From the NCBI GenBank assembly GCA_963797825.1, contig CAWCRR010000041.1, positions 24,436 through 88,435 of the forward strand: a stretch of DNA of 64,000 nucleotides, read 5' to 3'. Made by a program: the position numbers and the translations under genes. Origin of the DNA: an uncultured Verrucomicrobiae bacterium. Lineage in GTDB: Bacteria; Verrucomicrobiota; Verrucomicrobiia; Limisphaerales; UBA11358. Below the pieces are notes generated by a model. It had not been told where the DNA came from, made no database searches, and was given only the letters and a program-made list of their open reading frames with translations. Every line of letters begins with the position of its first letter. The stretch's first letter is position 1. Of the stretch, positions 1 through 64,000 are shown piece after piece.

Positions 1-4
1 AGGT

Positions 5-1156
5 ATGGGCAAAGTTATGAGTGAACTTATGAAAATTGCCGTTCCAAAAGAAACGTTCCTCGGCGAGACCCGCGCGCCCTTGACGCCGGATTGTGTCGCC
101 AAACTGGTTAAACTCGGCGCGGAAGTCGAAGTCGAATCCGGATTAGGCGTCACCGCGGGTTTTCCCGATGAGGTGTATGCGAAAGCCGGCGCCACCGTCA
201 CTCACGACCGCAAAAGCCTTATCAGTTCAGGCGACATCGTCTTGCGCCTTCGCAAACCCGCAATGGAAGAAGTGGCCCTGCTCAAATCCGGCTCGATCCA
301 CGTGAGCCAGTTGGATGCCTTCCGCGAAAAGGAATTGGTCCAAAAATTGGCCGACCGGGGTGTCAGCGCCATCAGCATGGATTTCATCCCGCGCACCACC
401 CGCGCCCAAAAGATGGATGAACTTTCCTCCCAGGCCAATCTCGGCGGATACGAAGCCGTCATCCTCGCCGCCCGCTATTCCAATAAGATTTTCCCCATGA
501 TGACCACCGCCGCGGGCACGATTTTGCCGGCAAAAGTTTTCATCATCGGCGTCGGTGTTGCCGGGCTGCAGGCGATCGCCACGGCCAAACGGCTGGGCGC
601 CAAAGTCACCGCGTACGACACGCGGCCCGTCGTGGAAGAGCAGGTCAAATCCCTCGGCGCCCAGTTCCTGAAGATGGACCTCGGCGAAACCGGCCAGACC
701 AAGGACGGCTATGCCAAGGCTTTGACCGAGGAACAGATCCAAAAGCAGCGTGCGGGGCTGAAGAAAACCTGTTCCGAATCCGATGTGGTCATCACCGCCG
801 CGCAGGTGTTTGGCCGCAAAGCGCCGATCCTGCTCACCGCCGATATGCTCGATTCTATGAAGCCCGGGTCCGTTGTGGTGGACTTGGCGGTTGAAACCGG
901 CGGCAATGTCGAAGGCGTCGTCTATGATCAGGTGACGGATCGCAAAGGCGTGAAGATCATCGGCATCGCCAATCTGCCCGGTCGCGTGCCGTTGCATGCC
1001 AGCCAGGTGTACGCGGCGAACCTGGAAAATTTCATCGAGGAATTTTGGGACAAAAAAACCAAAAATTTCGTCCTCAAACTGGACGACGACATTATCAAAA
1101 GCAGCCTCGTCACCCACGGCGGCAAGATTGTGAACGAAAAATTAAAGCAGAATTAA
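5..1156 (+). CDS. pntAA: NAD(P) transhydrogenase alpha subunit part 1 (PntAA, dI domain)
   Basis: 383-aa ORF. It has an alanine-dehydrogenase-like sequence with the Rossmann motif VFIIGVGVAGLQA and the typical N-terminus MKIAVPKE. The small alpha-2 and beta subunits follow directly. The real start may be the internal ATG at 29. Confidence 0.9.
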   Translation: MGKVMSELMKIAVPKETFLGETRAPLTPDCVAKLVKLGAEVEVESGLGVTAGFPDEVYAKAGATVTHDRKSLISSGDIVLRLRKPAMEEVALLKSGSIHVSQLDAFREKELVQKLADRGVSAISMDFIPRTTRAQKMDELSSQANLGGYEAVILAARYSNKIFPMMTTAAGTILPAKVFIIGVGVAGLQAIATAKRLGAKVTAYDTRPVVEEQVKSLGAQFLKMDLGETGQTKDGYAKALTEEQIQKQRAGLKKTCSESDVVITAAQVFGRKAPILLTADMLDSMKPGSVVVDLAVETGGNVEGVVYDQVTDRKGVKIIGIANLPGRVPLHASQVYAANLENFIEEFWDKKTKNFVLKLDDDIIKSSLVTHGGKIVNEKLKQN

Positions 1157-1163
1157 TTCATTT

Positions 1164-1439
1164 ATGGATACGAACATTCTTTTCATCTTCATCCTCGCCA
1201 TTTTCGTGGGGTTTGAAGTCATCTCCAAAGTGCCCTCCATGCTGCATACGCCGCTGATGTCCGGCACCAACGCCATTCACGGCATCATTTTATTCGGCGG
1301 CATCCTCGTGCTGGCCGACGCCACCACGCCGTTGTCGATGGCGCTTGGATTTGTCGCGGTGATCTTCGGTTCGGCGAATGTCTTTGGCGGTTTCATGGTC
1401 ACGGACCGCATGTTGCAAATGTTTAAGAAAAAGAAATAA
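1164..1439 (+). CDS. pntAB: NAD(P) transhydrogenase alpha subunit part 2 (PntAB, membrane)
   Basis: 91-aa hydrophobic ORF with three predicted helices. It sits 8 nt after pntAA and 3 nt before pntB, the canonical split-alpha arrangement. Confidence 0.85.
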   Translation: MDTNILFIFILAIFVGFEVISKVPSMLHTPLMSGTNAIHGIILFGGILVLADATTPLSMALGFVAVIFGSANVFGGFMVTDRMLQMFKKKK

Positions 1440-1441
1440 TC

Positions 1442-2857
1442 ATGAATTCCCTCATCGCTCTCATCTTCATCGGCGTTGCCGTCCTGTTCATCATCGGCAT
1501 CAAATTTTTGAGTTCGCCGAAAACCGCGCGGAAGGGTAATCTCATCGCCGCCGCGGGCATGATCATCGCCTTCTTTGCCCTGCACAAAGCCACCGGGGAA
1601 TCGGTCTGGACCCAGGGCTGGACGTTTAATTACACCCTCATCGCCATCGGCATCGTCATCGGATTGATCGTCGGGGCCATCGGCGCTTATTCAGTCAAAA
1701 TGACCGCGATGCCGCAAATGGTCGCGCTCTTCAACGGCCTGGGCGGCGGCGCGGCGGCCCTCGTGGCGAGCCTGGATTTTACGACTAATTCGCACAGCGC
1801 AGGACCAGTCCCGGCGTCCCTCACGGTCCCCATGCTCTTTGCCACGCTCATCGGCTCCCTGTCCTTTTCCGGCAGCATCATCGCGTATCTGAAACTCGAG
1901 GGAAAATTTGAAAAGCCCCATACGTTCCCCGGCCAGAATTTTCTGAACGGCTTGATCATGGTCGTCATCCTCGGCTTGTGCGGCTGGCTGACCATCAATG
2001 CGACCGGCAACAACGCCCTGACCGCCTTCATCGTTTTGTTTTCCTTGGCTTTGGTTTTTGGCGTCGCGATGGTCATGCCCATCGGTGGCGCGGACATGCC
2101 GGTGGTCATTTCGTTGCTCAACTCCTTTACCGGCCTGGCCGTCGCCGCGGACGGTTTTGCCATCAACAACCTCGCCATGATCGTGGCCGGAACGCTCGTC
2201 GGCTCCTCGGGCACGTTGCTCACGTTATTGATGTGCAAAGCGATGAACCGCCCGGTCACCAACGTCTTGTTCGGCGCCTTTGGCTCAGCCGGCGGCGCTG
2301 TCGCCGCGTCCAACGGCATTGCCGGAACGGTCAAACCCATCCAGGCGGACGAAGTTGCCCTGCTCTTGACTTATGCGCAGCGCGTCGTGGTGGTTCCCGG
2401 ATACGGCATGGCCGTGGCGCAGGCCCAGCATCAAGTGCGCGAACTCTCCGATGAACTCGGCAAGCGCGGCGTGGAAGTCCAATTTGCGATCCATCCCGTC
2501 GCCGGCCGCATGCCCGGCCACATGAACGTCTTGCTCGCCGAGGCGAATGTCCCCTACGACCAGCTCATCGAGATGGAGCAGATCAACCCTTCCATGGACC
2601 GCGTGGACGTCTGCCTGGTCATCGGCGCCAACGACGTCGTGAACCCTGCCGCGCGCGAGGAAAAAACCAGCCCGATTTACGGCATGCCCATCATCGAAGC
2701 CGACCATTGCAAATCCACCATCGTGATGAAACGCTCGATGGCCGCGGGCTTCGCCGGCATCGAAAATCATTTATTCTACAAAGACAATACCCGGATGCTG
2801 TTCGGCGATGCCAAGGCTTCCCTCAACGCGCTCGTCGCGGCGGTGAAAGCGAACTGA
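1442..2857 (+). CDS. pntB: NAD(P) transhydrogenase beta subunit (PntB)
   Basis: 471-aa ORF. The N-terminal half is polytopic membrane. The C-terminal dIII domain carries VVVPGYGMAVAQAQH and GANDVVNPAA motifs typical of PntB. Confidence 0.92.
   Translation: MNSLIALIFIGVAVLFIIGIKFLSSPKTARKGNLIAAAGMIIAFFALHKATGESVWTQGWTFNYTLIAIGIVIGLIVGAIGAYSVKMTAMPQMVALFNGLGGGAAALVASLDFTTNSHSAGPVPASLTVPMLFATLIGSLSFSGSIIAYLKLEGKFEKPHTFPGQNFLNGLIMVVILGLCGWLTINATGNNALTAFIVLFSLALVFGVAMVMPIGGADMPVVISLLNSFTGLAVAADGFAINNLAMIVAGTLVGSSGTLLTLLMCKAMNRPVTNVLFGAFGSAGGAVAASNGIAGTVKPIQADEVALLLTYAQRVVVVPGYGMAVAQAQHQVRELSDELGKRGVEVQFAIHPVAGRMPGHMNVLLAEANVPYDQLIEMEQINPSMDRVDVCLVIGANDVVNPAAREEKTSPIYGMPIIEADHCKSTIVMKRSMAAGFAGIENHLFYKDNTRMLFGDAKASLNALVAAVKAN
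2810..2857 (+). repeat. Direct repeat copy 1: last 15 codons plus stop of pntB
   Basis: This 48-nt string recurs at 3767-3814 with one difference (AAC to AAT, synonymous Asn). Aligned by eye base by base. Confidence 0.9.
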
Positions 2858-2947
2858 AGACCACCTCGCTCTGGCTTCTCGAAGTTTTTGAGGAGTCTCT
2901 CAGACAAATCAATTGCGCTGAAAGCGCCAAACCATCGTAGCCGGGGG

Positions 2948-2972
2948 CAACGCCCTCGGAATTAGGGCGTTG
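2948..2972. repeat. REP-like perfect hairpin downstream of pntB
   Basis: caacgccct / cggaatt / agggcgttg forms a 9-bp perfect stem with a 7-nt loop. There is no U-tract, so it is not a classical intrinsic terminator. Confidence 0.5.
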
Positions 2973-3049
2973 GGTCGTCTGCGCCCTGAGAGGGCACTCC
3001 AAAAGAACAAATGAAGAGCGCGTTTCTTAGCCTGTGCGCCACAAATTTT

Positions 3050-3460
3050 TTACGATAAAGGATCAAACAATTGGACGCCAGACGGTTCGAAGTGACGCTT
3101 GTTATGGGTGGCTATGATGTGACCGTTCTGCAAGGCGGTGGCCGCGATCAACGAGTCCTCACACGTCATAGTGCGGTTTTTGACTTTTAAATCAGCGATC
3201 AGTTCCTTCCACCGCACTAACACAGGTTCAGTTAATTCTTCAGTGGCTGGCCCAAACTGTAGTCTGGTATCAGCCAACCAGGCCGCCAGGCTTGCCTGGT
3301 GGGTGGCCGGGGCATGGTCCAATCCAAATTGCAACTCGGCCATCGAAACAATGCTTAAGAAAATATCAGCCTCGTTGCTTTTGACCCATGCCGCCAGTTT
3401 TGGGGGAATCTGCCTCCGCTCCAGCATGGACAAAATGTCCGTATCGATCAGAAAGCTCAC
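3050..3460 (-). CDS. vapC: PIN-domain toxin, VapC/FitB family
   Basis: 136 aa. It starts MSFLIDTDILS, with the first acidic PIN residue in context. It overlaps the upstream antitoxin ORF by 4 nt. Confidence 0.85.
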   Translation of the reverse strand: MSFLIDTDILSMLERRQIPPKLAAWVKSNEADIFLSIVSMAELQFGLDHAPATHQASLAAWLADTRLQFGPATEELTEPVLVRWKELIADLKVKNRTMTCEDSLIAATALQNGHIIATHNKRHFEPSGVQLFDPLS

Positions 3461-3705
3461 TTGAATGGCAACCGATGACGTTCAGGAGGTGGAATGGGTG
3501 ACGGACAGCGGGAAAACTGCTTGAGCAATCCAACGGCGCCCCGGCGTTTGCCCGGCTTTGGCGTCAGAACAATGCTGTTCTTGCCATCGCGCACCGGACG
3601 CACCTCCACCGTGCCGCCACCGGACAGTCCGGAAGCATCGCGCCACCATTTGGGCAAGGTGCTTTGGCCCACCTTGGAAACAGTCATGGTATCCAAATCT
3701 TTCAT
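3457..3705 (-). CDS. vapB: AbrB/SpoVT-type antitoxin (VapB)
   Basis: 82 aa. MTVSKVGQSTLPKWWRDASGL resembles the swapped-hairpin AbrB/MazE DNA-binding N-terminus. It is translationally coupled to the PIN toxin. Confidence 0.75.
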   Translation of the reverse strand: MKDLDTMTVSKVGQSTLPKWWRDASGLSGGGTVEVRPVRDGKNSIVLTPKPGKRRGAVGLLKQFSRCPSPIPPPERHRLPFK

Positions 3706-3707
3706 CC

Positions 3708-3740
3708 TTTAAGGATTCCTTAAATCGGCCCGCTTGTCAA
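3708..3740 (-). promoter_or_regulatory. Putative vapBC promoter/operator
   Basis: On the minus strand TTGACA (3735-3740) precedes an 8+1+8 perfect palindrome, tttaaggaNtccttaaa (3708-3724). The palindrome ends 3 nt before the vapB ATG. This fits an autoregulatory operator and a near-leaderless mRNA. Confidence 0.4.
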
Positions 3741-3766
3741 TCCTCGTCGTGGAGCCTCGTCGTGGA

Positions 3767-3814
3767 GCCAAGGCTTCCCTCAACGCGCTCGTCGCGGCGG
3801 TGAAAGCGAATTGA
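3767..3814 (+). repeat. Direct repeat copy 2: orphan pntB coding tail
   Basis: 47 of 48 nt are identical to 2810-2857, including the stop codon. A 12-nt tandem duplication (cctcgtcgtggag x2, 3741-3766) precedes it. Confidence 0.9.
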
Positions 3815-3872
3815 GCTTTAACTGCGAGTGATGCGGATTAATGTGGTCAATCATTCAGTTGGAGTCGGCGGA

Positions 3873-5152
3873 TCAAAGCAGCCGGCCAGAAATGATCGCC
3901 CGATATCGGGCGGGCTTGTCTTTTTTGACGTTCTCAATCACTCCTTCTTCCGTCAGTCTTGCCAGCCATTCTTTTGTTTGAGACCTGGTCACACCGAGGA
4001 GACTCATAATTTCCGCTTCAGTCCGGAAGGCGACAAGCTCGCGGCGGAGTATTTCACGCACAGTTTTGAAAAGCTCTTCGGCAATATCAGGCGTTTCACC
4101 GGCAATGTTGGAAGACCCGGCTGGCTTCACAGGTTGGTTGTAGGCAGCCGGTCGTTCCTGCAATGCGAATGAAAGAGATTCCTGTGTTGGTTCCGCGGCA
4201 ACCGACTCTAACGCGGCTGAAAGCGCTCCAGCCAATTTCCGCGGCGTTCCCCGGATTTGGCCACGCCAATCCGCCATGGTGAATGAGCGCCGAATTTCCC
4301 CGGCCCGAATTGTTTTCGTTTCGGACAAATACCGGAACAAAGTGAAATTTTTCAAGCTGCTCGATTGCTCCCGCCCACGTGCCGCCCGTTTCGAAATCGG
4401 AAGTCACGACCAAAGCTGCGTCTGCTATGGCGTAAATGACCTTGTTGCGTTGCATGGCATTGCCGACATTGAATCCCGCCGCCGGATCGTAAGGCGATAC
4501 AAGCAGCAGCCGGCGGTCCATGAGCGGCTCGCGATTTTCGTTGGCGATTGCCGCACGCTCAAGACTGTCGGCCATCACCGCCACTGCCTCGCCACCGGAT
4601 TGAAGCACACCGTTGATGGCGGCGCGATCAATGCCTTTAGCTCCGCCGGAAATCAGCGTCTGATGCGCCTCCGCGGCGAGTTTTCCAATCCCCTCCGTGT
4701 AACTGATAAGTTCTTCATCCACGTGGCGTGAGCCAACCACCGCCAATCCGCCCTTTTCCAGCAACGCCAAATCACCACAGCCATATAGCAGGGGTGGGGC
4801 ATCCTCCTTCAATCGTGTCTTCAGCCGTTTGGGATAAGATGGATCCGCCCGGCTGATGACCCAGTTGCTTCGGGCGCTCCATCGTTCGATGGCCTGACTC
4901 AATAAAAATCCTCGCCCCAACAAAGCTTCCAGTCTTTCACGCCCAAACTGTTGCGCGCAAAAATCGAGGAGATCGCCCGCGTCAGTCCCAAGCAAATCGG
5001 CGGGTTGTTTTTGTTTTTCACGCAAGAGGCGGGCGAGACTGATTATATTCGCCCAGGCTGAACAACTTTGGCGAAGGATCTCCGCGCCCGGCGATAAGCG
5101 GCGCGGTTAGCAGCAGGATGGCCTGCGTGTTCGATGTCAGCGGTGTGGTCAT
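3873..5152 (-). pseudogene. DprA/Smf-like DNA-processing protein (SLOG Rossmann domain plus C-terminal winged helix), frameshifted
   Basis: Three reading frames are needed. A 44-codon N-terminal piece ([19 protein letters not shown]..) runs from ATG 5152. The DprA core ([19 protein letters not shown]..) lies in ORF 4096..5025. The wHTH tail lies in ORF 3873..4355. The frame switches near 5025 and near 4230-4275. Confidence 0.7.
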
Positions 5153-7234
5153 TCGTCAGCGTTAGCGGTCGAGGCCAGGGCTATAGGATACACCGGCCCG
5201 CTGCCGTTTGAAAGCAACAGATAAGCCGCGACCGTCATCGTCCATCTTGAATCCACCATATCATCCACCAGCAGGACCGCGCCAGCCGGAATATTTGCCA
5301 CTGATCTTCAAGGAACCATCCACATTCCGCGCTTGTTGGCTGCTGTTTGCCATTTGTTTTTGTGCCGGGCGGTCATCCGGTCTTTTCCAGCAGCGGAATG
5401 GAATGGCAGATTTAATGCGGTAGCCAGCCGGCGGGCAAAGTCGCGGCACAAGAGTTCGGATGCCGGCGTGAGGGAATAAAAGCAACCCAAGCGGGCGCCG
5501 GTTGAGGTCGCCCAGGTCTTCACCATCGCCGCGCAGGCTTCGACCAATTGATCGGCAAATCGTCCGTCCTTCGATTTTCCCTTGGCGCACCAATGAACCC
5601 CAGCCCGCGTCGCCCCACATGCAAAGCACACGGCCAGATTGAGCCTGGCACTCCGGCGCAATTCGTCCGCTAATGCCCATTTGAGGCAGTCCGCCTGTTG
5701 GCCATTGACGGCGCGGTTCCAGCGGCAAACTCGTGCGGCGCAGAAATGCGACCGCTTCCCGCGCCAACCCGGCATCAAACGTGTCGGGCAAAGGTGCGAT
5801 ATTCGGAACATGATCGGGAACCGGGTCGCCATCTAATGCGCGAATGAGAAAGTTCCATGTGTCGGGATGTTAGCGCCACATATTCCAGCATCTGCTGTTG
5901 TTCGACGCGACGCAATCCAGTCAGTCGCTCCGCCCGCTCCCAAAATGCGGGAGACAGATTGGCTGTTGTCAAAGTCCATTTGTTTCCCTGCTTCACCGCC
6001 GGGGCGGGCGATTCCAACGATATCAATTGAAGAGCCTTTTCAATGCGCCCTCTCCGGATATTTGCCCGGCTTAATAGTTCATTGACGGAAAGTCCCCCGG
6101 ATGCGTCCCGGAGCGCGGATAGAAGCGATTCAACTTCTTCACGTGATGGAAACGCACTTTCAATGAAAAAATCATTGATGTCTGATTCTTCCACTCCACT
6201 GAGCAGCACCCCATGAGCCGCTGAAATTTGCCGTCCGGCGCGGCCCACCTGCTGATAGTAGGCGACTACGGAGCCGGGCGTTTGGTAATGAATCACAAAG
6301 GCGAGGTCTGGTTTGTCATAGCCCATGCCCAGGGCGGTGGTTGCCACTAAGGCTTTCACGCGATTTTCCAACAAGGCATTCTCCAGTTCAACGCGCCGTT
6401 CGCCGGTCTCGCCGCTGTAAGATTCCGCCCGAATACCTCGCGATTGCAGCCAGCGCGGCGACCTGGACCGCATCGCGCACAGTGAGCGTGTATACAATGC
6501 CACTGCCCGGAATTCCCGGCAGATGCGTTGCCAGCCATGCCATTCGGGCGGCTCTGGCTTGGCATCCGTATCGTCTGAAGAAGTAGCGAAGGCCGGCCCA
6601 ACTCACCACGCGATACTGTTAAATTCGGCCCAAGGATGATTTGCAAATCCTCAAGCACACGGTTGTTCGCTGTCGCCGTCGTGGCGAGCACGCGCAAATT
6701 CGGCGGCAATGTGCGAATCATTCGCTCGATAAGACGATAGTGTGGACGGAAATCATGGCCCCAATCCGAAATGCAGTGCGCCTCATCCACCACCAGTAAC
6801 GAGATGCGTCCCGCCACCGGCCTCAGTACCTCCGCGCGGAAGTGCCCATTCGCCAACCGTTCCGGCGCAACGAGCAGAATGTCCACCTCATTACGGGCCA
6901 GTGCCCCCTCCACACTTTTCCATTCTTCCTGATTCTCAGAATTGATGGTGACCGCTCGAACACCCATCCGATGGGCCGCCACAATCTGGTTTCGCATCAG
7001 CGCCAAAAGCGGCGATATCAGAATGGCCGGCCCCAGACCCTGTTCTCGCAATAATTTAGCCGCAATAAAATAAACGAAGCTTTTTCCCCAACCAGTTCTT
7101 TGCACGACCAACAATCGACCGCGTCCATCGACGACATGCTGAATGGCGTTCGCCTGCCCTTCGTGAAATGCAGCCGCTGGATTCTGCGTGCCGAGGCGCA
7201 GCAATTCGAGGGCGCGTGTTGGGTTATAAGGCAA
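5149..7234 (-). pseudogene. RecQ-family helicase fused to a ComF-like phosphoribosyltransferase domain, multiply frameshifted
   Basis: ORF 6356..7234 carries helicase motifs, including DEAH (VVDEAHCISDWGHDFRPHY). ORF 5775..6503 carries the helicase C domain (ATTALGMGYDKPD, QQVGRAGR). The PRTase-like tail (VLLVDDMVDSRWTMTV) is visible only in a further frame at 5149-5290. At least five frame changes are needed. Its stop overlaps the dprA-like ATG (ATGA). Confidence 0.7.
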
Positions 7235-7262
7235 GGGGATTAGTTCTTATCACCGCGCGCAC

Positions 7263-8939
7263 TTATTTAACGTCCATCGGCGTTATTTTGACAAAATAAA
7301 CGTCATTCTGTCGCATGTCGAAGCTGCGCACGAAAGGCTTGCCGGATTCAATCTGTATTGTCTCCACCGATGTCGGGTCGCCACTGCTTGACTTTCGCAG
7401 AATTCCAACCTGGCCCGGCGTCAATTGCGAGGGCGCGCCGAGGTCGAGATAGCTCGTGTAAACATCGTTTACGCGATAGCCCGTCTGGTAAATTTCCAGG
7501 GAATAGCTTCCGGCGGGAAGATTGGCGATGTTCAGCACCGCCCGGCCAATCGGTTTGGTGGGTATCTCATTTTTATAAAATTGCTGATCGTTCGTTCCTG
7601 CCGGCGGGACAATCGGCGTATAATCCCAAAACAGGGCCTGTACGGAATGATCCGGGCCGGTGCAGACCCAGGACGCCGGGTCGGTATCGACGAGTTCGGT
7701 CGGTCCCAGTTCATTCAGGAATTTGAATGAATAGAAGGCCGGCTTTTTCAGGTCCTCGTAGTTGATCAGGCCGAAACCGCCGTGGAACGGTGTCATCCGC
7801 GGCCCACCCTCTTCAAAAATATCCGTGAACACCCAGTACGACATCGAGTCCACCGAACGATAGGCGCCCTTGACCTTGCTCAGGATAAAGGCCGCCTGCT
7901 GGTACGTGTCGTGCATGAAGTCCGTGGGTGTGTAGGCCGAACTCCATTCCGTGAAATGCAGTGGCAGGCCGGGCAGGGGCGACCGGTCAATCATCTGGCG
8001 CTCCCCGGTCATCCGGCCAATCACTGAATTGGTGTCGGAATCGATCACGGTTCCCCGCTGACCCGTCGCATCCAGATACCCGCTCTTGACACCATACGAA
8101 TGGGACGAGACAAAATCGAGCGGCACGTGGTTGGTATAACAATAGTTGACGAACGATTCGTCCCAGCGGCCGATGGCCGTGGCCGGCCCGCCCACCCGGT
8201 AATCCGGCGAGACGCTCTTGATGGCGTTGGCCGTGACGGTGTACAGCTTGAAATAATCGTCTTTCGAGCCGGTCCAGAAACCGCCCATCAAATCGGGCTC
8301 ATTCCAAACCTCGAAGTACCAGGTCTTCACCTCGTCCTTTCCATAGCGCTCCTGGAAGTGGCTGACCAGATTGCTGATCAAGTTGCCCCATTTGTCATAC
8401 GATTTCGGCGGGGTCACATTGCCGTTCCACCAAAAAATGGTTTTCTTGCCACTGGCCAAAGCGTTGGGCATGAACGAAAGTTCGACAAACGGTTTCACGT
8501 TGATGCTGAGCAGAAAATCATAGAGCGGGTCGATGTATTGCCAATTGTAAATGGGATTGCCGTTAGCATCTTCCTTGTAAACGCCCATGTCATCGCAGAG
8601 CAATCCATGCATGCGGATATATCGGAAGCCGCAGTCGCGCTGCGCCTCCCGCAACTGGTCCTGCCAATCCGCGCGCAGTCCTTCGTTGGCCCGGCCGGCG
8701 CCGATGCACTCCTTGAAAGACGTGTCCAGCGGCCCCTGCACCGCGTTCACATCCACGGAAATTACCCGGACCGGCCCATTTGTTTCTGCCGCCGCGCCCA
8801 TGCCCGGCCCCGCCATGTCCTGGCTGTTCGATTCTCCATTTGAAGACCGGCAACCTGTCAAAGCGAATGCCGTGACTCCCACTGCCAGCATCGTGGCCAA
8901 AGCACAGAACGATTTTTGTAAAATAAGATTTTTCGTCAT
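7263..8939 (-). CDS. Glycoside hydrolase family 39 (beta-xylosidase-like), lipoprotein signal
   Basis: 558 aa. The signal ends in LTGC. The GH39 signature region is FVELSFMPNAL ... WYFEVWNEPDL ... RVGGPATA. Confidence 0.8.
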   Translation of the reverse strand: MTKNLILQKSFCALATMLAVGVTAFALTGCRSSNGESNSQDMAGPGMGAAAETNGPVRVISVDVNAVQGPLDTSFKECIGAGRANEGLRADWQDQLREAQRDCGFRYIRMHGLLCDDMGVYKEDANGNPIYNWQYIDPLYDFLLSINVKPFVELSFMPNALASGKKTIFWWNGNVTPPKSYDKWGNLISNLVSHFQERYGKDEVKTWYFEVWNEPDLMGGFWTGSKDDYFKLYTVTANAIKSVSPDYRVGGPATAIGRWDESFVNYCYTNHVPLDFVSSHSYGVKSGYLDATGQRGTVIDSDTNSVIGRMTGERQMIDRSPLPGLPLHFTEWSSAYTPTDFMHDTYQQAAFILSKVKGAYRSVDSMSYWVFTDIFEEGGPRMTPFHGGFGLINYEDLKKPAFYSFKFLNELGPTELVDTDPASWVCTGPDHSVQALFWDYTPIVPPAGTNDQQFYKNEIPTKPIGRAVLNIANLPAGSYSLEIYQTGYRVNDVYTSYLDLGAPSQLTPGQVGILRKSSSGDPTSVETIQIESGKPFVRSFDMRQNDVYFVKITPMDVK

Positions 8940-9070
8940 AAAAATGGGGATTAAATGAATTCACTTCCAAAGTTGCAGTCCGAACCGCCACAGGTCTAGC
9001 TTTTTTAATTTCAATCACCGGTCTCCAACTGATTTTTGGGCTAACAGCCCGTTAAAAAATTCATTTAATT

Positions 9071-9148
9071 GTAGGAGGCGAGGTAACGAGTCTCAAATTG
9101 AATTGTGTTTTCAGACATCGCTTAGAGCCTCCTTACGTCGTCTCCCAC
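9071..9148. repeat. Inverted pair of GTAG-type 25-nt REP units (family E)
   Basis: gtaggaggcgaggtaacgagtctc (9071-9094) faces agagcctccttacgtcgtctcccac (9124-9148). Related units lie at 19681, 22806 and 23877. Confidence 0.6.
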
Positions 9149-9253
9149 TTTTTAAACAAACTCCTGACCTTTGGCAAAAATTGGTGAACATTTGGCTCAA
9201 CAAGGTTGGTCTCAATCTTTCCCGGAACGATAATTCATCAAACCCATATTCTT

Positions 9254-10562
9254 ATGAACCAGAAAACCCGATTCGATCTGGAACAGGCCGATATTCCCGC
9301 CGCCTGGTATAATCTCAACGCCGACTTTCCCGAACCTTTGCCGCCGCCGCTGCATCCGGGCACCGAAGAGCCGCTGCCGCCGGAAGCGCTGGAGGCGATT
9401 TTTCCGCGCAACCTCATCGAGCAGGAACTCAGCCGCGAAAAGTGGATTGAAATCCCCGACCCGGTGCGCGACATCTATGCGCTCTGGCGGCCCACGCCGT
9501 TGCTGCGCGCCGTGCGATTGGAGCGGGTCCTGAATACCCCGGCGCATATTTATTACAAATACGAAGGCGCCAGCCCCGCCGGCAGCCATAAGGTCAACAC
9601 CTCCGTCGCCCAGGCCTATTACAACAAGATCGCCGGCACCAAACGGCTGGCCACCGAGACCGGCGCGGGCCAATGGGGCGCCTCGCTGGCGTTCGCGTGC
9701 AGCCTGTTCGGCCTGCAATGCAATATCTACATGGTCCGGGTCAGCTACGACCAAAAACCCTATCGCCGGATGCTCATGCACACCTGGGGCGCGCACCGTC
9801 CACGCCAGCCCGAGCGACCAGACGGAATACGGACGCAAACTCCTGGCCGAAGACCCGAAATGTCCCGGCAGCCTCGGCATCGCCATCAGCGAAGCCATCG
9901 AGGACACCGTCAAGACGCCCGACACCAAGTACTCTCTGGGGAGCGTTTTGAACCATGTCTGCCTGCACCAGACCGTCATCGGCGAGGAATCTCTCAAGCA
10001 AATGGAAAAGGCCGGCGAGGAACCGGATGTGATCTTTGGCTGTTGCGGCGGTGGCAGCAATTTCGCCGGGCTGGCCTTTCCGTTCATCGCAAAAAAAATC
10101 CGCAACGGAAAAAAATACCGCCTCGTCGGCGTCGAGCCGACGGCGTGTCCGTCGCTGACGAAAGGCGAATTGCGTTACGATTTCGGCGACACGGCGGAAT
10201 CCACGCCGCTGCTGAAAATGTTCACCCTCGGCCACAAATTCATTCCGCCCAGCATCCACGCCGGCGGTCTGCGTTACCACGGCATGTCCCCGATGGTCAG
10301 CCACGCCCTCAAACTCGGCCTCATCGAAGCGGAGGCGTACCACCAGACAAAAATTTTTGAAGCGGCGATTTTGTTCGCGCGCAACGAAGGCATCGTCCCC
10401 GCGCCGGAATCCGCGCACGCCATCGCCGCCGTCGTGAACGAAGCCGCGAAATGCCGCGAGTCGGGCCAAAAGAAGGTGCTTCTCTTCAACCTCTCCGGCC
10501 ACGGGCTGCTCGATTTGAGTTCGTACGAAAATTACTTGCAGGGAAAAATTCAGGACGCTTAA
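9254..10562 (+). pseudogene. TrpB2-type tryptophan synthase beta-like PLP enzyme, single frameshift
   Basis: The N-terminal part lies in ORF 9206..10360 (HKVNT PLP-lysine context, ETGAGQWG). The rest lies in the frame of ORF 9948..10562 ([11 protein letters not shown]). The frames switch at about 9788-9797, just after HTWGA. This may be a sequencing error. Confidence 0.75.
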
Positions 10563-10573
10563 ACCCAAAATAA

Positions 10574-11455
10574 ATGAAAATTAAATTGATTCTCCTGGCC
10601 GCCGTTTGCGGATTGGCCTTCTCCCTCCACGCGCAATTGCCCGTGGGGAGCCATTACCCCACCGGCGCGGAAGGCATCAAAGGCGCCTCCCTTCCGCGGC
10701 CGGGAATTTACCTGCGCGACTACAATTTTTTCTACAACGCCAACAAGGTGGACGGCATGCCGAATGGCCCGGACATTTTCGCCTACGTCCAGGCGCCACG
10801 CCTGATCTGGATCACCCCCTGGAAAATCCTTGATGCGAATTATGGCATGGATGTCATCGTGCCCTTCGCTTACAAGAACATCGCCGCGCCCTTTGGCGAC
10901 GCGCATCAATTCAATCTCGGCGACATCCAGGTCGAACCGCTGGTCCTCTCGTGGCACTTCAAGCAATTCGATGCCGCCGCCGGTTACGCGATTTGGGTGC
11001 CGACGGGTGAATTTGACGCCAGTACGCCCGCGAAATATCTCAGCAGCGCCGGAAACGGTTTTTGGACGGACATGCTCACCCTCGGCGGCGTCTGGTATCC
11101 CGACCAGAAAAAAACCTGGGCGTTTTCGCTGTTAAACCGTTACGAAATCAACAGCCGCCAGGAGCACACGCACGTGACGCCGGGCGAAATGCTCACCATG
11201 GAATGGGGCCTGAGCAAAACCGTGATGCCTGGTGTGGACGTCGGCCTGGCCGGCTATTACCAGCAACTCGTCACCAAAGACAGCGGCGCGGGCGCATCGC
11301 CGCATTATTCCGACGTCGTCGGCGTCGGCCCGGAAGTCAGCGCGTTCTGGCCGAAAATCAAGACCTTCACGTCGCTCCGCTACGCTTACGAAGTGACCGC
11401 CCGCAATCGCCCGCAAGGCCAGACCACCGTGCTGACCATCACCAAAATATTTTGA
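10574..11455 (+). CDS. Outer-membrane beta-barrel transporter (MetA-pathway/phenol-degradation-like family)
   Basis: 293 aa with a signal peptide and an alternating beta-strand pattern. There is a C-terminal aromatic residue (..ITKIF). The family call comes from overall resemblance only. Confidence 0.55.
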   Translation: MKIKLILLAAVCGLAFSLHAQLPVGSHYPTGAEGIKGASLPRPGIYLRDYNFFYNANKVDGMPNGPDIFAYVQAPRLIWITPWKILDANYGMDVIVPFAYKNIAAPFGDAHQFNLGDIQVEPLVLSWHFKQFDAAAGYAIWVPTGEFDASTPAKYLSSAGNGFWTDMLTLGGVWYPDQKKTWAFSLLNRYEINSRQEHTHVTPGEMLTMEWGLSKTVMPGVDVGLAGYYQQLVTKDSGAGASPHYSDVVGVGPEVSAFWPKIKTFTSLRYAYEVTARNRPQGQTTVLTITKIF

Positions 11456-11467
11456 CGGTTAAATATT

Positions 11468-11491
11468 CTTTGCGTCTTTGCGTCTTTGCGT
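11468..11491. repeat. Tandem 8-mer (ctttgcgt x3) 12 nt upstream of trpB
   Basis: Read directly from the sequence. The same motif occurs as cgcaaagac near 29165. Confidence 0.8.
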
Positions 11492-11503
11492 GAGAATTGA
11501 ACA

Positions 11504-12718
11504 ATGAGTTCGGTTTTCGCAGACAATTTGCCCGACGCCCAGGGCCATTTCGGTCCCTACGGCGGACGTTATGTGCCGGAGACGCTGATGCACCCGCTGA
11601 AAGAGTTGGAAGAGGAATATTTCCGCGCGCAGCATGATCCGGAATTCCAACGCGAACTTTCCTATTATCTCACGGAATTCGTCGGGCGCCCCACCCCGCT
11701 TTATTTTGCCGAACGCCTCACCAAAGACGCCGGCGGCGCGAAAATTTATCTCAAGCGCGAAGACCTCAACCACACCGGCGCGCACAAGATCAATAACGCC
11801 ATCGGCCAGGTCCTCGTCGCCAAACGGATGGGCAAGACGCGCGTCATCGCCGAGACCGGCGCGGGCCAGCATGGCGTGGCCACGGCCACCGTCGCGGCGA
11901 TGTTCGGCTTGAAATGCTGTATCTACATGGGCGCGGTGGATTGCCGGCGGCAGGAGTTGAACGTCTATCGCATGAAGATGCTCGGCGCGGAAGTCGTGGC
12001 CGTCCATGCGGGACAAAAGACCTTGAAGGAAGCTGTCAACGAGGCCATGCGCGATTGGGTAACGAACATCCGCGACACGCATTACATCCTCGGCACCGCT
12101 TACGGCGCGCATCCCTATCCCGTCATGGTGCGGAATTTCCAGCGCGTCATCGGCGATGAAGCCCGCGCGCAGATTTTGGAAAAGGAAAAGCGGCTGCCGG
12201 ACATGCTCATCGCCTGCGTCGGCGGCGGCTCGAATGCCATCGGCCTGTTCTATCCGTTCCTCGAGGACAAATCCGTGAAGCTCGTCGGCGTGGAAGCAGG
12301 TGGGTTGGGCATCAAACCCGAGCAGCACGCCGCGCGGTTCCAGGGCGGCTCCCTCGGCGTGTTGCAGGGAACGCGCAGTTACATTTTGCAGGACGAATTC
12401 GGCCAGATCCAATCCACCCACAGCGTCAGCGCCGGATTGGATTATGCCGCTGTGGGCCCTGAACACGCCTGGCTGCGCGACGCCAGCCGCGCTGAATACA
12501 CCTACGCCACCGATGCCGAAGCGCTCGAAGGTTTTATGAAACTCGCGCGCCTCGAGGGCATCATTCCCGCGCTCGAAAGCGCGCACGCCATCGCCGAAGT
12601 CATGAAGCGCGCGCCGAAAATGGGCAAGAATGCGCTCATCATTGTGAACCTTTCCGGCCGCGGCGACAAAGACGTGGAGCAGGTCGCGAAGAAATTGAAA
12701 TTGAAGATGCCGAAGTAA
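11504..12718 (+). CDS. trpB: Tryptophan synthase beta chain
   Basis: 404 aa. Motifs are [14 protein letters not shown] (PLP lysine), [10 protein letters not shown] and GGGSNAIG. The protein is full length and intact. Confidence 0.95.
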
Positions 12719-12725
12719 TCGGCTA
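12659..12725 (+). repeat. trpB tail repeat R1 (last 19 codons, stop and 7 nt)
   Basis: This 67-nt segment is repeated at 13133-13199 (about 63/67 identical). A deleted form lies at 13783-13828. Confidence 0.9.
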
Positions 12726-12736
12726 ATTTAGATTAA

Positions 12737-12949
12737 ATGAAAAGAAATTTTACTGCCGTTGTAAAACAGGATGAAGGCTGGTGGATTGGCTGGATTGCGG
12801 AAATTCCCGGGGTCAATTCCCAAGGCAAATCCCGCGCCGAACTTTTGAAAAATTTGCGATCGGCATTGAAAGAAGCATTAGAATTTAACCGCGACGACGC
12901 ACTCGCTGCAGCAAAAACCGATTACGAAGAAGAGCCGATCTTCGTGTGA
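12737..12949 (+). CDS. hicB: HicB-family antitoxin
   Basis: 70 aa. FTAVVKQDEGWWIGWIAEIPGVNSQGKSRAEL is the typical HicB/UPF0150 N-domain. It overlaps the hicA start by 4 nt (GTGA). Confidence 0.8.
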   Translation: MKRNFTAVVKQDEGWWIGWIAEIPGVNSQGKSRAELLKNLRSALKEALEFNRDDALAAAKTDYEEEPIFV

Positions 12950-13131
12950 AGCGGCGCGAGCTAATCCGGCATTTGAGCGCACATGGATGCGTGCTTATCC
13001 GCGAAGGCAGCGATCATTCATGGTGGGGAAATCCGGCAGCCAACCGCCGCTCCGCTGTGCCGAGACATAACGAAATAAACAAATTTCTTGCGCGAAAAAT
13101 TTGCCGCGACCTGGGAATTCCAGAGCCGTGA
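12946..13131 (+). CDS. hicA: HicA-family mRNA interferase toxin
   Basis: 61 aa with a GTG start. LIRHLSAHGCVLIREGSDHSWW..VPRHNEI fits the HicA/YcfA pattern. Confidence 0.8.
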   Translation: MKRRELIRHLSAHGCVLIREGSDHSWWGNPAANRRSAVPRHNEINKFLARKICRDLGIPEP

Positions 13132-13132
13132 G

Positions 13133-13199
13133 CGCGGCGACAAAGACGTGGAGCAGGTGGCGGCCAAATTGAAATTGAAGATGCCGAAGTAATCGGCTA
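13133..13199 (+). repeat. trpB tail repeat R2 (orphan coding tail)
   Basis: It starts 2 nt after the hicA stop. It would encode [19 protein letters not shown]-stop. It differs from R1 by one synonymous change and one replaced codon. Confidence 0.9.
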
Positions 13200-13209
13200 T
13201 TTTATTTTC

Positions 13210-13770
13210 ATGCTTGCGGCAGCTAAACATCGCTTTAGTGTGAAGGAATATTACCGGATGGCGGAAACAGGCGTTTTGCCTTCCAATGCCCGTGTCGAAT
13301 TGCTGAATGGCGAAATCATTGATATGTCACCTATCGGCCCCTTTCATGGCGGAATCACAAAATATTTGAGTAAAATCTTTTTTGGGGCCGCCCAGGGCCG
13401 CTGGATCACGCAAGTCCAGGACCCGGTGCGTTTGGACGATTATTCCGAACCTGAGCCGGACATTGCGCTGCTCAAGCCGATTTCTGATTTTTACCGCAAG
13501 CGGCATCCGCAGCCGGAAGATGTCTTTCTGTTGATTGAAGTCTCCGACACCAGCCTGGAAGCTGATCTTGAACAAAAGCTGCCCGCCTATGGCCGCGCGG
13601 GAATTGTCGAAGTCTGGATTGTGAACCTCAATGCGGCGACGGTTGAAATTTATCGGGAGCCAAACTTCACCGGCTACGGCAGCAAAGCCGTTTTGCGCGC
13701 GGGCGACCAGGCCCAACCGCTGGCGTTTCCCGACGTTGCCGTGGATGTGGCCGAACTGCTGAAACGGTGA
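13210..13770 (+). CDS. Uma2-family (DUF820) putative restriction-endonuclease-like protein
   Basis: 186 aa. The YYRMAE..G....RVELL.GEII.MSP start and the PEPDIAL...E(V)..(S) core are typical of Uma2 proteins. Confidence 0.75.
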   Translation: MLAAAKHRFSVKEYYRMAETGVLPSNARVELLNGEIIDMSPIGPFHGGITKYLSKIFFGAAQGRWITQVQDPVRLDDYSEPEPDIALLKPISDFYRKRHPQPEDVFLLIEVSDTSLEADLEQKLPAYGRAGIVEVWIVNLNAATVEIYREPNFTGYGSKAVLRAGDQAQPLAFPDVAVDVAELLKR

Positions 13771-13782
13771 ACCTCTCTCGGG

Positions 13783-13828
13783 CCGCGCGACGAAGACATG
13801 GAGCAGGTGGCGGCCGAAGTAATCGGCT
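13783..13828 (+). repeat. trpB tail repeat R3 (decayed, 20-nt internal deletion)
   Basis: It shares the gtggcggcc variant with R2. It lacks aaattgaaattgaagatgcc and ends in gaagtaatcggct like R1 and R2. Confidence 0.8.
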
Positions 13829-13895
13829 GATTTGGATTATGTGAAAAGCAATTTTGCTGCCGTTGTAAAACAGGATGGTTCTAATCCGCGAAGGT
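13829..13895 (+). pseudogene. Remnant of a second hicB-hicA copy
   Basis: gatttggattatGTGaaaagcaattttgctgccgttgtaaaacaggatgg matches the R1-hicB junction and the first 13 hicB codons. It is then fused to ctaatccgcgaagg, which resembles hicA codons around LIREG. Confidence 0.65.
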
Positions 13896-13995
13896 CTCTA
13901 ATACTTCAATGATAACCGCCAGAAACACACATTGCGTAGATGAATTTTGAAATATTTTTTGTCCTTTAACAACCTGCTATTGAAGGACTTTTGAC

Positions 13996-15243
13996 TTAAT
14001 GAATACGAATCATGCCAGCATTCCAAACGTCAAGAGTTCCTTTGACACAAAGGATGACACTGGGAAGGATTAAGCCAAGGATCAGACATAACCACATGAA
14101 ATAACTCGTCCAGCACTGGCTTTTTGCGGGCAAAGGCCTCGGAAAATCCGGTGTGACACCTGCCGCAAGCATGCGGTCATAAAGATTAGGATGAATCTTT
14201 GTGGACAACGATGACATCACCGCTGGAGAGCCATTGGATTCATAAAGACGGGCAAGGGCGCGCGCATAGATGGCGCCATCCACCTGAAAATCTCCGACGA
14301 TCTTGTCAGCTCGTTTTTCCATGCTGCGCGCTACGCGGATCACAACGATCCACAAAACAAATATCCCGATGACGAGAAAACCAAACGTGGCAGTGCCATT
14401 GTCGCCAAGCGAAAGAAGTGGCCGGCAAAAAATCCATGGAAAGAAAATGAATGAACCCAATAATCGGATGAACAGCACAACTTTTGGTTCGTCCAAATGT
14501 CCCAACTCATGCGCGCAGACCGCTTGTATTTCATCGTCATTGAGGATGGAAATCAATTTATCGGTGAAAAGTAATTGGCGCTCTAGGGGAAAGGCTGCGG
14601 CATTTGCCACATACGTTGACAAAATCCATGACTTACGGACCGGCACGCCTAATTTTTGAGAGGCCTCGGCCACGAGCGCATTCAAATGGTCCGTGGCTGG
14701 TCGCAACAAACCGAACCATTTCAGGATCAGCAGCCCCAATCCGAAGCGAAAAGCCAGGATCGTAAGAAAGACACCTGTGGCGAAAATCCAAGTGGTAAGG
14801 CCAAAATGGTCGGGCATGGCGAAAGCCGTGACGACTATCAACAACCACATGGGGATAATTAACAACAGACCTGCGGCCAGAAGATGCAACCAAAGTCTAA
14901 AACGTAGCGGGGGGTGCAACTCACGGCTCAAAAAATAGCCGGCAAACACAGCGCCCAGGAACGCGGATATAGCCACCACTAAAATTTGAATCCCTGAAAA
15001 AAAATAACAACACACCAGTGTTAGATTTAACGGGATCAACCAGGTATTCAGGCTGGCGGACTTTGCAACGGGATAGGACAATCTGGCCCGCTCAGTCCAG
15101 TGCTTGCCAACGCTCCTGCGCCAGGGAATAAGCGCAAGCCAGTTCAAACTCCAGGACAACACAAAGGCGATGCAAAAACTTCCGACTGTCAGCGCCAAAA
15201 ACATTGCTGTTGAATAGCAATTTGCTTTAACCAAGTCCAGCAT
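13996..15243 (-). CDS. M48-family membrane zinc metalloprotease
   Basis: 415 aa with multiple TM helices. It carries the HExxH motif in the context AVCAHELGHL. Confidence 0.75.
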   Translation of the reverse strand: MLDLVKANCYSTAMFLALTVGSFCIAFVLSWSLNWLALIPWRRSVGKHWTERARLSYPVAKSASLNTWLIPLNLTLVCCYFFSGIQILVVAISAFLGAVFAGYFLSRELHPPLRFRLWLHLLAAGLLLIIPMWLLIVVTAFAMPDHFGLTTWIFATGVFLTILAFRFGLGLLILKWFGLLRPATDHLNALVAEASQKLGVPVRKSWILSTYVANAAAFPLERQLLFTDKLISILNDDEIQAVCAHELGHLDEPKVVLFIRLLGSFIFFPWIFCRPLLSLGDNGTATFGFLVIGIFVLWIVVIRVARSMEKRADKIVGDFQVDGAIYARALARLYESNGSPAVMSSLSTKIHPNLYDRMLAAGVTPDFPRPLPAKSQCWTSYFMWLCLILGLILPSVILCVKGTLDVWNAGMIRIH

Positions 15244-15301
15244 CGCAAAAAGGCAATTGTTTCATCTCGACATGGATATCTCAAAACCGAACATTCATTG
15301 A

Positions 15302-15670
15302 ATGAACCAATCTCTCACCACCCGCATCGCCGCCATCGCCGGCTTTCTCGCCGTCGCGCTCGGCGCATTCGGCGCGCATGGATTAAAGGGATTGCTCGCG
15401 CAGAACGGGACGGCCACAATTTGGGAAAAGGCGGTCTTCTATCATTTCATCCACGCCGTCATGTTGTTCGTGTTGGCGGATCGAAAACCCTTTCCAGCGG
15501 TCGCCTGGTGGAGCTTCCTCCTCGGAATTATTTTTTTTAGCGGCTCACTTTATTTGCTGGCGGTGACGGATGTCCTTTGGCTCGGCGCGGTGACGCCGAT
15601 CGGCGGCGTCAGTTTTCTGGTGGGCTGGGGATTCCTGGTCTTCAAATCTTCGCGGACGGAAATCAAATAA
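15302..15670 (+). CDS. DUF423 (YgdD-like) small membrane protein
   Basis: 122 aa with four hydrophobic helices. LGAFGAHGLK and YHFIHA motifs are characteristic of DUF423. Confidence 0.75.
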   Translation: MNQSLTTRIAAIAGFLAVALGAFGAHGLKGLLAQNGTATIWEKAVFYHFIHAVMLFVLADRKPFPAVAWWSFLLGIIFFSGSLYLLAVTDVLWLGAVTPIGGVSFLVGWGFLVFKSSRTEIK

Positions 15671-15825
15671 TTGGGGAGCGCACGCGCCTCGCGTGCTGTT
15701 TCGCGCGCCCTCGCGTGAAACATCTTCGCCCTTTCAGCATTTTCCTGATTTAGGGCCTTAACGATAATTGAGGCCCTTGACCGGGCGCAACTCCGGTGTA
15801 AATTTCCCATCGAAAAGGAGTTTTT

Positions 15826-16542
15826 ATGAAAAGATACTGTCTGGCAATCGTCTCATGCCTTTGCCTGGGCGCCACGGCGGCGCAGGCGCAATATAATAAT
15901 CCCCCGCCCCCGCCGAATGGTCCCCCGCCAGGGGAGGGAATGTATATTCTCCCGCCGGACATGGGCCTCTATTTTCGCGGGGCCGTAGGGCCGTCTTTTT
16001 ATCAGGATGGCCGGCTCACCTATTTCGGCGGCCCGGTCAGCAGCCCGGTGCATTATGATACCGGCGTCGCGGCCGATGCTGCCGTCGGATGGGCGTTCAA
16101 CCGCTATGTCTCCGTCGATTTCCAAACCGGATTTCAAGGTGCGCGAATTGATGATGTGCCGGGATATTCTCAATATCATTCAGACGTGTATGACGTGCCG
16201 TTCATGGGCAACATAACGCTGTCGTATCCCATCCCGCGCACCTTTCTTGAGCCGTATATCGGCGGCGGGGCCGGCGGGGCCGACACCTATTTCCATGCGC
16301 ATGATTTCAGCGACGGCGTCACCACGGTATATGGCGAGGAAAACGACGTGGTCTATGCCTGGCAAGTGTTTGGCGGCTTGCGTTTCCGGCTGGCTCCCAA
16401 CATGTGGCTGGGGGCGGAATATAAATATTTCACCACCGGCGATACCAGTTACAGCTATCCTCCCAGCCCGAATTTCAACGTCGGGTTCGATGGCGTGCGT
16501 ACGCACTCGGTCCTGTTTACCTTCGAATGGATGTTCTGGTGA
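15826..16542 (+). CDS. Outer-membrane beta-barrel domain protein
   Basis: 238 aa with a signal peptide and a proline-rich linker. It has amphipathic strands and the C-terminal FTFEWMFW aromatic signature. Confidence 0.6.
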   Translation: MKRYCLAIVSCLCLGATAAQAQYNNPPPPPNGPPPGEGMYILPPDMGLYFRGAVGPSFYQDGRLTYFGGPVSSPVHYDTGVAADAAVGWAFNRYVSVDFQTGFQGARIDDVPGYSQYHSDVYDVPFMGNITLSYPIPRTFLEPYIGGGAGGADTYFHAHDFSDGVTTVYGEENDVVYAWQVFGGLRFRLAPNMWLGAEYKYFTTGDTSYSYPPSPNFNVGFDGVRTHSVLFTFEWMFW

Positions 16543-16639
16543 CAGGCGGGACAATGGCAGGGCGTACTACGACCTCGCGAGCCATGACTCTGTGAGTAAT
16601 GCCTGAACCGGTCGCATAGTGCCGGACACCCCAAACACA

Positions 16640-16868
16640 AAACCCGTCCGCTTGCTGTTCCCTCTCCGCGTCGCGAGTCTGCGAGCGATGGGGAGAGGGT
16701 CAGGGTGAGAATTCCCCGATTCGTTTCGCGCATTGAATCCTTGAACCAGCCGCTTGCTGCCGTGTATTAGAGCTACAACGAGCATCCGCCTGCTGTTCCC
16801 TCTCCGCTCCCATCGGATGGGAGGGGAGAGGGTCAGGGTGAGGTGAGGGTCCGCAGGGTTCATGGGGA
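16640..16868 (-). repeat. Family A repeat copy (ctcaccctgaccctctcccc element)
   Basis: Its reverse complement matches 49486-49800 and 53597-53945, including ggagcggagagggaacagcaggcggatgctcgttgtagctctaat and ttcaatgcgcgaaacgaatcgggg. Boundaries are approximate. Confidence 0.8.
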
Positions 16869-17475
16869 GGTGTCCGTTTCTTCCTTCTTCCTTTACCATC
16901 CAGTTTTGGCTATTGCTGTTGTCGTGAGCCATTCCGCTTCCAACGCGCCGGACAAAACTATCCGCGCGCGGGAGTTGTGCGACCACGGGTCCTGGAAGGA
17001 ACTGCTGGCCTTCGCCAAAAGCTGGCGCGCGGAGGAGCCGTCCGCGGCCAAAGCGGCGTTCTTTCAAGGGCTGGCCCTCGCGTCGATCGGACGGTTCGTC
17101 GAGGCCGAAACCAGCTACCGGCACGCCCTGGCGCTGGACGCGAATGATTTCAAAACCTGGAACAATTTGTCGGGAGTGTTGTTTGATTCGCTGAACAAGC
17201 CGATGGACGGCCTGCGTTGCATGGAGCAGGCGTTGAAGCTGGACCCGCGCAACAAACTCGGCTGGTCCAATCTCGCCAGCATGTTGGGAAGGCTGGGCCG
17301 TCACGAAAAAGCGCTCGAATTCGCCGGACACGCCCTCGAGTTGGACCCCCACTTTGTCGAGGCGCTCCTCCACAAAGCCGCCGCCGCCAAGGCCTTGGGC
17401 AAGCCGGAGATCGTCCGCGAAGTTTCCTTGACCCTGTCCTCCATCGAAGCCGATAAATTCCGTCGCGGCAAGTAA
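16843..17475 (+). CDS. Tetratricopeptide-repeat protein
   Basis: TPR-like 34-aa periodicity is visible (FFQGLALASIGRFVEAETSYRHALALD, NNLSGVL.., WSNLASMLGRLGRHEKALEF). The 5' end overlaps a repeat. The start is uncertain, and GTG at 16924 is possible. Confidence 0.6.
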   Translation: MRVRRVHGEVSVSSFFLYHPVLAIAVVVSHSASNAPDKTIRARELCDHGSWKELLAFAKSWRAEEPSAAKAAFFQGLALASIGRFVEAETSYRHALALDANDFKTWNNLSGVLFDSLNKPMDGLRCMEQALKLDPRNKLGWSNLASMLGRLGRHEKALEFAGHALELDPHFVEALLHKAAAAKALGKPEIVREVSLTLSSIEADKFRRGK

Positions 17476-17495
17476 AGGGCCAGCGGTCTCCTTCG

Positions 17496-17527
17496 ATGTT
17501 GAATGTTGGATGTTGAATGTTGAATGT
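17496..17527. repeat. Heptamer tandem array (atgttga/atgttgg x4.5)
   Basis: Read directly. Shorter copies of the same motif lie at 23914-23927 and 49313-49333. Confidence 0.8.
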
Positions 17528-17689
17528 TTTACCTTCTTCCGCTACCTTGCCTTGAGTCACCAAAGCGTCGCCATGACTGCGCTGTCCCCCTCAGCAAACA
17601 GCGGTGTTAATGTCGCCATTCCCAATGGCGAAAAAATAATTCAAAGGATTTTTCCCTCCACGGGTTCCAACTTGTCAAAAGCACGATGC

Positions 17690-18244
17690 ATGGCCGACGC
17701 CGACGATGACCTGGTGTTGCAATGCCAAAAAGGCAATGCATTGGCGTTTGAAACGCTCGTGCGAAATCATCAACAAATGATCCATGCCCTGACATTTCGG
17801 ATGACCGGGACCGCGGCCGACGCCGAGGACCTCGCGCAGGAAGCCTTTATCCGCGCCTTCGAGCAGATCCAATCGTTCAACGGCGGCGCAAAATTTTCCA
17901 CCTGGCTCTACAGCATCGCCATGCATGCCTGCCTGAACTGGCGCCGGGCCGAGGCGCGGCGCTTCCAGGCCTACGAAAAATGCGCCGAAGAGACCGCTTC
18001 AACCCTTCAACCCTTTAACGGTTCAACCGCCGCCGCCGGCATGGCCCAACTGGCGCAGGCGGCCTTGATGAAGCTGCCCGCCAAACAGCGCGCGGCAGTG
18101 GTCCTGACCATTTACGACGGGTTGAATCATGCCGAAGCGGCAAAAATCTTGGGCTGTTCGGAGACGACCATCTCCTGGCGCGTCTTCACCGCCAAACGAA
18201 AATTGAAACGGCTGCTGTCCGCAAATGGGAAAAGCCATGAATGA
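17690..18244 (+). CDS. ECF-type RNA polymerase sigma-70 family factor
   Basis: Region 2 (DAEDLAQEAFIRAF.., STWLYSIAMHACLNWRR) and region 4 HTH (NHAEAAKILGCSETTISWRVFTAKRKL) are present. I chose the internal ATG at 17690; the ORF opens at 17510. Confidence 0.85.
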   Translation: MADADDDLVLQCQKGNALAFETLVRNHQQMIHALTFRMTGTAADAEDLAQEAFIRAFEQIQSFNGGAKFSTWLYSIAMHACLNWRRAEARRFQAYEKCAEETASTLQPFNGSTAAAGMAQLAQAALMKLPAKQRAAVVLTIYDGLNHAEAAKILGCSETTISWRVFTAKRKLKRLLSANGKSHE

Positions 18245-18569
18245 TTCCGAGCTGGAACAGAAATTGAAATCCGTGCGCGTCCCGCAACGGACGGAAGACT
18301 ATTGGGAGGACTTCCCCTCGCGCGTGTACGCCCAATTGCCGGCGGCCGTGAGTCAGAGGCCGCGAAGAGCCTTCCTGCCCGCCTGGGCATGGGCTGGCGG
18401 GCTGGCGATGGCTTGCGTAGTCTTTACGCTGGTGATTTGGCCGTCGTTCCAACTGGCCATGAAAGATGAGCGCGCGCTTCATCGCGAACTCGCGGAATTG
18501 CCCCGTCATCTGCACGTCCTGATGGCCGATGAACATGGAATGCATTATTTGATCGCCAACCCACAATGA
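18237..18569 (+). CDS. Putative anti-sigma factor (single-pass membrane protein)
   Basis: Its ATG overlaps the sigma stop codon. It has a short cytoplasmic N-terminus, one TM helix (AWAGGLAMACVVFTLVIW) and a small C-terminal domain. The call rests on position. Confidence 0.5.
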   Translation: MNDSELEQKLKSVRVPQRTEDYWEDFPSRVYAQLPAAVSQRPRRAFLPAWAWAGGLAMACVVFTLVIWPSFQLAMKDERALHRELAELPRHLHVLMADEHGMHYLIANPQ

Positions 18570-18570
18570 T

Positions 18571-19668
18571 ATGCTCTCAGAAACAAAACAGGCGAATGAG
18601 AAAAAACCGGAACTGTCCGCGCCGAAAATCCTGGAGGAGCTTGTCCACCAGGCCGAGCGCGCCGGCGCCAGCGACATCCACCTCCAGATGCGGGGCCATG
18701 TCGCCGAAGTCGCTTTCCGGCTCGATGGCGTGATCTCCCCGGTGAAGGAATTACCCGCGGAAGTCGCCGACCGGGTGTTCGGGCGCGTCAAATTTCTCGC
18801 CAAACTCAAGACCTACCAGGAAACCCTGCCGCAGGATGGCCGCATCGCGCGCGATGAATTGAAAAGCCGCAACGATCTCCGCGTGGCCACCTATCCCACC
18901 GTGACCGGCGAGAAAATCGTCCTGCGCCTGTTCAACACGGATTCCGTCAAGGCCTTGGGCGAGATCGGGCTTCCCGAAAATGCCCGGGTGGAATTGGAAA
19001 AGTTTCTCGGCCAGCCCAGCGGCCTGCTTTTGCTCACCGGCCCCGCGGGCAGCGGCAAGACGACAACGATTTATGCCTGTCTGCGTCACCTCGCTGAAAA
19101 GGGCGGACGCCACATCATCACCGTTGAGGACCCCGTCGAGCAGATTGTCTCCGGCACGATGCAAACCGAGATCAACGAGGCCATCGGCCTTGATTTTGCG
19201 AAAGCCGCCCGGCATCTCCTGCGACAGGACCCGCAAGTGCTCATCCTCGGCGAAATCCGGGATGAAGCCACCGCCCAACTCGCCGTGCGCGCCGGCCTGA
19301 CCGGTCATCTGGTCATTTCCACCCTCCACGCCGGTTCCTGTCGCGGCGTGTTCGAGCGGTTGCTCACCATGTGTGCCGATCATTCCGCCGTGGCCAGCGC
19401 TGTGGAACTCGTCTTGAACCAGCGGCTCATCCGCAAAGTGTGTTCGGGGTGCGACGGATCGGGTTGCGATAGCTGCCTGCAAACCGGTTACAACGGGCGC
19501 CTCCCGTTGGTCGAATCATTGCACATGGACGAAAAAGCGCGCGAGCAAGTCCGCCGGCGCGAATTGTCATCGCTCGCCCCCGCGCAGACGCTCGAAGCGT
19601 CCGCCCGTCTGCTCGTGAACCAGGGCGTCACCAATGAAGCCGAGTTCAAACGCATTTTTGGCCTATGA
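18571..19668 (+). CDS. GspE/PilB-family secretion ATPase (short form without N1 domain)
   Basis: 365 aa. It has Walker A LTGPAGSGKTTT, an Asp box, Walker B ILGEIRD, a His box LVISTLHA and a tetracysteine cluster CSGCDGSGCDSC. It starts 1 nt after the anti-sigma ORF. Confidence 0.88.
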   Translation: MLSETKQANEKKPELSAPKILEELVHQAERAGASDIHLQMRGHVAEVAFRLDGVISPVKELPAEVADRVFGRVKFLAKLKTYQETLPQDGRIARDELKSRNDLRVATYPTVTGEKIVLRLFNTDSVKALGEIGLPENARVELEKFLGQPSGLLLLTGPAGSGKTTTIYACLRHLAEKGGRHIITVEDPVEQIVSGTMQTEINEAIGLDFAKAARHLLRQDPQVLILGEIRDEATAQLAVRAGLTGHLVISTLHAGSCRGVFERLLTMCADHSAVASAVELVLNQRLIRKVCSGCDGSGCDSCLQTGYNGRLPLVESLHMDEKAREQVRRRELSSLAPAQTLEASARLLVNQGVTNEAEFKRIFGL

Positions 19669-19680
19669 ATAGTTTAACCT

Positions 19681-20040
19681 GTAGCAGCGGACATGAGTCC
19701 GCTCTAATTTCATTCAAGCACCGAACAAACGACCGAACTGGCTCATATCGGCTTATCCCGAAGGGATGCAGGCTGGTAGCCACGGGTGGAGCGCCGCGGA
19801 ACCCGTGGACAGGAATTCAGGAAGAGAAAACCCGCCCCCTCGGGGCGGAGGAAAATTCGCGCATTGAACCCCCGAACTTGGTAGGGACGGCGCGCTGCGC
19901 CGTCCGCGCCGCGTTCAGCGGCGCAACGTGGGGCGTGATTGAGCGCGCCTTGGTCCATTCGTTCCGCCCGCTCCACGCGGGCGGGGACATCACAGCACGA
20001 TGTCCCTACCGGAATCAGGGTCAGGGTGAGGTGAGGTCGG
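19681..20040. repeat. Cluster of four REP-type units between gspE and the first pilin-like gene
   Basis: A family E unit lies at 19681-19705. A family B doublet lies at 19880-20010 (gtagggacggcgcgctgcgccgtcc ... gggacatcacagcacgatgtccctac). A family A fragment lies at 20015-20040. Confidence 0.75.
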
Positions 20041-20213
20041 GGCAGACTCATATAAAAGATTGTCTCTCTTTCTTCGCCGGCGTTCATAGTCGGGGCTACA
20101 CCCTGGTGGAGCTTTTATGTGTCATCGGCATTATCGGAGTTTTGGCCGGTCTTTATCTGGGTGCCATCGCCCGGGCCTTTCTTCATATCACGAAGTTTCT
20201 CCACCATTTTTAA
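20031..20213 (+). CDS. Minimal prepilin-type protein (N-terminal methylation motif only)
   Basis: ..HSRG/YTLVELLCVIGIIGVLAG.. is a class III signal with Gly at -1 and Glu at +5. Only 38 residues follow the predicted cleavage site. No in-frame ATG exists, so the GTG at 20031 is my guess. The frame stays open back to 19665. Confidence 0.45.
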   Translation: MRSGQTHIKDCLSFFAGVHSRGYTLVELLCVIGIIGVLAGLYLGAIARAFLHITKFLHHF

Positions 20214-20217
20214 AACC

Positions 20218-21231
20218 ATGAAAAACGACGAATTTGCCTTCTTTAACCAACAACTCGCCGCGATGTTGCGCGACGGCATCCCCCTCGAAGGCGCTTTGCA
20301 CCGGCTGTGCGATGACATGCGCCGCGGCAGATTGCGCGACGAATTGCAGGCCCTCGAAGCCGACCTCTCGCGCGGCACGCCGATGGCCGAAGCTCTCAAA
20401 CCGCGCCAATTGCCCGAACTTTACAAACGGATGGTCCTGATCGGCGTCAAAGGAGGTGACCTGCCGGGCGCGTTGACGATGCTGGCGGATTATTTTCAAC
20501 GGCAGAACGACATTTGGACGCGGCTCAAAAGCATGATGACCTATCCGCTGATCGTCATGTTTGCGGGTTTTTTGATTTCAACCGTGATTGCTCTCCTCTG
20601 GTCCTGTGTCATTGGCCCCTCTTTTCGCAGTGTATTCTCAGGCATGGGATTTATGCTTCCCGGCGCAACCCTGCTTGCCTTTCAAACGTTACGAGTGATT
20701 TGGGTATTTCCGGTCATCCTCGGCATTTTTTTTGTTTTAGTGGTCGGAATAGTTTTTCTGCCTGTCCTGCGCGGAAAATTTCTTTGGCGTTTGCCGGCTT
20801 TCAAAGAAGCAACAGTCTCGCGTGTCGCCTCGGCATTGACCCTCCTTTTAAAAAGCGGCGTCAATTTTCCAGAAGCCGTCGGACTTGTTGAACAGCTTGA
20901 GGATCGCAGCACCGCCGCCGAAGACCTGCGGCAATGGAAGGCAAAGCTGGCCACGGGCGTGTCGAAATTCTCAGAGCTTGCCGTGGCTGATAAGGTGTTT
21001 CCGCCGATGTTCGCCTGGATCGTCGCCAGCGCCGGGGAAGATTTGATTGCCGGAATGAATCGCGCGGCGGAAATCTATTATTCACGCGCCGTTTACCGCA
21101 CTGAAATCGCGCTTTTTTCCGTGCTGCCGGTCGCTTCATTATTCCTTGGGGCCATCGTCCTCTCACAGGCGTTTTTGGTGATCAGCATGTTTTTACCGAT
21201 GTTATATATGATCAACGCCATGTCCTCCTGA
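20218..21231 (+). CDS. GspF/PilC-family platform protein, paralogue 1
   Basis: 337 aa from the ATG at 20218. It has two T2SS-F-like cytoplasmic repeats (FFNQLAAMLRDGIPL.., ALTLLLKSGVNFPEA..) and three TM segments. Confidence 0.8.
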   Translation: MKNDEFAFFNQQLAAMLRDGIPLEGALHRLCDDMRRGRLRDELQALEADLSRGTPMAEALKPRQLPELYKRMVLIGVKGGDLPGALTMLADYFQRQNDIWTRLKSMMTYPLIVMFAGFLISTVIALLWSCVIGPSFRSVFSGMGFMLPGATLLAFQTLRVIWVFPVILGIFFVLVVGIVFLPVLRGKFLWRLPAFKEATVSRVASALTLLLKSGVNFPEAVGLVEQLEDRSTAAEDLRQWKAKLATGVSKFSELAVADKVFPPMFAWIVASAGEDLIAGMNRAAEIYYSRAVYRTEIALFSVLPVASLFLGAIVLSQAFLVISMFLPMLYMINAMSS

Positions 21232-21240
21232 ACAAAAAAT

Positions 21241-22395
21241 ATGAGCGACATCTTTTCCTTTTTTTTCGTTTTCTTTTGGTTCGCATTTTTGATCCTCCTT
21301 CCGGGGTTTCTCTTCTCCTTCCTTCTGCATCATTTGCTCTCGATGCCGATGCATCGGCGCGATCGCGCCTTGTTCTTTTTGGACTTGATTGAAACCGTTT
21401 TGCAGCGGGGGCAATCCGTGGAGCAGGCCATCCTTTCCAGCGCAGAAAATCAGGATCGGGCGATGGGCGTGGGCTATTTTTTGTTGGCCGCGCATATTGA
21501 GAATGGCGCTAAACTGGGCGAAGCGTTGGAAAAGGTGCCTTCTTTCCTGCCGCCGCAAGTCAATGCCATGCTTCAGGCCGGCGAAAAGCAGGGTGATCTA
21601 AAGAGAGTTTTGCCAGCTTGTCGTGAAGTTTTGCGGGTGGCGCCGGACACTGTTCGCACCACGATGCATTATATGGTCGCCATTCTGCTTCTTTTTGCCC
21701 CCATCGCCATTTGGTTGATCAGCGTCCTCTCTGTTTTTGTGATCCCGAGATTTAAAGATGTGGCCGCGGGCTCTGATGCTCCCCTCTGGCCGGTGACACG
21801 ATTTGTCTTTGGATATACTTTTCTGTTCATTGATTTTGAAATGATCATATTTTTCGTCTTGGTAGCCGTCGCCACCATCTACATCGGTGGACCCGGTTTT
21901 GTCCGCTATTTCCGCTTCAAAAGCATTCCTGTGGTCGATGAGCTTGAATGGCACATTCCCTGGAAAAGAAAGAAATTGCAACGGACCTTTTCCGCTATGC
22001 TCGCCGTATTGCTGGATGGCGGCGTGCCGGAGGCTGAAGCGGTACGGCTGGCCGGCGATTGCACGGCCAATGAGATTTGCCGCCGTCGGGCGCAGCAAAT
22101 TGTTTTGGCTTTGCAGCAGGGCCGGAAATTGCAAGATGCAATCGGCGCTTTCGATGTTAGTGGCGAGTTTCGTTGGCGGCTGGCGAATGCCACCCATGCG
22201 CAGGGTGGGTTCTTAAAGGCCCTCAATGGCTGGCTTGAGGCCCTGGATGCCAAAGCCTTTCAGCAGGAAGAAACCGCCACTCATGCCCTCACCAGCGGAC
22301 TGGTCATCATCAATGGAGTGATCGTCGGGCTTATCGCGACGGCGATGTTCGGCGTTTTGATCGCGATCTTAAATGGCCAATTGGCAGGATCATGA
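21241..22395 (+). CDS. GspF/PilC-family platform protein, paralogue 2
   Basis: 384 aa. T2SS-F-like repeats are present (LIETVLQRGQSVEQA.., MLAVLLDGGVPEAEA..) with TM helices. It lies 10 nt after paralogue 1. Confidence 0.7.
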   Translation: MSDIFSFFFVFFWFAFLILLPGFLFSFLLHHLLSMPMHRRDRALFFLDLIETVLQRGQSVEQAILSSAENQDRAMGVGYFLLAAHIENGAKLGEALEKVPSFLPPQVNAMLQAGEKQGDLKRVLPACREVLRVAPDTVRTTMHYMVAILLLFAPIAIWLISVLSVFVIPRFKDVAAGSDAPLWPVTRFVFGYTFLFIDFEMIIFFVLVAVATIYIGGPGFVRYFRFKSIPVVDELEWHIPWKRKKLQRTFSAMLAVLLDGGVPEAEAVRLAGDCTANEICRRRAQQIVLALQQGRKLQDAIGAFDVSGEFRWRLANATHAQGGFLKALNGWLEALDAKAFQQEETATHALTSGLVIINGVIVGLIATAMFGVLIAILNGQLAGS

Positions 22396-22787
22396 AAACA
22401 AAATCATTAAACTTCAATCAAGGCCTGATTGCCCGCAGCCGCCGCGCCTATCTGGAAATGGACATGGTGCTCGCCATCATGATCCTCTCGGTGGCCATCG
22501 TCCCCCTCGCTTTTTCCTTCGCGCGCGAACGCGCCGTCCTCCGCGCGGAATATGTCCGCAGCGTCGCGGATGAGATCGTGGACGGTGAGACGGAAATCCT
22601 GGCGGCCGGCGAATGGAAAGATTTTCCCGACGGCGCGCAAACTTACACTGTCCCTGCCCATGCCGCGGCGGAATTGCCGCCGGGCCGCTTCGAATTGACC
22701 AAAAATGGAAACCATCTCCGCCTGGAATGGTTGCCAAACAAACAACAGGGATTTGGCGCCATTTCCCGCGAAATCACCGTCAAATGA
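22392..22787 (+). CDS. Pilin-like small protein with degenerate N-terminal helix
   Basis: 131 aa. RRAYLEMDMVLAIMILSVAIV resembles a pseudopilin N-helix but lacks the canonical G(-1)/E(+5) spacing. It overlaps the gspF-2 stop by 4 nt. Confidence 0.4.
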   Translation: MKTKSLNFNQGLIARSRRAYLEMDMVLAIMILSVAIVPLAFSFARERAVLRAEYVRSVADEIVDGETEILAAGEWKDFPDGAQTYTVPAHAAAELPPGRFELTKNGNHLRLEWLPNKQQGFGAISREITVK

Positions 22788-22840
22788 ACCTGTCTCTAAC
22801 AATTCGTAGCAGCCGACGTGAGGAGGCTCTGGCCGAAAAA

Positions 22841-22868
22841 TCTCAAATCTCAAATCTCAAATCTCAAA
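22841..22868. repeat. Heptanucleotide tandem repeat (tctcaaa x4) ending at a pseudopilin ATG
   Basis: Read directly. A family E REP unit (22806-22830) precedes it. Confidence 0.85.
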
Positions 22869-23341
22869 TGGATCAGAGATGTTCCGGTATGCTGCTCATC
22901 GAGTGCCTGGTTTACATCGCGGTCTTTGCCGTGCTTCTCACCGGGGCAATGACCGCATTCTATTTTTGCTGGGACAGCTCGACCGCTTTGATCGGCGATA
23001 CCGAGCAGATCCATTCCGCTTTGACCGCCGGCGAGCGCTGGCGCTCAGATGTGCGCGCGGCCACTGGGAACATTTCCATTGCGACCACGCCTGGCGGAGA
23101 AACCGTTAAAATCCCCGAAGGCCAAAACGAAATCGACTACCTTTTCGCCTCCGGCCAGGTCTCCCGCCAAAGCGGATCAGCGAAGGCGGTGGTGCTTTCG
23201 AGAGTGAAAACCTCCGGAATGGAAATGGACGCGCGCGGCGGCGTGACTGCCTGGCGATGGGAACTGGAATTGACGCCGCGCCGGAACGAAACCCACCTCC
23301 CGCTGTCATTCACCTTTGAAGCCGCTCAACCCAAGCCATGA
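22868..23341 (+). CDS. Pseudopilin-like protein (prepilin N-terminal cleavage/methylation motif)
   Basis: MDQRCSG/MLLIECLVYIAVFAVLL has a 7-aa leader, Gly at -1 and Glu at +5. It is 157 aa from the ATG at 22868. An alternative ATG at 22784 overlaps the previous stop. Confidence 0.65.
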   Translation: MDQRCSGMLLIECLVYIAVFAVLLTGAMTAFYFCWDSSTALIGDTEQIHSALTAGERWRSDVRAATGNISIATTPGGETVKIPEGQNEIDYLFASGQVSRQSGSAKAVVLSRVKTSGMEMDARGGVTAWRWELELTPRRNETHLPLSFTFEAAQPKP

Positions 23342-23559
23342 AAATACCAACACCAAACCAGTTTGCGCACCGCGACCGCGGCATGGCGACAATTCTTTTC
23401 ATCGCGCTGCTGGCGATCATGATCGTGCTGGTCACCGCCAATCTTCATGCCCTGGCGCGTCTGCACCGCGAAGTCAAATTACTCGAGCAGCAACAAATCA
23501 AGCGGTTGGAAACTTCCCAAACCAATTCAATCACGGTCACCCATTTGACCTTAAAATGA
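23338..23559 (+). CDS. GspK-like minimal pilin-type protein
   Basis: 73 aa. ..HRDRG/MATILFIALLAIMIVLV is a pilin-type hydrophobic helix without Glu+5, as in GspK-type minor pseudopilins. It has an ATGA overlap with the preceding gene. Confidence 0.4.
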   Translation: MKIPTPNQFAHRDRGMATILFIALLAIMIVLVTANLHALARLHREVKLLEQQQIKRLETSQTNSITVTHLTLK

Positions 23560-23828
23560 ATAACGGCCCCGCCAAAATCAAAATGATCAATGCTTCGATG
23601 CGATGCTTCACCTTTGGCATGCTTGCCCTGCTGCCCATCATCGGAATTCCCTTTGGAATCATCGCCCTGGTCTATGCCGGGAAAGCCCGCGCCGGACAAA
23701 AGAAATTTTGGAACCCCGCTCACGCCCATGTGCTGGCGGGCGGCCTTGTCGCCGCATTATGCACCATTTTGTGGAGTTTTATCTTCATACTAATCATCTT
23801 TAATCTCCTAAACCCAGGCCCGGATTGA
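23556..23828 (+). CDS. Small two-TM membrane protein, last gene of the cluster
   Basis: 90 aa from an ATG that overlaps the previous stop (ATGA). It has two long hydrophobic helices. I recognised no family. Confidence 0.4.
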   Translation: MNNGPAKIKMINASMRCFTFGMLALLPIIGIPFGIIALVYAGKARAGQKKFWNPAHAHVLAGGLVAALCTILWSFIFILIIFNLLNPGPD

Positions 23829-24002
23829 GGGGGTAAAGGGGGCCTTAATCCTAATCCTAATCTCACTGGATAGGTCGTAGGAGACGACGTGAGGAGTCTC
23901 TAATCTTCTCTCCGTTGGATGTTGGATGTCTTTCCATCTTCCATCCCCGGCTTCCCTTCCGCCGCTCCTTGTTTTCCCTATAATTTCAGCTAGAATGACC
24001 GC

Positions 24003-25166
24003 GTGATCTACGACGCGTCACTTGATGAGCTTCTGCAAAAGGTCTGGAACGGCACACGCATTTCCCAGGCCGATGCCTTGCGTCTTTATCATTTGCCCCT
24101 GGAAGAACTGGGCGCGCTCGCCGACCGCCGTCGGCAATTGGCCAAGGCCAAAGATTTCAATGGTCGCGGCAACGACATCGTCACCTACATCGTTGACCGC
24201 AACGTCAATTACACCAACGTCTGCAACGTCTATTGCAAGTTTTGCGCCTTTTACCGCGTGGAAAAAGACGACGATTCGTATGTGATTTCGTTCGACGAGA
24301 TGGACCGGAAGATCGAGGAGACCATCGCCCTCGGCGGCACGCAAATGCTGATGCAGGGCGGGCACCATCCCAAATTGACCAAGCAGTGGTACCTCGACCT
24401 GTTGTCGCACGTCAAAAGCAAATATCCCGATTTCAATATCCACGGATTCAGCCCCAGCGAGTTCATCCATTTCCGCGAAGTTTTTAACGAGCCACTGGAA
24501 AAGATCATTGGCGATTTCAAGGCCGCGGGCCTCGGCTCGATCCCTGGAGGCGGCGGCGAAATTTTGGTGGACCGCGTGCGCCAGCGTATTTCACCGCTCA
24601 AAGCCATGAGCGATGACTGGCTCGAGGTCATGGACGTGGCCCACCGGCTTGGCTTGTATTCCAGCGCCACCATGATGTTCGGCCACGTCGAGACCATCGA
24701 GGACCGCATCGAACATCTCGATCGGCTGCGGGCGCAACAGGACAAATCATTAAAGCGGAAAGCGGAAAGCGAAAAGGCGGAAAACGCCGCGAGAGATTCT
24801 GTTTCCGCCTTCCGCTTTTCTCCGGGCCATTTCACGGCTTTCATCTGCTGGACGTTTCAGGCCGAGCATACCAGGTTGAAGGCCCCAACGGTCGGCGCGC
24901 AGGAATACTTGCGCACCCAGGCGCTGGGCCGGATTTATTTGGACAATTTCACCAACGTGCAAAGCTCCTGGGTCACCCAGGGACTCGAGATCGGCCAGGT
25001 GGCCCTCAAATTCGGCGCCAACGATTTGGGCAGCATCATGATCGAAGAAAATGTCGTGTCCCAGGCCGGTACCACCTTTCGCATGACCGTGGAGGACATG
25101 AAACGGCTCATTTCCGAACTGGGCTATGAGCCGCACCAGAGGAATAATTGGTACCGATTGGTGTAA
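24003..25166 (+). CDS. Radical SAM enzyme of the futalosine menaquinone pathway (MqnC/MqnE-CofH family)
   Basis: 387 aa with a GTG start. Motifs are YIVDRNVNYTNVCNVYCKFCAFYR (CxxxCxxC), QGGHHP, IPGGGGEIL and the C-terminal FGANDLGSIMIEENV. Confidence 0.8.
   Translation: MIYDASLDELLQKVWNGTRISQADALRLYHLPLEELGALADRRRQLAKAKDFNGRGNDIVTYIVDRNVNYTNVCNVYCKFCAFYRVEKDDDSYVISFDEMDRKIEETIALGGTQMLMQGGHHPKLTKQWYLDLLSHVKSKYPDFNIHGFSPSEFIHFREVFNEPLEKIIGDFKAAGLGSIPGGGGEILVDRVRQRISPLKAMSDDWLEVMDVAHRLGLYSSATMMFGHVETIEDRIEHLDRLRAQQDKSLKRKAESEKAENAARDSVSAFRFSPGHFTAFICWTFQAEHTRLKAPTVGAQEYLRTQALGRIYLDNFTNVQSSWVTQGLEIGQVALKFGANDLGSIMIEENVVSQAGTTFRMTVEDMKRLISELGYEPHQRNNWYRLV
24744..24824. repeat. In-frame palindromic insert inside the radical SAM gene
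   Basis: These 81 nt encode KSLKRKAESEKAENAARDSVSAFRFSP. They contain gcggaaagcggaaagcgaaaaggcggaaa ... tttccgccttccgcttttc, with a 10-bp perfect stem core (24774-24783 pairing with 24802-24811). Confidence 0.6.
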
Positions 25167-25249
25167 CGTTTAAGACGCCTCCCCGTATTGCGGTTGACAG
25201 CACCCGCAACCGGCGCGAAGGTGTGGTGTTATATAAATAGAGTTATTTT

Positions 25250-25930
25250 ATGAAAATTTTAAACCTTCAATACTGGCTGGTTGGCGCTGCCGTTGCCGCT
25301 TTCCTGGCCGGCGCCGCACAGGCCCAAAATACCCCGGATGTTTCCGTTGTGAATTCGACCGCTCCCGCTGTGACCGCCGCGCCTGCGACCCCCGCGCCGG
25401 AATTGGCCAGCAGCGTTTCCCAAGTCCTGCAGCTTTCTCAGGCGAAAATCAGCGACGGCACCATCGTCAGTTTTATCAACAACTCCAGCACGAGCTATCC
25501 GCTCGCGGCGTCGCAAATCGTTTATCTGAAACAGCAGGGCGTCTCCGACGCAGTGCTCAACGCGATGCTCAACCAACACCCGGCAATTATCGCTTCCAGC
25601 GCGCCGGAGCCGGATAATTCCACGCCCGCCCAAACGGCGACAGCTACCGCTCCCACAGTGACGACGTACGAAACCGTTCCCTCCTCCTCGGTTTACGTCA
25701 TCCCGGATACCCAAACTTATTACTATGACAGCGGGTATTACGGTTATCCGTATTATGGATATCCGTATTACTATGGGCCGGGTGTTTCCATCGGACTGGG
25801 CTGGGGCTGGCATGGCGGCTACGGCGGTGGCTGGCACGGTGGCTATGGTGGCGGTTGGCATGGCGGTGGCGGCGGCTGGCACGGCGGCGGCGGTGGCTGG
25901 CACGGCGGCGGCGGTGGCTGGCATCGCTGA
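25250..25930 (+). CDS. Secreted low-complexity protein with Tyr-rich segment and C-terminal (GGGWH)n repeats
   Basis: 226 aa with a signal peptide. It contains YYYDSGYYGYPYYGYPYYYGP followed by six WHGG(Y/G)GGG repeats. Confidence 0.55.
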   Translation: MKILNLQYWLVGAAVAAFLAGAAQAQNTPDVSVVNSTAPAVTAAPATPAPELASSVSQVLQLSQAKISDGTIVSFINNSSTSYPLAASQIVYLKQQGVSDAVLNAMLNQHPAIIASSAPEPDNSTPAQTATATAPTVTTYETVPSSSVYVIPDTQTYYYDSGYYGYPYYGYPYYYGPGVSIGLGWGWHGGYGGGWHGGYGGGWHGGGGGWHGGGGGWHGGGGGWHR

Positions 25931-25965
25931 AATCGACAAATATCCGGTTTTGGTTAAGTTAAGCC

Positions 25966-27045
25966 ATGAAAGGCGAAGTGGTTTACCTCTATGCATTCGA
26001 CGTGGCGAATGAAATCATCACCTCGCGCGTGCAGGAAATCTTGTCCGAAAAGCCGTTCCCCTTCGAAATTAAGATGGACCGGACGCTTCCCAAGGACATG
26101 CCTCTCTACAAACCGCTGGCCATCGAACCCCATTCACTCCAGGGAACCGTCCGCGGCGCGCCCATGAGCCTGCTCATCCGCATCTACAACGTCGGCGTCG
26201 TCACCGTGATGGTGCGCGTGCCCTTTGAGATGGATTCGCTGGCCGGCTTGATGCCGTTCCATAATGCCAGGCTGGATAATGGCGAACCGCTCGATTCCTT
26301 TGCGCTGAATTTTTGCGGCCAGGTTTCCGCCAGCCTGAAGGATTTGATGGTCGGCCGGCAGGAATGTCCAACGCCGGAGGCCTATACCGTTTTTTGCCTG
26401 ACGGATTTGGACGATGCGAACGATGTAAATGCCTGGCTGGCCGCGCACCGGCGCGACGTCGCCGGCCTGCTGGCCGAGACCCCCCCGGAAAATTTGAGCG
26501 AAGCCCAGGTCAACGAGGTGCTGCGCATCCAGCGCTCCTTCGAGAACACCGATTTGGCGGTGATCGATTGGGACGCCGCGCTCATCGCCGATCTGGCCGG
26601 CTATGTGGACGACGTGCTCTATGCCCTCGAATTGGCCAACCTCCAGCTCGAAGAATTTCGCGTGATGGACCGGCGCCTGGACCTGTATCTCGACCGGGCC
26701 TACGACGATCTGGAACGGCGGCGGCTGCCCATGTTTGGAGCCGCGAACAAGATGTTGCGTCAATTGCGCCGGTTCCGGGTGGACGTGGCCAAGCTGGCCG
26801 ATGAAGTCACCCATATCACCAAATTCTTCGGAGATTGGCACCTGGCGCGCGTTTATTTGGGCGCGCGCGACCGGTTTTACCTCGATCAATGGCGAGCCAG
26901 CGTGGAGCAACGGCTGGCGCAACTGGACAAGCTTTATAGTGTCGTCCATTCGGAAGTGAATGAAATGCGCATGCTTTGGCTGGAAATCATCATCGTCATC
27001 TTTTTTGCCGTCGATCTGGCCATCCTGGTCTGGCTAAAACATTGA
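25966..27045 (+). CDS. Hypothetical protein with C-terminal membrane anchor
   Basis: 359-aa clean ORF with one terminal TM helix (LWLEIIIVIFFAVDLAILVWL). It possibly resembles DUF155/RMD1, which I could not verify. Confidence 0.4.
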   Translation: MKGEVVYLYAFDVANEIITSRVQEILSEKPFPFEIKMDRTLPKDMPLYKPLAIEPHSLQGTVRGAPMSLLIRIYNVGVVTVMVRVPFEMDSLAGLMPFHNARLDNGEPLDSFALNFCGQVSASLKDLMVGRQECPTPEAYTVFCLTDLDDANDVNAWLAAHRRDVAGLLAETPPENLSEAQVNEVLRIQRSFENTDLAVIDWDAALIADLAGYVDDVLYALELANLQLEEFRVMDRRLDLYLDRAYDDLERRRLPMFGAANKMLRQLRRFRVDVAKLADEVTHITKFFGDWHLARVYLGARDRFYLDQWRASVEQRLAQLDKLYSVVHSEVNEMRMLWLEIIIVIFFAVDLAILVWLKH

Positions 27046-27120
27046 TAAACTATACACAATCAACAGTTTACAACTATTTCTGTTGAATTCAAACCAGTTC
27101 CAACCAATGACAACAAGCTC

Positions 27121-27150
27121 AAACGAATTCTAATGAATTCTAATGAATTC
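27121..27150. repeat. Decamer tandem array (NaaNgaattc x3) just upstream of a TTGACA hexamer
   Basis: aaacgaattc taatgaattc taatgaattc is followed by ttgaca at 27156-27161, about 50 nt upstream of rplU. Confidence 0.8.
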
Positions 27151-27207
27151 CAATGTTGACAACCATCGGAAATCTGGTTTAATTTCCGACCCTTTGCGGG
27201 ATAATTT

Positions 27208-27516
27208 ATGTACGCAGTTTTAGAAACAGGCAGCAAACAATATCGCGTCGTCGCCGGCGACACGCTCGAAATCGAACGCCTCGACGTCGAGGCGGGCAAA
27301 CCGTTCACGTTTGACCGCGTGCTCATGGTCGGCGGCGAAAAGGTCACCGTCGGCGCGCCCACCGTTACCGGGGCCACCGTGGTGGCCGACGTCGTGGCGC
27401 ACAAACGCGGCGAGAAGAAACTCACGTTCAAGATGAAACGCCGCAAGGGCTACCACAAAACCATCGGCCACCGCCAGGAACTGACGGTCGTCAAAATCAC
27501 CGCCATCAACCTCTGA
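27208..27516 (+). CDS. rplU: 50S ribosomal protein L21
   Basis: 102 aa starting MYAVLETGSKQYRV, with the KRRKGYHKTIGHRQ motif. Confidence 0.95.
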   Translation: MYAVLETGSKQYRVVAGDTLEIERLDVEAGKPFTFDRVLMVGGEKVTVGAPTVTGATVVADVVAHKRGEKKLTFKMKRRKGYHKTIGHRQELTVVKITAINL

Positions 27517-27558
27517 TTCCGACTCTCAACTCTCACCTTTCAACTATTTACTAATTAT

Positions 27559-27822
27559 ATGGCACATAAAAAAGGTCAAGGCAGCGTCAAGAACGGGCGC
27601 GACAGCGTCAGCAAACGGCTGGGCGTGAAAGAATTTGGCGGCGCCCTCGTCACCGCCGGCAGCATCATCATCCGCCAGCGCGGCGCCAAATTCATCGCGG
27701 GCAAAAACGTCGGCACCGGACGCGACTGGACGTTGTTCGCGCTTACAGATGGCAAAGTGCTATTCGACAAAAACAGCAAGCGCGTGAATGTGGTCGCGGA
27801 AGCCGTTACGGCCAAGAATTGA
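27559..27822 (+). CDS. rpmA: 50S ribosomal protein L27
   Basis: 87 aa starting [15 protein letters not shown], with the IIIRQRG motif. Confidence 0.95.
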
Positions 27823-27852
27823 CGGAATTTAACCATCCCCGTGAAATTTCAA

Positions 27853-27880
27853 AAGCGAGGTTCACGCCTCGCTTTTTTAT
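27853..27880 (+). terminator. Rho-independent terminator after rpmA
   Basis: aagcgagg-ttcacg-cctcgctt forms an 8-bp stem followed by a T-run (tttttattt). Confidence 0.75.
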
Positions 27881-27983
27881 TTAGGGTAAAGACAGAATTA
27901 ACAAAATGAACAGAATTCTATTTCCCTCTTCGGCAAATTCTGTGAATTCTGTCGATGAACTCAAACCTTGAAAATCTGATTTC

Positions 27984-29156
27984 ATGTTTATTGACGAAAT
28001 AAAAATTTACGCGCGGGCGGGGCACGGTGGCAAAGGCTGTGTCGCGTTCCATCGCGAAGCCTATGTCGATAAGGGCGGTCCCAGCGGCGGCAACGGCGGG
28101 CGCGGCGGCAGTGTCATCCTGCAGGCCGACCACGACCTCAACAATCTCATCGCGCAATATTATCAGCCGCGCCTGATCGCCAAGGATGGTGAACACGGCA
28201 TGGGCAAGGGAATGGATGGCCACGCCGGGAATGACCTCATCATCAAGGTTCCCTGTGGCACCCTGGTCTGGAAATTGGCGAGCCAAGCTGTTCCGGGCGA
28301 CGAGGAAGCCGGGAATGAAGAAGATGATGATGCGAAGCCTGTTTTCAAGACCAGCTCAGGCAAACGACCATTGATCCGCAGCGCGCGTGGCCAGGTCGCG
28401 CAGGAGATTGATTTGAGCAAAGAGAGTGCCGGCGAAAACAAAAGCCATCCGGAAAAGGGCGAACTGGTGGCCGACCTTACGCAGCACGGACAACAATTTA
28501 TTTTGTGTGGCGGCGGGCGGGGCGGATTGGGCAATCGCAATTTTGCCACCGCCGCGCGCCAGTCACCGCGCTTTGCGCAGCCCGGCGAGCCGGGCGGCGA
28601 GGGGGATTATCTTTTTGAATTGCGCATCATGGCTGAAGTCGGTTTGGTCGGCTATCCCAACGCGGGCAAATCCACCCTGCTGACGGCCATTTCCAAGGCC
28701 CGGCCCAAAATCGCGCCGTATCCCTTTACGACCTTGCATCCGCAGATCGGCATCCTGGAATATGAAGATTGGCACCGGCTCACTGTCTGCGACGTGCCGG
28801 GCCTGATCGAAGGCGCGCATCAAAACGTCGGCCTCGGCCACGCCTTCCTCCGCCACATCGAGCGCTGCAAAATTCTCGTGCTCCTCCTGGACATGGCCGG
28901 CACGGACGGCCGCAAGCCGTGGGATGATTACAAACAACTCCTGCGCGAACTGGAATTTTACGATCCGGCCTTGCTCGAGAAACCCCGATTCATCGTCGCC
29001 AACAAGATGGACGAAGCCGTAGCAGAAGAATTATTGAAACAGTTCAAAAAGAAGATCAAAAAAGTATCGGTCCTTCCGATTTCCGCCGCGTTCGACCAGG
29101 GGGTTGATAAATTTAAAAAAATGATCCGAACGGAAGTTGAAGCGGCGGCGGAGTAA
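27984..29156 (+). CDS. obg: GTPase Obg/CgtA
   Basis: 390 aa. It has the glycine-rich Obg fold (GGKGCVAFHRE..GGPSGGNGGRGG), G1 GYPNAGKST, G3 DVPGLIEGA and G4 NKMD. It contains an insertion of about 60 aa relative to the Obg proteins I remember. Confidence 0.92.
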   Translation: MFIDEIKIYARAGHGGKGCVAFHREAYVDKGGPSGGNGGRGGSVILQADHDLNNLIAQYYQPRLIAKDGEHGMGKGMDGHAGNDLIIKVPCGTLVWKLASQAVPGDEEAGNEEDDDAKPVFKTSSGKRPLIRSARGQVAQEIDLSKESAGENKSHPEKGELVADLTQHGQQFILCGGGRGGLGNRNFATAARQSPRFAQPGEPGGEGDYLFELRIMAEVGLVGYPNAGKSTLLTAISKARPKIAPYPFTTLHPQIGILEYEDWHRLTVCDVPGLIEGAHQNVGLGHAFLRHIERCKILVLLLDMAGTDGRKPWDDYKQLLRELEFYDPALLEKPRFIVANKMDEAVAEELLKQFKKKIKKVSVLPISAAFDQGVDKFKKMIRTEVEAAAE

Positions 29157-29258
29157 GTGTCTCATGCAAAGGCGCAAAGACACGAAAGGGAAGATAGAAA
29201 TGGGGATGTTTCGCGCGAGGCGCGCGAAACGGCACGCGAGGCGCGTACGCTCCCCCAA

Positions 29259-29825
29259 TCAGATTTCCAAAAACCGCATCACGGTGTCGCCGTGCTTGAG
29301 CATTTTGGCTTCACGCCACGGCGCGACAAGTTCCAAAGTGTCGCGCTTGGTATGGCCCAGGACAAATCGCCCGCCTGAAGCGAGGAGCTTTGGCAGATTT
29401 TTGTCATCGAGCAATTGCTGTGCAAACGATTCGGAACGGCATCCGACGTTCTTTTCGCCATAGGGCGGGTCGGCGAGGACCAGGTCAAACTGTTCACCGT
29501 TTTGAGCCAGTTGCGCGAGCGCCGTGAAAACATCCTGCGTTCGCACATGCAGGTTCGCATCGGAAATGGCTCCGGCATTTTGTTGGATGAAGTTGGCGTG
29601 TTTGTGGGATTTCTCGATGCACAACGCGGAGACCGCGCCGCGGCTCAAACATTCCAGGCTCAACGCGCCGCTGCCGGCGAACAGCTCCAGCACCCTGGCC
29701 CCTTCCACGCGCGCGCCCAATGAATTGAAGATGGCCTGTTTGACGAGGTCCGGCGTCGGACGCACGTCCAGCCCCTTTGGGACTTTCAGAATCCTCCGCG
29801 CGGCATTGCCACCAGTGATGCGCAT
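29259..29825 (-). CDS. rsmD: 16S rRNA (guanine966-N2)-methyltransferase RsmD
   Basis: 188 aa. Motifs are MRITGG..RPT.D.VKQAIFN, ELFAGSGALSLE and the DPPY catalytic motif. Confidence 0.85.
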   Translation of the reverse strand: MRITGGNAARRILKVPKGLDVRPTPDLVKQAIFNSLGARVEGARVLELFAGSGALSLECLSRGAVSALCIEKSHKHANFIQQNAGAISDANLHVRTQDVFTALAQLAQNGEQFDLVLADPPYGEKNVGCRSESFAQQLLDDKNLPKLLASGGRFVLGHTKRDTLELVAPWREAKMLKHGDTVMRFLEI

Positions 29826-29828
29826 CGG

Positions 29829-30626
29829 CTATTTAAAAATTTCCGCGAAGAAATCTTTCATGGCCTGCCACGAGCGTTTGTCCGCCTTCTCATTATATTT
29901 CGCGCCGTTGAGGTTTTCCTTGTCCACAGCGGGCTGGGTGAAGGCATGGACCGCGCCGCCGTAGAAGACGATTTGCCAATCCACGTTATTATCGCGCATC
30001 TCGCTTTCGAATGCCGTCAGGTCGCCGGCGCTTTGGAACGGATCATTCGCGCCGGCCAGCACGAGCACTTTGCATTTGATGTTTTTGCCATCGGCGGGGG
30101 TCGGCGAATCCAACCCGCCGTGAAAACTGACCACGCCGTCCAATTGCGCGCCGCTGCGGGCCAATTCCAGCACGGTCGTCCCGCCGAAACAATAACCGAT
30201 GGCCGCCACGCGGCTGGTGTCCACCAACGGATTACTTTTCAGTTCATCCAGGCCGGCATTGACGCGTTCGCGCAGGAGCTTGCGGTCATTCTTATATTTG
30301 CCGGCCTCGGCGCCGGAATCCTGCGGAGACTGCGGGCGGATGCCTTTGCCATAGATGTCCGCGCAAAAGGCGACGTATCCGAGTTGCGCCAGTTGCTGTG
30401 CGCGCATCTTTTCGTAATCAGTGAGGCCATGCCATTGATGGACGACCAGCACGCCGGGGCGTTTGCCGGAAACGCTGTCGTCGTAGGCGAGATAGCCTTC
30501 CAGGGTGGTATTGCCGTCCTGGTAGTCCACAGTTTGGGTAATGATCTTGCCATGCATCGTCATGGCGCACAATAAGGCAGTAATCGCACAAAGCAAATGT
30601 TTCATAGCGGGGGAATTCATAAACAA
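29829..30626 (-). CDS. Dienelactone hydrolase family protein (secreted)
   Basis: It has a signal peptide, the nucleophile context GYCFGG and HGG.D later in the sequence. The more likely start is the ATG at 30605 (MKHLL). Confidence 0.75.
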   Translation of the reverse strand: MFMNSPAMKHLLCAITALLCAMTMHGKIITQTVDYQDGNTTLEGYLAYDDSVSGKRPGVLVVHQWHGLTDYEKMRAQQLAQLGYVAFCADIYGKGIRPQSPQDSGAEAGKYKNDRKLLRERVNAGLDELKSNPLVDTSRVAAIGYCFGGTTVLELARSGAQLDGVVSFHGGLDSPTPADGKNIKCKVLVLAGANDPFQSAGDLTAFESEMRDNNVDWQIVFYGGAVHAFTQPAVDKENLNGAKYNEKADKRSWQAMKDFFAEIFK

Positions 30627-30650
30627 AATCTCGCCTGATGGAAATCATTT

Positions 30651-30680
30651 TATCCGTGTGCATCCGTGTTTATCCGTGTT
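30651..30680. repeat. Decamer tandem array (NatccgtgtN x3) 12 nt upstream of the ABC ATPase GTG start
   Basis: tatccgtgtg catccgtgtt tatccgtgtt, read directly. Confidence 0.8.
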
Positions 30681-30692
30681 TAAAATTGTGGT

Positions 30693-31493
30693 GTGAGACC
30701 GATTCTCGAAATCTCCGGCCTGAAAATCGTGCGCGACGGGGTGACGATCCTTGATGGCGTGGATTGGTGTGCCGAGCGCGGCCAGCATTGGGTCATCCTG
30801 GGCGCGAATGGTTCCGGCAAGACCTCGTTGTTGAGCGCGCTAACGGGTTATCTTATGCCGACGGGCGGGGAAATCGTTCTGCTCGGCAAAAACTACGGAC
30901 AATCCGACTGGCGCGAGCTTCGCAAGAAAATCGGCATCGTGAGTTCCGCGGTCCGGCAAATGATGGCTGACGACGAGCCGGCCCTTGAAACCATTGCCAG
31001 CGGCAAATCCGCCATGATTGATTTTTGGGGCAAGCTTTCGCGCGCGGAAAAGAATCGCGCATGGAAAATCCTCCGCCAAATCGAATGCGCGCATCTCGCG
31101 GAACGTCCCTGGCGCGTGCTTTCGCAAGGCGAACGGCAACGCATTCTGATCGGGCGCGCCTTGATGGCCGCGCCGCGCGTGTTGATCCTGGATGAGCCGT
31201 GCGCCGGCCTGGACCCGGCTGCCCGCGAACAATTTCTGCAATTCATCCAACAGCTTGGCACCCAAAAAGACGCGCCGACGCTCGTTTTCGTCACCCATCA
31301 TGTGGAGGAAATCATGCCGGTCTTCTCACATGTGCTGATTTTGGAGAAGGGGCGGGTGCTCGCTGCTGGGGAAAAATCCACGACATTGACGGCAGGCAAC
31401 CTGGCCCGCGCGTTTGCGGCGAGATTGAAATTGCGCCGCAAGGCCGGTCGTTACGCGATGAGTATTACAGCGAAGTCGAGAGCGGTGATTTAA
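30693..31493 (+). CDS. ABC transporter ATP-binding protein (stand-alone)
   Basis: 266 aa. It has Walker A GANGSGKTS, the signature LSQGERQR, Walker B LILDEP and an H-loop. No permease gene is adjacent. Confidence 0.8.
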   Translation: MRPILEISGLKIVRDGVTILDGVDWCAERGQHWVILGANGSGKTSLLSALTGYLMPTGGEIVLLGKNYGQSDWRELRKKIGIVSSAVRQMMADDEPALETIASGKSAMIDFWGKLSRAEKNRAWKILRQIECAHLAERPWRVLSQGERQRILIGRALMAAPRVLILDEPCAGLDPAAREQFLQFIQQLGTQKDAPTLVFVTHHVEEIMPVFSHVLILEKGRVLAAGEKSTTLTAGNLARAFAARLKLRRKAGRYAMSITAKSRAVI

Positions 31494-31520
31494 CCTGCAT
31501 ATTTCACAGTACCGTTGCCT

Positions 31521-31668
31521 CTCATTAACACCGTGGCTTCAGCCCGGTGCAAAACGCAGTGCGGCGGTTCAACCGTTTCAACGGTTTGCGAAACGCGAGA
31601 AGCCGTTGAAACGGCTGACGGCTCGCCCAGACCCGCCAACACCGGGCTGAAGCCACGGTGTTAATGAG
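31521..31668. repeat. 148-bp element with perfect 29-bp inverted termini between convergent genes
   Basis: ctcattaacaccgtggcttcagcccggtg (31521-31549) is the exact reverse complement of 31640-31668. The interior holds two smaller palindromes (ccgtttcaacgg, ccgttgaaacgg). Confidence 0.8.
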
Positions 31669-31701
31669 ACTACAGAAGATGATTGCGAAAACGCCCCGAT
31701 C

Positions 31702-33195
31702 TTACGCCGGCGCTGGGGCCGTCACCGGTGCCATCACCGGTTTTTCCTGCCAGCCAAACATCTTGCCGCGCTTGATCAGCTCCACGATCTCCGGCGGCAC
31801 ATCGTTTTCCCAGGTGGCATCGCCCGATTGGATTTTCGTCAGCACGAACGGCGGGAACAGCGAAAGGTAATCCGGATTGTAATCCTTTATGCTGACGATG
31901 TATCCATTCTCCAGCAGGTGCGCATAGAGATGCCGCAGATGGTCGGCCACCTGCAAATTGTCCGCCGTGATGATCTGGCCATCGGCTGCTTCCCGGATCC
32001 AGATGCCGCTCTCGCCCTGGGGCGCGGTCGCATCGGAAAAAGATTTTTTGGCCGGATCTCGGAAAGGATAGACGTAAAGTTTCGTGGTGCCCTTGAAGAG
32101 GCGTCCGAGCGATTCCAACAAGCCGCCGGGCAAATCCGCGTAGAATTTCTCGTCAAAAATCCCGCGCAAACTCGGGATGCCCAGCGCGATGCCCTGCATT
32201 TTTTGCGTGTACCGCGAGAGATATTCCACCAGGCGATAGTACCGGCCAAAATTGGAAATGAGCACCGGCTTGCCCAGCGTGCTCAAAAGGTCCACGCGGT
32301 CCAGAAAATCCTTGTGCGCCAACGTCTCGTCTTCCAGCACGCTGTGCAGCGTCATCTCCATGAGGATGACCGGCTCCTGGCCCTGCACTTCCGGTTCGCT
32401 CAAGAAATGTTGGTGCGCGCGGTCCAAAATATCCAGGGTCGTCTTGGTGATGGGCCGAAAACTGCCGCGCTCCACCAACACCGATTTTTGATACAGCACT
32501 TCGCCCGGGATCACCACCTCGCCGTCCGCGGTGAACATCGCCGCCTCGGACATCTGGTGTTGCACCAGTTGCAACGCCATCAAACGGTTGTCCACCGCTG
32601 CAAAACTTTCCCCCGAGAATTTGATCATGTCGATCTCGATGCGCTCGCGGTTCAGGTCATCCATCAAGGCGGTAATGATCTTGTCCGGCTCCTGGAAATT
32701 ATAGAACGACGCGTGGATGAGATTCACGCCGACGATGCCCAGCGCCTCCGACTGATGCAGACTGTGATCCTCGAGCATCCGGACATGGATGATAATTTCC
32801 GAGGGCTTTTCATGCGGACGGGTCTGGAATTTCATGCCCAGCCAGCCGTGCCCGCCGTCGCGCCGCGTGGTGACGGTGTTGGCAAAAACAAAAAAGGTGC
32901 ATTTATCCCCGCGGGTCTTGTCGAGCCGCTGCAAAAGCAGGTCGAATTCGTAATTCAACATCGATTGCAGGCGCTGGCGGCTCACGTAACGGTCGGCGGT
33001 GCCGTAGATCGCATCGCTGACGGCCATGTCGTAGGCGGAGATGGTCTTGGCGACGGTGCCGGACGCCTTGCCCACGTGGAAGAACCAGCGCGCTGTTTCC
33101 TGGCCCGCGCCGATCTCGGCAAACGTGCCGTACCGTTTGGCGTCCATATTGATTTGCAACGCCTTTTGGCCGGTGCTGAATTTATCGTCGGGCAT
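31702..33195 (-). CDS. Conserved hypothetical protein
   Basis: 497-aa uninterrupted ORF with protein-like composition (RYGTFAEIGAGQETARWFF..). I recognised no catalytic motif. The antisense 489-aa ORF is treated as a shadow. Confidence 0.5.
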   Translation of the reverse strand: MPDDKFSTGQKALQINMDAKRYGTFAEIGAGQETARWFFHVGKASGTVAKTISAYDMAVSDAIYGTADRYVSRQRLQSMLNYEFDLLLQRLDKTRGDKCTFFVFANTVTTRRDGGHGWLGMKFQTRPHEKPSEIIIHVRMLEDHSLHQSEALGIVGVNLIHASFYNFQEPDKIITALMDDLNRERIEIDMIKFSGESFAAVDNRLMALQLVQHQMSEAAMFTADGEVVIPGEVLYQKSVLVERGSFRPITKTTLDILDRAHQHFLSEPEVQGQEPVILMEMTLHSVLEDETLAHKDFLDRVDLLSTLGKPVLISNFGRYYRLVEYLSRYTQKMQGIALGIPSLRGIFDEKFYADLPGGLLESLGRLFKGTTKLYVYPFRDPAKKSFSDATAPQGESGIWIREAADGQIITADNLQVADHLRHLYAHLLENGYIVSIKDYNPDYLSLFPPFVLTKIQSGDATWENDVPPEIVELIKRGKMFGWQEKPVMAPVTAPAPA

Positions 33196-33451
33196 AAGAT
33201 CCTTGGCGGCAATCTAGCGGAAGAATTCCCGCGTGTCCATTGTGGAAGAATTTGGGTAGTGGGCTACTTTCGATTTGAGTTTCCGTTTCCGGTCTGACTG
33301 TGGCAGAGTTTGGACATGATTAAACCGAAAAAGGCTCGCAAAGGTGATTCCGCCCAGGTAGCGCATAGCGTCTTTTCAGACGTGATAAGAATTTCCGAAA
33401 AACCAATTAAGGCACCTGTAAAGCCATCACGCAAACCACGTCAAAAATGAT

Positions 33452-34687
33452 TCAGCGCTCAATACCATCACCAACCACCCACATTTTAGACTCAGTGATC
33501 AATTTTTCGGACAATGAGTGGATAATGGTATAAGGCTGCACGAGAGGGTTTGAGAATCGGTATCGGAATCTTCTCGACGATCCCTGTCTTTCCAAGACAC
33601 ATCCCCTTTTAGTTGAAATAAACTCATTGAGGTGCCTTTGAATATCCGAAACCGTACAGTCCTCGCCTGTTATAATTGCCATCGTTCTTGCTACTTCTGA
33701 TGCTTGAAAGAACCCTTGTTCATCATTCCCGCACAATGCACATGCGAGAAGTGTCATTTTGTAAGTGCTGGATTTGTGCGCGCTTGAAACAGCGGTATAA
33801 TAAACATGTGCAACGGTTTGCTTCGTCTTAACGATATGATTAACCGCGCTTTCAAAATCCGACTCGATTATTTCTTCGGATTTTCTGTCCACAGCGGCCA
33901 ATCCTGACTCAAGAGCAAGAAGGTGCGTGTAATGAGGTAATCCATGTGATAACCTTATTATTTTTTCCCTCACTTCGGTGGTCATATTTATCCCCGATTT
34001 TTCAAGCCCCTTATCAATGACTTCACCTAATTCTAAATCCGTCATTCGATACATTGGAATTTGTACCAATGCCCTTTCAATAGATTGATGTTCGGCAATT
34101 AGTTCATTGACCGATTGCGCAACGCCCACCAATAAAAGTGTAGTCTCTATGTTGTGATCGGAAAGGTTCTTTATTGTATCTGCCATTAAAGTCCGGCAAC
34201 TCTTATCCTGGATTCGATTAAATTCATCAAAGACAATCAATGTTCGTTCCTTCAATGTGGACAGTGCCCGCCTTACATCGTCAGGAACGACTTTTGCAGG
34301 AATAAGATCGTTAAGATTTTTCTCCGTTTCGGTTTCTTGTTTTGCAAAACCGGGAGATGAAGATTTGATCTTAAATGTTAGTTCTTTGAACGCTTTATGC
34401 CAAAGCGATGAAAAGTCATCGGAGCTATCACAATTAATCGTATCCGAATTAACAATTTTGATCCCGGCCTGCGATGCAAGTTCGGCTAAAACTTTTGCTA
34501 GGGAAGTTTTTCCGACACCCGGCTCGCCATACATAATAGCGTGTTGGCCATGTTGGATAATTGCTCCAATCACCATATCGGTTTGCGTTTGTCGTCCGGC
34601 GAAAAGGCTGTATTTTTCAATTGGCGCTCCCGGCCTAAAAGCCAATCTCAAAAAAGTTCTCATTGCGACTTGATCTTCATCTTTCAT
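33452..34687 (-). CDS. ORC/Cdc6-like AAA+ ATPase with C-terminal winged-helix region (passenger gene)
   Basis: Walker A is YGEPGVGKTSLA and Walker B is LIVFDEFN. The C-terminal part looks wHTH-like. I chose the ATG at 34687 (MKDEDQ); the ORF opens at 34750. Confidence 0.65.
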   Translation of the reverse strand: MKDEDQVAMRTFLRLAFRPGAPIEKYSLFAGRQTQTDMVIGAIIQHGQHAIMYGEPGVGKTSLAKVLAELASQAGIKIVNSDTINCDSSDDFSSLWHKAFKELTFKIKSSSPGFAKQETETEKNLNDLIPAKVVPDDVRRALSTLKERTLIVFDEFNRIQDKSCRTLMADTIKNLSDHNIETTLLLVGVAQSVNELIAEHQSIERALVQIPMYRMTDLELGEVIDKGLEKSGINMTTEVREKIIRLSHGLPHYTHLLALESGLAAVDRKSEEIIESDFESAVNHIVKTKQTVAHVYYTAVSSAHKSSTYKMTLLACALCGNDEQGFFQASEVARTMAIITGEDCTVSDIQRHLNEFISTKRGCVLERQGSSRRFRYRFSNPLVQPYTIIHSLSEKLITESKMWVVGDGIER

Positions 34688-34784
34688 GTCTAAATTGTAA
34701 CCTAATATAATAAATATGCAACTAAAAAATAAGTATTGACACCAATACAATTAAGTGTGACACTAAAGCCTGTAATTTGAAATT

Positions 34785-35615
34785 ATGAATTGCTTAAGCA
34801 CAGAAGAAAGAGCTAGAGTGGTAAATTGTTTGATTGAGGGTTGCAGCTTGCGCTCCACAGTACGCTTAACTGGCGTTGCCAAGAAAACCGTGTCACGCAT
34901 CTTGGTTGAAGTCGGCGAAGCTTGTGCGGCCTATCATGACCGGATTATGCGGAACCTGCCATGCAAGGTGATTCAGGTGGACGAGGTTTGGTCTTTCACT
35001 TATTGCAAACAGGCCAACATTCCAGACCACTTACAAGGGCAAGACGGTATAGGGGACACCTGGACATGGATCGCCATTGATGCTGACTCAAAACTCATCC
35101 CCTCATGGCATGTTGGATTGCGTGATTCCGCCGCCGCTTATCACTTTATTCACGATTTAGCCGGACGGCTAGCACATCGCGTCCAGCTAACCAGCGACGG
35201 CCACAGGCCGTATTTGGAAGCTGTGGAAGATGCCTTTGGCAGCGAGATTGATTATTCGATGCTGATAAAAATGTATGGGCGCGAAACTGGCATTGGTGAA
35301 GTCCGCTATTCACCGCCAGTTTGTATTGGGGCGCGCCGTCGTAAAATCATCGGGAATCCAGACCGCAATCTGGTTTCCACCAGCTATGTTGAACGCCAGA
35401 ATTTGACGCTTCGCATGACTAACCGCCGTTTTACCCGCCTGACGAATGCCTTTTCAAAAAAAATTGAGAACCACAAGCACATGATTGCGATTTACGCCAT
35501 GAATTATAATTTTTGCCGGATTCATCAGACTTTACGTTGCACTCCGGCAATGGAGGCTAAAATCACAGACCGCGTTTGGAGCTTGGAAGAAATGATAAAT
35601 TCGATTACCAATTAA
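34785..35615 (+). CDS. IS1-family transposase (single-ORF type)
   Basis: 276 aa with an N-terminal HTH. DDE-type core blocks are VIQVDEVWSF, WTWIAIDADSKL, LTSDGHRPY, YVERQNLTLRMTNRRFTRLTNAFSKK and NYNFCRIHQTL. Confidence 0.8.
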   Translation: MNCLSTEERARVVNCLIEGCSLRSTVRLTGVAKKTVSRILVEVGEACAAYHDRIMRNLPCKVIQVDEVWSFTYCKQANIPDHLQGQDGIGDTWTWIAIDADSKLIPSWHVGLRDSAAAYHFIHDLAGRLAHRVQLTSDGHRPYLEAVEDAFGSEIDYSMLIKMYGRETGIGEVRYSPPVCIGARRRKIIGNPDRNLVSTSYVERQNLTLRMTNRRFTRLTNAFSKKIENHKHMIAIYAMNYNFCRIHQTLRCTPAMEAKITDRVWSLEEMINSITN

Positions 35616-35617
35616 TT

Positions 35618-36253
35618 ATGTCCAACATCAATCAGAACCAACCCACCATTCCCGCTGTTCATTTTCCGCCACAAGCAATTCCGCAGCCGATTCAGACAGC
35701 AAAAACGATTTACATTAATTTTTTTGACGGCATAAACGAGCCGAAAGTTAAGGCGTTAATGGGAATGATTTCTCAAATGGTCGCCCAAAATCGTCCAGAA
35801 ACGTTATATTTTCTGTTCTCGTCTCCTGGCGGTTCCGTAGATGCAGGAATCGTGCTTTATAATTTTCTCCGGGCTTTGCCTGTGGAAATCGTTATGCACA
35901 ACACTGGAACTGTTGCTTCTATTGGGACGGTTATTTATATGGCTGGATCGAAACGATATGCCGCGCCCCAATCAACATTTTTATTTCACGGAGTTCAGAC
36001 CCTTTTCCCACCCAATGCCCCCATGTCGCATCAGCAACTTTTTGAGAGGCTCAGCATGGTCCGGCAGGATGAAAATAAAATAGCTGGAATTATAGCCTCC
36101 CGATCAAGTTTGTCAGAAAAGGAGATTCGGAAACTATTTCACCAAGGGGAATCCAAAGACTTGGCGTTTGCTCAAAGCAAATCCATCGTCCACGAAGTTC
36201 GAGACCCTGCTATCCCCAAAGACGCACCATTCGTCACCGTTAACCTCAATTGA
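35618..36253 (+). CDS. ClpP/S14-like serine peptidase (passenger gene)
   Basis: 211 aa. FSSPGGSVDAG, TGTVASIGTVIYMAG (Ser nucleophile context) and FLFHGV (His) align with ClpP blocks. It starts 2 nt after the transposase stop. Confidence 0.65.
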   Translation: MSNINQNQPTIPAVHFPPQAIPQPIQTAKTIYINFFDGINEPKVKALMGMISQMVAQNRPETLYFLFSSPGGSVDAGIVLYNFLRALPVEIVMHNTGTVASIGTVIYMAGSKRYAAPQSTFLFHGVQTLFPPNAPMSHQQLFERLSMVRQDENKIAGIIASRSSLSEKEIRKLFHQGESKDLAFAQSKSIVHEVRDPAIPKDAPFVTVNLN

Positions 36254-36712
36254 GGCGGTTGGAATACCCTCCTCAAAAGCCGTTTTTATAGCATTTTGCT
36301 CTGTCTCTAGCTCTATTTTTTGGGCAATGTTCATTTGGTGAATGACGTTATGTCACCATAATTGGTTGCATATGTCAACGACTTAGTGAAATTTTTCACA
36401 ATCTTCAAAATCAGGTTGAGTGCTAAGCATGTTTTATGCCCACGTTGTTTTGAAAGGTAAAACATCATACCAAGCAGAAAGTTCCGGTACAAAATCATAC
36501 AATTTGGAATTTTTTACCCAAAGTAGCCCACTACCAGAATTTGGGCGTTCTTCGGTCATTCGTGCTTCGTCATTAATTAGTCATTATGGTTTAGAAATTA
36601 GTCATTCCACATCATCCGCCCAACTTCTCCACCCTCGATCTTTCTTCCTTCTACCTTTCCAGCCACTTCATTTCCTCTTTTCGCCGCCTGCAATTGCGCT
36701 ATACTGGTTGGC

Positions 36713-37786
36713 ATGTATCGGACGCAGGATTTACATGTCAGAGAGATTGTCCGCCTGGCCTCGCCGCGCGAGCTGAAAAGCGAAACGCCATCGGGCGAGG
36801 CCGCGGCCGCCACGGTCGCGCGCAGCCGCGAGCGCGTCATCCGCATTTTGCGGCAGGAGGACCCCCGGCTGCTCGTCGTCATCGGACCTTGCTCCATCCA
36901 TGACCGCAAAGCCGCGCTGGAATACGCGGAAAAATTGAACGTCCTGCGCAAGGAATTCGCCGACCGCATGGAGATCATCATGCGCGTTTATTTTGAAAAG
37001 CCGCGCACGATCATCGGCTGGAAAGGCCTCATCAACGACCCGCACCTGGACGGTTCGCAGGACATCGAGACCGGCCTGAAAATCGCGCGTCAACTGTTGC
37101 TGGAGATCATCGGCATGGGTTTGCCCGCGGCCACGGAATTTTTGGACCCCATCGTGCCGCAATACATCGCCGACCTCATTTCCTGGGCGGCCATCGGCGC
37201 GCGCACCACCGAATCGCAAACGCATCGCGAGATGGCGAGCGGCCTTTCCATGCCGGTCGGCCTCAAAAACTCCACGGACGGCAGCTTGCAGGTCGCGATA
37301 GACGGCATGGGCGCCACGCGCCATTCGCACAGCTTTCTGGGCATCAACGAAGACGGCGCCACGGCCATCGTGCGCACCACGGGCAACCCGCACGCGCACG
37401 TCGTCCTGCGGGGCGGGCGGGCGAAAACCAATTACGACGCCGAGAGCATCCGCGCGGCGGAAGAAAAATTGATTTCTGACAAATTGCCGCCGGTGCTGAT
37501 GGTGGATTGCAGCCATGCCAATTCGGAAAAACAGCATAAACGGCAGGAAGACGTCTGGCACAGCGTCATTCAACAGCGAGTCGAAGGCACGCGCTCGCTC
37601 ATCGGCTTGATGGTCGAGAGCAACCTGTTTGAAGGCAACCAGCCCATGCGGGACAGCTTGAAGGACCTGCGTTACGGCGTAAGCATTACCGATTCGTGCA
37701 TCGGATGGGAAACCACCGAGCGGATGCTGCGCTGGGGATACGAAACCTTGGGAAAAGCCATCCCCGCCAAAGTTTCCGCAGTTTGA
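36713..37786 (+). CDS. 3-deoxy-7-phosphoheptulonate (DAHP) synthase, class I (AroF/G/H type)
   Basis: 357 aa. Motifs are [27 protein letters not shown] and DCSHANS. Confidence 0.9.
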
Positions 37787-37787
37787 T

Positions 37788-38813
37788 ATGAGCAGGACCG
37801 GTTACGACCCGATCAGACCGTGGTTCCTGGCATTGGAATCCATGGGCGAGTTCATCGGCATGCGCTTCGCCCGCATCCCCCCCGGAAAATCCGAGCCGGA
37901 CTGGATTTACATTCGCCATTGCGATTATGACGGCATCGGCGCCATCAAAAAAATGTTCACCGAACGCGGCGGAGCGGTCGGAGAACTGCCGCAAGCGCGC
38001 CATCCCGCCAAACCATCATTCGGTTCCCTATTCAAACTGATGAAGTTACAGATGCAACCGCGCCGGCGGTTACATTGGAAGGAATTGGGGAACAGCAAAC
38101 AATTGAGCGGCATCCCACAACCCGCGCCCGCCGCCGCGTGGTATGTTTTCAGTGAGGCCGACACGTTGCGGATGCGGAAATATTGCAACACGGCCGGTGT
38201 GACGGTGAATTCCTTTTTATTGGAGCAACTGACTGCAATCATCCGGCCCTATCTGGAAGAAGGCGCGTCGGCTTCCGTTCCCTGGATGATACCGGTCAAT
38301 TTGCGGGGCCGGGTAATGTCGTCAGGTGAATTGGCCAACCAGACCAGTTACCTCAGCGTCACGGTGCGGCCCGCCGATACCATCCGCGATATCCATCAAA
38401 GCACCCAGGCGGCGATGGACCGCGAGGAACATTGCACCAATTGGTTCGCCTACGGCCTCGGCAGATATGTGCCGCAGCCCGTGAAAAGATTTTTGATCGC
38501 CAAAGAGCTTGCGACCTCGCAATGGAACCTCGGCGCGTTCTCAAATCTCGGCGCGTGGGATTCGGAGAAAAAGATCACCTCGCCCGATTGCATCGGGGCC
38601 TGGCTCGTGGCGCCGCCGGTGTTGCGCTTTCAACTGGTTGGCGCGGGCTGCATCACGTTCCAAAATCGCCTGAGCCTGCTCATCCAAACGCATCCGGAAT
38701 TGACGACCGATGCCGCCGTTTGCCGGAAATGGATCCAGGAATGGGTGACGGCGATTGAAACGGACTTGGCCAAACCCGATGCCAGCCGCATTTCCGCACC
38801 CGTCCCGGCTTAA
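37788..38813 (+). CDS. Hypothetical acyltransferase-like protein with HxxxDG motif
   Basis: 341 aa. RHCDYDGIGA fits the HxxxDG motif of condensation/WS-DGAT/CAT-type acyltransferases. It starts 2 nt after the DAHP synthase stop. Confidence 0.35.
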   Translation: MSRTGYDPIRPWFLALESMGEFIGMRFARIPPGKSEPDWIYIRHCDYDGIGAIKKMFTERGGAVGELPQARHPAKPSFGSLFKLMKLQMQPRRRLHWKELGNSKQLSGIPQPAPAAAWYVFSEADTLRMRKYCNTAGVTVNSFLLEQLTAIIRPYLEEGASASVPWMIPVNLRGRVMSSGELANQTSYLSVTVRPADTIRDIHQSTQAAMDREEHCTNWFAYGLGRYVPQPVKRFLIAKELATSQWNLGAFSNLGAWDSEKKITSPDCIGAWLVAPPVLRFQLVGAGCITFQNRLSLLIQTHPELTTDAAVCRKWIQEWVTAIETDLAKPDASRISAPVPA

Positions 38814-40049
38814 AATTTATACGTCGCCGAAATATTCACCGCTTTATTGAAGACCGTGTATTTTCCATCGGCAGTTTGACCGCTCATAGATGGCGGGCTT
38901 CCCGAAACGTTGCGTTGTGCGTAGGCAAATTGAAATGCCGCCACCCAATCCCAGCGCTTCCCGTGGTGGCCGAAACCGACGCCGCCGAGACTCAAATCCG
39001 CATCGTCAATCAATGGATTGTAAGTGGACGAGGGACAGGAATTTGCACTATACATATAGCCGACGCTGGCGAAATAACCGTCCCAAAGTTGACGGGTGAC
39101 TCCGAATTCATAGATGAAGCTGTCCTGAAAATTAAATGTGAGAGTTGGGGGAGGGCCTGGGAATGGGCTTGCGCTAAAAGTGGCGGTTTTGTCCAAGCTC
39201 CATTTCGACCAATCCAGGTCCACTTCGAAATTCCAGTTTGTAGTTGGACGAAACGAAACGCCACCGGTGATATATTCCGGGAAATGAAGGGTAGCGCTGC
39301 TATTGACGGATGCAGGAAATGGCGCGCCAAAATTTTGTCCGGCTTTGCCACGATATGTTATTTCTGTGCTCGAACGGTAATTCAGGCCAAGAGACCACAT
39401 CGGATCTGGTTGCCATAAGATGCCTGCGCCATAACCAGGATCCCCATCCTGTGCCTTTATAATTAAAACGGTTGCCGGGTGAGAAGAAGAGCGCATTTTG
39501 AAGGGTTACTTGTGAAAAATTGAAATTCGGTCCGATGGCGACCGATAAGGTTTTGGATATTTTCCATGCGACAACCGGGTTTACGCTCACGTATTCAAGG
39601 CTCCCTTGTTCGGCGATGGAATTAAACGGCGTATTGTTTCCCCAATTGACTGACAATCCGTAAGGAGCATAGACACCAAGACCCACGGAAAGTGGAATGT
39701 TCGTGAACGTGTCCACAAAATAAAATTGGGGGACGGCTTGCGGCGTCGTGTCCGTTTTCGCGCTTCCGGCAGGAGAAGAATACTTTGAGTCCGCAGATAT
39801 GACATAGAGACCGGCGCTCGCCTGTATGCCTGGCAACTGCGTGATGCCGGCCGGATTGTAGTAAATGGCGGCAGGGTCATCGGCGGTGGCGGTGAAGGCG
39901 TCGCCCCGCGCGATGGCTTCGGGGTCCTGGTTGGGCAGACGAAAGGCATTGGCCCAAAGGGCATCAACAGAAAGAATAAGTACCGCGGCCGCGGCAAAAA
40001 TCCTGGCAAACGCACTGCTTGCAATTTTCTTATTTAGATTTTTTTTCAT
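38810..40049 (-). pseudogene. FadL/TodX-family outer-membrane hydrophobic-compound channel, one frameshift
   Basis: The N-terminal 200 aa (signal, NAFRLPNQDPEAIARGDAF, YYNPAG) lie in ORF 39300..40139 from the ATG at 40049. The remainder (GYGAGILWQP ... ATYKF) lies in ORF 38810..39496. The frame changes near 39440-39465. Confidence 0.7.
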
Positions 40050-40277
40050 AAAAAAAAATAATTTATCGGTCTTTTTTGGTTTCCTTATGTAACAATTTAT
40101 CGCCTTTATTCGGGACACTAATGTCCATTGTTTTGACAAACACTTTTAGATTACTGAGTTACACCTGGTTTTTTACACTGAGCTTAACATGGCAAAGCAA
40201 TGGCAATGCCAGTCCACAAATGAATCGTCTCCGGCAAACCGTTAGCAAATATCCCGCCGGACAACAATCCCTTTGTT

Positions 40278-41798
40278 TTGGCGCGGAAAATGTTCCATTT
40301 TAGCGGTATGAAGCAGGCATTAACAGGCAACGGCCACGGCGCGGAGAGTCAGGCGAAGAAAAATCTCCCGGCGTCCGCCAAAGCCGCGTCCGTTGACAAG
40401 GGAAATCAGGTCACGTTCCAGACTGCGGAACACGTGAAGCTGCATGGCAGCCTTTCGCGGGTGACGCGGCACCTGGCAGTCTTTGAACTTTACAGCCCGA
40501 TTGCCACGCCTCGATTTTCAGAAGTGCTGAGCGAGTTCACGATTATGATGCAATCCCGCGCCGCCTATTCAGGACGCGCGGTCCTTTCCAAAGTGCTGGA
40601 TGCGGGCACCAAAGTCATCTGCGAGGCAATGCTGGATGTGATGGACTGGCAGGATTTGAATTTGATCTCGGCGTTGCAACAGGAGGGGCAGATTGCCAAA
40701 GAGTTCAGGGAGTTTCTCGCCGAATGGCAAAAAAATTTCAAGGTTGCTCCCGAATTCAAGGTGGCCGTGGCGGACATGCAGACGTTTCTCGAGGATTTCC
40801 GGTTGTGGATGGAGCAGACGGAACTCAAGCTGCAGGCCCAGCCGTTTGATCGGCAGGCGTCGGAGCGCAAAATTTTGGAAGCGCTGGTGGGTCCGGTCAT
40901 GCCCAGCCTGGCGTCCTTGTTTGAAAGATTCGAAAGATTGATCTACGAGATACCGAAGGACGCCCAGGACGCCTCCATCCTCTACGCCAAGCGGATGCTG
41001 CATCCGTCGGTTCTGTGCTCTCCGTTCATGCGCCGGACTTTTGAGAAGCCGCTCGGTTACGCCGGTGATTATGAAATGGTAAACATGATGACCCGCGACC
41101 CGTTCCAGGGCGATTCCCTGTTTGCGAAAGTCCTGAACACATTTTTTTTAAACACGCCGCCGGTGGTGGCCCACCGCAACCGGATCGATTCCCTCACCGA
41201 GCGTCTGCATTCCGAAGTATTCCGCAAGTCGGTCAAAGGCCAGCCAACGAAAATTTTCAACCTGGGCTGCGGCCCCGCCCTGGAGATCCAGCGTTTCCTG
41301 GCCAAGTCGCCGCTGTCGGATAACGTTGAATTCACGCTCCTCGATTTCAACGATGAGACCATCGAATACACGCAGCGGAATCTTGCGCAGATCTGCCGCA
41401 AATATGACAGTGACTGCATGATCCGCGTCATAAAAAAATCCGTGGCCCAATTGATCAAGGACAGCTCCGGCTTTGCGCGCGGCTCATTTGACCTGGTCTA
41501 TTGCGCCGGACTCTTTGATTATCTGCCCGACCCGGTTTGCTCCAGGTTGATGGCGATCTTTTGGAATTTGGTAGCCCCCGGAGGGCTGTTGCTGGTTTCC
41601 AATGTCCACTCCAACAATCCCTCGCGCGGCTGGATGGAATATATGGTGGACTGGCATTTGATTTATCGCGACGCCGGGCAAATGCATGACATTCTGCCGC
41701 CGGATGTTCCCAGGGAACAGGTCCGGATTTTTGTCGAAGAAATCGGCGTAAATATTTTTGCGGAAATTCGAAGACCGTTAGATGCTGAAAATCCGTAA
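40278..41798 (+). CDS. Class I SAM-dependent methyltransferase with long N-terminal extension (PhcB-like architecture)
   Basis: 506 aa. Motif I is IFNLGCGPALE, followed by LLDFND and FDLVYCAGLFDYL in the C-terminal third. The roughly 280-aa N-terminal region has no recognised function. Confidence 0.65.
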   Translation: MARKMFHFSGMKQALTGNGHGAESQAKKNLPASAKAASVDKGNQVTFQTAEHVKLHGSLSRVTRHLAVFELYSPIATPRFSEVLSEFTIMMQSRAAYSGRAVLSKVLDAGTKVICEAMLDVMDWQDLNLISALQQEGQIAKEFREFLAEWQKNFKVAPEFKVAVADMQTFLEDFRLWMEQTELKLQAQPFDRQASERKILEALVGPVMPSLASLFERFERLIYEIPKDAQDASILYAKRMLHPSVLCSPFMRRTFEKPLGYAGDYEMVNMMTRDPFQGDSLFAKVLNTFFLNTPPVVAHRNRIDSLTERLHSEVFRKSVKGQPTKIFNLGCGPALEIQRFLAKSPLSDNVEFTLLDFNDETIEYTQRNLAQICRKYDSDCMIRVIKKSVAQLIKDSSGFARGSFDLVYCAGLFDYLPDPVCSRLMAIFWNLVAPGGLLLVSNVHSNNPSRGWMEYMVDWHLIYRDAGQMHDILPPDVPREQVRIFVEEIGVNIFAEIRRPLDAENP

Positions 41799-41800
41799 TA

Positions 41801-44509
41801 TTGGCTAAAACCCTTAAAATGGCTGATTTTCAACAAAATTTAACTGAAATTAACCGCGCCTTTATGGAAGCGGAGCGCGCCGTTCGCATCCGCAATTTCC
41901 GCATCGCCTGCATCTTGGCTGCGGTCTTTTCCCTGTCGGGCAGCAGTTTGGATGTCCTGCTGTATCGGGACCATTTCCAGGAATTTCTCAAACTCCGCCT
42001 AATCCTCGCCGGGTTGCTGTTATTCATTTGGTGGCTGGTCAAAACTCCGGTGGGAATGCGGATTCACCGGTTTTTGGGGTTGATGTTGCCGGCATTGCCG
42101 ACATTTTTTCTGGCCATTATGCTCTATCGAACCAGCCCCAGTTCGGGCTATTATGCGGGCTTTAACCTGGTTTTGCTCGGCACCGTGATCATCCTTCGTT
42201 GGACTTTTATCGATACGGTGATCATGACGTGCGAGGTCTTGGGGATGTATCTTATCGCTGCTTTATTGAACCCGCCGGGCGGGCCGGGGGACATCTACGG
42301 GTCGCGCGTTTTTCTTACCAACGTCTTTTTCGTCGTGGTTACAGGCGTTTTTGTCATTATCGGCAATTACTATTACAATCAAATCCGCTTTCGCGAGTTT
42401 GCGTTTCGATACGAGCTTGACAAGAACAAGCGTGAACTCGAGGAGACCAACCGCAAACTCGTTGAACTGGACCAACTGAAGAGCCGCTTTTTCGCCAACA
42501 TCAGCCATGAGATGCGCACCCCGCTCACGCTGCTGCTCGGCCCGCTGGAAACCTTGATGCAACGATTTGAGCGCTCCATCGACGAAGATTCGCGCGATCT
42601 GCTCGGCACCATGCACGCCAATGGCATGAGACTTCTGAAATTGATCAATGATCTGCTCGACCTCATCCGCATGGAAGCCGGGCGCATGGACATTAAAAAC
42701 GACCCCCTCGCGGTCGCCGATTTCATCAAGGGCCTGGCCAGCGCCGTCCGGCAGGTCGCCCAAAACAAACAGATCGCTTTTGATGCCTCGGTGGACCCGC
42801 AATTGACCGCCATCCTCACCGACCGCGACAAGCTCGAAAAAATTTTACTCAATCTAATGTTCAATGCCCTCAAATTCACCCAGGAAGGCGGAAAGGTTTG
42901 GGTGCGGGCGGAGAAGGAAGGCGATAATTTTGCGCTGGTCGTGGGCGATACGGGCATCGGCATTGCGGAAAGAAATCTGCCGTTTATTTTCGATCGCTTC
43001 TGGCAGGCAGACAATTCTTCCCGCCGGAAACACGCCGGCGTCGGCATCGGCCTGGCCCTGGTGAAGGAGTTGACCGAAATGATGCGCGGCAGCGTTGAAG
43101 TAAAAAGCATAGAAGGCAAAGGCACCACCTTCACGGTGAAATTGCCCTTCCATGAGGCCCCAATGCCGCAAAAGACACAATCGCCCGGCTCTTTGCTTCC
43201 GGACAATGACTCGGAATCCGGGGAGTGGCTGGCCGGCTTGTATCGGCGCGCTGAGTTGTTTCCGACCGCGACCCTGGCGAGAACCAAAGCGGCGCCGGGG
43301 GATAGGGGCGGCACGCGCGCCATGGTCCTGCTGGCCGACGATGAGCCGGACATGCGCCGCTATTTGAAATCCGAGTTGGACGCCGATTATAATGTGCTGG
43401 AAGCGGTGGATGGCGTTGACGCGCTGGAGAAGGCGACCGAGCAACTGCCGGACATCATTTTGCTCGATATGATGATGCCGCAAATGGACGGCCTGGATGT
43501 TTGCCGCGAATTGCGCAAGCGCCAGGCCACCTTGAACATTCCCATCATTTTGCTCACGGCGCGCGCGGACGAAGAAACGAAATTCGACGCGTTGGAGATG
43601 GGAGCCAATGATTTCCTCGCCAAACCGTTTTCATCCACCGAATTGCAGGCGAGGATTCGCAACCTCATCGAATCGCATCATTACCAGCGCAAATTGACCA
43701 AACAAAACGTCGCCCTGACCTCCGCCATCGAGCAGATCAAGGAAACGGAAATGCAATTGGTGCAGTCGGAGAAGCTGGCATCGCTCGGGCGCATGAGCGC
43801 CGGGATCATCCATGAGATCAACAATCCGTTGAATTACACCCTGACGGGCTTGTTCGCCTTGCGCAACAAAGGCAAGCTGCTTCCGCCGGAGGATCGCCTC
43901 GAGTACAACGACATTCTGAACGATGTGGAAGAGGGCATCAAACGCGTCCGCAACATCGTCTCGGACCTGCGCACCTTCACTCACCCGGGCGGCGGCGGCG
44001 GTGAAATGGTGGAAGTGGATGATGCGGTGGATGCCTCCCTTCGGTTTTTGGCTGGCGAATGGAAGGGGAAAGTCCATATTGAAAAGAATTTGCCGGCCCA
44101 TTTGGCAGTCTGGGGGAACCGGAATAAGTTGGTTCATGTCCTGGTCAATTTGCTGCAGAACTCAATGGACGCGCTGTCGGACAAAACGTTTGAAGGTTCT
44201 GAACAGCGCACGATTTGGATCGATGGACATGCGAAAGGGGACCGCAATTCCATCGTCATTCGTGACAATGGCCCGGGCATCGAGCCGCAGGTGCTGGACA
44301 AGATTTTTGATCCGTTTTTTACGACTAAAGATGTCGGCAAGGGCATGGGGCTGGGCTTGAGCATTTGCTATCGGATCTTGCAGGGTTTTGGCGGAACCAT
44401 TTCCGTCAGGAGCGAACGCGGAAAAAATTGCGAGTTTACCATCGAATTGCCGGCTAAAGAAAGGCCGGCGGAACTGGAGACAAATGATGAACAACTTTTA
44501 CGATTATAA
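41801..44509 (+). CDS. Hybrid sensor kinase with architecture TM sensor - HisKA/HATPase - REC - second HisKA/HATPase
   Basis: 902 aa with about six N-terminal TM helices. The first core has H-box SHEMRTPL, DTGIGI and GVGIGLAL. The REC domain has LLADDEPDMR..DMMMPQMDG. The second core has IHEINNPLN, DNGPGI and GKGMGLGLS. Confidence 0.85.
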   Translation: MAKTLKMADFQQNLTEINRAFMEAERAVRIRNFRIACILAAVFSLSGSSLDVLLYRDHFQEFLKLRLILAGLLLFIWWLVKTPVGMRIHRFLGLMLPALPTFFLAIMLYRTSPSSGYYAGFNLVLLGTVIILRWTFIDTVIMTCEVLGMYLIAALLNPPGGPGDIYGSRVFLTNVFFVVVTGVFVIIGNYYYNQIRFREFAFRYELDKNKRELEETNRKLVELDQLKSRFFANISHEMRTPLTLLLGPLETLMQRFERSIDEDSRDLLGTMHANGMRLLKLINDLLDLIRMEAGRMDIKNDPLAVADFIKGLASAVRQVAQNKQIAFDASVDPQLTAILTDRDKLEKILLNLMFNALKFTQEGGKVWVRAEKEGDNFALVVGDTGIGIAERNLPFIFDRFWQADNSSRRKHAGVGIGLALVKELTEMMRGSVEVKSIEGKGTTFTVKLPFHEAPMPQKTQSPGSLLPDNDSESGEWLAGLYRRAELFPTATLARTKAAPGDRGGTRAMVLLADDEPDMRRYLKSELDADYNVLEAVDGVDALEKATEQLPDIILLDMMMPQMDGLDVCRELRKRQATLNIPIILLTARADEETKFDALEMGANDFLAKPFSSTELQARIRNLIESHHYQRKLTKQNVALTSAIEQIKETEMQLVQSEKLASLGRMSAGIIHEINNPLNYTLTGLFALRNKGKLLPPEDRLEYNDILNDVEEGIKRVRNIVSDLRTFTHPGGGGGEMVEVDDAVDASLRFLAGEWKGKVHIEKNLPAHLAVWGNRNKLVHVLVNLLQNSMDALSDKTFEGSEQRTIWIDGHAKGDRNSIVIRDNGPGIEPQVLDKIFDPFFTTKDVGKGMGLGLSICYRILQGFGGTISVRSERGKNCEFTIELPAKERPAELETNDEQLLRL

Positions 44510-45746
44510 AAAATATGCGATCCTGTACGTGGACGACGAGGAAAAGTCGCTGTCGAATTTCTCGCGCGCCTTTGGAGGGGAGTTCCGCGTTTTTACGGCT
44601 TCGACAGCGCAGGCCGGGTTTGCGCTCCTGCAAAAGCACGCCGACGAGATCGGCCTGTTGATGACCGATCAGCGGATGCCGGGCGAAAAGGGCGTCTGGC
44701 TTCTGGAGAAAGCGCGGCAATTTCGCCCCAACACTTTGCGCGTGCTGGTGACGGCCTACGCGGACATGGAGGCGGCCATCGCCGCTGTCAACAGCGGCGC
44801 CATTTACAAATATGTCACCAAGCCCTGGGACCCGCCGCAATTGGAATTGACGCTGCGGCAGGGGCTGGAGTTTTTCATGGTGCAAACCGAGCGCGACCAG
44901 TTGCTGCACGAAAAAATGTCCGTGCTGCGCAACATGATGATCGCCGACCGCATCGTCAGCCTGGGGTTGCTCGCCGCCGGCCTGAGCCATCAGATCCGCA
45001 ATTCGCTCGTGGCCGTGAAAACATTCCTCGACCTGGCGCCCAAAAAAATGGCGGAGGAGCGCGCCAGCACCAATGGCCTTCGCAATCCAGACTTTTGGAA
45101 GGACTACCACTCGAACGTCCAATCCCAGATCGAAAAGATCAACGGTTTGTTGAAGGATTTGTGGGTGGCGTCCGAAAATTCGTCCACCCCGTTTGCCGAT
45201 GAGGTTTCCCTGCACGAAGCCGTTGCCGAAAGCCTGGAGGCTTTTAAGGAGCCATTCGCCGGAAGGCGGATCGAAGTGGAGACCAATATTCCAGAGTCCT
45301 TGCCAAAAATGAAGGTGGACAAGCCCAAATTCAAGCGCCTGTTCGAGCTGATCTTCAAGGAGGAGATCGCGACCCTGCCGGCCGGTTGCAAAATTTCCCT
45401 GTCGGCGGAATTGCAAGGCGGCGCCAAGCCCGAAATTTTTGTCCGCATCAGCGACAACGGTCCCGGCCTGCCGCCGGACGCCCTGCGCGTGGTGTTCGAT
45501 CCGTTCGTCGTGCGTGAATCCGTTCCCAGCGAATATGGCATCAACCTGATGGCCTGCTTTTTTATCGTGCATCACCACGGCGGAACGATTGACGCCAAGA
45601 GTTTGTCTGGCCGCGGAACGACCTTCACGATCCGGTTGCCGTTGCACCCCGAACGGGCGCCCATGGAAAAGCCCGGCGACAATGATTATCTCCAGAAGGC
45701 CCTGCTGAACGACGAACTGTGGAAGAAATTGATCGCAGGGGGCTGA
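44484..45746 (+). CDS. Response regulator receiver fused to a kinase-like output domain
   Basis: The REC domain has ILYVDDEEKS..MTDQRMPGEKG..KPWD. It is followed by H-box-like SHQIRNSL, SDNGPGL and a weak N-box. I chose the ATG at 44484; the ORF opens at 44388 and overlaps the upstream kinase. Confidence 0.8.
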   Translation: MMNNFYDYKKYAILYVDDEEKSLSNFSRAFGGEFRVFTASTAQAGFALLQKHADEIGLLMTDQRMPGEKGVWLLEKARQFRPNTLRVLVTAYADMEAAIAAVNSGAIYKYVTKPWDPPQLELTLRQGLEFFMVQTERDQLLHEKMSVLRNMMIADRIVSLGLLAAGLSHQIRNSLVAVKTFLDLAPKKMAEERASTNGLRNPDFWKDYHSNVQSQIEKINGLLKDLWVASENSSTPFADEVSLHEAVAESLEAFKEPFAGRRIEVETNIPESLPKMKVDKPKFKRLFELIFKEEIATLPAGCKISLSAELQGGAKPEIFVRISDNGPGLPPDALRVVFDPFVVRESVPSEYGINLMACFFIVHHHGGTIDAKSLSGRGTTFTIRLPLHPERAPMEKPGDNDYLQKALLNDELWKKLIAGG

Positions 45747-45997
45747 TTGGAATTCATTGGAATTCATTGGAATTGGTTGAGAGGAATTTGAGTTGAAGGT
45801 TGAGAGCATAAACGTCAATTCGCGTCAATTCGCGTCAATTTGCGTCCGGGGGTTTTCCTTATTAAATGTAAATTCGCGTTAATTCGCGTTAATTCGCGTA
45901 ATGTGACCAAAGAAGCTTTAAACGCAAGATCGCGCAAGACCGCGCAAGAAGGCGCAACGAACGGACGATTGGATAAATGGATAAATGGATAATTGGA
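45746..45997. repeat. Five adjacent 9-10-bp tandem arrays
   Basis: The arrays are attggaattc x2.5, gtcaattcgc x3, aattcgcgtt x3, cgcaagaNcg x3 and ggataaat(g) x3, read in series. Confidence 0.85.
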
Positions 45998-46292
45998 TTG
46001 TTGGAGGGTTGGGGAGGATTCAGAAGCCCCGTTACCTCCTCCCTCCGCAGTGCTGCTACGGAGGACGGGTCGGCTCCTACGATAACATTTTGGCGCACTT
46101 CGCATGTTGGCATGATACCACAAGGGAAAGGGACGTAATGTTGCCCCGTAACAAAATCGTCAACCACGAAAGGACGCGAATAAACGCCAATTTGGGCCTG
46201 AAAAGTGGAAACATTTAATTGTGGAGTGCGGATCGCGAAGTGCGGAATTGTTACAGAAGGGAATAAAGAAAATGAACCCCCCGGGAAAGGGA

Positions 46293-46571
46293 TCAAATCC
46301 CCATGACTTCTCGCAATTTCGTATCAACCTGTATTTGATGCATCTTCATTGCTAAAAGCAAATTTCGATAGTCTACCAATCCAGCCTTCCAGTGTGGATG
46401 CTCATAGCCATTTGCTAGGTAAAACTTTTTGAAAATAAGAACGTGGCGTTTCATCAGCGGCTCGGCTTGCTCCAGACGGTTCATGGCAATGAGCACCGTT
46501 GAGAGATTGTGAAGATGGATGGCAAGAGTTGGATGATCCGGGCCAAAGCTTTTCTCGTCGATGGCCAACAT
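46293..46571 (-). pseudogene. C-terminal fragment of a TPR (kinesin-light-chain-like) protein
   Basis: 92 aa. GPDHPTLAIHLHNLSTVLIAMNRLEQAEPLMKRHV is a TPR_12-like repeat. No upstream continuation exists. Confidence 0.5.
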
Positions 46572-46628
46572 AATCGAACGGGTCAGTAGTCAGTAATCCA
46601 AAGTCGGGAAAGGTGCAGGGTACAAAGA

Positions 46629-47003
46629 ATGAAAGTGTCAAAAGTGAGGACTGACACGTTTTGGCGGTATTTGTGTCCCAAGTTTCACCGCCAAAGCTTT
46701 CATGAATTTGCCAAGGAAAGCATTTTATGGAGCCGTTGGGCGGCCGCTTACTATTTACAGCAACGCACCAAAGGCGGCTCGCATCACACTGCGGTCCGCG
46801 CCCTGGCCTTCAAATGGCAGCGGATTATCTGGCGCTGCTGGCAGGACCGGCGACCCTATGACCAGACCATCTATGAAGCATCCTTGATAAAACATGGCAG
46901 CCCGATTGTCGCGCTGTTCGACCGCGTGGACTTGGGCAAAAGCCCGTGGAAACATCCGGCGAACAAAATTGAAAAATCCGTTGACGGATTACCTCAGAGG
47001 TGA
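46629..47003 (+). pseudogene. 3' fragment of an IS110-family transposase gene
   Basis: AAYYLQQRTKGGSHHTAVRALAFKWQRIIWRCWQDRRPYDQTIY is the conserved IS110/IS116/IS902 C-terminal block. The N-terminal DEDD domain is absent. Confidence 0.7.
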
Positions 47004-47095
47004 GCTGAGCCACGCCGACGGGCGAGTGGCTCCGCAAGCTCGATAACCGTTGTATAACCCAAACCATCCATAAACTCAAGGGGCAGTCGGCGTTG

Positions 47096-48593
47096 TGTCG
47101 GAACTTAATGAGAATGTCCCTATTTGAACTTAATGGAAATGTCCCTATTGGGAGAGGATGGCGGCAGCCATCCTGTCCCGGACATGGAGACATTGACAAT
47201 GAATCGGAAAGAACGGAATCGGATCACGATCATGGCGGGGATCAAAAGCAAAGCGCTGAGCCAGGTGGAGGCAGCGGGACTGATGGGGGTGGGCTATCGG
47301 CAAGCCAAGCGGATCTGGCGGCGGTATCAAGCGCAAGGGGATGCTGGTTTGGTGCATGGGCTGCGCGGCAAACCGGGGCTGCGGCGCAAGGCCCCCGCCG
47401 TGCGCACGCTAGTGCTGGCGCGTTACGCTGAGGAACGCTACGCGGATTTCGGACCCACGCTGCTGGCCGAGGAGTTGGCCAAGGAAGGGATCGTGGTGGA
47501 TCACGACACGGTCCGGCGGTGGTTGCTGGCCGAGGGGAAGCTCACGGTGCGCCGACGCAAGCAAGTGCATCGGCAATGGCGGGAGCGCAAGCCCTGTTTC
47601 GGGGCGATGGTGCAACTGGACGGCTCGCATCACGACTGGTTTGAAGGACGGCGGGAGAAGTGTGTACTGATGGTGATGGTGGATGACGCGACCAACCGGA
47701 TGCGGGCGCGTTTTTCCGAGGAAGAAACGACGCGGGCCAGCTACGATGTGTTGGAAAGCTGGGGACGCAAGCACCGTTTGCCTGGGAGCTTGTACGTGGA
47801 TCGGGACAGCATCTACCGCTGCGAAGGGGCGGCCAGCGTAGCCGATCAACTGGCCGGCAAAGAACGGCAAACGCAGTTTGGCCGGGCGATGGCGACGTTG
47901 GGGGTGGAACTAATTTTGGCCAATAGTCCGCAGGCCAAAGGCCGGGTGGAACGGATGAACGGAGTGTTGCAAGACCGACTGGTCAAGGCATTGCGACTGG
48001 CCAAGATCAACGACCTGGAAAGTGCGAACCGGTTTCTGGAAGAAACCTATCTGGGAGAGTTCAACCAGCGGTTTGCGCGGAAGGCGGCCAGCCCGATGGA
48101 CGCGCATCGAGGGCTGCCCCGGAACTTGAACGAAGTTTTGAGTTGGGAAGAAGAACGGGTGGTGCAACGGGATTGGACCGTGGGCTGTGAAGGAAAATGG
48201 TATCAACTGGACCAGCAACATGAGGCGTTGAGCCTGGTTGGACGCAAAGTGGTGGTGCGGACGCTGCGGGACGGGCGGGTGCAACTGGTCTATCGCGGGC
48301 AGAAACTCAAGTGGCGCCAACTGCCGCAACGGCCCGCGCATCTCAAGCCAGTCAAGCCCCTAACCGCCAGACCCGCGAATCAACCGCCAGGGGCAGGCCA
48401 CCCGTGGCGGCGTCCGCTGTTGGCGGGCGGGCGGGCAGTGCGGTTTGGGTTGGGGGATTCCGGTCGGCCTCCGCTACGCTCCGGCCTCCCTCCATCCCCC
48501 AACCCAAACCGGGAAACAAACAAACAACATCAACCAACAAAAGGGGACATTTTCTCCTAAGTTATCAAGGGGACATTTCTATTAAGTTTTGAC
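47096..48593 (+). mobile_element. ISNCY-family insertion sequence (about 1.5 kb)
   Basis: The imperfect terminal IRs are tgtcggaacttaatgagaatgtccc and gggacatttctattaagttttgac. Each end carries a second subterminal copy of the aacttaatgNaaatgtccc motif. A 17-bp direct repeat aggggcagtcggcgttg flanks both ends (47079-47095, 48594-48610). Confidence 0.85.
47184..48560 (+). CDS. ISNCY-family DDE transposase
   Basis: It has an N-terminal HTH (LSQVEAAGLMGVGYRQAKRIWRRY). The integrase-core blocks are VQLDGSHHDWF, VMVDDATN and QAKGRVERMNGVLQDRL. I chose the ATG at 47184; the ORF opens at 47124. Confidence 0.85.
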   Translation: METLTMNRKERNRITIMAGIKSKALSQVEAAGLMGVGYRQAKRIWRRYQAQGDAGLVHGLRGKPGLRRKAPAVRTLVLARYAEERYADFGPTLLAEELAKEGIVVDHDTVRRWLLAEGKLTVRRRKQVHRQWRERKPCFGAMVQLDGSHHDWFEGRREKCVLMVMVDDATNRMRARFSEEETTRASYDVLESWGRKHRLPGSLYVDRDSIYRCEGAASVADQLAGKERQTQFGRAMATLGVELILANSPQAKGRVERMNGVLQDRLVKALRLAKINDLESANRFLEETYLGEFNQRFARKAASPMDAHRGLPRNLNEVLSWEEERVVQRDWTVGCEGKWYQLDQQHEALSLVGRKVVVRTLRDGRVQLVYRGQKLKWRQLPQRPAHLKPVKPLTARPANQPPGAGHPWRRPLLAGGRAVRFGLGDSGRPPLRSGLPPSPNPNRETNKQHQPTKGDIFS

Positions 48594-49367
48594 AGGGGCA
48601 GTCGGCGTTGGCTCCAGCGCGGAGGCGCAATCACGCTTCAAATTTTCGGGTCAATCTGCGACTTGAGCTTCTCGACATCCTTTTTCAGTGCTGACACCTG
48701 ACTCAGCGCTGCCAACCCAAAAATAAAACCCATCACCCCAAAAATGTATCCAAGTGCTTCCATATCTTTGATTCCTTTCTTTTGTGTTTTTCGATGCGCC
48801 TAACATATTATTAGGCCGCAAACTGCGGTAATAATTTTGTCGGTTTCAAGACTATATTTCTTTGTTTTCCATTTGTCCAGAACAGCTTAACCTCGGAAAT
48901 CCTGAAGATATGAATATTGCAATTGCCGCACGCAAGGAAAAGTTTGTCCCCGATCCAAAGTTGCGCTTGCGGGAGCGAAAAGAAAAGGGGTCTGTTAATG
49001 ATATTGTCATATTTTTAGAAAACTTCGCAATGGTTTTCCGGCCCGAACCCTTTGTTTTCGCCGGCTCAACAGGAAGGCCAGGCCCCGTCTCCGCTTCGCT
49101 TCGACGCGACCGCGCCGAAGCCGTAGCGAAGGCGGGGAGTGCGGTGGCTGGCGGGGAATGGGGCTGACACCGCTTTCGAATGGCCTCGGCGCGTGCGAAC
49201 GTAAAAGCGGTGTGAAGCCCCCACCCCTCACCCACCGCACTGCACGACGCTGGCGCGCTTTTCGGCCATCCCCAGCCGGAGCGTGGCTACAGAATTAGTT
49301 GAACCGCTCTCTATGTTGAATGTTGGATGTTGGATGCCACGGCCCGGTGCAACGCGCACGGACAATT

Positions 49368-49437
49368 GAATCGCAAACCCACCGGTGAATCGGTGGGCTA
49401 TGGTCTTTCGCCCTGCCGGGCTTTCCCAGGGTGTCTT
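49368..49437. repeat. Family D repeat copy
   Basis: gaatcgcaaacccaccgNtgaatcggtgggctatggtctttcgccctgccgggctttccc is shared with 53481-53540. It contains the hairpin cccaccg/cggtggg. Confidence 0.8.
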
Positions 49438-49485
49438 TGCGGAGAATGAGGAATGCAGAATGAAGAAATAGGGCAATGCCCCCCT

Positions 49486-49800
49486 GAACCCCGCGGACCC
49501 TCACCTCACCCTGACCCTCTCCCCTCCCATCCGACCGGCCTTCGCCTCGCTTCGGCGGGGCAGGCCCGCCTTCGCCCGGCTACGGCCCGGCAGGTGGGAG
49601 CGGAGAGGGAACAGCAGGCGGATGCTCGTTGTAGCTCTAATGTAGGGCAGCAAGCGGCAGGTTCATTCGTCTTTGCTGCGCTTCCGCCGCCGCTAAAGCT
49701 TCCATCTTCGCTAAAGCTACGACGGACGTGATGGCGAGACAAGTTGACGCGACAAGGGGGTTCAATGCGCGAAACGAATCGGGAATTTTTACAGGGCGTA
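49486..49800 (+). repeat. Family A repeat copy
   Basis: It starts with ctcacctcaccctgaccctctcccctcccatccga. The segment around 49600-49790 is nearly identical to 53720-53910. Boundaries are approximate. Confidence 0.8.
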
Positions 49801-49913
49801 GCATTCGTGGATGGCTCTCCGCCGATGGCGTTGCCCCCGGCTACGATAGTTCAGGCCGCAGGCCTGCTGATTTCAGGTTGCCCCGCGTGCGTCGCGCCGA
49901 ATACTCTTGGCGG

Positions 49914-50987
49914 ATGCGGTTGCTCGACCGATACCTGTTCCGCGAATTGCTTACGCCGCTGGCTTATTGCCTCGGCGGGTTCCTTATTTTCTTGATGTCA
50001 TGGAACCTCTTCAACGAGTTGGACAAGTTGCAGCAGGCAAAATTGCATTTGGTGGATATCGTCGAATATTGCATCGCCATGACGCCGGAATTTCTGGCCA
50101 CAATATTGCCCCTGGTATTGCTGCTCGCGTTGCTTTTCGCGCTGACGAATCACGCCCGGCATAATGAAATCACGGCCATGCGCGCCGCCGGCCTGAGTTT
50201 ATGGCGGATTTGCCTGCCCTATTTCATCGTTGGTTGCGCGGCGGGAATCGTTTTGTTTGTGTTGAACGAATTTTGCATGCTGCGCTGCGCGGATTGGGGG
50301 GACCAGATCTTGAACCGTTATGTTCCCCACCAAACCTATGAACCGGCCAAGGAGGGTTTTCAAAATGATCGGGTGAACCGGAAATGGATTTTTGACAAAT
50401 TGGATTACCCCAAGGCGGAACTGCTCCATGTCCAGGTCAACTGGCAGGCGCCGGGCGAGTCGGGCCTGCAATTGAACGCCGACCATGCAATGTATGCCAA
50501 TGGCGTGTGGACTTTTTATGACGTATCGGAATATGGCCAGCACGTGCTGGCGCAAACCAATGCGCTGGCGATGCCTGAATTCCACGAAACGCCGGAAGAG
50601 ATGAGAATTGAAATCGAAATCAACAATGCGGAACTGCTCGGCTCGCACAAGATTGCTGTTCCGCTGCCGGACATCTTTGATTATCTGCGCCTGCGTCCGG
50701 GAGAGGCGTCGCCGTGGTTGAGAACGCAGTTGCAAGAGCACCTCGCCGCCCCGTTCGTCTGTCCCATTGTTGTGCTGATTGCGATCCCCTTTGGCGCAGG
50801 CTCCGGCCGGCGCAATTTGTTTTTCGGTGTCGCCGGCAGCATTTTTATCGTGTTTGCTTACATTGTGATTCAAAAGGTCGGCATCGCCATTGGGCAGACG
50901 GGAAATTTACCGGCCTGGCTGGCCGCGTGGTCGCCGGATTTTCTCTTTGCCGCCGCCGGGATTTTTTTGACGATGCGCGTGAGATGA
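49914..50987 (+). CDS. LptF/LptG-family (YjgP/YjgQ) permease
   Basis: 357 aa from the ATG at 49914. The MRLLDRYLFRELL N-terminus is typical of the family. It has six TM segments around a periplasmic beta-jellyroll-sized loop. Confidence 0.8.
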   Translation: MRLLDRYLFRELLTPLAYCLGGFLIFLMSWNLFNELDKLQQAKLHLVDIVEYCIAMTPEFLATILPLVLLLALLFALTNHARHNEITAMRAAGLSLWRICLPYFIVGCAAGIVLFVLNEFCMLRCADWGDQILNRYVPHQTYEPAKEGFQNDRVNRKWIFDKLDYPKAELLHVQVNWQAPGESGLQLNADHAMYANGVWTFYDVSEYGQHVLAQTNALAMPEFHETPEEMRIEIEINNAELLGSHKIAVPLPDIFDYLRLRPGEASPWLRTQLQEHLAAPFVCPIVVLIAIPFGAGSGRRNLFFGVAGSIFIVFAYIVIQKVGIAIGQTGNLPAWLAAWSPDFLFAAAGIFLTMRVR

Positions 50988-50988
50988 A

Positions 50989-51167
50989 GGCGCATCTTGA
51001 CACTGTCTTGAATCGTTCCGCCCGCTCTGCGCGGGCGGGGACATCGCAGCCCGTCCTCCGTAGCGACACTGCGGAGGGTGGACGCGATGTCCCTACCAAA
51101 AGCGCTGCTGGACGCGGCGCGGACGGCGCAGCGCGCCGTCCCTACCAGGAACAGTGTCAAGATGCGA
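50989..51167. repeat. TIR-bounded REP composite (family B) filling the whole intergenic region
   Basis: ggcgcatcttgacactgtc at the left faces gacagtgtcaagatgcg at the right. The interior carries gggacatcgc..gcgatgtccctac and ggacggcgcagcgcgccgtccctac hairpins. The sister element is at 57537-57705. Confidence 0.75.
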
Positions 51168-52890
51168 GTGCGATAAAACCGTGAACGACGAATTGGAAAA
51201 AACGAAAGCGCGCCTGGAGCGGCTGCAATTGCTCTACCAGGTCAGCAACGTCATCCATTCAACGCTCGAACCGCAGGAAGCGTTGCAATTGATCGTGCGC
51301 GAGGCCGTTCGCCTGATGAATGCGAGCAGCGGGTCGCTGGTGCTCATCAACCCCACAACCAGCTTCCTGGAGATCCATGCCTCGCAAAACCTGCCCGCGT
51401 CGGCGGCGAAATTGCAATTGCGGGTGGGCGAAGGCGTCACGGGCTGGGTGGCACGCCACGGAAAACCCGCGTGCGTCGGCGACGTGCGGCATGACGAGCG
51501 CTACATCGTGGCGCGCCGGGGCGTGAGGTCGGAATTGGCCGTGCCGTTGGAAGTCAATGGCGAGGTCCGCGGGGTGATCAATGTCGATTCCGACCGCGCG
51601 AATGCCTTCAGCCATGACGACCAGGAATTGTTGCAAGAGCTTGCCGTTCAAGCGGCTAAAGTCATCCAGAACACCTGGCTCTTCGAGCAGTTGCGTTTAA
51701 AGGCCCGGTTATTCGAATCCCTGGTTGCGGTCAGCCGCGCGATCAATTCCACGTTGAACCTTGATGAAGCCTTGCGGGCCATCACGCGGGAGGCCAGCGA
51801 ATTAATGCGGGCGCGCATGTGCTCGCTGATGATGCTGGATGATTCGCGCGAATGGCTGGATCTGCGCGCGAGCCACGGCGCGGGGGCGGCTTATCTCAAA
51901 AAACCGCGATTGAGCGTGGGAGACAGTTTCCTGGGCGTGGTGGTGCGCCGGAAAAAGCCGATGCAACTGGAAAATGTCCAGACTTCGACCCGCTATCAAA
52001 ACGTGGAGATGGCTCGGCGCGAGGGCCTGATTTCCCTGCTCAGCGTGCCGCTGCTCTTTGCCAATGAAGCGATCGGCACGCTGAACGTTTATAGCGGCGA
52101 GCCTTATCATTTTTCCAACGAGGAAATCCGCATCCTGAGCGCCCTGGCGGAACTCTCGGCCATCGCCATCGAGAAAGCGCGGCTGTACGAGCGCATCGTG
52201 GACGTGGAAGAGCAATTGCGGCAGAACGAAAAATTGTCCGCACTCGGATTGCTCGCGGCGGAGGTCGCCCACGAAATCCGCAATCCGCTCACGGTGATGA
52301 AATTGTTGTATCATTCGCTGCAACTGAAATTTCCCGCCGGCGATCCCCGCACCAAAGACGCCCAGATCATCGATGGAAAAATCGAGCATCTCAACAAGAT
52401 CGTGGAACAGGTCCTGGATTTTGCGCGCACCACCGAGCCGACTCTGGCGCCGGTGGACCTGAACGAACTCATTGACGAATTGGGACTTCTGGTGCGGCAT
52501 AAAATGGCCAATCAGAACATCAAAATGCTCTTGAAATTACAGGCGGATTTGCCGTCCGTCATGGGCGACGCCACCCAGTTGGAGCAGGCATTTTTGAACC
52601 TGATTCTTAACGCCGCCGAAGCCATGCCCGAAGGCGGAACGTTGACGGTGAGATCACGCGCCGTTTCACCCACGCAGATCGCCGTGGAATTCAAGGATAC
52701 CGGGGCCGGCATGAGTGAAGAATTGCAACGCCGCGCCTTCACCGCTGTCTTGAGCTCCACCAAAGCCAAAGGGACCGGCCTGGGATTGGCTATTATCGGC
52801 AGGATTGTTGAAACGCATCACGGCGCCATCCGCATCAAATCCTCTCCCGGCCGCGGAACGAATATCATTATCACCTTGCCAGTGAAATAG
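51154..52890 (+). CDS. Cytoplasmic sensor histidine kinase with two GAF domains
   Basis: 578 aa. It has a coiled N-terminus and two GAF-like regions. The kinase motifs are H-box EVAHEIRNPLT, N-box LNLILNAAEA, DTGAGM and GTGLGLAI. The ATG at 51154 lies inside the repeat, and GTG at 51181 is an alternative start. Confidence 0.85.
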   Translation: MSRCECDKTVNDELEKTKARLERLQLLYQVSNVIHSTLEPQEALQLIVREAVRLMNASSGSLVLINPTTSFLEIHASQNLPASAAKLQLRVGEGVTGWVARHGKPACVGDVRHDERYIVARRGVRSELAVPLEVNGEVRGVINVDSDRANAFSHDDQELLQELAVQAAKVIQNTWLFEQLRLKARLFESLVAVSRAINSTLNLDEALRAITREASELMRARMCSLMMLDDSREWLDLRASHGAGAAYLKKPRLSVGDSFLGVVVRRKKPMQLENVQTSTRYQNVEMARREGLISLLSVPLLFANEAIGTLNVYSGEPYHFSNEEIRILSALAELSAIAIEKARLYERIVDVEEQLRQNEKLSALGLLAAEVAHEIRNPLTVMKLLYHSLQLKFPAGDPRTKDAQIIDGKIEHLNKIVEQVLDFARTTEPTLAPVDLNELIDELGLLVRHKMANQNIKMLLKLQADLPSVMGDATQLEQAFLNLILNAAEAMPEGGTLTVRSRAVSPTQIAVEFKDTGAGMSEELQRRAFTAVLSSTKAKGTGLGLAIIGRIVETHHGAIRIKSSPGRGTNIIITLPVK

Positions 52891-53024
52891 TCTGGCGGGG
52901 AGTCGGTAGTTTGTAGTCAGTAACGCCAATTGGCCCGAACTAACACAGAACTGAATGGCGGGAAGCGGGAAAGCCTCAAAAAAAATCACAAAAGTTAGCC
53001 TTTCTCTTTTCTCACCCCTCACCC

Positions 53025-53196
53025 CACTGCTGTCCAGTTAAGAGTTGGTCAAAAATGATTTCAATCAATGTTCATCGGGTTAAAGGCAAAGGGCGAGGTG
53101 TCCTCGATTGAAAATCAAATGTGCAAATCACCAAGTTGTTTTCCTTGGAAATACGCATATTTTAATCTTCAAATTGGCCTTAACTGGACAGCAGTG
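53025..53196. mobile_element. 172-bp MITE with 18-bp perfect TIRs and 10-bp target duplication
   Basis: cactgctgtccagttaag (53025-53042) is the reverse complement of 53179-53196. Both ends are flanked by cccctcaccc (53015-53024, 53197-53206). The interior is AT-rich. Confidence 0.8.
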
Positions 53197-53206
53197 CCCC
53201 TCACCC

Positions 53207-53325
53207 TGACCCTTTCCATGAACCTTGGGGAACCCTCACCTCACCCTGACCCTCTCCCCTCCCATCCGACCGGCCTTCGCCCGGCTACGGCCCGGCAGGT
53301 GGGAGCGGAGAGGGGACAGGAAGAG
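53207..53325 (+). repeat. Family A repeat, partial copy
   Basis: ccatgaaccttggggaaccctcacctcaccctgaccctctcccctcccatccgaccggcc... matches the first part of 53597-53945. Confidence 0.75.
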
Positions 53326-53480
53326 GACATCAACTGTTGTTCAATGCCAAGCACGATGCGGCAGGTTCATGGTGCCAATGCAGGCGAAAAAGCGCGAGGA
53401 GGCTCTCCATGAACCGGGGATGGAGGGGACAGATAGGACGCGGGGAATTCTGCCGTCCCTACCGGGACTCCGTCTGAAAT

Positions 53481-53540
53481 GAATCGCAAACCCACCGATG
53501 AATCGGTGGGCTATGGTCTTTCGCCCTGCCGGGCTTTCCC
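53481..53540. repeat. Family D repeat copy
   Basis: See 49368-49437. The two copies are nearly identical over about 60 nt. Confidence 0.8.
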
Positions 53541-53596
53541 GACGAAGGAACCCTCTGGTCCACGCCGGCGCGCACGGAGTGACGCGCCCTACCGCC

Positions 53597-53945
53597 CTTT
53601 CCATGAACCTTGGGGAACCCTCACCTCACCCTGACCCTCTCCCCTCCCATCAGACCCGCCTTCGCCCACGGCTACGGCGGGGCAGGCCCGCCTTCGCCTG
53701 GCTACGGCGCGGCAAGTGGGAGCGGAGAGGGAACAGCAGGCGGATGCTCGTTGTAGCTCTAATACACGGCAGCAAGCGGTTGGTTCATCCGTCTTCGCTG
53801 CGCTTCCGCCGCCGCTAAAGCTTCCATCTTCGCTAAAGCTACGACGGACGTGATGGCGAGACAAGTTGACGCGACAAGCGGGTTCAATGCGCGAAATGAA
53901 TCGGGGAATTCTCTCCCCGTTGAGGGGAGAGGGAACAGGGAATGG
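53597..53945 (+). repeat. Family A repeat, full copy
   Basis: It matches 49486-49800 and the reverse complement of 16640-16868. Confidence 0.8.
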
Positions 53946-54028
53946 ACGTTTTAATATTAAGCGGTGAGGCTTCAAAGACATACGCAGACTATTTGAAACA
54001 TCCTGACCGATACGGATACTAACAAAGG

Positions 54029-55324
54029 CTACTTGGCTTTCGGCTGGAAAAAGGAAAACCAGACGGCAATTGCCAGCAGGAGGAGATTAAAACCGCCGAG
54101 GACTTGTAACGCCATTTCCATGACCTTTACATCCGGGATATGGCCATAATATCGATGCAGCACGGCGGGGAGGGTGAATCCATAGGCAAGGGCGAGCAAG
54201 ACCATCGGTGGAACGATCTTGAATTTCCCGCGCGCCAACAAATCGTTGACGAGCACATTTCCCAGGGCCAGCGGAATCATCGCGCCGGCATACCAGGGCA
54301 GAAGCGCGGTGGTTTCGTCAATATAGGCGCTTTTGAAAACAATTTTCACGGCCAGAGGCCCGACCAGGCATAAGCCGACCGTGCAAATGCCCGCAAGTAT
54401 TCCGGTGCCAATCAAAACGATGCCGAGCAGATTGCTTTTTTCCGATTTCGCGGTGGCATGGACGATTTTGGGGAACATCACGGCCGCCAGGGGAAGCACC
54501 AGCCAGAGCAGCGCCCGCGACAATGTCCCGGCCGCGACGTAGGGCGCCATTTCATCACTGGAGAAAAACGCCATGCAATAGATGGTATCCGTGGTGAAGA
54601 GGAATTGGCACGCGCCAAAGCCGAGAAATAACGGAACGACCTGCCGCAGCAAAGGGCCGCCGTCGAATTTTTCAGGTTTGGCCGTCCACAAATCGCGCGA
54701 ACGCCACATCCCGATGAATGCCCACGCGCCGATGCCGCACACCGCGCCGAGAACCATCCCGGTGGCCCCGCTGCCGAGGGCCAGGACCATGAAGATGGCG
54801 ATGAAGGAGCGCCCGGCGCCGTTGGCAATCGTCCCCCAACCGAGCCAAAAGAAATCCTGCCGCCCTTGTAGGACGCCGGCGAACAGTGGCATCCATAGAT
54901 TCATCAGCACCGCTGCCAGGGTCACATACAAAATATTCGAGCCGGGCAATTTCCATTCCTGGATGATCCGGCCCTGGTAGAAACAAATGACAGAGGCAGC
55001 GACCGCCCAGATGATAAAGGTCCAGAGCCAGCCCAGCCGGATCATCCCGGCGAGCTGCCGTTCGCGGCTGGTCACCAGCGCTTGCGCGGTTTGCTGCGCG
55101 TAAACCATCTGCAAGGGGATCGTCGGGATGCACGCCGTAACCATCAGCATCGTCCCAAAGATGCTGTATTGGGCCTCGGGAATCCGCTTGGAGAGAAAAT
55201 GGACGCCGAGGGTGAGGATGCCCGAGATGATATTGGCCATCATGAGCCAGCCGCTTTGGCGAAAGAATGCCGCGTGCGGTTTATGATCAACGGTCGGGAT
55301 GCCGGCAATTTTTTCAGCGGACAT
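54029..55324 (-). CDS. Polysaccharide/oligosaccharide flippase (MOP superfamily, Wzx-like)
   Basis: 431 aa with 12 or more TM helices. Composition and topology fit polysaccharide biosynthesis flippases. No soluble domain is present. Confidence 0.6.
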   Translation of the reverse strand: MSAEKIAGIPTVDHKPHAAFFRQSGWLMMANIISGILTLGVHFLSKRIPEAQYSIFGTMLMVTACIPTIPLQMVYAQQTAQALVTSRERQLAGMIRLGWLWTFIIWAVAASVICFYQGRIIQEWKLPGSNILYVTLAAVLMNLWMPLFAGVLQGRQDFFWLGWGTIANGAGRSFIAIFMVLALGSGATGMVLGAVCGIGAWAFIGMWRSRDLWTAKPEKFDGGPLLRQVVPLFLGFGACQFLFTTDTIYCMAFFSSDEMAPYVAAGTLSRALLWLVLPLAAVMFPKIVHATAKSEKSNLLGIVLIGTGILAGICTVGLCLVGPLAVKIVFKSAYIDETTALLPWYAGAMIPLALGNVLVNDLLARGKFKIVPPMVLLALAYGFTLPAVLHRYYGHIPDVKVMEMALQVLGGFNLLLLAIAVWFSFFQPKAK

Positions 55325-55377
55325 TGGCGCGCCAAGAGTGCCGGAAGGGGAAGAGATTTACAATGCCGTTCGGTGGC

Positions 55378-55525
55378 GTAGGGCAGGCATCCTGCCTGCC
55401 GGTGAGAGCGGCTTCCAGCCGCGAGTTTTGACGCCGCCTCACAATGGTAATTTCCTTCGGCGCGACACTGTTTGCAACTTCGGGCAGGATGCCCGAAGAA
55501 CCGGCAGGCTGGAAGCCTGCCCTAC
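55378..55525 (+). repeat. REP doublet (family C) downstream of the RAYT gene
   Basis: gtagggcaggcatcctgcctgccgg ... ccggcaggctggaagcctgccctac is an inverted pair of GTAG-type REPs around a spacer of about 95 nt. The same 150-nt unit lies in the same orientation at 56161-56313. Confidence 0.85.
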
Positions 55526-55532
55526 ATCATGC

Positions 55533-56258
55533 CTACATCGGCGGACAGTATGCACTGCTCCATTGCCAGTCTTCGGGGCGCGTGCAAAGCCTGGCGCTGA
55601 CCGGGTTGTTTACCGTGTAAGCCGCGCAACGTAAACGATCGTCATCATCACGAATGAGATGATCATAGGACTCGGTTTGCCAGAAGATGCCCGAACGGCC
55701 CAAAAATTTGTTGGCCGCTTTGGACGTAAACGATTTCCAACTGTGCAATATGCGGCTCAACGTCTCCGTTTGACGCGGCCAGACAACGACATGCACATGA
55801 TTCGGCATAATCACCCACGAACGCAGGTCGTAGCGTTGCCCGTCGAAGAATTTCAGCGCCTCAGCGACGACCTTTGCGATTTCCGGCTGGCGAAGAAAAC
55901 AATCTCCATGCCCGGCGTCGAGATAGGCGTCCACGCGGGCGGAATACCAGCGGAATAGCTCCTCTTGTTCCCGCCAGGTGAGCGGGCGTTTGGCGGCAAG
56001 CGCGTGTTGGAGTATCTGCTCGCGCTCCTCTCTGAATTTTTGCAGGACACTTGCGGGCAACGTGCCGGCCAGCCGGAATGTGACAAAGTAGCTGCTACCT
56101 TCCCTTTTCAGATGTGGCAGATGATCGCGCGAATGGAAGCCGGCGGTGAGTCGGCGCGGCGTAGGGCAGGCATCTTGCCTGCCGGTGGCAGCGGCTTCCA
56201 GCCGCGATGTTCGAGCACCGCTTTTCTGCCGCGATGTATTATCCGATGGCATAATCAT
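55533..56258 (-). CDS. REP-associated tyrosine transposase (RAYT, IS200/IS605 Y1 superfamily)
   Basis: It has HLPHL..SYFVTFRL, the HUH motif MPNHVHVVV, and WQ..SYDHLIRD with the catalytic Tyr region. The ORF's first 30 or so codons run into the upstream REP doublet, so the start is uncertain. Confidence 0.85.
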   Translation of the reverse strand: MIMPSDNTSRQKSGARTSRLEAAATGRQDACPTPRRLTAGFHSRDHLPHLKREGSSYFVTFRLAGTLPASVLQKFREEREQILQHALAAKRPLTWREQEELFRWYSARVDAYLDAGHGDCFLRQPEIAKVVAEALKFFDGQRYDLRSWVIMPNHVHVVVWPRQTETLSRILHSWKSFTSKAANKFLGRSGIFWQTESYDHLIRDDDDRLRCAAYTVNNPVSARLCTRPEDWQWSSAYCPPM

Positions 56259-56313
56259 TCAACGACTTCGGGCAGGATGCCCGAAGAACCGGCAGGCTGG
56301 AAGCCTGCCCTAC
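56161..56313 (+). repeat. REP doublet (family C) upstream of the RAYT gene
   Basis: This is a direct copy of 55378-55525. The outer REP arms are near-identical and the spacer has diverged. Confidence 0.85.
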
Positions 56314-56316
56314 ATT

Positions 56317-57471
56317 TCAGGGCAACGACCGGAGGTATTTCAAAATCAAATTTTTTCCGCGTTCCAGCTCTGAAAGGGAGATCCATTCGTCGGCCGTGTG
56401 CGCCTGGGCCACGTTGCCGGGACCGAAAACCACGCTGGGGATGCCCCCGGACGACAGGATCGCCGCATCACAGAAAAAATGGACGCCCGCGGCTTTTTTT
56501 TGGCCGAGAGCCTCCATAAATCCGCGGACCAGCGGCAGTTTGGGATTGGTTTCCAGGGGCAGGGCCGGCGCCAGTTTTTTTACCGCGAGGGTGGCGTGGA
56601 AATTTTTTGACCGGAGAAGTTTTTGAAGCTCGCGTTTCACGCCGGCATCCGTTTCCCCGGGCATGGTGCGGCGGTCGATGGTGATGGTGCAACGGTCCGG
56701 CACGATGTTCGGTTGCCGTCCGCCACAGATTACACCCACGTTCACTGTGGCGTGCCCGAGCAATTTGTGTGTGCAGCGCCGCAAACGCGACGCGTAATCC
56801 GTTTGGAGGTAATTAACGAGGTGCGCCATTTCGTGGATGGCATTTTTGCCGAGATGCGGTGTCGAGCCATGCGCGGCCACGCCACGCGTTTCAAGCTCCA
56901 GCCAAAGATTGCCCTTATGCGCGGTGACCACTTGCAATCCGGTCGGTTCCCCGACAATGGCCAGGCTGGCTTTTAGCGGCGTGGTTTTTTTCGATCCCTG
57001 GCCAACCAATGCACGAGAGCCGGCTTGCGCATGCTCCTCATCGATCAGGCCGGCGAAAATGATTTCCGTCTCCGATGGACGTGATTTTCCCTCCGCCAAT
57101 TCGCATAGCGCGGTGAGCATGGCGGCGACGGAGCCTTTGGTATCGCACGCGCCACGGCCATGGAGGCGGCCATGCTTGCGGCGTGGGGTAAAGCCTTCGG
57201 CGTTGACGGTATCCAGATGCGGCGCGAGCAAGATGGTGAGGCGGGTTTTCCCCGAGGGCAGCAAGCGCGCTATAAAATTTGGCCGCCCGGGCAGCACCGG
57301 TTGAAATTCAATCTCCAACCCGGCGCGCGAGGCGATGGCCGCCAGGAATTCCGCGACGTTCCGCTCGCCGAACTTATGGCCGCTGCGGACCGCGCTGTCC
57401 TGCCCGGCGAAGGCGGGGTTGACGCTCGGCAGCGCGATGAGTTCGGCCAGCAGCTTTTCGGTGCGCGTCAT
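56317..57471 (-). CDS. M20-family metallopeptidase (ArgE/DapE-like deacylase)
   Basis: 384 aa from the ATG at 57471 (MTRTEKLLAELIALPSVNP). It has LAPHLDTV, HGRGACDTKG and the LIDEE metal-ligand blocks. Confidence 0.8.
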   Translation of the reverse strand: MTRTEKLLAELIALPSVNPAFAGQDSAVRSGHKFGERNVAEFLAAIASRAGLEIEFQPVLPGRPNFIARLLPSGKTRLTILLAPHLDTVNAEGFTPRRKHGRLHGRGACDTKGSVAAMLTALCELAEGKSRPSETEIIFAGLIDEEHAQAGSRALVGQGSKKTTPLKASLAIVGEPTGLQVVTAHKGNLWLELETRGVAAHGSTPHLGKNAIHEMAHLVNYLQTDYASRLRRCTHKLLGHATVNVGVICGGRQPNIVPDRCTITIDRRTMPGETDAGVKRELQKLLRSKNFHATLAVKKLAPALPLETNPKLPLVRGFMEALGQKKAAGVHFFCDAAILSSGGIPSVVFGPGNVAQAHTADEWISLSELERGKNLILKYLRSLP

Positions 57472-57536
57472 GCGCGCAGGGTAACGGTTTGCGCTCCTGA
57501 AAATCAATGTTTGATGCGTGAGGGCGCACCCAAAGG

Positions 57537-57705
57537 GCGCATCTTGACTGTCCTTGGTAGGGACGGCGCGCTGCGCCGTCCGCGCCGCGTCCAGCGGCGC
57601 AACCGTATGTGTAAACATTAGACATTCGTTCCGCCCGCTCTGCGCGGGCGGGGACATCGCAGCGCGATGTCCCTACCAAATCAAGGACAGTGTCAAGATG
57701 CGCCC
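57537..57705. repeat. TIR-bounded REP composite (family B), sister of 50989-51167
   Basis: ggcgcatcttgactgtccttggtagggac at the left faces gtccctaccaaatcaaggacagtgtcaagatgcgcc at the right. The flanks cacccaaag and cacccaag may be a target duplication. Confidence 0.75.
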
Positions 57706-57787
57706 CACCCAAGCGGTTGACGAGGGCGTCAACCGCTGCACGCGAGGGCGCGTGCGCTCCCCCCGGTTGATCTGAGTTTGCGAAAAA

Positions 57788-58372
57788 TTAGGGTGCGGGT
57801 TTGCGGCTGGCGATGACCATCAACAAGGACAAAATCGCAAAGACCGCCGGGGAAAAACGCTCCTCCACCGTCATCGCGGCGCCGCCCGCAAAGGACAGAG
57901 TGTTGGTCAATACGAACCCCACCCAGACGTTACCGACGGCACGCTGCGGATGGCGCCACAGCTCGATAAATCCGGGGACCGTGGCGAACGTGGTCGCGAG
58001 CGTGGCAAAGATGATCGCGGTGCGCGCCCCGCCTAAGCCCCATCCGGCCAGGCAAACCAAGACCAGCGCCAGGACCACGCTGTCCAATCGGCCCCAGGCA
58101 AACCGCCCCTTCATGATGAGCAATCCAGTGAGAATCCAGCCGCCCATGGCATATCCCAACGGCAAAAGAAAATTCCCATGCTGGACGATGGTGCTGGCGG
58201 CGAGAATGGAATCGAGCATGGCCCAGAGCAGCCAGGTGGAAAAACTTTGGCCGTCGCCGTTGCGTTTGATGACTTCCAGTGACATCGGAATGAACATCAG
58301 CAAGGTGCCGGCGCCGCCGGCAATTTTTAAGGCTTCATGAATTTCCATCCGCGACAATATATCGTTGAACAT
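57788..58372 (-). CDS. Hypothetical polytopic membrane protein
   Basis: It has about seven hydrophobic helices. I recognised no family. The start is ambiguous (ATG at 58372 or 58348; the ORF opens at 58459). Confidence 0.45.
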   Translation of the reverse strand: MFNDILSRMEIHEALKIAGGAGTLLMFIPMSLEVIKRNGDGQSFSTWLLWAMLDSILAASTIVQHGNFLLPLGYAMGGWILTGLLIMKGRFAWGRLDSVVLALVLVCLAGWGLGGARTAIIFATLATTFATVPGFIELWRHPQRAVGNVWVGFVLTNTLSFAGGAAMTVEERFSPAVFAILSLLMVIASRKPAP

Positions 58373-58434
58373 ATTTACGTCGAGACTCGTCAGAATTACT
58401 GGACAGCGTAATTTTCTGATGCAAAAATAAACCA

Positions 58435-58857
58435 GTGAAACAGAAGCGGGAAAGAACAAGAGCCATCCTATTGGTTGAAGCCTCCGGCTTCTCCTTCATG
58501 ATCGCCATGTCCTGGCTCACGGAATTGTTTCGCATCCCGCACTATCTTTTTGGCGAGCCATTCGCGCCGGATTGGCGGCGCGCGATCTTGCGCACGGTGG
58601 TCTTGTTGTTGATTTGGGCGTGGGTCCATTTTCTGACGCGGCGGCTGCTGAAGCGTTTGCATCATCTGGAGGAATATTTGCGGATCTGCGGCTGGTGCCG
58701 CAAGGTCTGTCACGAGGGCGAATGGATGGAAATGGAGAAGTATTTTAAATCCAAATTTGCCACGAAAACATCCCACGGCATGTGCCCGGAATGCCTGGCC
58801 AGGAAAAAAATCGAATTGACGCCGGGAGAAACGCCGACGGTAACACCCGCCCCATAG
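58435..58857 (+). CDS. Hypothetical membrane protein with C-terminal CxxC...CxxC zinc-ribbon-like motif
   Basis: 140 aa with two TM helices, then ICGWCRKVCHEGEW....SHGMCPEC. Confidence 0.45.
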   Translation: MKQKRERTRAILLVEASGFSFMIAMSWLTELFRIPHYLFGEPFAPDWRRAILRTVVLLLIWAWVHFLTRRLLKRLHHLEEYLRICGWCRKVCHEGEWMEMEKYFKSKFATKTSHGMCPECLARKKIELTPGETPTVTPAP

Positions 58858-58905
58858 TTTTACGCTGCGGCCTTTGCAACCCGGCTCGGCCTTATTTCGA
58901 GAAAA

Positions 58906-59392
58906 TCAATTGTATTCGCCGGTCGCCTGGCGGCAATCTGCCAGCAATTCATCTTCTTTTGTGGCGAGAAGATAATTTTTGGCCATGCGAAAATTTTTCT
59001 TTGCTTCCTGAGCATCTCCCTGTTTCGCCAGCACGCAACAAAGATAGGCGCGAGCGATGCTTAAATGCCCGTCCTTAAACGGCCGCCACTTCACCTTATC
59101 AACGAGACTGATCGCGGTTTCAAGATCGCGCTTCGCCGAGGCATAGTCGCCTTCCAGATAAGCGATGACGCCCAAACAGCGAAGGCGAAAGGGCTTGGCA
59201 ATTTCTGTCATTGGGCTTTTATCCGCTTCGGCCATAGCTTCCCGGGCCTTGTTGGAATTGCGTGCATAGCTGTAATTCGGAAAAACCATCAGCCAATAAC
59301 ATCGCCTTCGCTTCATTGGCGCTATCGGCGGTAATCTCTCTGATTACGGTTTTCCCAAAACGGTCTTTGGCAGTCCAAACATAATCGGGCAT
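58906..59392 (-). pseudogene. TPR-like small protein, possibly frameshifted
   Basis: ORF 59219..59425 (from the ATG at 59392, with a GGAGG upstream) and ORF 58906..59316 overlap in different frames. The latter has TPR-like helices (GDYASAKRDLETAISL, ARAYLCCVLAKQGDAQEAKKNF). They could also be two separate genes. Confidence 0.3.
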
Positions 59393-59414
59393 ATTTCCTC
59401 CGGAAGAGTTTTGT

Positions 59415-59759
59415 TTAGGGCACACGTCGCCTCTTAAAAATCAGTTCGACAATAAAAGCCCAAAATAATCCGGCCAGAACGCTGCCAACTAAAAGCCACA
59501 CTGGTGGGTCAGCAGGTATCAACGCCCCAGCAACCACCACTGGCCATGCAAACACGAACCATGTGATAACAACCACCCTTCCAAAAACCGAATCATCGCC
59601 GGGAATCATAAGACTTGTAACAAAGATGGTTGCCGTCACACAGACTGCGACAATGATAAAACGCATCCATTTGTCTGAAGACCTATCGCAGGCCCGAATG
59701 GTTGCGAAGAACTTTCTCACTAGTTTTTGGCGCGCTAATTTGTCTAAAAGTGGTTCCAT
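59415..59759 (-). CDS. Hypothetical three-TM membrane protein
   Basis: 114-aa ORF with three hydrophobic helices. No motif was recognised. Confidence 0.35.
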   Translation of the reverse strand: MEPLLDKLARQKLVRKFFATIRACDRSSDKWMRFIIVAVCVTATIFVTSLMIPGDDSVFGRVVVITWFVFAWPVVVAGALIPADPPVWLLVGSVLAGLFWAFIVELIFKRRRVP

Positions 59760-59867
59760 AATCAGTGTGGCCTAATGTTCCAAAGCTGAGCTGCGGGGTG
59801 GGAAACGGCAAGCTCAAAATCATCACAATCTAATCACACACGACCGAAAGGTTCAACCGTCCCGGTA

Positions 59868-59896
59868 TTGACTTGATGTCAAAATGGTAATACCAT
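59868..59896 (+). promoter_or_regulatory. Putative promoter/operator of the RHH-PIN operon
   Basis: TTGACT lies at 59868-59873 inside the palindrome ttgac-ttgat-gtcaa. The perfect palindrome atggta-a-taccat (59884-59896) ends 6 nt before the ATG. Confidence 0.4.
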
Positions 59897-59902
59897 TAGG
59901 GT

Positions 59903-60130
59903 ATGGAAACGGTCACGTTAAAAATGGATCGCCGGCACGTCGCCTTTTTGAATGAGCGCGCAAAAAAGCTGGGCCGCTCGCGCGCAGCGGTTGTCCGTGA
60001 TCTGATTGACGAGCATTTGATGCCGAAAAAGCGGCCGTCGCTGTTTGACTTGACCAAAGATCTCTGCGGCAGCGTGCGCGGGCCAAAGGATTTGTCCACG
60101 CGGCCTTTGACGGGCTATGGCCGCGACTAG
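59903..60130 (+). CDS. Ribbon-helix-helix (CopG-like) antitoxin
   Basis: 75 aa. VTLKMDRRHVAFLNERAKKLGRSRAAVVRDLIDEHL fits a beta-strand, helix, helix pattern. It overlaps the PIN gene by 14 nt. Confidence 0.7.
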   Translation: METVTLKMDRRHVAFLNERAKKLGRSRAAVVRDLIDEHLMPKKRPSLFDLTKDLCGSVRGPKDLSTRPLTGYGRD

Positions 60131-60536
60131 AATTTTTGCCGACACAGGCCCGCTCGTTGCGTACGTCAGCGGGACCGACCAATATCATCGCTGGGCCTAT
60201 GCGACTTTTGGCTCGTTCTACGAACCCATTTACACCTGTGAAGCCGTGATTTCAGAAGTTCTCTTTTTGTTACGCTCGGCGGATTTGGGAACTGAACCGT
60301 TTTTGCAAATGTTGGAACGCGGCGCGGTGCGACTCGATTTCAGCGTGGAAGAAAATCGTGCCGACATTTTGAACCTGCTGCGCAAATACGCCGACCAACC
60401 GATGAGCCTGGCCGACGCCTGCCTTGTGCGCATGGCGGAATTGCATGACCGCTGCCAGATATTGACCGCGGACAAGGATTTTTCAGTTTATCGCCGGAAG
60501 GGACGGGGTGTGATCCCGTTGCTCGCGCCATTTTGA
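60117..60536 (+). CDS. vapC: PIN-domain toxin (VapC family)
   Basis: 139 aa. IFADTGPLVAY carries the first Asp, EAVISEV the Glu, and LADACLV and LTADKDF the remaining acidic residues. Confidence 0.8.
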   Translation: MAATRIFADTGPLVAYVSGTDQYHRWAYATFGSFYEPIYTCEAVISEVLFLLRSADLGTEPFLQMLERGAVRLDFSVEENRADILNLLRKYADQPMSLADACLVRMAELHDRCQILTADKDFSVYRRKGRGVIPLLAPF

Positions 60537-62648
60537 TCAGACTATCTCCAACGGGCATTTCGGCAGCGCGTCAATAAAGGACTGCCCGTATTGCTTCGTT
60601 AATATCCGGTTGTCCAGGACCACGATGATGCCGGTGTCGGTTTTGGTGCGGATCAAGCGCCCGACGCCCTGCCGGAATTTCAAAATGGCCTCGGGCAGGG
60701 AGAACTCGCCAAAGGAATTGCCGCCGCGGGCTTCGATCGCCTCGAGGCGCGCCTCGATCAGGGGATGGTCCGGCACGGCAAACGGCAATCGCGTGATGAT
60801 GACGTTGGAGAGCGCTTCCCCGGGAACGTCCACGCCCTGCCAAAAACTGTCCGTGCCGAAAAGGACGGAGTCCACGTCATCCTTGAATTTCTCCAGCATC
60901 GTCGAGCGCGGCATGCCGGTGCCCTGCACGAAGCAGGCGACGCCAAGCCGGTCAAAAACCGGTTGCATGGCCTCGGCGATCTCCTGCATGAGCTTGTAGT
61001 TGGTGAACAACACAAACGCCTTGCCGTGCGTCATCTTCACAAAATGTTCGATCCAATGGATCAGGGCGTCCCGATAACCGGTTTCCCGCGGGTCGGGCAT
61101 TTTTTTGGCCACGAACAGTTTCATCTGGCGCTCGTAATCGAAGGGCGTGCCGACTTGCAGTTTCTCAGCCGATTCGGCGCCGACGCGTTTGGCGAAATAA
61201 GCCAGAGGAGTGGAATTGGATGAGGCGCCTCGCGTCACCCGTCCTGAGCCGGCGCTGGTGGCCAGCGTCGCGCTGGTCATGACGATGGAGGTATCACTCC
61301 CAAACAAGCGGCGGCGCAAAAAATCCGCCACGTCGATGGGAGCGGCATTCAACGACACGTTTTTATGGGCCTTGCCGCCGCGTTCGACCCAATAGACATG
61401 TTCGCCGGCGCTTTGGCTTAAAAACATCGCCACCTCTTCCCGCAATTCGACCAGCCGGCGGTTGCACTCGACCAGTTCCTGCCCGAGGTCTTTGTCGTCA
61501 CTGGTCTTGATGAGTTCGCTGACCGCTTCGCGCAAGCGCTGGATGGGGAGGGTCACGTTGTCCTGGACCAGTTCAGCGCGGCGGATGCGCAATTCGGTCC
61601 AGGCGCGCCGGCGTTCATTTTCGTTTCCGCCGAACCTGTTTTTGACGGTGGATTTTTGGATTTCCTCGCAGGCCTCCTCGACGTTCTCGAAAAATTTATC
61701 GGCCTCCGCCAGGATGTCCGCGACCAATTTCACCGCCGCGCCTTTGCGCAACGTGGCGAGCAGCCCTTTCTCCGTGCGCGGATTCCACAGGCGATTCAGG
61801 GAGTACCGCATTTGCCCGCTCGAAACGCTCAAGCCGATATGCCGCGAAGCGACGTGCTCGACGGTGTGGGCCTCATCAAAGATGACAAAATCGTTCTTAA
61901 AGAGGATGCCTCCCTCCTGATCCTCGTCCACGCCGCCCAACAACGTGAAGAACAGCGTGTGATTCAAGACCAGCACATCGGAGGAAAGGATCTTGTTTCG
62001 CGCGCGCTGGAAGAAGCAAACGCCGTGGTCCCGGGCGAAATCCGACGGGTGCCCGCAAATTTTTGGCGAACAAAGCCCGCGCTCGGAACACACCTGCGCC
62101 CAAACCTTCGGGTCAGGCTCGACGTCGAAATCGGACAGGCTGCCGTCGGCCGTTTTTTTGGACCACTCATAAATGCGGCGAAGCTCCCCGGCCTCGGACG
62201 ACGTGAAGAGGTTTCCGCTCTGCTGCATCGCTTTCTGCAAGCGGCGCGTGCAGAGATAATTCGCGCGGCCCTTGAGCATGGTGAAGCTGAATTTTACCGG
62301 CGCGGGCATCGCGCCGAGCACGCCGGCGAGCATGGGCAGGTCTTTTTCGGTGAGCTGCTCCTGCAGGTTGATGGTATGCGTCGAAACGACGGCTTTCTTG
62401 TTTTGAGAAACGGCGAACAGGATGGCCGGCACCAGGTAGGCCAGCGATTTGCCGACGCCCGTCCCGGCTTCCACGGCGAGGTGTTCGCGGCCTTGCAATG
62501 CCCGCGCCACCGCCACGGCCATTTGTTGTTGCTGCGGCCGGAATTCAAAATTTTTCGCCCGGGACAAAATTCCCTTCGGCGAAAAAATTTCCTCGACCTG
62601 GGAGACCAGGCCGGCGCCGATCGGCTGATTTTCGACGATGGCAATCAT
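60537..62648 (-). CDS. DinG/XPD-family ATP-dependent DNA helicase
   Basis: 703 aa. It has Walker A EAGTGVGKSLAYL, a DEAH box FDEAHTVEH, no obvious 4-Cys FeS cluster, and C-terminal motifs TSATL and FWQGVDVPG. Confidence 0.85.
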   Translation of the reverse strand: MIAIVENQPIGAGLVSQVEEIFSPKGILSRAKNFEFRPQQQQMAVAVARALQGREHLAVEAGTGVGKSLAYLVPAILFAVSQNKKAVVSTHTINLQEQLTEKDLPMLAGVLGAMPAPVKFSFTMLKGRANYLCTRRLQKAMQQSGNLFTSSEAGELRRIYEWSKKTADGSLSDFDVEPDPKVWAQVCSERGLCSPKICGHPSDFARDHGVCFFQRARNKILSSDVLVLNHTLFFTLLGGVDEDQEGGILFKNDFVIFDEAHTVEHVASRHIGLSVSSGQMRYSLNRLWNPRTEKGLLATLRKGAAVKLVADILAEADKFFENVEEACEEIQKSTVKNRFGGNENERRRAWTELRIRRAELVQDNVTLPIQRLREAVSELIKTSDDKDLGQELVECNRRLVELREEVAMFLSQSAGEHVYWVERGGKAHKNVSLNAAPIDVADFLRRRLFGSDTSIVMTSATLATSAGSGRVTRGASSNSTPLAYFAKRVGAESAEKLQVGTPFDYERQMKLFVAKKMPDPRETGYRDALIHWIEHFVKMTHGKAFVLFTNYKLMQEIAEAMQPVFDRLGVACFVQGTGMPRSTMLEKFKDDVDSVLFGTDSFWQGVDVPGEALSNVIITRLPFAVPDHPLIEARLEAIEARGGNSFGEFSLPEAILKFRQGVGRLIRTKTDTGIIVVLDNRILTKQYGQSFIDALPKCPLEIV

Positions 62649-62763
62649 TCGTCATCATTCTGCGCTCGAAAATCTTTTTGAGCGAGGATGATTTGAGCCG
62701 GGGAACAATTTATTTGATTGAGTGGGCGGATTTTTATGACAAATTTGCCCGGCGCGGGCGGAT

Positions 62764-63747
62764 GTGTTGAAACCAAAATTACTCATCGTGGAATTGTGGG
62801 GGCTGGGCGATCTGATCATCGCCACGCCGTTATTGCGCGCGGCCATCGAGCGGTTCGACGTGACCCTCCTGGCCAAGCCCTACGCGGTCGATCTGCAACG
62901 CCGTCTCTGGCCGGAAGTGCGAGTCGTTCCCTTCGTGGCGCCCTGGACGGCGTTCAAAAACAAATACCGGCTTTGGCGCTGGCCTCTGCCGCAGATCCTC
63001 CGCCTCCGCCGGCAATTAACGGGCGAGCGTTTCGACGCGGGGCTTTCGGCCCGCTGGGACCCGCGCGACCACTTTTTGCTTAATCTGGTCGGGGCCAAAA
63101 GGAGGATTGGCTTTCCCCGGATGCGCAGCGGAATCTATTTGACGGATGCCCTCACGCGGCCAGGGCCCGAGGCGCATCGTTATGAGTCATGGCGCGTCAT
63201 CGCGCGCGCGTTGGACCTGGAATTGCCGCCGCGCGACCAAATTTCCATACCCTCCACCGCACAAAATCGCGACACCGTGCTCATCCACACCGGGGCCGGA
63301 CAACCGATCCGCGTTTGGCCCCTGGAACATTACCGGAATCTGGCGATCCACTTGAGAAGCAAAAAATTCAACGTGCAAATCGCTTGCGACGCCGACCAGC
63401 GCGATTGGTGGCTGCGCGCCGGGGAGGAAAAAGTGGCGACGCCCGCGACGGTGGCGGAATTGATTGAACTGACGGACCGTGCCGCCGCGTTTATCGGCAA
63501 TGATTCCGGCCCCGGCCATCTGGCGGCATTTTGCGGGGTGCCGACGTTCACGATTTTTGGGCCGCAATTGCCCGAATGGTTCGCGCCCTTGCATCCGCAG
63601 GCCGAATGGATCGCGGGGAAAGCCTGCCCGTACCTGCCGTGCTCGGACTATTGCCGTTTTCCCGAGCCATTCTGCATCCGCAAAATCACTGAAGAGGAAG
63701 TGCTGGAACGGATCGGAAAATTCCTGGAGGACCGGGTCAAAAAATAG
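62764..63747 (+). CDS. Glycosyltransferase family 9 (heptosyltransferase-like)
   Basis: 327 aa with a GTG start. Blocks are LIVELWGLGDLIIATPLLRA and the C-terminal FIGNDSGPGHLAAFCGVPTFTIFGP. Confidence 0.8.
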   Translation: MLKPKLLIVELWGLGDLIIATPLLRAAIERFDVTLLAKPYAVDLQRRLWPEVRVVPFVAPWTAFKNKYRLWRWPLPQILRLRRQLTGERFDAGLSARWDPRDHFLLNLVGAKRRIGFPRMRSGIYLTDALTRPGPEAHRYESWRVIARALDLELPPRDQISIPSTAQNRDTVLIHTGAGQPIRVWPLEHYRNLAIHLRSKKFNVQIACDADQRDWWLRAGEEKVATPATVAELIELTDRAAAFIGNDSGPGHLAAFCGVPTFTIFGPQLPEWFAPLHPQAEWIAGKACPYLPCSDYCRFPEPFCIRKITEEEVLERIGKFLEDRVKK

Positions 63748-63779
63748 GGGCATCAGAACGGTTCAAATGGTCCTGAAAC

Positions 63780-64000
63780 TCACTTCTGCTTCACGATTTC
63801 GTCGTAAATCCACGCATACGTTTTTTCCATGCCTTTGCGCAGAGGCAAGTCCGGCTCCCATCCGAGCGTTTTTTTGATGAGCATGTTATCGCTGTTGCGG
63901 CCATTGACGCCTTTCGGCGCGTCCAATTTATACTTCCGCTTCAATTTGATCCCGGCGATGTCTTCAACGATGTCCACCAATTGATTGATGCTCACTTTCT
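63780..64000 (-). CDS. NAD-dependent sugar epimerase/dehydratase, C-terminal part (gene continues beyond the window)
   Basis: ..INQLVDIVEDIAGIKLKRKY..PKGVNGRNSDN..LGWEP..L..G.EKTY.WI resembles GDP-mannose 3,5-epimerase-type SDR proteins. The ORF is open at the window edge. Confidence 0.6.
   Translation of the reverse strand, partial: KVSINQLVDIVEDIAGIKLKRKYKLDAPKGVNGRNSDNMLIKKTLGWEPDLPLRKGMEKTYAWIYDEIVKQK

Follow-up and report, generated by a model that had tools for sequence, protein, structure and literature searches.

The analysed window, a stretch of 64,000 nucleotides from an uncultured Verrucomicrobiae bacterium, carries an intact pntB gene, the product of which is 83-87% identical in amino acid sequence to its homologues from Verrucomicrobiia MAGs (Table 1). 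The end of this gene is present twice. The sequence-only reading had noticed that the last 48 nt of pntB recur 909 bp downstream with AAC changed to AAT as the sole difference, and this was borne out: the copies agree at 47 of 48 positions (blastn E-value 3e-20), and a search of the window for the 48-mer, allowing up to three mismatches, returned exactly two sites, 2810 and 3767, with no hits in 100 shuffles. The limits of the homology were also as described, with an abrupt start at G2810 and G3767 and an end at the stop codon. The silent nature of the change had been taken as a sign that both copies evolved as coding sequence, but a random single change in this 48-mer is silent in 26% of cases, and the argument does not hold. 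The AAT codon of the orphan copy is the one common in relatives, both copies share the rare variants TCC and AAA, and the best match to this tail is 45/48. Since the two copies are nearly identical, an imported copy is not distinguishable in the window, and the pair would fit plain in-situ duplication or gene conversion equally well. The tandem 13-mer abutting the orphan tail matches pntB 2635-2647 at 11 of 13 positions, and this position adjoins the start of the duplication in another pntB locus, L151 (see below), which hints at a longer original duplication; the 13-mer may be a remnant of it or else a junction filler.

Table 1. Features of the pntB and trpB regions of the window
Feature	Position	Strand	Basis
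pntB (NAD(P) transhydrogenase beta subunit), intact, 471 aa	1442-2857	+	Pfam PNTB, E=3e-180, profile positions 3-455/456
Tail copy 1: functional last 15 codons AKASLNALVAAVKAN and TGA of pntB	2810-2857	+	repeat comparison
Spacer from pntB stop to vapC stop, 192 nt, small hairpins	2858-3049	.	non-repeated element
vapC, predicted PIN-domain toxin (FitB-like), 136 aa	3050-3460	-	Pfam PIN (PF01850), E=1e-8
vapB, predicted AbrB/MazE-type antitoxin, 82 aa	3457-3705	-	Pfam MazE_antitoxin (PF04014), E=2e-7
Palindrome TTTAAGGATTCCTTAAA (3708-3724) and -35-like TTGACA (3735-3740)	3708-3740	-	read from sequence
Tandem 13-mer CCTCGTCGTGGAG, two copies, at the cassette/orphan-tail junction, abutting tail copy 2	3742-3767	+	repeat search
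Tail copy 2: orphan pntB tail, outside any ORF of at least 40 aa in the pntB frame	3767-3814	+	repeat comparison
Rest of the island missing from relatives: wHTH/DprA-like genes, split DEAD/Helicase_C ORFs, GH39 glycosidase	3815-9253	.	synteny with L190, L194, L100 and L129; Pfam
trpB, host gene of the second array	11504-12718	+	Pfam PALP; 82-92% identity to relatives
Unit A: trpB tail copy A (12659-12730), hicB (12737-12949), hicA (12946-13131)	12659-13131	+	repeats and Pfam
Unit B: tail copy B (13133-13204, 93% identical to A), Uma2-family nuclease gene (13210-13770)	13133-13770	+	repeats and Pfam
Unit C: decayed tail copy (20-nt deletion), first 37 nt of hicB, hicA fragment	13767-13894	+	repeat comparison

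The 909 nt separating the tails hold an intact minus-strand operon of vapC and vapB and no other genes; vapB lies directly upstream of vapC and overlaps it by 4 nt (3457-3460). The earlier description of an AbrB-type/PIN operon is confirmed, both products scoring above the Pfam cut-offs: VapC reached 35.8 bits against PF01850 (cut-off 23.6; profile positions 2-114 of 120) and VapB 31.6 bits against PF04014 (cut-off 24.7). VapC has 720 homologues, the nearest of which (hundreds, 75-81% identical) share its length of 136 aa. In L201, L202 and L204 a homologous vapC is likewise preceded by a gene for an 82-aa antitoxin, and a vapB-vapC pair like that of the window is found in L201, L204 and L205. 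Judged by both its toxin and its antitoxin, the predicted pair fits the type II toxin-antitoxin (TA) system VapBC (FitAB-like). Upstream of homologous vapBC operons in L201, L204 and L205 the TTGACA motif occurs again together with TTAAGGAATCCTTAA, and similarity ends beyond it; the segment 3708-3740 is therefore a likely candidate for the vapBC operator and promoter and marks the inner limit of similarity to homologous cassettes. A simple consensus scan found no full promoter.

The spacer between pntB and vapC contains a terminator-like stem on the minus strand (2915-2927), and its counterpart in L151 is only 61 nt long. A REP-like hairpin had been proposed here, but the fold is not unusual (z = -1.5) and its core is found once in the window. 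No recombinase was detected in 2858-3766 or in 1-16000 by the ORF list and Pfam profiles, so that the earlier remark on the lack of an integrase or transposase between the copies stands. A 25-nt imperfect inverted pair (3056-3080 and 3687-3711) was considered as the ends of a transposon and rejected, as its arms fall within the ends of the vapC and vapB coding sequences and homologous cassettes lack it. Terminal inverted repeats are not conserved among the homologous cassettes, and the pntB duplication is long and variable, unlike that of a DNA transposon or MITE.

The empty-site check suggested by the sequence-only reading turned up no empty site of the same species. Relatives free of the cassette, all belonging to other species, have a single pntB tail, and in four of them (L190, L194, L100 and L129) the pntB stop codon is followed 97-170 nt later by a homologue of the window gene beginning at 9254. 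As pntB adjoins this homologue in the four relatives, the whole of 2858-9253 is inserted DNA. The orphan tail thus sits within a 6.4-kb island and not beside native downstream DNA; the DNA to its right (3815-9253) is itself missing from relatives. Of the proposal that a mobile unit had entered the 3' end of pntB, the insertion is upheld; a self-mobile element is not, as a recombinase, inverted ends and a common att core are all lacking, and the findings suit a passenger cassette that is carried along by recombination of the host. Frameshifts were observed in conserved genes of the window, one in a trpB2-like gene at about 9794 and one that splits the helicase.

A second array, behind trpB, had been cited as a parallel that argued against coincidence. 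Its architecture is real, but three tail copies are present there, not two, with repeats of 72-87 bp. The last unit, unit C, is what is left of an older tail-hicBA unit. The idea that its tail copy preserves an ancestral '...AEVIG*' end was rejected, since relatives end in ...AAKVKLEMPK* and copy C has decayed by a 20-nt deletion.

Repeated pntB tails are found elsewhere too. Among 81 sequences (80 GTDB loci and the window) a downstream repeat of the tail is seen in the window and in two other phyla (L043, L058), and three of 109 metagenome loci carry such a repeat, although these loci were chosen around pntB and the frequencies are not genome-wide rates. The repeats measure 48, 49, 98, 212 and 315 nt. 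A tail repeated without inserted genes, which would speak against the insertion of a cassette, was never encountered among the 81 sequences and the 109 metagenome loci.

The most informative of these loci is L151, an independent metagenome contig with the order pntB, tail, vapC and vapB (both on the minus strand) and a 212-nt orphan tail, which is 96% identical to the functional one. The pntB genes of the window and L151 share about 90% DNA identity and the vapBC operons have the same place and orientation, but amino acid identity between the vapBC pairs is only 45-46%, and the closer homologues of the window VapC (75-81%, hundreds) occur in unrelated contexts without flanking repeats. The pntB site was thus used independently in the two lineages, and a single ancestral insertion common to both is unsupported, their cassettes being 45% identical in amino acids. 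The L151 cassette has a copy, 97% identical, in a different context in L209. The orphan tail of L151 carries the TGA and the hairpin that follow pntB in naive loci (L105, L114, L133 and L174), and the functional copy has a unique GCGAAA...TAG. Since the orphan bears the native stop codon and terminator, it is the recipient's own tail.

A comparable case is provided by trpB in relatives of the window. A RhuM cassette is bracketed by trpB tails in L135, L170 and L194, and the RhuM/orphan junction is identical in all three. The functional tail of L194 encodes AAKVKLEMPK, as in L135, and the 3' part of its orphan encodes ADKVGLQMPK, which L148 has as a functional allele; the DNA further downstream differs as well. 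This mosaic of alleles, together with the differing downstream DNA, places a crossover inside the orphan tail, and judging from the alleles the functional trpB tail travels with the RhuM cassette in these relatives. L194, when set against L135, and L151 can be regarded as natural recombinants that received their functional tail together with the cassette and kept the resident tail as the orphan. The earlier suggestion of a replacement tail that leaves the native one orphaned is directly supported in L151 and L194, but in the window itself the copies are too alike for it to be assigned.

Cassettes bracketed in this way occur at several genes and in three phyla; examples are the MNT/HEPN pair of a Dehalococcoidia, the DUF433/DUF5615 genes of a cyanobacterium and an RHH/PIN cassette at a helicase gene. 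The cargo is mostly TA-like (PIN/AbrB, PIN/RHH, HicAB, MNT/HEPN, DUF433/DUF5615 and a DUF2204 nucleotidyltransferase pair), with RhuM and Uma2 in addition. The repeated host segments (pntB tail, trpB tail, trpB head and helicase tail) vary in sequence and in length (48-315 nt); no common att core was found among those of the pntB, trpB and helicase loci, and no recombinase in or beside any of ten or so bracketed cassettes. The distal boundary is the stop codon in five of eight independent cases, and the duplication ends within 0-1 nt of it at the window pntB, L151, L058, L135/L194 and L101. The stop codons differ between the copies in L151 and L135. Such a boundary, with differing stops, is expected if the copies come from different lineages and resemble each other only as far as the coding sequence is conserved. 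Cassettes co-oriented with the host gene begin 18-30 nt past the host stop and end 0-25 nt ahead of the orphan, and the DUF2204 cassette has identical ends in three contexts; in L083 its right end abuts the start of a pntB tail, and elsewhere its left end abuts the pntB stop. Among other candidates, L015, from the general scan, proved to be a low-complexity AATTACG run instead of a duplicated tail, a clear host gene is lacking in L166, and L144 shows a weak 25-nt match.

The explanation that we prefer, and rate a little above even, is that the vapBC cassette of about 0.9 kb, with its own predicted promoter and operator, was inserted in the 3' end of pntB with a long target duplication and that host recombination moves the cassette. 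Copy 1 keeps pntB intact, and the other 48-nt copy is left as an orphan beyond the cassette. The donor may have been a relative carrying the cassette beside the conserved gene. Homologous recombination would occur within the gene, and the joint at the other end would fall in the 3' end of that same gene. Products without a complete, rebuilt gene would be lost, which leaves the order of incoming functional tail, cassette and resident tail. From then on the orphan tail could act as a portable right-hand homology arm: a double crossover, in the gene body on the left and in the orphan tail on the right, would bring the cassette into any relative with the gene, whatever lies downstream, and repeated rounds could stack tail and cassette units into arrays such as that at trpB. 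Direct repeats promote the deletion of intervening DNA, and cassettes that kill cells on their loss, TA pairs and similar systems, should be the ones to persist. Some points count against movement by host recombination: the ends of the cassettes vary less and recur more exactly than would be expected of random illegitimate joints, and homology-facilitated illegitimate recombination reportedly deletes recipient DNA and does not duplicate it. More broadly, and with less confidence than the insertion model itself, we suggest that orphaned ends of conserved genes serve as portable homology arms, turning addiction cassettes (TA, RhuM, Uma2 and probably the restriction-modification cases) into recombinase-free insertion units that could use ordinary homologous recombination to invade naive genomes and could stack behind conserved genes into integron-like arrays; this falls somewhat short of probable.

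A different route to the same arrangement would be of the Campbell type, in which a circle with a cassette and a gene tail, excised for instance between the repeats of a tail-cassette-tail donor, enters the chromosome through one homologous crossover with the resident tail. It predicts the mosaics of L194 and L151, the tail and cassette arrays and the inherited junctions, and the DUF2204 arrangement in L083 is exactly what circular permutation would give. Nevertheless, no circular form or junction was seen, the origin of the first such circle is left unexplained, the same cassettes occur elsewhere without any host tail, and 48-72 bp of homology is near the lower limit for a RecA-dependent single crossover, so that this route seems unlikely.

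The reproducible cassette ends across contexts would also agree with site-specific integration, the repeats being attL and attR of a small non-autonomous element that is served in trans by a tyrosine or serine recombinase. Phages and islands integrate in gene 3' ends and supply a replacement tail in this way, integrase-driven replacement being classical for phage 21 and e14 in icd. The lack of a recombinase at the ten or so cassettes and of a common core, repeats that differ in length even at one site (48 versus 212 nt at pntB) and a distal boundary that tracks the stop codon and not a motif make this mechanism improbable. We give equally little credence to a true long target duplication at insertion, by a transposition-like or break-repair process in which staggered breaks 48-300 nt apart are filled in and both copies derive from the recipient. 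It is the model of the restriction-modification literature (PMC2853133), and the near-identical window copies with their shared rare variants, as well as the 99% identical copies of L135, speak for it. Against it, stops or alleles differ between the copies in L151, L135 and L194 and match functional alleles of other lineages, the stop-codon boundary is unexpected from random staggered breaks, and most of the cargo toxins (PIN, HicA, HEPN) are RNases, to which the double-strand-break idea for restriction enzymes is inapplicable. Finally, a chimeric join or mis-assembled repeat is hardly credible, even though the frameshifts in conserved genes of the window make base-level errors possible, as the window copies differ by one base, both junctions run through unique sequence and the architecture recurs in independent assemblies of other samples (L151, L135, L170, L194, L058 and L101).

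Several known systems resemble the insertion model in part. In integrase-driven integration at gene 3' ends (phage 21 and e14 in icd; tRNA-targeting islands), a functional end comes in, the native end is orphaned and direct repeats bracket the insert, as here; the present cassettes differ in having no integrase, no fixed att core, a repeat that varies at one site and an insert below 1 kb. Homology-facilitated illegitimate recombination in naturally transformable bacteria (de Vries & Wackernagel 2002), the products of which reportedly delete recipient DNA, likewise uses a homologous anchor in a conserved gene, beside which foreign DNA enters and an illegitimate second joint forms nearby. Duplication of the anchor's end is not known among its outcomes. 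Integron arrays are similarly made of compact, often promoter-less, co-oriented cassettes behind one entry point, with TA cassettes also present in chromosomal integrons (PMC13108822). Unlike in integrons, there is no IntI here, the window ORF list containing no integrase ORF near pntB or the trpB array, and the bounding repeats are a host gene tail, so that attC is judged absent from the identity of the repeats. Belot et al. 2026 (PMC13617665) describe chromosomal TA islets that rely on the core genes at their flanks to spread by homologous recombination; these too are solitary TA pairs, placed between core genes without mobility genes, and show high turnover and selfish behaviour. They use two flanking core genes as arms, and in one case a duplicated 24-bp res-like palindrome, whereas here a duplicated piece of one gene forms the second arm.

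The closest relatives are restriction-modification systems inserted with long target duplication (Nobusato et al. 2000, Gene 259:99; Furuta, Abe & Kobayashi 2010, PMC2853133). Their direct repeats are long and variable (over 30 to about 420 bp), single in the empty-site genome and found in several phyla, and in a Haemophilus influenzae case the repeat, 46 bp long, overlaps a gene at its 3' end (PMC2853133). Like them, the cassettes described here are small units without a mobility gene, with long direct repeats and a cargo predicted to be of the addiction type. Of the features used by Furuta et al. 2010, repeats above 30 bp are present (48 bp at pntB and 72-87 bp at trpB), as is an insert below 20 kb without mobility genes (909 nt with vapB and vapC only); the restriction-modification cargo is replaced by PIN and MazE/AbrB proteins. 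Further differences are a cargo of type II/VII TA pairs and single genes (RhuM, Uma2), a target that is a coding tail or head, copies that may differ in allele, and units that stack. The reviews consulted describe long target duplication for restriction-modification systems only, and literature searches of limited coverage found no account of TA cassettes lying between duplicated gene ends.

These loci bear both on the entry of solitary TA pairs into chromosomes without a mobility gene and on the mechanism of long target duplication, known since 2000 for restriction-modification systems. For the restriction-modification cases there is no known mechanism, and DNA breakage by the cargo has been proposed (PMC2853133). 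Such breakage cannot be the cause here, the toxins being mostly RNases, and RNase-type TA modules with this architecture remove the restriction-cut explanation. In the model proposed above, the duplicated gene end would be a built-in homology arm and addiction would guard the cassette against deletion between the repeats. If orphaned ends do act as portable arms, the 25-year-old long target duplication would be explained independently of DNA cleavage by the cargo, and, if general, this would let selfish and defence genes cross species boundaries at highly conserved genes without a recombinase. With its TA cargo, the window case is a variant of long target duplication and not a member of it as originally defined.

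The last 48 nt of pntB (2810-2857, the functional tail or copy 1) are present again at 3767-3814 (the orphan tail or copy 2), with AAC replaced by AAT as the sole difference, and the similarity between the copies runs from G2810/G3767 up to the stop codon. Exactly two sites for this 48-mer occur in the window at up to three mismatches, and none in shuffled sequences. The intervening 909 nt contain a minus-strand toxin-antitoxin (TA) operon, vapBC, and no recombinase, which confirms the duplication and the missing integrase or transposase reported by the sequence-only reading. Two of its further arguments do not hold. The spacer is neither unusually structured (fold z = -1.5) nor repeated in the window, so a "REP-like" hairpin is not sustained, and the lone silent difference is uninformative, given that a random single change to the 48-mer is silent in 26% of cases. 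The tandem 13-mer next to the orphan tail matches pntB 2635-2647 at 11/13 positions, adjoining the start point of the duplication in L151, a comparison locus discussed below; it could be junction filler, or the leftover of a roughly 220-nt duplication that lost 162 nt from its interior.

The vapBC operon is very likely an insertion that came with a long duplication, here of the pntB tail. The PntB proteins nearest to that of the window come from Verrucomicrobiia MAGs (83-87% identity), and a degenerate search of metagenomes for the AKASLNALVAAVKA coding tail gave 120 contigs of the same clade, none of them of the same species (best tail match 45/48). Four relatives (L190, L194, L100 and L129) have, 97-170 nt beyond their pntB stop, a homolog of the trpB2-like gene beginning at window position 9254, and then a porin gene and trpB. 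Therefore, 2858-9253 is extra DNA and the orphan tail lies inside an island, with vapBC to its left and a wHTH/DprA-like pair, split helicase ORFs and a GH39 gene to its right, and the proposed insertion is borne out. A downstream repeat of the pntB tail was seen in just 3 of the 109 metagenome loci and, among 81 sequences (80 GTDB loci and the window), in the window, L043 and L058, the latter two from other phyla; no pntB tail repeat lacking inserted genes was found in either set. The segment 3815-9253 is a variable island missing from relatives, in which several genes look frameshifted. The trpB2-like gene (9254-10562) carries a 1-nt insertion near 9794 compared with three relatives, which splits it into two frames; the gene is either missequenced here or a pseudogene.

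The same site is occupied in L151, where minus-strand vapC and vapB follow pntB, and a second pntB 3' end of 212 nt, sharing 96% identity with the functional copy, comes after them. In its TGA stop, its codon variants and the hairpin beyond them, the L151 orphan agrees with pntB of naive relatives (L105, L114, L133 and L174), and the functional copy has unique variants, a TAG stop and a different sequence beyond it; clearly, the orphan is the resident tail here and the functional tail arrived with the insert. The vapBC pairs of the window and L151 share 45-46% identity, compared with about 90% for the pntB DNA. Closer homologs of the window VapC (75-81% identity) number in the hundreds, and the three nearest examined, in the unrelated settings of a gap between a MocA oxidoreductase gene and trpF, a site beside a glyoxalase gene and one beside rpiB, have no flanking repeats around their cassettes; the -35 box and putative operator mark where similarity of the window vapBC to homologous cassettes begins. 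The L151 cassette has a 97%-identical counterpart in yet another context, L209. Separate insertions by different members of a single cassette family have therefore hit the pntB end, duplicating 48 nt in one case and 212 nt in the other.

The parallel drawn with trpB also stands: three copies of its tail bracket hicBA, a Uma2-family nuclease gene and a hicBA remnant decayed by internal deletion. In three relatives (L135, L170 and L194), two copies of an 85-89-nt trpB tail enclose one RhuM-family gene, and the cassette/orphan junction is common to all three. The functional tail of L194 is of the L135 type (AAKVKLEMPK). Its orphan, by contrast, reads ADKVGLQMPK in the 3' part, an allele that is functional in L148, and is followed by DNA different from that of L135. 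The simplest reading of this mosaic is a transfer in which the tail and the cassette, together with the beginning of the orphan, would have moved to a new background by crossovers in trpB and inside the orphan tail. The suggestion that an insert brings a replacement tail and orphans the native one is thus supported by L151 and L194, but is unprovable for the near-identical copies of the window. Pairs of hicBA type also adjoin the end of trpB, through other junctions, in L134, L095 and L163. In L134 and L095, TrpB stops early, at ...KIKL*, and 31 nt further on comes a hicB 78-81% identical to that of the window, a different junction of the same cassette family, on contigs too short to reach a possible orphan tail.

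A scan of 2.08 Mb for repeats with one copy covering a gene end, the counts of which are not genome-wide rates because the sample was centred on pntB, recovered the pntB and trpB cases together with L058, L043, L083 and L101. Since L058 and L043 belong to a Dehalococcoidia member and a cyanobacterium, the architecture arose independently in other phyla. The host gene of L101 is an unannotated 749-aa ORF of a putative helicase; as in the window, the cassette is convergent with it, the PIN stop abutting the helicase stop. L175 is a mirror image, with the trpB head duplicated around a DUF2204 nucleotidyltransferase pair. This cassette was also found in L081, L087, L134, L158 and L178, and in L154 from a protein match only. 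Its ends, on the left about 10 nt ahead of CTTGCTTTGCC and on the right at its own stop codon, are constant in three contexts: directly after the pntB stop (L081, L087, L098, L134, L158 and L178), ahead of an orphan pntB tail, and flanked by two trpB-head copies.

Features of the window and of comparison loci (L-numbers, GTDB loci or metagenome contigs)
Locus	Feature	Position	Strand	Remarks
Window	pntB	1442-2857		471 aa; full-length Pfam PNTB match; ends ...AKASLNALVAAVKAN-TGA
Window	spacer			192 nt, within the 909-nt interval
Window	vapC	3050-3460	minus	PIN
Window	vapB	3457-3705	minus	MazE/AbrB type; 4-nt overlap with vapC
Window	17-nt palindrome, TTGACA box			immediately upstream of vapB
Window	perfect tandem 13-mer CCTCGTCGTGGAG x2	3742-3767		exactly at cassette/orphan-tail junction
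Window	wHTH ORF overlapping DprA/SLOG-like ORF	3873-5025
Window	DEAD and Helicase_C domains	5775-7234		split across at least two ORFs
Window	GH39 glycosidase	7263-8939
Window	trpB	11504-12718		host gene of array; three tail-plus-cassette units downstream
Window	trpB tail array	12644-13894		three tail copies and cassettes
Window	unit A			tail A, hicBA
Window	unit B			tail B, Uma2-family nuclease gene
Window	unit C			tail C (20-nt deletion), first 37 nt of hicB, hicA fragment
L058	49-nt pntB tail duplication	11326-12180		around MNT and HEPN
L043	315-nt pntB end duplication	4525-7468		around T5orf172, DUF433/DUF5615, methyltransferase
L083	98-nt pntB tail			around 5.3-kb island
L101	102-nt putative-helicase-gene tail duplication	8185-9056		around RHH antitoxin and PIN toxin
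L101	putative helicase gene	8956-11205	minus
L083	DUF2204 cassette	8620-9387		about 760 nt; small ORF and DUF2204 nucleotidyltransferase
L175	DUF2204 cassette	578-1335		as in L083
L098	DUF2204 cassette	3056-3810		as in L083

Several other repeats and apparent mobile-element genes occur in the window. A minus-strand IS200-like Y1 transposase gene (55533-56258, weak Pfam Y1_Tnp match) is flanked by direct, palindrome-rich copies of about 150 nt (55375-55527 and 56158-56315), and 55375-56315 as a whole resembles a REP-associated tyrosine transposase unit. Two non-coding-looking segments of about 430 nt (49364-49788 and 53477-53910), 4.1 kb apart, are 94-97% identical, with a third, partial copy at 53210-53327 and shorter related repeats at 19877-20010, 51010-51064 and 57553-57677. 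A 478-aa ORF with N-terminal HTH_32/HTH_28 (47124-48560) looks like an IS-type transposase, the only transposase-like gene of that type seen in the window, 43 kb from the vapBC/pntB locus. A run of 21-24-nt repeats (25792-25939) would encode, in frame, a Gly/Trp/His-rich peptide repeat.

As for the mechanism, we lean cautiously towards recombination in which the two tail copies would come from two lineages, their similarity ending where coding conservation ends. Such an origin fits the proximal boundary of the duplication, which varies from 48 to 315 nt before the stop even within one site, the distal boundary, which lies 0-1 nt from the stop codon in 5 of 8 independent cases and before it in none, the lack of a recombinase, shared core or conserved inverted ends across the bracketed cassettes examined, and their mostly addiction-type cargo, as judged by gene family. 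It does not explain the tight, reproducible cassette ends, and because of these a Campbell-type circle, in which a circular cassette with a tail would integrate by a single crossover in the resident tail, or another precise process, is in play. A staggered cut within one genome fits less well, since the boundary pattern, the cargo and the stop codons, which differ between the two copies in L151 and L135, match recombination between two lineages better. Site-specific att integration also fits less well, given the missing recombinase, core and inverted ends.

The literature searched yielded no account of TA cassettes enclosed by duplicated coding tails. A 2026 study of TA acquisition reports TA islets without mobility genes that spread via recombination at flanking core genes, one TA being flanked by a duplicated 24-bp res-like palindrome, and no duplicated gene ends are described (PMC13617665). 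"Insertion with long target duplication" was described by Kobayashi's group for restriction-modification systems of several phyla, which lack mobility genes and have long, variable direct repeats that sometimes overlap a gene 3' end; the authors tentatively proposed that the restriction enzyme causes it by breaking DNA, and the mechanism is unsolved (PMC2853133). Reviews state long target duplication for restriction-modification systems only. The present loci extend it to RNase-type TA modules, and their natural recombinants suggest a simple, testable recombination model. The vapBC/pntB tail duplication belongs with these known, mechanistically unsolved insertions with long target duplication and is new in its cargo.

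Follow-up and report, generated by a model that had tools for sequence, protein, structure and literature searches.

How do chromosomal toxin–antitoxin (TA) modules and solo toxin genes move when they carry no mobility genes? The reviews consulted give no settled answer. The question takes a concrete form in the stretch of DNA analyzed here ('the window'; 64,000 nucleotides from an uncultured Verrucomicrobiae bacterium), in which the 3'-end of the tryptophan synthase gene trpB recurs as a separator between small cassettes. We describe this array, compare it with other loci (designated 'L'), and consider how it might have been built. Such loci offer a concrete mechanism that can be tested on sequences: cassettes may travel with the conserved 3'-end of an essential gene, leaving behind, every time one arrives, a displaced tail as a datable scar.

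The conserved anchor of the array is trpB, which encodes the 404-aa tryptophan synthase beta chain (positions 11504–12718, plus strand, as are all parts of the array; Pfam PALP, E = 9.4e-43) and whose product is 80–91% identical in amino acids to those of the trpB genes of Verrucomicrobiota MAGs. Its final ~70–90 nt constitute repeat R1 (12645–12730), the functional tail plus 12 nt past the stop codon; the part from 12659 to 12730 pairs with R2, and the sequence from 12645 onward with R3. Eighteen nucleotides past the trpB stop begins a hicBA cassette (12737–13131). Its two genes, hicB (12737–12949) and hicA (12946–13131; GTG start), overlap by 4 nt. HicA matches HicA_toxin (E = 1.3e-11); HicB matches Pfam UPF0150 under the cut-off for that family, and its homologues are annotated HicB. 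With these features of HicAB systems, the pair is an intact predicted type II TA cassette. HicB has 1958 database homologues, many of them named HicB; in many contigs they are 80–91% identical, and there they mostly sit directly 3' of trpB.

R2 (13133–13204) starts 1 nt past the hicA stop. It is a displaced trpB tail, from codon R386 to the stop plus 12 nt, and over the 72 nt that it shares with R1 (12659–12730) it is 93% identical. The differences are GTC to GTG (synonymous), AAG to GCC (K to A), and one A/T beyond the stop. Next comes a Uma2-family PD-(D/E)XK nuclease-like gene of 186 aa (13210–13770; Pfam Uma2, PF05685, E = 1.4e-31), whose profile match scores 109.7 bits against a gathering cut-off of 27 and spans positions 2–171 of 172. 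Homologues at E ≤ 1e-30 number 2636, nearly all 186 aa long, and in the contexts sampled the Uma2 gene lies 17–20 nt after trpB. The R2–Uma2 unit is collinear with the intact trpB–Uma2 junction of L024, with an 18-nt spacer in both. Exact-protein look-ups found no record identical to the TrpB or the Uma2 protein of the window.

R3 (13767–13840), a trpB tail followed by a hicB leader, is the oldest and most decayed of the window's trpB tails. It starts with GTGAACC (trpB V381–N382), overlapping the Uma2 stop codon (13768–13770); since this start, 13767, corresponds to R1 position 12645, R3 has 14 nt more on its 5' side than R2. Within it are the GTGGCGGCC variant and a 20-nt deletion (AAATTGAAATTGAAGATGCC) bounded by GCC...GCC, and it extends through a stop remnant, TAA, at 13820–13822. 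Behind it is a hicB'A' remnant (13841–13894): the initial 12 hicB codons with a GTG start, fused to a 17-nt hicA fragment and then truncated. The R1–hicB junction is copied after R3 (82% over 87 nt, ATG having become GTG at 13841), and tblastn recovers hicB residues 1–12 in the remnant at 75% identity. The hicB' stub (13841–13877) abuts a hicA-internal fragment (13878–13894) that matches 12991–13007, and the fusion is an internal deletion between two GGATG motifs. Shuffling 100 times gave no chance match to the 33-nt R core at ≤3 mismatches. The preliminary description of this DNA had reported the three trpB tails separating hicBA, Uma2 and the remnant, the single synonymous change and K-to-A swap of R2, the presence of that variant together with a 20-nt deletion in R3, and the decayed R1–hicB junction with its altered start codon, and the present analysis bears this out. 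Its remark that no trpA follows trpB is also correct; this is the normal state in all 14 of the 14 close relatives examined.

In L001, the DUF423 gene begins 11 nt past the trpB stop. Relative to that arrangement, the window has an inserted segment between trpB and the DUF423 gene (12719–15290), comprising the array and an M48 peptidase gene (13996–15243, minus strand), with a GC content of 0.42–0.53 compared with ~0.60 in the flanks. Open reading frames within 5 kb of the array encode TrpB2-like, MetA-pathway porin, M48 peptidase, DUF423, outer-membrane, TPR and ECF sigma factor proteins.

Might the repeats be an assembly artefact, or copies of a regulatory element of trpB such as a terminator or attenuator? 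The relatives are metagenome assemblies, and a weak hairpin (GCCGA-AGTAA-TCGGC), with a stem of only 5 bp, does cross the stop codon in each R copy. Against this, the copies differ by substitutions and indels, and so are not identical repeats that have been collapsed or expanded; JGI, ENA and NCBI assemblies, independent of one another, contain analogous arrays; and the repeats are the coding tails of whichever gene lies upstream. One contig, that of L003, has a name (np2-np3_contig_55156) that suggests nanopore assembly. Rfam contains no RNA family matching 11400–15400 at E ≤ 1, and terminator-like sites number 7 against 6.1 expected, without enrichment. Because the promoter/terminator scan is at background, duplication of a regulatory element was dropped, and we consider this whole class of explanation extremely improbable.

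The array of the window is one case of a recurrent, polymorphic structure in Verrucomicrobiota relatives. Among the comparison sequences, all of which are metagenome contigs or MAGs, our tally includes 149 loci with trpB alone and no cassette, 16 with trpB–Uma2, and at least 18 with trpB–hicBA–R. Longer arrangements are trpB–hicBA–R–hicBA–R (L188 and L192), trpB–hicBA–R–hicB2A2–R (L190), and trpB–Uma2–R–hicBA–R–hicB2A2–R (L175, L179 and L182); L175 thus has four trpB tails and three cassettes. Empty sites at trpB are found in L001, L081–L083 and L086. After Uma2, no trpB-tail remnant was detected in L087, L092 or L193, and the signal in L024 and L095 was marginal (z about 2). The L024 copy of Uma2 contains an in-frame stop. 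Cassette presence, absence, number and order, then, all differ among relatives, and neither a fixed arrangement in all of them nor a duplicated regulatory element, the two outcomes named beforehand as speaking against accretion of cassettes, was found.

The same anatomy occurs behind other genes. In L184–L186 the host is an aas-like gene. Behind it come Uma2, then 217 nt that repeat the aas tail and leader at 90% identity, then hicBA, and finally a 79-nt copy of the aas tail, the third in L184. The Uma2 and hicBA cassettes found at trpB are therefore found also behind this unrelated gene, separated by copies of the host gene's own tail, which answers the question raised at the outset of whether such cassettes carry foreign gene tails elsewhere. 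A second instance lies in the window itself: a repeat of the pntB tail (PNTB, E = 3.3e-180) flanks a vapBC pair (2810–3814), consisting of vapC (3050–3460, minus strand; PIN, 1.4e-8) and vapB (3457–3705, minus strand; MazE/AbrB-type antitoxin, 1.6e-7). The two tail copies, 2810–2857 (with the stop) and 3767–3814, are 48 nt long and identical at 47 of 48 positions, the sole difference being synonymous. Sequence beyond the right-hand copy resembles the post-pntB sequence of L173, which, with L163 and L183, has an empty site at pntB. Further loci are a Nitrospira lipoprotein gene with vapBC and a 431-nt repeat (L066), trpB with a 314-aa open reading frame and a 410-nt repeat (L003), and a gene identified as RNase HIII-like solely from its translation, with an 809-aa gene and a 73-nt repeat (L015). 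Across loci, the repeats range from 48 to 431 nt.

Several candidates did not belong. Repeats at 55375–56315 of the window are REP-like palindromes around a gene resembling a RAYT-type transposase. Those of L122 and L142, where the closest trpB relatives are from Nitrospira, are intergenic elements in a trp-gene neighborhood and not tail duplications. The 152-bp repeats flanking a Microcystis ParDE module are likewise intergenic rather than gene tails. TA loci flanked by repeats were reportedly mentioned by Pandey and Gerdes in 2005.

Where cassettes meet tails, some features are shared and others vary. The left boundaries of the trpB tails fall at codons 365, 376, 381 or 386. In an unlinked context (L161), the 3' flank of hicA reads CCTGAAACG, and trpB codons 365–367 read CATGAAACG; by this comparison the hicA–trpB joint lies in a match of 7–9 nt (TGAAACG). 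Other cassette–tail joints match at TGA or TGAACC only, or the joint is not resolvable. The stops of Uma2 and hicA2 coincide with the TGA inside trpB GTGAACC. The Uma2-TGA/ACC joint of the window recurs in L175, L179 and L182, and also in L200, where it reads TGAT; the hicA-TGA/AACGC joint, together with nested deletion derivatives, recurs in lineages whose TrpB is 80–92% identical to that of the window. In the L163-type group, hicBA keeps its own preceding tail variant and leader at any array position, with the exceptions of L183 and of the first cassette of L188, which have other leaders. Three cassettes join a tail exactly at the stop codon, two or three of them at one shared GTGAACC. Random illegitimate joining would be expected to look less tidy, and the pattern hints at a hot spot for breakage or at selection for compactness.

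Such regularity invites comparison with site-specific recombination. The preliminary description proposed repeated accretion of cassettes at a single attachment point overlapping the end of trpB, resembling an integron or tandem islands. Repeated accretion at the end of trpB stands; a fixed attachment site does not, boundaries and lengths being variable, and the arrays are integron-like in layout only. On an integron- or island-like scheme, the trpB tail would contain an att site for a recombinase of the tyrosine or serine type whose gene lies elsewhere, and cassettes would be excised and inserted in circular form. The layout, with one repeat per cassette, the two or three joints at one GTGAACC, and the small hairpin spanning the stop codon of each R copy all fit. 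The differing left boundaries do not, nor do repeats that range in length from tens to hundreds of nucleotides, separators at aas, pntB and the Nitrospira gene that are unrelated in sequence, copies that differ in the manner of diverged alleles, a hairpin so short, or terminator-like sites no commoner than expected. Instead of attC-type sites, the separators are trpB, aas and pntB coding tails with variable left boundaries. The units consist of hicBA or Uma2 only, with neither an integrase inside them nor a fixed att core, and with repeats of varying extent. As had been noted for the window, recombinases are missing from the surroundings: none lies within 5 kb of its array (open reading frames and Pfam), no integrase, resolvase or transposase family is among the genes listed within ~3 kb of >40 arrays, and intI neither adjoins the array in the window nor appears among the genes listed near >40 related ones. 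We judge site-specific recombination very unlikely.

Are the tails duplicates, then, or alleles? If the recipient's own tail had been duplicated on insertion, as in 'insertion with long target duplication', and had then decayed neutrally in situ, ~47% of differences should be at the third position of a codon. Among the clean trpB pairs, 42 of the 56 differences between functional and displaced tails are at third positions. The aas pairs give 12/18 and 8/12, the L003 pair 10/11, and the L066 pair 13/14. The pairs in this test have common ancestry and are not independent of one another. In L163-type arrays, moreover, the functional tail is of a 400-aa type (KIKL*) and the displaced tail of a 404-aa type (KVKLEMPK*). 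Since the differences are mostly at third positions, the displaced copies look like former alleles from different lineages, joined by inter-lineage recombination, and they lack the behavior of recombinase core sites. Duplication of the recipient's tail has in its favor the anatomy, which is that of restriction–modification insertions (no mobility genes, and flanking direct repeats whose length varies from tens to hundreds of bp), and the near-identity of the pntB copies. The predominance of synonymous third-position differences in four independent systems, the many arrays that pair 400-aa with 404-aa tail types, which would be unexpected of copies born identical of which one decays neutrally, and the recurrence of identical cassette–tail joints across lineages and array positions argue the other way, and we think duplication improbable. 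Another source of third-position bias is conceivable in principle, namely translation of the displaced tails and selection on the resulting peptides; several of these tails are intact mini-ORFs overlapping the stop codon of hicA (ATGA). At the 3'-end of the window's own trpB, a sliding-window nearest-neighbor scan detects only a weak switch toward hicBA-linked alleles, in the last ~150 nt.

Building on what is observed, namely the anatomy, the polymorphism, the junctions (some shared, some varying) and copies that are allelic, we propose that recombination among distinct 'haplotypes' of the flank 3' of trpB, with no integrase, probably assembled the array. The comparisons suggest that ordinary recombination, and not a dedicated integrase, builds and shuffles such arrays. 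Related lineages have small addiction-type genes, the hicBA pair and a nuclease-like 'solo toxin' gene, Uma2, immediately behind the stop codon of trpB. In a founding event, DNA from such a donor would enter a cell and recombine on the left through homology inside conserved trpB; its right end would be joined illegitimately, at a microhomology of a few bases, upstream of the end of the recipient's trpB. The gene would be rebuilt with the donor tail, and the recipient tail pushed downstream, non-functional. Homology alone does not account for the first arrival of cassettes directly behind the stop of a new host gene such as aas or pntB. Once displaced, the tail could act as a second homology arm, leaving the cassette bracketed by trpB-tail sequence like a natural knock-in construct that ordinary homologous recombination could insert wherever a genome has a similar trpB. 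A right crossover in the recipient's functional tail would place the new cassette promoter-proximal to older ones, and arrays would grow; crossovers between tails would delete, duplicate or reorder cassettes. Addictive or toxic cargo would be hard to lose, and so such cassettes would remain visible. Given leaders of just 18 nt, transcription from trpB probably continues through the cassettes. In the window, a trpB–hicB'A' arrangement may have come first, followed by the Uma2 unit (R2–Uma2, leaving R3) and last by a second hicBA unit (R1–hicBA, leaving R2), the old hicB'A' then decaying.

What starts the process might be a nuclease. In a homing scheme, Uma2 would cut the trpB tail of cassette-less alleles near GTGAACC, and repair from a Uma2-bearing allele would copy the cassette; imperfect repair would leave a displaced tail and capture neighboring cassettes. 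Uma2 genes of the 186-aa subfamily do follow trpB by 17–20 nt in lineages with differing downstream genes, the displaced tails behind Uma2 and hicA2 begin at the same GTGAACC, and the interrupted Uma2 of L024 is what a homing cycle of gain and decay would produce. Furuta et al. proposed double-strand breakage as a common factor in restriction–modification insertions. But the nuclease activity of Uma2, and its target, are putative, and many arrays have no Uma2 at all (trpB–hicBA–R, pntB–vapBC and the Nitrospira vapBC) and encode toxins that are RNases. The shared joint could equally reflect a single ancient event, inherited and spread. Homing as the driving process therefore seems unlikely to us. 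A broader possibility, which we offer tentatively and with some doubt, is that conserved 3'-ends of essential genes act as portable homology arms, throughout this clade and probably beyond it, in a cassette system that needs no integrase. TA and nuclease cassettes lying between two copies of a housekeeping-gene tail would be natural knock-in constructs, spread from lineage to lineage by ordinary homologous recombination and stack into arrays; Uma2, tightly linked to trpB, might actively trigger this with a cut in the trpB tail, at GTGAACC or close to it. If true, this would be a general route for 'immobile' addiction modules and the real basis of 'long target duplications'. Recombination between haplotypes, our preferred reading, accounts for the orphan mini-ORFs resembling trpB that gene callers annotate in these contigs, and the tails are a possible marker for recombination-mediated gene flow in uncultured Verrucomicrobiota.

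How do these arrays compare with known systems? Integron arrays comprise intI, attI and attC sites that are imperfect palindromes, and short, co-oriented, mostly promoterless cassettes that often encode TA systems. The present arrays resemble them in having one repeat per cassette and newest-first accretion beside a fixed point. Unlike integrons, they have no intI, attI or attC-type palindrome; their separators are coding tails of the neighboring gene, variable in extent, and recombination is probably of the RecA type rather than site-specific. Tandem islands at the 3'-ends of tRNA and other genes are integrase-encoding elements with a fixed att core that measure kilobases to hundreds of kilobases. 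There too the 3'-end of the target is restored, a displaced partial copy is left at the far end, and tandem arrays can form, but the cassettes here are 0.4–0.6 kb long, with no integrase and with variable repeat boundaries.

Closer is 'insertion with long target duplication', described for single insertions of restriction–modification systems (Nobusato et al. 2000; Furuta, Abe and Kobayashi 2010, PMC2853133). In both cases addiction-type units without mobility genes lie between direct repeats of variable length (~45–420 bp in that work) that align to one copy in empty-site genomes, and some of the published repeats overlap gene 3'-ends (PMC2853133). The structural hallmarks—an insert <20 kb, no mobility genes, repeats >30 bp, and empty sites—are all present here, and extend the phenomenon from restriction–modification systems to TA cassettes. 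The cargo differs, being HicAB, VapBC and Uma2 rather than restriction–modification genes, and the arrays are iterated, with up to four tail copies. So, it appears, does the origin: by the indirect test of third-position bias and differing tail types, the 'duplication' is not of the recipient's own target but consists of two alleles from different lineages, which suggests that such 'duplications' may be allelic mosaics formed by inter-lineage recombination.

[quoted passage not shown] 2009; Kirchberger et al. 2017, PMC5361080). In those loci, as in the scheme proposed here, incoming DNA is anchored by homology in conserved upstream sequence, the new module takes the promoter-proximal position, and the old 3'-end and its linked genes are shifted downstream; repetition yields orphan modules in series, with a remnant of the conserved gene ahead of every one, and no integrase takes part. 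A conserved anchor with 3' remnants after newer modules is what we find in R1–R3 of the window, in L175 and in L184, and displacement arrays, known from polymorphic toxin loci, are thereby extended to housekeeping genes. The anchor here is the gene for a housekeeping enzyme (trpB, the aas-like gene or pntB), whereas theirs is a polymorphic toxin gene; what is displaced is a short tail without a toxin domain; the cargo consists of self-contained TA pairs and a solo nuclease-like gene, in place of toxin tips with their immunity genes; and identical cassettes occur behind different anchor genes.

The final ~70 nt of trpB (11504..12718, plus strand) occur twice more downstream in the same orientation, with accessory cassettes between and behind the copies. 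R1, the functional tail (12659-12730), and R2, the first displaced copy (13133-13204), are each 72 nt long and 93% identical. R3, the second, starts at 13767 with GTGAACC, overlapping the stop of the gene before it; its 5' limit lies 14 nt beyond that of R2, it shares the GTGGCGGCC variant with R2, and it has a 20-nt deletion with GCC...GCC at its bounds. An intact hicB-hicA toxin–antitoxin pair (12737..13131; HicA_toxin E = 1.3e-11) separates R1 from R2, and a Uma2-family gene (13210..13770; Uma2 E = 1.4e-31) separates R2 from R3. Behind R3 comes a second R1-hicB junction, in which ATG has become GTG, and then a remnant, hicB', in which 12 hicB codons are fused to 17 nt from the interior of hicA and which ends there. 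Repeat alignments, ORFs and Pfam matches bear out every detail that the preliminary description gave. The 33-nt repeat core found no chance matches in 100 shuffles. A hairpin, GCCGA-AGTAA-TCGGC, is possible in each tail copy (12706-12720, 13180-13197 and 13811-13829); its loop holds the stop codon and a T-rich run follows. A relative (L084) has CCAAA-GTAA-TTTGG, a possible compensatory version. In a promoter and terminator scan this hairpin was not above background, and an Rfam search of the array region gave no match.

The closest trpB genes (80-91% amino acid identity) come from Verrucomicrobiota MAGs, peat or soil metagenomes, and the gene downstream is different in nearly every one. The absence of trpA after trpB, remarked on earlier for the window, is common to every close relative examined. 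In L001, a DUF423 gene begins 11 nt past the trpB stop; its counterpart in the window begins at 15302, so that ~2.6 kb (12719-15290) is inserted in the window. The GC content of this segment is 0.42-0.53, versus ~0.60 in its flanks. Cassette presence, number and order vary among relatives, so the arrays are polymorphic; the tally of architectures is biased, as loci from L161 on were found through HicB or Uma2 queries. The arrangements, with R a displaced tail copy, are trpB-Uma2 (L024, L084, L087, L092, L095 and the Uma2-query contexts P0189/P0166), with a 17-20 nt spacer as in R2-Uma2; trpB-hicBA-R (L088, L163-L174, L176-L181, L183, L187, L189 and L191); trpB-hicBA-R-hicBA-R (L188 and L192); trpB-hicBA-R-hicB2A2-R, with a second HicAB family (L190); and trpB-Uma2-R-hicBA-R-hicB2A2-R, with four tails and three cassettes (L175, L179 and L182). 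The R2-Uma2-R3-hicB' order of the window is that of L175, compared with which the R1-hicBA unit is an additional, promoter-proximal cassette. Both protein families are large and tightly conserved: there are 1958 homologues of HicB (E <= 1e-8), including >120 clusters 81-91% identical, and 2636 of Uma2 (E <= 1e-30), almost all of exactly 186 aa. L140, a more distant relative, has an ORF immediately 5' of trpB (5217..5516, minus strand) that, going by its translation only, looks HicA-like; it is flanked by 51-nt direct repeats (5126-5892) that are 94% identical and intergenic rather than a gene tail.

The same anatomy occurs at other host genes. In L184-L186, hicBA and Uma2 cassettes with foreign gene tails lie behind an aas-like gene (1137 aa, with MFS, acyltransferase and AMP-binding domains). 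After this gene come Uma2 (71.5% identity to that of the window), an aas-tail copy (217 nt including a 37-nt post-stop leader, 90% identical), hicBA (87-90% identical) and a third aas tail (79 nt). Each array is therefore divided by copies of the tail of its own host gene. The HicB proteins nearest to that of the window (89-91%) are in a third context, adjoining an epimerase gene, without trpB. Elsewhere, a 410-nt repeat of the trpB tail flanks a 314-aa ORF (L003), vapBC is flanked by 431-nt copies of the tail of a lipoprotein gene (L066, Nitrospira), an 809-aa gene lies between 73-nt tail repeats (L015), and a 508-aa gene lies between repeats of the trpB head, not the tail (L002).

The window itself holds a second, independent insert of this kind, pntB-vapBC. 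A window-wide repeat scan found the last 48 nt of pntB (1442..2857; PNTB E = 3.3e-180), from 2810 and including the stop, again at 3767-3814 (47/48 identical; spacing, 957 nt), with minus-strand vapC (PIN) and vapB (AbrB/MazE-type) between the copies. What follows the right-hand copy is similar to the DNA natively present after pntB in L173. Because trpB directly follows pntB in L163-L165, 2858-11503 may consist mostly of accreted DNA. Directly 3' of the displaced tail, within 3873-5025, are a DprA/Smf-like gene (DNA_processg_A E = 1.8e-34, plus a SLOG-type match) and, overlapping it, an ORF with weak winged-helix matches, both on the minus strand. A second PALP-domain gene (9206-10562; ~33-38% identity to TrpB, possibly TrpB2 type) is split over two frames between ~9793 and 9870, as a pseudogene or by a sequencing frameshift.

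The tail-cassette arrays are not site-specific. Repeat lengths range from 48 to 431 nt across loci, trpB copies begin on the left at codon 365, 376, 381 or 386, and the separators at one host gene show no sequence relationship to those at another. The earlier statement that no recombinase is nearby holds: no integrase, resolvase or transposase family is listed within 5 kb in the window, or among called genes within ~3 kb of >40 related arrays.

Some joints point to microhomology. In an unlinked context (L161), the hicA stop and flank read CCTGAAACG followed by TATG, trpB codons 365-367 read CATGAAACG followed by CGCG, and the array joint reads CCATGAAACGCGCG, a microhomology of 7-9 nt. Shorter joints (L173, L174, L175 and L188) look like nested deletions of the longer one; that of the window, TGAG followed by CGCGGCGAC, is the shortest and may be of independent origin. 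The Uma2 and hicA2 stops (window and L175) are the TGA within trpB GTGAACC, and the L200 Uma2 joint uses the same V381-N382 codons, reading TGAT, with a decayed 70-nt tail 3' of Uma2 (z = 19.9 versus shuffles). Such stop-codon-exact joints and repeated use of GTGAACC are tidier than random illegitimate joining predicts. In L175, the first ~45 nt are near-identical in all four tail copies, and the final ~25 nt of each, plus leader, are specific to the following cassette. In the L163-type group, hicBA retains its own tail variant and leader regardless of array position; other leaders are carried by L183 and the first cassette of L188. Behind hicA, the displaced tail frequently forms an uninterrupted 38-aa ORF, MKRAPKM...KLEMPK* (e.g. 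L163 3889-4008 and L183 3892-4008), whose ATG overlaps the hicA stop (ATGA) and which gene callers list as a small gene; these mini-ORFs could be translated, or have a coupling role.

Duplication of a tail in situ would leave its distal copy to decay without regard to codon position, giving ~47% third-position differences, a figure that presumes that the functional copy changes at synonymous sites only. Third positions account for 42/56 differences in clean pairs from trpB arrays, 12/18 (R1 versus R2) and 8/12 (R1 versus R3) in the aas array, 10/11 in L003 and 13/14 in L066; the aas frame was set by hand from the stop codon at 2664-2666, script index 0 being the third position. In L163-type arrays, moreover, the functional trpB ends in KIKL*, the 400-aa form natural in L007, L009 and L094, and the displaced copy retains KVKLEMPK*, the 404-aa form. 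This excess and these ends indicate that the copies are former alleles, each shaped as a functional trpB end in a separate lineage before the two came together. In L002 (7200-7215), a point mutation (GAA>TAA) creates a stop at codon 401, and the former ATGCCGAAGTAA end persists behind it; trpB can evidently do without its last four codons, in keeping with the occurrence of natural forms of 400 aa and 404 aa.

Other repeats were noticed in the window. A minus-strand 241-aa ORF (55533..56258) resembles, by eye, a REP-associated tyrosine transposase (RAYT), and its flanks (55375-56315) carry REP-like palindromic repeats of 57-nt and 51-nt families, spaced 783-788 nt apart. Dispersed families of 50-240 nt, 80-98% identical (49364-49788, 53210-53910, 19877-20010, 51010-51064 and 57553-57677), partly G+C-rich palindromes, probably represent REP- or MITE-like elements. 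A coding repeat with 21-24 nt units in tandem (25792-25939) encodes a GGWHGG-type glycine/histidine-rich protein tail.

From the structures, polymorphism and allelic signature observed, we infer the following course. A donor gene 3' end plus cassette would recombine through homology in the conserved gene, with a right joint formed by microhomology 5' of the point where the recipient's own gene ends. The resulting tail-cassette-tail unit, homologous to the conserved gene on both sides, could then move between lineages by ordinary double crossovers. A right crossover in the recipient's functional tail would add a cassette ahead of existing ones, one in a distal tail copy would replace them, and crossovers between tail copies would delete or duplicate cassettes. 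Only repeats spanning a gene end would leave both neighbouring genes intact, which would explain why the inserts sit at gene tails and, in L002, at a gene head. Addiction-type cargo would account for which inserts persist. Makarova et al. consider Uma2, of the PD-(D/E)XK superfamily, to be a probable solo toxin; given its tight linkage to trpB, a nuclease might also assist the process in a homing-like manner.

Insertion with long target duplication is known for restriction–modification systems (Nobusato et al. 2000; Furuta, Abe and Kobayashi 2010, PMC2853133), with variable repeats of ~45-420 bp, without mobility genes and by an unknown mechanism (PMC2853133). Our literature searches found no description of it for toxin–antitoxin cassettes, nor of arrays on housekeeping gene tails. 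The founding step would correspond to homology-facilitated illegitimate recombination, which has been put forward to explain displacement arrays at Rhs and T6SS loci (PMC5361080).

Follow-up and report, generated by a model that had tools for sequence, protein, structure and literature searches.

Gene organization of the locus

The analysed window, a 64,000-nucleotide stretch of DNA, contains a cluster of ten co-directional ORFs, all on the + strand, as described in the initial annotation. The cluster is a genuine operon that is widely kept in soil Verrucomicrobiota. Domain assignment with Pfam and NCBIfam profiles also bore out the earlier proposal of one ATPase and two platform paralogues within a compact type IV filament gene set. 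The following features were identified:

17573..18244, + strand: ECF-type sigma factor, 223 aa including a conserved ~40-aa N-terminal extension
18237..18569, + strand: putative anti-sigma factor, 110 aa, single-pass membrane protein
18571..19668, + strand: GspE/PilB-type assembly ATPase E, 365 aa
19669..20030, no strand: spacer of dispersed REP-like repeats, 362 nt between E and the mini prepilin
20031..20213, + strand: mini prepilin, 60 aa from GTG, with an N_methyl motif
20218..21231, + strand: platform protein F1, 337 aa, 3 TM segments, two T2SSF domains
21241..22395, + strand: platform protein F2, 384 aa, 4 TM segments, two T2SSF domains
22392..22787, + strand: pilin-like p131, 131 aa, GspI-sized
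22868..23341, + strand: pilin-like p157, 157 aa, GspJ-like
23338..23559, + strand: pilin-like stub p73, 73 aa, GspK/PilX-type N-terminus
23556..23828, + strand: conserved 2-TM membrane protein, 90 aa, closing the module

The core of the cluster comprises the short GspE-like ATPase, F1, F2, p131, p157, p73 and the 2-TM protein. The tight packing previously reported holds at most junctions, which range from an 8-nt overlap (sigma/anti-sigma) to a 9-nt gap (F1/F2) and include gaps of 1 nt (anti-sigma/E) and 4 nt (mini prepilin/F1) as well as 4-nt ATGA overlaps (F2/p131, p157/p73 and p73/2-TM), but not between E and the mini prepilin, where the 362-nt spacer lies. Spacer segments 19877-19927 and 19956-20010 are repeated at 51010-51155 and 57553-57677. 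Across related loci, E and the following gene share 4 nt at the E stop in 45 of 55 cases. No RNA runs containing the window sequence were found.

Assembly ATPase and platform proteins

The ATPase E possesses the N2 and C-terminal ATPase domains and lacks the N1 domain, confirming the short GspE without N-terminal domains noted earlier; its alignment to EpsE (4pht) begins at EpsE residue 118. The catalytic motifs are intact in the translation (Walker A GPAGSGKT, Asp box, Walker B and His box), and the zinc motif is compact (CxxC-x4-CxxC), with 4 residues between the CxxC pairs versus ~25 in EpsE. In the HMM searches, E matched T2SSE (Pfam, 310.7 bits) and the NCBIfam models GspE (312 bits, cut-off 630), PilB (295 bits, cut-off 676) and ComGA (236 bits, cut-off 300), the last over model positions 2-266 of 267. 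Matches to TadA/VirB11-type models were weak (28-44 bits), and in the PDB search PilB reached 216.6 bits versus 217.2 bits for GspE.

F1 and F2 are divergent full-length paralogues (25% identity), and since each carries two T2SSF domains, they represent a true duplication. F1, which lacks the N-domain, matched T2SSF in two stretches (104 bits), GspF (TIGR02120, 133.6 bits, cut-off 424), NCBIfam PilC (105 bits) and M. xanthus PilC (3jc8, 88 bits). F2 is a highly derived platform protein with its extra TM segment at the N-terminus, scoring 65 bits with T2SSF, 62.7 bits with GspF (cut-off 424) and 49 bits with PilC. Against ComGB, F1 and F2 scored 74 and 46 bits, respectively (cut-off 240). More than 1400 F2 homologues were identified, with 69-82% identity over the best 120 clusters, and at E <= 1e-30 the family comprises 311 clusters at 50% identity. 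F1 retains the TMS1 Tyr-Pro pair and has Leu-Pro in place of the TMS3 Glu-Pro; F2 has Tyr-Met in TMS1 and Thr-Ser in TMS3. Both proteins are without the TMS3 Glu-Pro pair, and the substitutions are themselves conserved. The TMS3 Glu has been reported as conserved in all GspF/PilC proteins (PMC10790770), and its absence from F1 and F2 may indicate that the mechanism is altered or the role non-canonical.

Pilin-like proteins and the 2-TM protein

Among the four miniature pilins initially described, three are conserved family-wide, whereas the mini prepilin is subclade-specific. It is a real gene confined to the window's own subclade, with orthologues of 48 aa in L080 (MKLRRHSERG↓YTMIELLC..., in a 4-nt overlap with the E stop; arrows mark the prepilin site) and 51 aa in L006, and it was not found in the other 66 loci. 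It scored 25.5 bits with N_methyl and 25.8 bits with TIGR02532, and its predicted mature part has 38 aa, YTLVELLCVIGIIGVLAGLYLGAIARAFLHITKFLHHF. The GTG at 20031 is the sole possible, if uncertain, start of this ORF in the window.

Prepilin sites with G-1 and E/D+5 are conserved in p131 and p157. In p131, the site, read from the N-termini of 64 orthologues, is RRA↓YLEMD in the window and RG↓FLxVD or RG↓xxxxE in orthologues. The AF2 model of p131 (pLDDT 80.4) has a pilin architecture with a 65-residue N-terminal helix and a 4-stranded sheet; neither Foldseek nor sequence comparison gave a significant PDB match. The p157 site is canonical (G↓MLLIEC), with G-1 and E+5 conserved in 60 orthologues, and the protein scored 15.1 bits against N_methyl, under the cut-off. 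Its start, first placed at 22868, may instead lie at 22784, overlapping the p131 stop. In its AF2 model (pLDDT 88.1), p157 is predicted to fold like GspJ, the best Foldseek PDB matches being EpsJ (3cfi) and XcpW (5bw0, 3nje and 5vtm), with a probability of 1.00, a TM of about 0.5 and a weak E-value of about 0.02. The p73 site (RG↓MATILFIALLAIM) has no Glu5 and is followed by a short coiled segment, the globular domain being absent. This protein had no family match in Pfam or NCBIfam; a conserved G↓(M/S)A(T/V)V.F site and LHREVKLLEQQQIKRLN segment were observed in 51 orthologues and also in the distant loci L075 and L077-L079.

The p131-p157-p73 order matches gspI-J-K, and an I-J plus K licensing model has been described (PMC13533445). 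We infer that the three proteins form an I-J-K-type priming set, with K cut to a stub. Given the weak p157 E-values and the unmatched p131, the assignments of I and K are based on size, gene order and N-terminal motifs.

The 2-TM protein displays two hydrophobic segments and matched DUF4190/DUF4199 at sub-threshold level only. Its gene lies 3' of p73 in 59 of 66 loci; of the 49 junctions measured, 48 are 4-nt overlaps. It is also present in the distant L077 and L079.

Sigma/anti-sigma pair

The sigma factor matched Sigma70_r2 (70.6 bits), Sigma70_r4_2 (47 bits) and TIGR02937 (99.8 bits, cut-off 42.9). The start originally given at 17690 (184 aa) was replaced by 17573 as the most likely one: an in-frame ATG 39-42 codons upstream of 17690 is kept in 35 of 36 loci, the N-terminal extension bears a (K)IIQRI motif, and the gene is called at 223 aa in L006 and L080. 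The adjacent product, with one predicted TM segment and no family match in Pfam or NCBIfam, is a putative anti-sigma factor, judging from position and topology; an alternative ATG at 18225 would extend it to 114 aa. Its gene is directly 3' of the sigma gene in every one of 38 orthologues, in which the N-terminus (MNDFELESKLK..P.R..YW..FP) and C-terminus (LM.DEHG..L) are conserved.

The pair is located directly 5' of the core in 35 of 50 informative Limisphaerales loci, deepest clades included, and always in the order sigma, anti-sigma, E with tiny gaps. It is missing from the other 15 (30%) and was not found in the distant relatives L075, L077, L078 and L079. The pair is therefore a frequent add-on rather than a core component, and the earlier description of the cluster as ECF-sigma-linked fits a sublineage, not the whole system. 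Its position suggests that the sigma factor regulates the operon.

Conservation and missing components

The order E-F1-F2-p131-p157-p73-2TM is kept in 66 species-level Limisphaerales loci, down to 41% F2 identity, with a median core junction of -4 nt (translational coupling). All 7 core genes were detected and collinear in 39 loci; those with fewer mostly represent truncated contigs or genes too diverged for detection. The core module also occurs in distant Verrucomicrobiota, as a whole in L077 and L079 and partially in L075 and L078. With the core so strongly conserved, a lack of conservation cannot be held against the initial proposal.

The reported lack of a secretin, GspC/L/M, PilM/N/O and a prepilin peptidase was reproduced in a scan of 40 ORFs that lie elsewhere in the window and are at least 200 aa long (a single ORF for each locus, with a few in alternative frames). 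These components were likewise not found in 8 Pfam-annotated related loci, and GspC, D, G, H, L, M and O were not found within ~8 kb in any annotated relative. No major pilin consistently linked to the operon was identified; DUF1559-type genes flank the operon in just 13 of 73 loci, which may reflect chance and local synteny.

Comparison with known systems

The HMM scores of E, F1 and F2 all fall far below the T2SS, T4aP and Com cut-offs, and the features tested agree with the initial view that the cluster fits neither T2SS, T4aP, T4bP, Tad nor Com. Its layout fits no described class. "Generic" type IV filament (TFF) systems were defined as clustered ATPase, inner-membrane (IM) platform and pilin-like genes outside the specific models (Denise et al. 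2019, PLoS Biol 17:e3000390). The cluster matches this definition exactly and is thus an unclassified ("generic") variant. The main text of that study mentions neither Verrucomicrobia, Planctomycetes nor PVC, and IM-platform duplication is limited there to TadB/TadC and some archaeal T4P; duplication of a platform with two domains, as observed here, is not described. Tad/Flp systems (TadA, TadB, TadC) share with the cluster a single ATPase, two adjacent homologous platform genes and very small pilins. However, TadB and TadC carry one T2SSF domain each, through gene fission (Denise et al. 2019), whereas F1 and F2 carry two; furthermore, E is of the GspE/PilB type, the pilins are not Flp-type, and RcpA, TadZ and TadG are absent.

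We consider it probable that these genes code for the inner-membrane core of a type IV filament machine of a distinct subtype, specific to Verrucomicrobiota and most like a Com-style minimal machine made of T2SS-like parts. The resemblance to the proteobacterial T2SS core (GspE, GspF, GspI-J-K) is evident in the best-scoring models, which are T2SS models for E, F1 and F2 (312 vs 295, 134 vs 105 and 63 vs 49 bits against their T4aP equivalents), in the N2 and CTE domains and tetracysteine site of E, in the match of the p157 model to EpsJ/XcpW, and in the I-J-K order with a K lacking Glu5. These parts might be the E/F/minor-pseudopilin portion of an ordinary T2SS whose secretin GspD, GspC/L/M, major pseudopilin GspG and peptidase GspO are encoded at other loci, an arrangement known from split T2SS in non-proteobacterial phyla. 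T2SS of other phyla can be without minor pilins or GspLM (Denise et al. 2019). Assignment to an ordinary T2SS is unlikely, since relative to the equivalog cut-offs E scores only about half (312/630) and F1 and F2 at most a third (134/424 and 63/424), E lacks the GspL-binding N1 domain and has a zinc loop shortened from ~25 to 4 residues, and both of the two platform paralogues lack the N-domain and TMS3 Glu. In addition, K is only 73 aa without a globular domain, a dedicated ECF sigma factor is present, and GspC, D, G, H, L, M and O are missing from operon and neighbourhood. Assignment to a surface type IVa-like pilus that serves adhesion or motility, with the cluster as its motor and PilQ, PilMNOP, PilT and the major pilin elsewhere, appears less likely still. 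E scores nearly equally for PilB and GspE, T4aP genes are typically spread over several loci (Denise et al. 2019), and some sources use the name PilC for F2 and FimT or PilX for p157; against this, E lacks an N-terminal MshEN or GSPII domain, scores are sub-cut-off, pilT is not nearby, PilMNOPQ occur in no locus, PilY1 is absent, and the minor pilins are far below PilV/W/X size.

A Com-like competence pseudopilus for DNA uptake would account for the N1-less short ATPase, matched across almost the whole ComGA model, the N-domain-less platform, also found in ComGB (PMC10790770), the several small pilins (roughly 70-160 aa, as in ComGC-GG), the absence of PilMNO/GspLM and a prepilin peptidase encoded elsewhere. 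A dprA gene is also present in the window (4096-5025); however, it lies 13 kb away on the opposite strand and is, to our knowledge, near-universal among bacteria, and comEA and comEC are not nearby. Com systems are under ComK/ComX-type control rather than that of an ECF sigma factor. ComGA (236/300) and ComGB (74 and 46/240) scores are sub-cut-off and lower than those of GspE/GspF, the cluster has a second platform gene and an additional 2-TM protein, and an evident ComGC-like major pilin is missing from the operon. Moreover, ComM is a monoderm clade (Denise et al. 2019), whereas Verrucomicrobiota are diderm and genes for LptF/G, OM beta-barrels and a heptosyltransferase occur in the window. 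We consider a competence role improbable. The inserted REP repeats, the loss of the mini prepilin ATG in the window and the loss of a reportedly universal residue from both platforms might suggest a decaying, non-functional remnant with small ORFs arising by chance, but the conservation data contradict this: all seven core genes are intact and keep their order and translational coupling in 66 species as well as in distant relatives, F2 is highly similar among its best 120 clusters, the E catalytic motifs are intact and the F1/F2 substitutions are conserved. We regard decay as extremely improbable.

Proposed organization of the machine

In the Verrucomicrobiota-specific machine that we favour, a hexameric GspE-like ATPase, without the N1 domain through which docking on GspL normally takes place, would be seated on a hetero-oligomeric platform of the old paralogues F1 and F2, the former canonical-like and the latter derived, with an additional TM segment. 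Three prepilin-type proteins would be cleaved by a prepilin peptidase encoded elsewhere and may form an I-J-K-type priming complex at the tip, in which p131 is I-like, p157 J-like and p73 a K pared down to the membrane helix. The filament body would be polymerised from a pilin outside the conserved operon, with DUF1559/SBP_bac_10 prepilin-like proteins, common in the phylum, as candidates; the 38-aa mini pilin may add to it in the window's subclade. Any crossing of the outer membrane by the filament is likewise a matter of inference. Like monoderm Com pili, the machine would operate in the absence of alignment proteins of the PilM/N/O or GspC/L/M type, and the small 2-TM protein may take over part of the alignment role. 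For this organism, as for most Limisphaerales, we propose that the operon is co-transcribed with, and probably activated by, its own ECF sigma/anti-sigma pair. Such control would make the system envelope-signal-induced rather than constitutive.

Gene content of the cluster

The cluster spans 17.5-23.9 kb of the window and comprises ten ORFs, all on the + strand and in the same direction: an ECF sigma factor, a putative anti-sigma factor, a GspE/PilB-type ATPase (E), a mini prepilin, two GspF platform paralogues (F1 and F2), three pilin-like proteins named by their length (p131, p157 and p73) and a 90-aa protein with two transmembrane (TM) segments (2TM). The sigma gene contains Sigma70_r2 and r4_2 domains and scores 99.8 bits against TIGR02937 (cut-off 42.9; Pfam and NCBIfam), in agreement with ECF (group 4) sigma factors, which have regions 2 and 4 only. 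E (365 aa) matches T2SSE with 310.7 bits (Pfam cut-off 24.9), and its Walker A, Asp box, Walker B and His box can all be read in the translation. F1 (337 aa, three TM segments) and F2 (384 aa, four TM segments) match T2SSF with 104 and 65 bits, respectively (cut-off 25.2), each over two stretches. In the mini prepilin ORF, an N_methyl motif was located within the last 40 codons (25.5 bits, Pfam cut-off 21.2). Four small cluster proteins have no family match in Pfam or NCBIfam, and an Rfam scan of the cluster returned no RNA element. The junctions consist of an 8-nt overlap, gaps of 1, 4 and 9 nt, and four possible ATGA overlaps.

In the rest of the window, 40 ORFs of at least 200 aa were scanned for domains and proved to be housekeeping or regulatory only, including PntAB, DprA, GH39, an MqnC-like radical SAM protein, Obg, LptF/G, histidine kinases and IS fragments. 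No secretin, prepilin peptidase (Peptidase_A24), PilM/N/O or GspC/L/M was found among window ORFs of this size. Likewise, a locus-level search of eight annotated related loci detected no secretin, PilM/N/O/P/Q, PilT or GspC/L/M, and the annotated flanks of the relatives contain no prepilin peptidase (PilD/GspO). Domain content, junctions and absent accessory genes therefore confirm the initial annotation, which had described ten co-directional, tightly packed genes in a window devoid of secretin, GspC/L/M, PilM/N/O and prepilin peptidase; the latter point holds for ORFs of at least 200 aa. Furthermore, E, both F proteins and the mini prepilin pass the Pfam cut-offs of the T2SS-E, T2SS-F and N_methyl profiles.

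Conservation and host range

Hundreds to thousands of homologues were retrieved for F2, p157 and p131, and those with a named source belong to Verrucomicrobiota, Verrucomicrobiia or Limisphaerales MAGs. A scan at one genome per species provided 66 loci, nearly all labelled Verrucomicrobiia, Limisphaerales or "subdivision 3", with a few bins apparently mislabelled. When the ten window proteins were compared with these loci by tblastn, the seven core genes were collinear (E-F1-F2-p131-p157-p73-2TM) on all contigs that reach across them, even where F2 identity has fallen to 41%. All seven genes were detected and collinear in 39 loci; the remaining loci are mostly truncated contigs or contain a gene diverged past detection. 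Order anomalies were observed in four loci, two of which are real (L043 and L067). The median gap is -4 nt at five of the six junctions. Additionally, an F2 profile searched against 1.84 billion representatives recovered 311 clusters at 50% identity (E <= 1e-30), and those with names are Verrucomicrobiota, except for one member labelled Candidatus Paceibacterota. No RNA-seq runs with this sequence were found, the matching runs being three soil DNA metagenomes.

Four loci come from distant Verrucomicrobiota. L077 and L079 (10.5-Mb contig) encode a seven-gene module identical in content, and L075 has F1-F2 plus three small genes, with no E next to them. In L078 (82-7645), E is followed by four platform genes arranged as two F1-F2 pairs and then by small pilin-like genes; the platform pair was therefore duplicated as a unit. 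The small proteins of these distant loci retain the N-terminal motifs together with VDGEMEILAAGEW in p131 and GERWRADVR in p157, and their E proteins keep the compact CxxC-x3/4-CxxC arrangement. Judged from these sequences, the conserved order, the distant members and the shared signatures argue that the module is old and coherent and exclude a chance arrangement.

Among 73 loci, 13 have genes for DUF1559/SBP_bac_10 prepilin-like proteins in their flanks, mostly 3-5 kb downstream. In L003, L020, L015, L035, L049, L069, L070, L075 and L077, such a gene (with AFTLIELL... or GFTLIELL...) was located 2-5 kb downstream of F2 or of the last gene of the module. Other recurrent neighbours, such as AhpC/thioredoxin-like and GmhA/SIS-like genes, were considered as parts of the system and rejected, as they reflect plain synteny of housekeeping genes.

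ECF sigma and putative anti-sigma factors

The link to an ECF sigma factor proposed in the initial annotation holds for most, but not all, informative Limisphaerales loci. Of these 50 loci, 35 have the sigma/anti-sigma pair immediately upstream of E, the deepest clades included; the pair is missing from the other 15 and from all four distant loci. In 12 of those 15, the thioredoxin/AhpC-like gene that normally precedes sigma adjoins E. This patchy presence thus marks the pair as a frequent accessory, which is probably ancestral within Limisphaerales.

The sigma gene has a conserved in-frame N-terminal extension of 39-42 codons, with an ATG in 35 of 36 loci, which makes 17573 the most likely start in the window. 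The gene is called as 223 aa in L006 and L080, the two loci nearest to the window (JGI annotation). Regarding the ECF group, TIGR02989 (Rhodopirellula/Verrucomicrobium family) reached 72.7 bits, under its cut-off of 124.55, and the sigma factor falls into no specific group. The putative anti-sigma gene always directly follows the sigma gene and encodes 110-114 aa; a single TM segment separates a conserved N-terminal part, on the cytoplasmic side, from a short periplasmic tail that is conserved as well. The protein matches no family in Pfam or NCBIfam. Co-orientation and the 1-nt gap are the features that suggest sigma control of the operon. Upstream of the sigma gene, regions full of short REP-like repeats showed no conserved -35/-10 pair, and a generic sigma-70 promoter and terminator scan remained at background level.

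Within the sigma extension (17573-17689), the 9-mer TCAAAGGAT was observed at 17641-17649, where it codes for part of (K)IIQRI. All 36 loci share it without change, down to the Gln CAA and Arg AGG codons, with variation in the adjoining codons. Its distance to the MADAD methionine further downstream is 49 nt in 31 of 35 loci and 37-73 nt in the remaining four. This pattern suggests a nucleotide-level constraint beyond coding, e.g. an internal promoter or translational signal. An ECF promoter shared with the sigma-less loci was rejected: the 9-mer occurs inside the sigma gene only, never upstream of E, and therefore provides no regulon link.

ATPase and platform proteins

The alignment of E with V. 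cholerae EpsE begins at EpsE residue 118; E therefore lacks N1E, the GspL-binding domain of GspE. Its CxxC pairs are separated by 4 residues, compared with about 25 in EpsE. Among PDB sequences, E is equidistant from EpsE (217 bits), PilB (216.6) and PilF (214), and far from PilT, BfpD and DotB. F1 scores 88 bits against M. xanthus PilC and 41 bits against F2 (25% identity), whereas F2, with its extra N-terminal TM segment, barely reaches 24 bits against PilC. F1 is nearer to PilC than to F2, which argues that the F1/F2 duplication is old; both copies are full two-domain proteins.

According to Guilvout et al. (PMC10790770), all GspF/PilC/ComGB proteins conserve Tyr-Pro in TMS1 and Glu/Gln-Pro in TMS3, and these residues line a trimeric channel. 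F1 keeps the TMS1 Tyr-Pro and has Leu/Met-Pro in TMS3, and F2 has Tyr-Met in TMS1 and Thr-Ser in TMS3; these residues are conserved across orthologues. Neither paralogue has the TMS3 Glu-Pro, in the window (platform genes at 20218-22395) or in any related locus. With two full-length paralogues, neither carrying the conserved TMS3 Glu, the module offers a test of the trimeric ion-channel model.

Small pilin-like proteins

Across at least 60 orthologues, p131 carries RG/F-L-x-V-D (slash, predicted cleavage), with Glu5 in the deep clades, and p157 a canonical G/x-L-L-I-E-C (G/MLLIEC in the window). The p73 site is RG/M-A-T-V-x-F and has no Glu5; a short coiled segment and a tail of low complexity come after it, and p73 has the N-terminal helix only, with no globular domain. 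The module contains no GspH counterpart, and its last protein has two TM segments. The class III signal peptide pattern was recognized in the mini prepilin, p157 and p131.

AlphaFold2 models of p157 and p131 were built with about 60 homologues each. The p157 model (pLDDT 88) combines a long helix with an eight-stranded sheet, and among PDB structures it resembles the GspJ proteins EpsJ and XcpW most closely (probability 1.0, TM about 0.5, E about 0.02), which supports a J-like fold for the predicted structure. The p131 model (pLDDT 80) has a long helix and four strands, a pilin architecture of GspI size; Foldseek returned no significant PDB match, and an I-like assignment would follow from architecture. 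Searching the PDB sequences with profiles of p131 and p157 yielded no relevant hit. An I-J-K priming set has been described for T2SS and T4P (PMC13533445), and the order, sizes and motifs of p131-p157-p73 fit such a set, with K reduced to a helix.

Regarding the fourth miniature pilin of the initial annotation, the picture is different: p131, p157 and p73 are kept across orthologues, but the mini prepilin is confined to the window and the two relatives nearest to it. A 4-nt overlap between the E stop and the F1 start leaves no space for such a gene in 45 of 55 loci. The L080 protein (48 aa, MKLRRHSERG/YTMIELLC...) has an ATGA overlap with E, and that of L006 has 51 aa; the predicted mature forms of 38-41 aa amount to little more than the alpha1 helix. 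In the window, REP-like repeats are inserted between E and the mini prepilin, and the ancestral ATG is lost, with only a GTG left at 20031. The mini prepilin is a real, lineage-specific addition, possibly impaired in the window. Its candidacy as the major pilin of the system was rejected, as it is absent from almost all relatives. In the intergenic regions, two families of dispersed, palindromic REP/MITE-like repeats were observed.

REP/MITE-like repeats in the window (positions)
19877-20010, REP-like repeat inserted in the operon, between E and the mini prepilin
51010-51155, REP-like repeat of the same group
57553-57677, REP-like repeat of the same group
16742-16867, further REP/MITE-like repeat
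49475-49665, further REP/MITE-like repeat
53210-53787, further REP/MITE-like repeat

Comparison with known type IV filament classes

A small number of classes is normally used to group type IV filament (T4F) machines. The module shows the generic TFF features, namely a GspE/PilB-family ATPase, a polytopic GspF/PilC platform and subunits with class III signal peptides (predicted cleavage). By its parts, it is nearest the T2SS; the T2SS models, however, stay under their NCBIfam cut-offs (GspE 312.4 vs 630.25; GspF 133.6 for F1 and 62.7 for F2 vs 424), E is without N1E, and no GspD or GspL/M/C gene was found in the eight related loci or, among ORFs of at least 200 aa, in the window. For T4aP, the PilB model TIGR02538 reaches 294.9 vs 675.65, its alignment begins at model position 171, and no PilM/N/O/P/Q or PilT was found in the window or related loci. 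The architecture is nearest the ComG operon, yet ComGA (236.3 vs 300) and ComGB (74.3 for F1 and 45.7 for F2 vs 240) fall short; ComM belongs to a monoderm host, with a single platform and ComGC first in the pilin series, in contrast to two platforms and the diderm markers seen here (LptF/G, OM beta-barrels and a heptosyltransferase in the window). For Tad, the TadA-family conjugal ATPase model gives 28.4 bits vs a cut-off of 373, and the prepilin motifs are of GspG/PilA type rather than Flp type. TadB and TadC, which are fission products (Denise et al. 2019, PLoS Biol 17:e3000390), have one T2SSF domain each, unlike F1 and F2 with two T2SSF stretches each.

At the locus level, the tests of model scores, accessory genes and platform architecture run for T2SS, T4aP, Com and Tad come out against membership. 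The GspE, GspF, PilB, PilC, ComGA and ComGB models all stay well short of their curated cut-offs, and accessory genes of T2SS, T4aP and Tad are lacking in the locus and in the eight annotated relatives. The module would be a "generic" TFF as defined by Denise et al. 2019 (PLoS Biol 17:e3000390); that study makes no mention of Verrucomicrobia, and its sole reported platform duplications are those of Tad and some archaeal T4P. Our literature searches (Verrucomicrobia with T4F/GspF, DUF1559, ECF groups with T2SS, pseudopilins with PVC) found no description of the module. We conclude that it represents a real, strongly conserved, previously undescribed variant of the type IV filament machine, as read from its genes alone. 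The initial description was largely right, and its interpretation is supported in part.

Proposed mechanism and significance

In the mechanism that we propose, an E hexamer would dock on a mixed F1/F2 platform, and p131, p157 and p73 would be processed by an unlinked peptidase and then prime a filament whose bulk subunit would be encoded elsewhere. In the window organism, the whole operon is probably induced through the ECF sigma/anti-sigma pair, a coupling that suggests signal-induced filament assembly; a limited literature search found no report of an ECF sigma pair coupled to a filament operon. The filament may be periplasmic or may pass through a secretin encoded elsewhere. The flanking DUF1559/SBP_bac_10 genes hint that their products might be substrates of the module. 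DUF1559 prepilin-like proteins have undergone an unexplained expansion in PVC bacteria, and the module is a candidate for the machine behind them.

A more far-reaching reading, which we consider unlikely, is that of an unrecognised, phylum-wide T4F class with an obligate F1/F2 heteromer (both without the channel glutamate), a bare-helix K and no alignment subcomplex. Such a class would be a dedicated engine for the massively expanded DUF1559/SBP_bac_10 "pseudopilins" of Verrucomicrobiota, perhaps of other PVC bacteria, and would be switched on by an envelope-sensing ECF sigma in Limisphaerales.

With hundreds of sequence clusters, the module is common among Verrucomicrobiota of soil and freshwater, where it is annotated only piecemeal as "GspE", "GspF family" or "hypothetical". 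As a natural minimal diderm system without PilMNO/GspLM, it also raises the question of what a T4F machine needs.

Other features of the window

An Rfam Acido-Lenti-1 sRNA match (38.2 bits, gathering 37) was identified at 53491-53535, inside a 64-nt repeat (family D9) with a second copy 4.1 kb upstream, at about 49378-49422. A secreted-looking protein at 25250-25930, without Pfam match, ends in GGWHGGGGG / GYPYY units repeated in tandem, which belong to DNA repeat family D2. Duplicated gene 3' ends were observed after the PALP (TrpB-like) gene (12659-13877; 72-87 nt, three copies) and downstream of pntB (2810-3814; 48 nt, two copies). Additionally, two genes are each split into overlapping ORFs, which represent frameshifts, pseudogenes or assembly errors.

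Split genes in the window (positions, strand)
5775-7234, - strand, DEAD-box helicase in two overlapping ORFs (DEAD 6356-7234, Helicase_C 5775-6503)
38810-40139, - strand, FadL/Toluene_X outer-membrane protein in two overlapping ORFs (39300-40139, 38810-39496)

Finally, the region at 33452-36253 has a low GC content (0.44 vs about 0.56) and encodes a STAND/AAA NTPase, an IS1-like transposase fragment and a ClpP-like protease, and it is possibly a mobile island.
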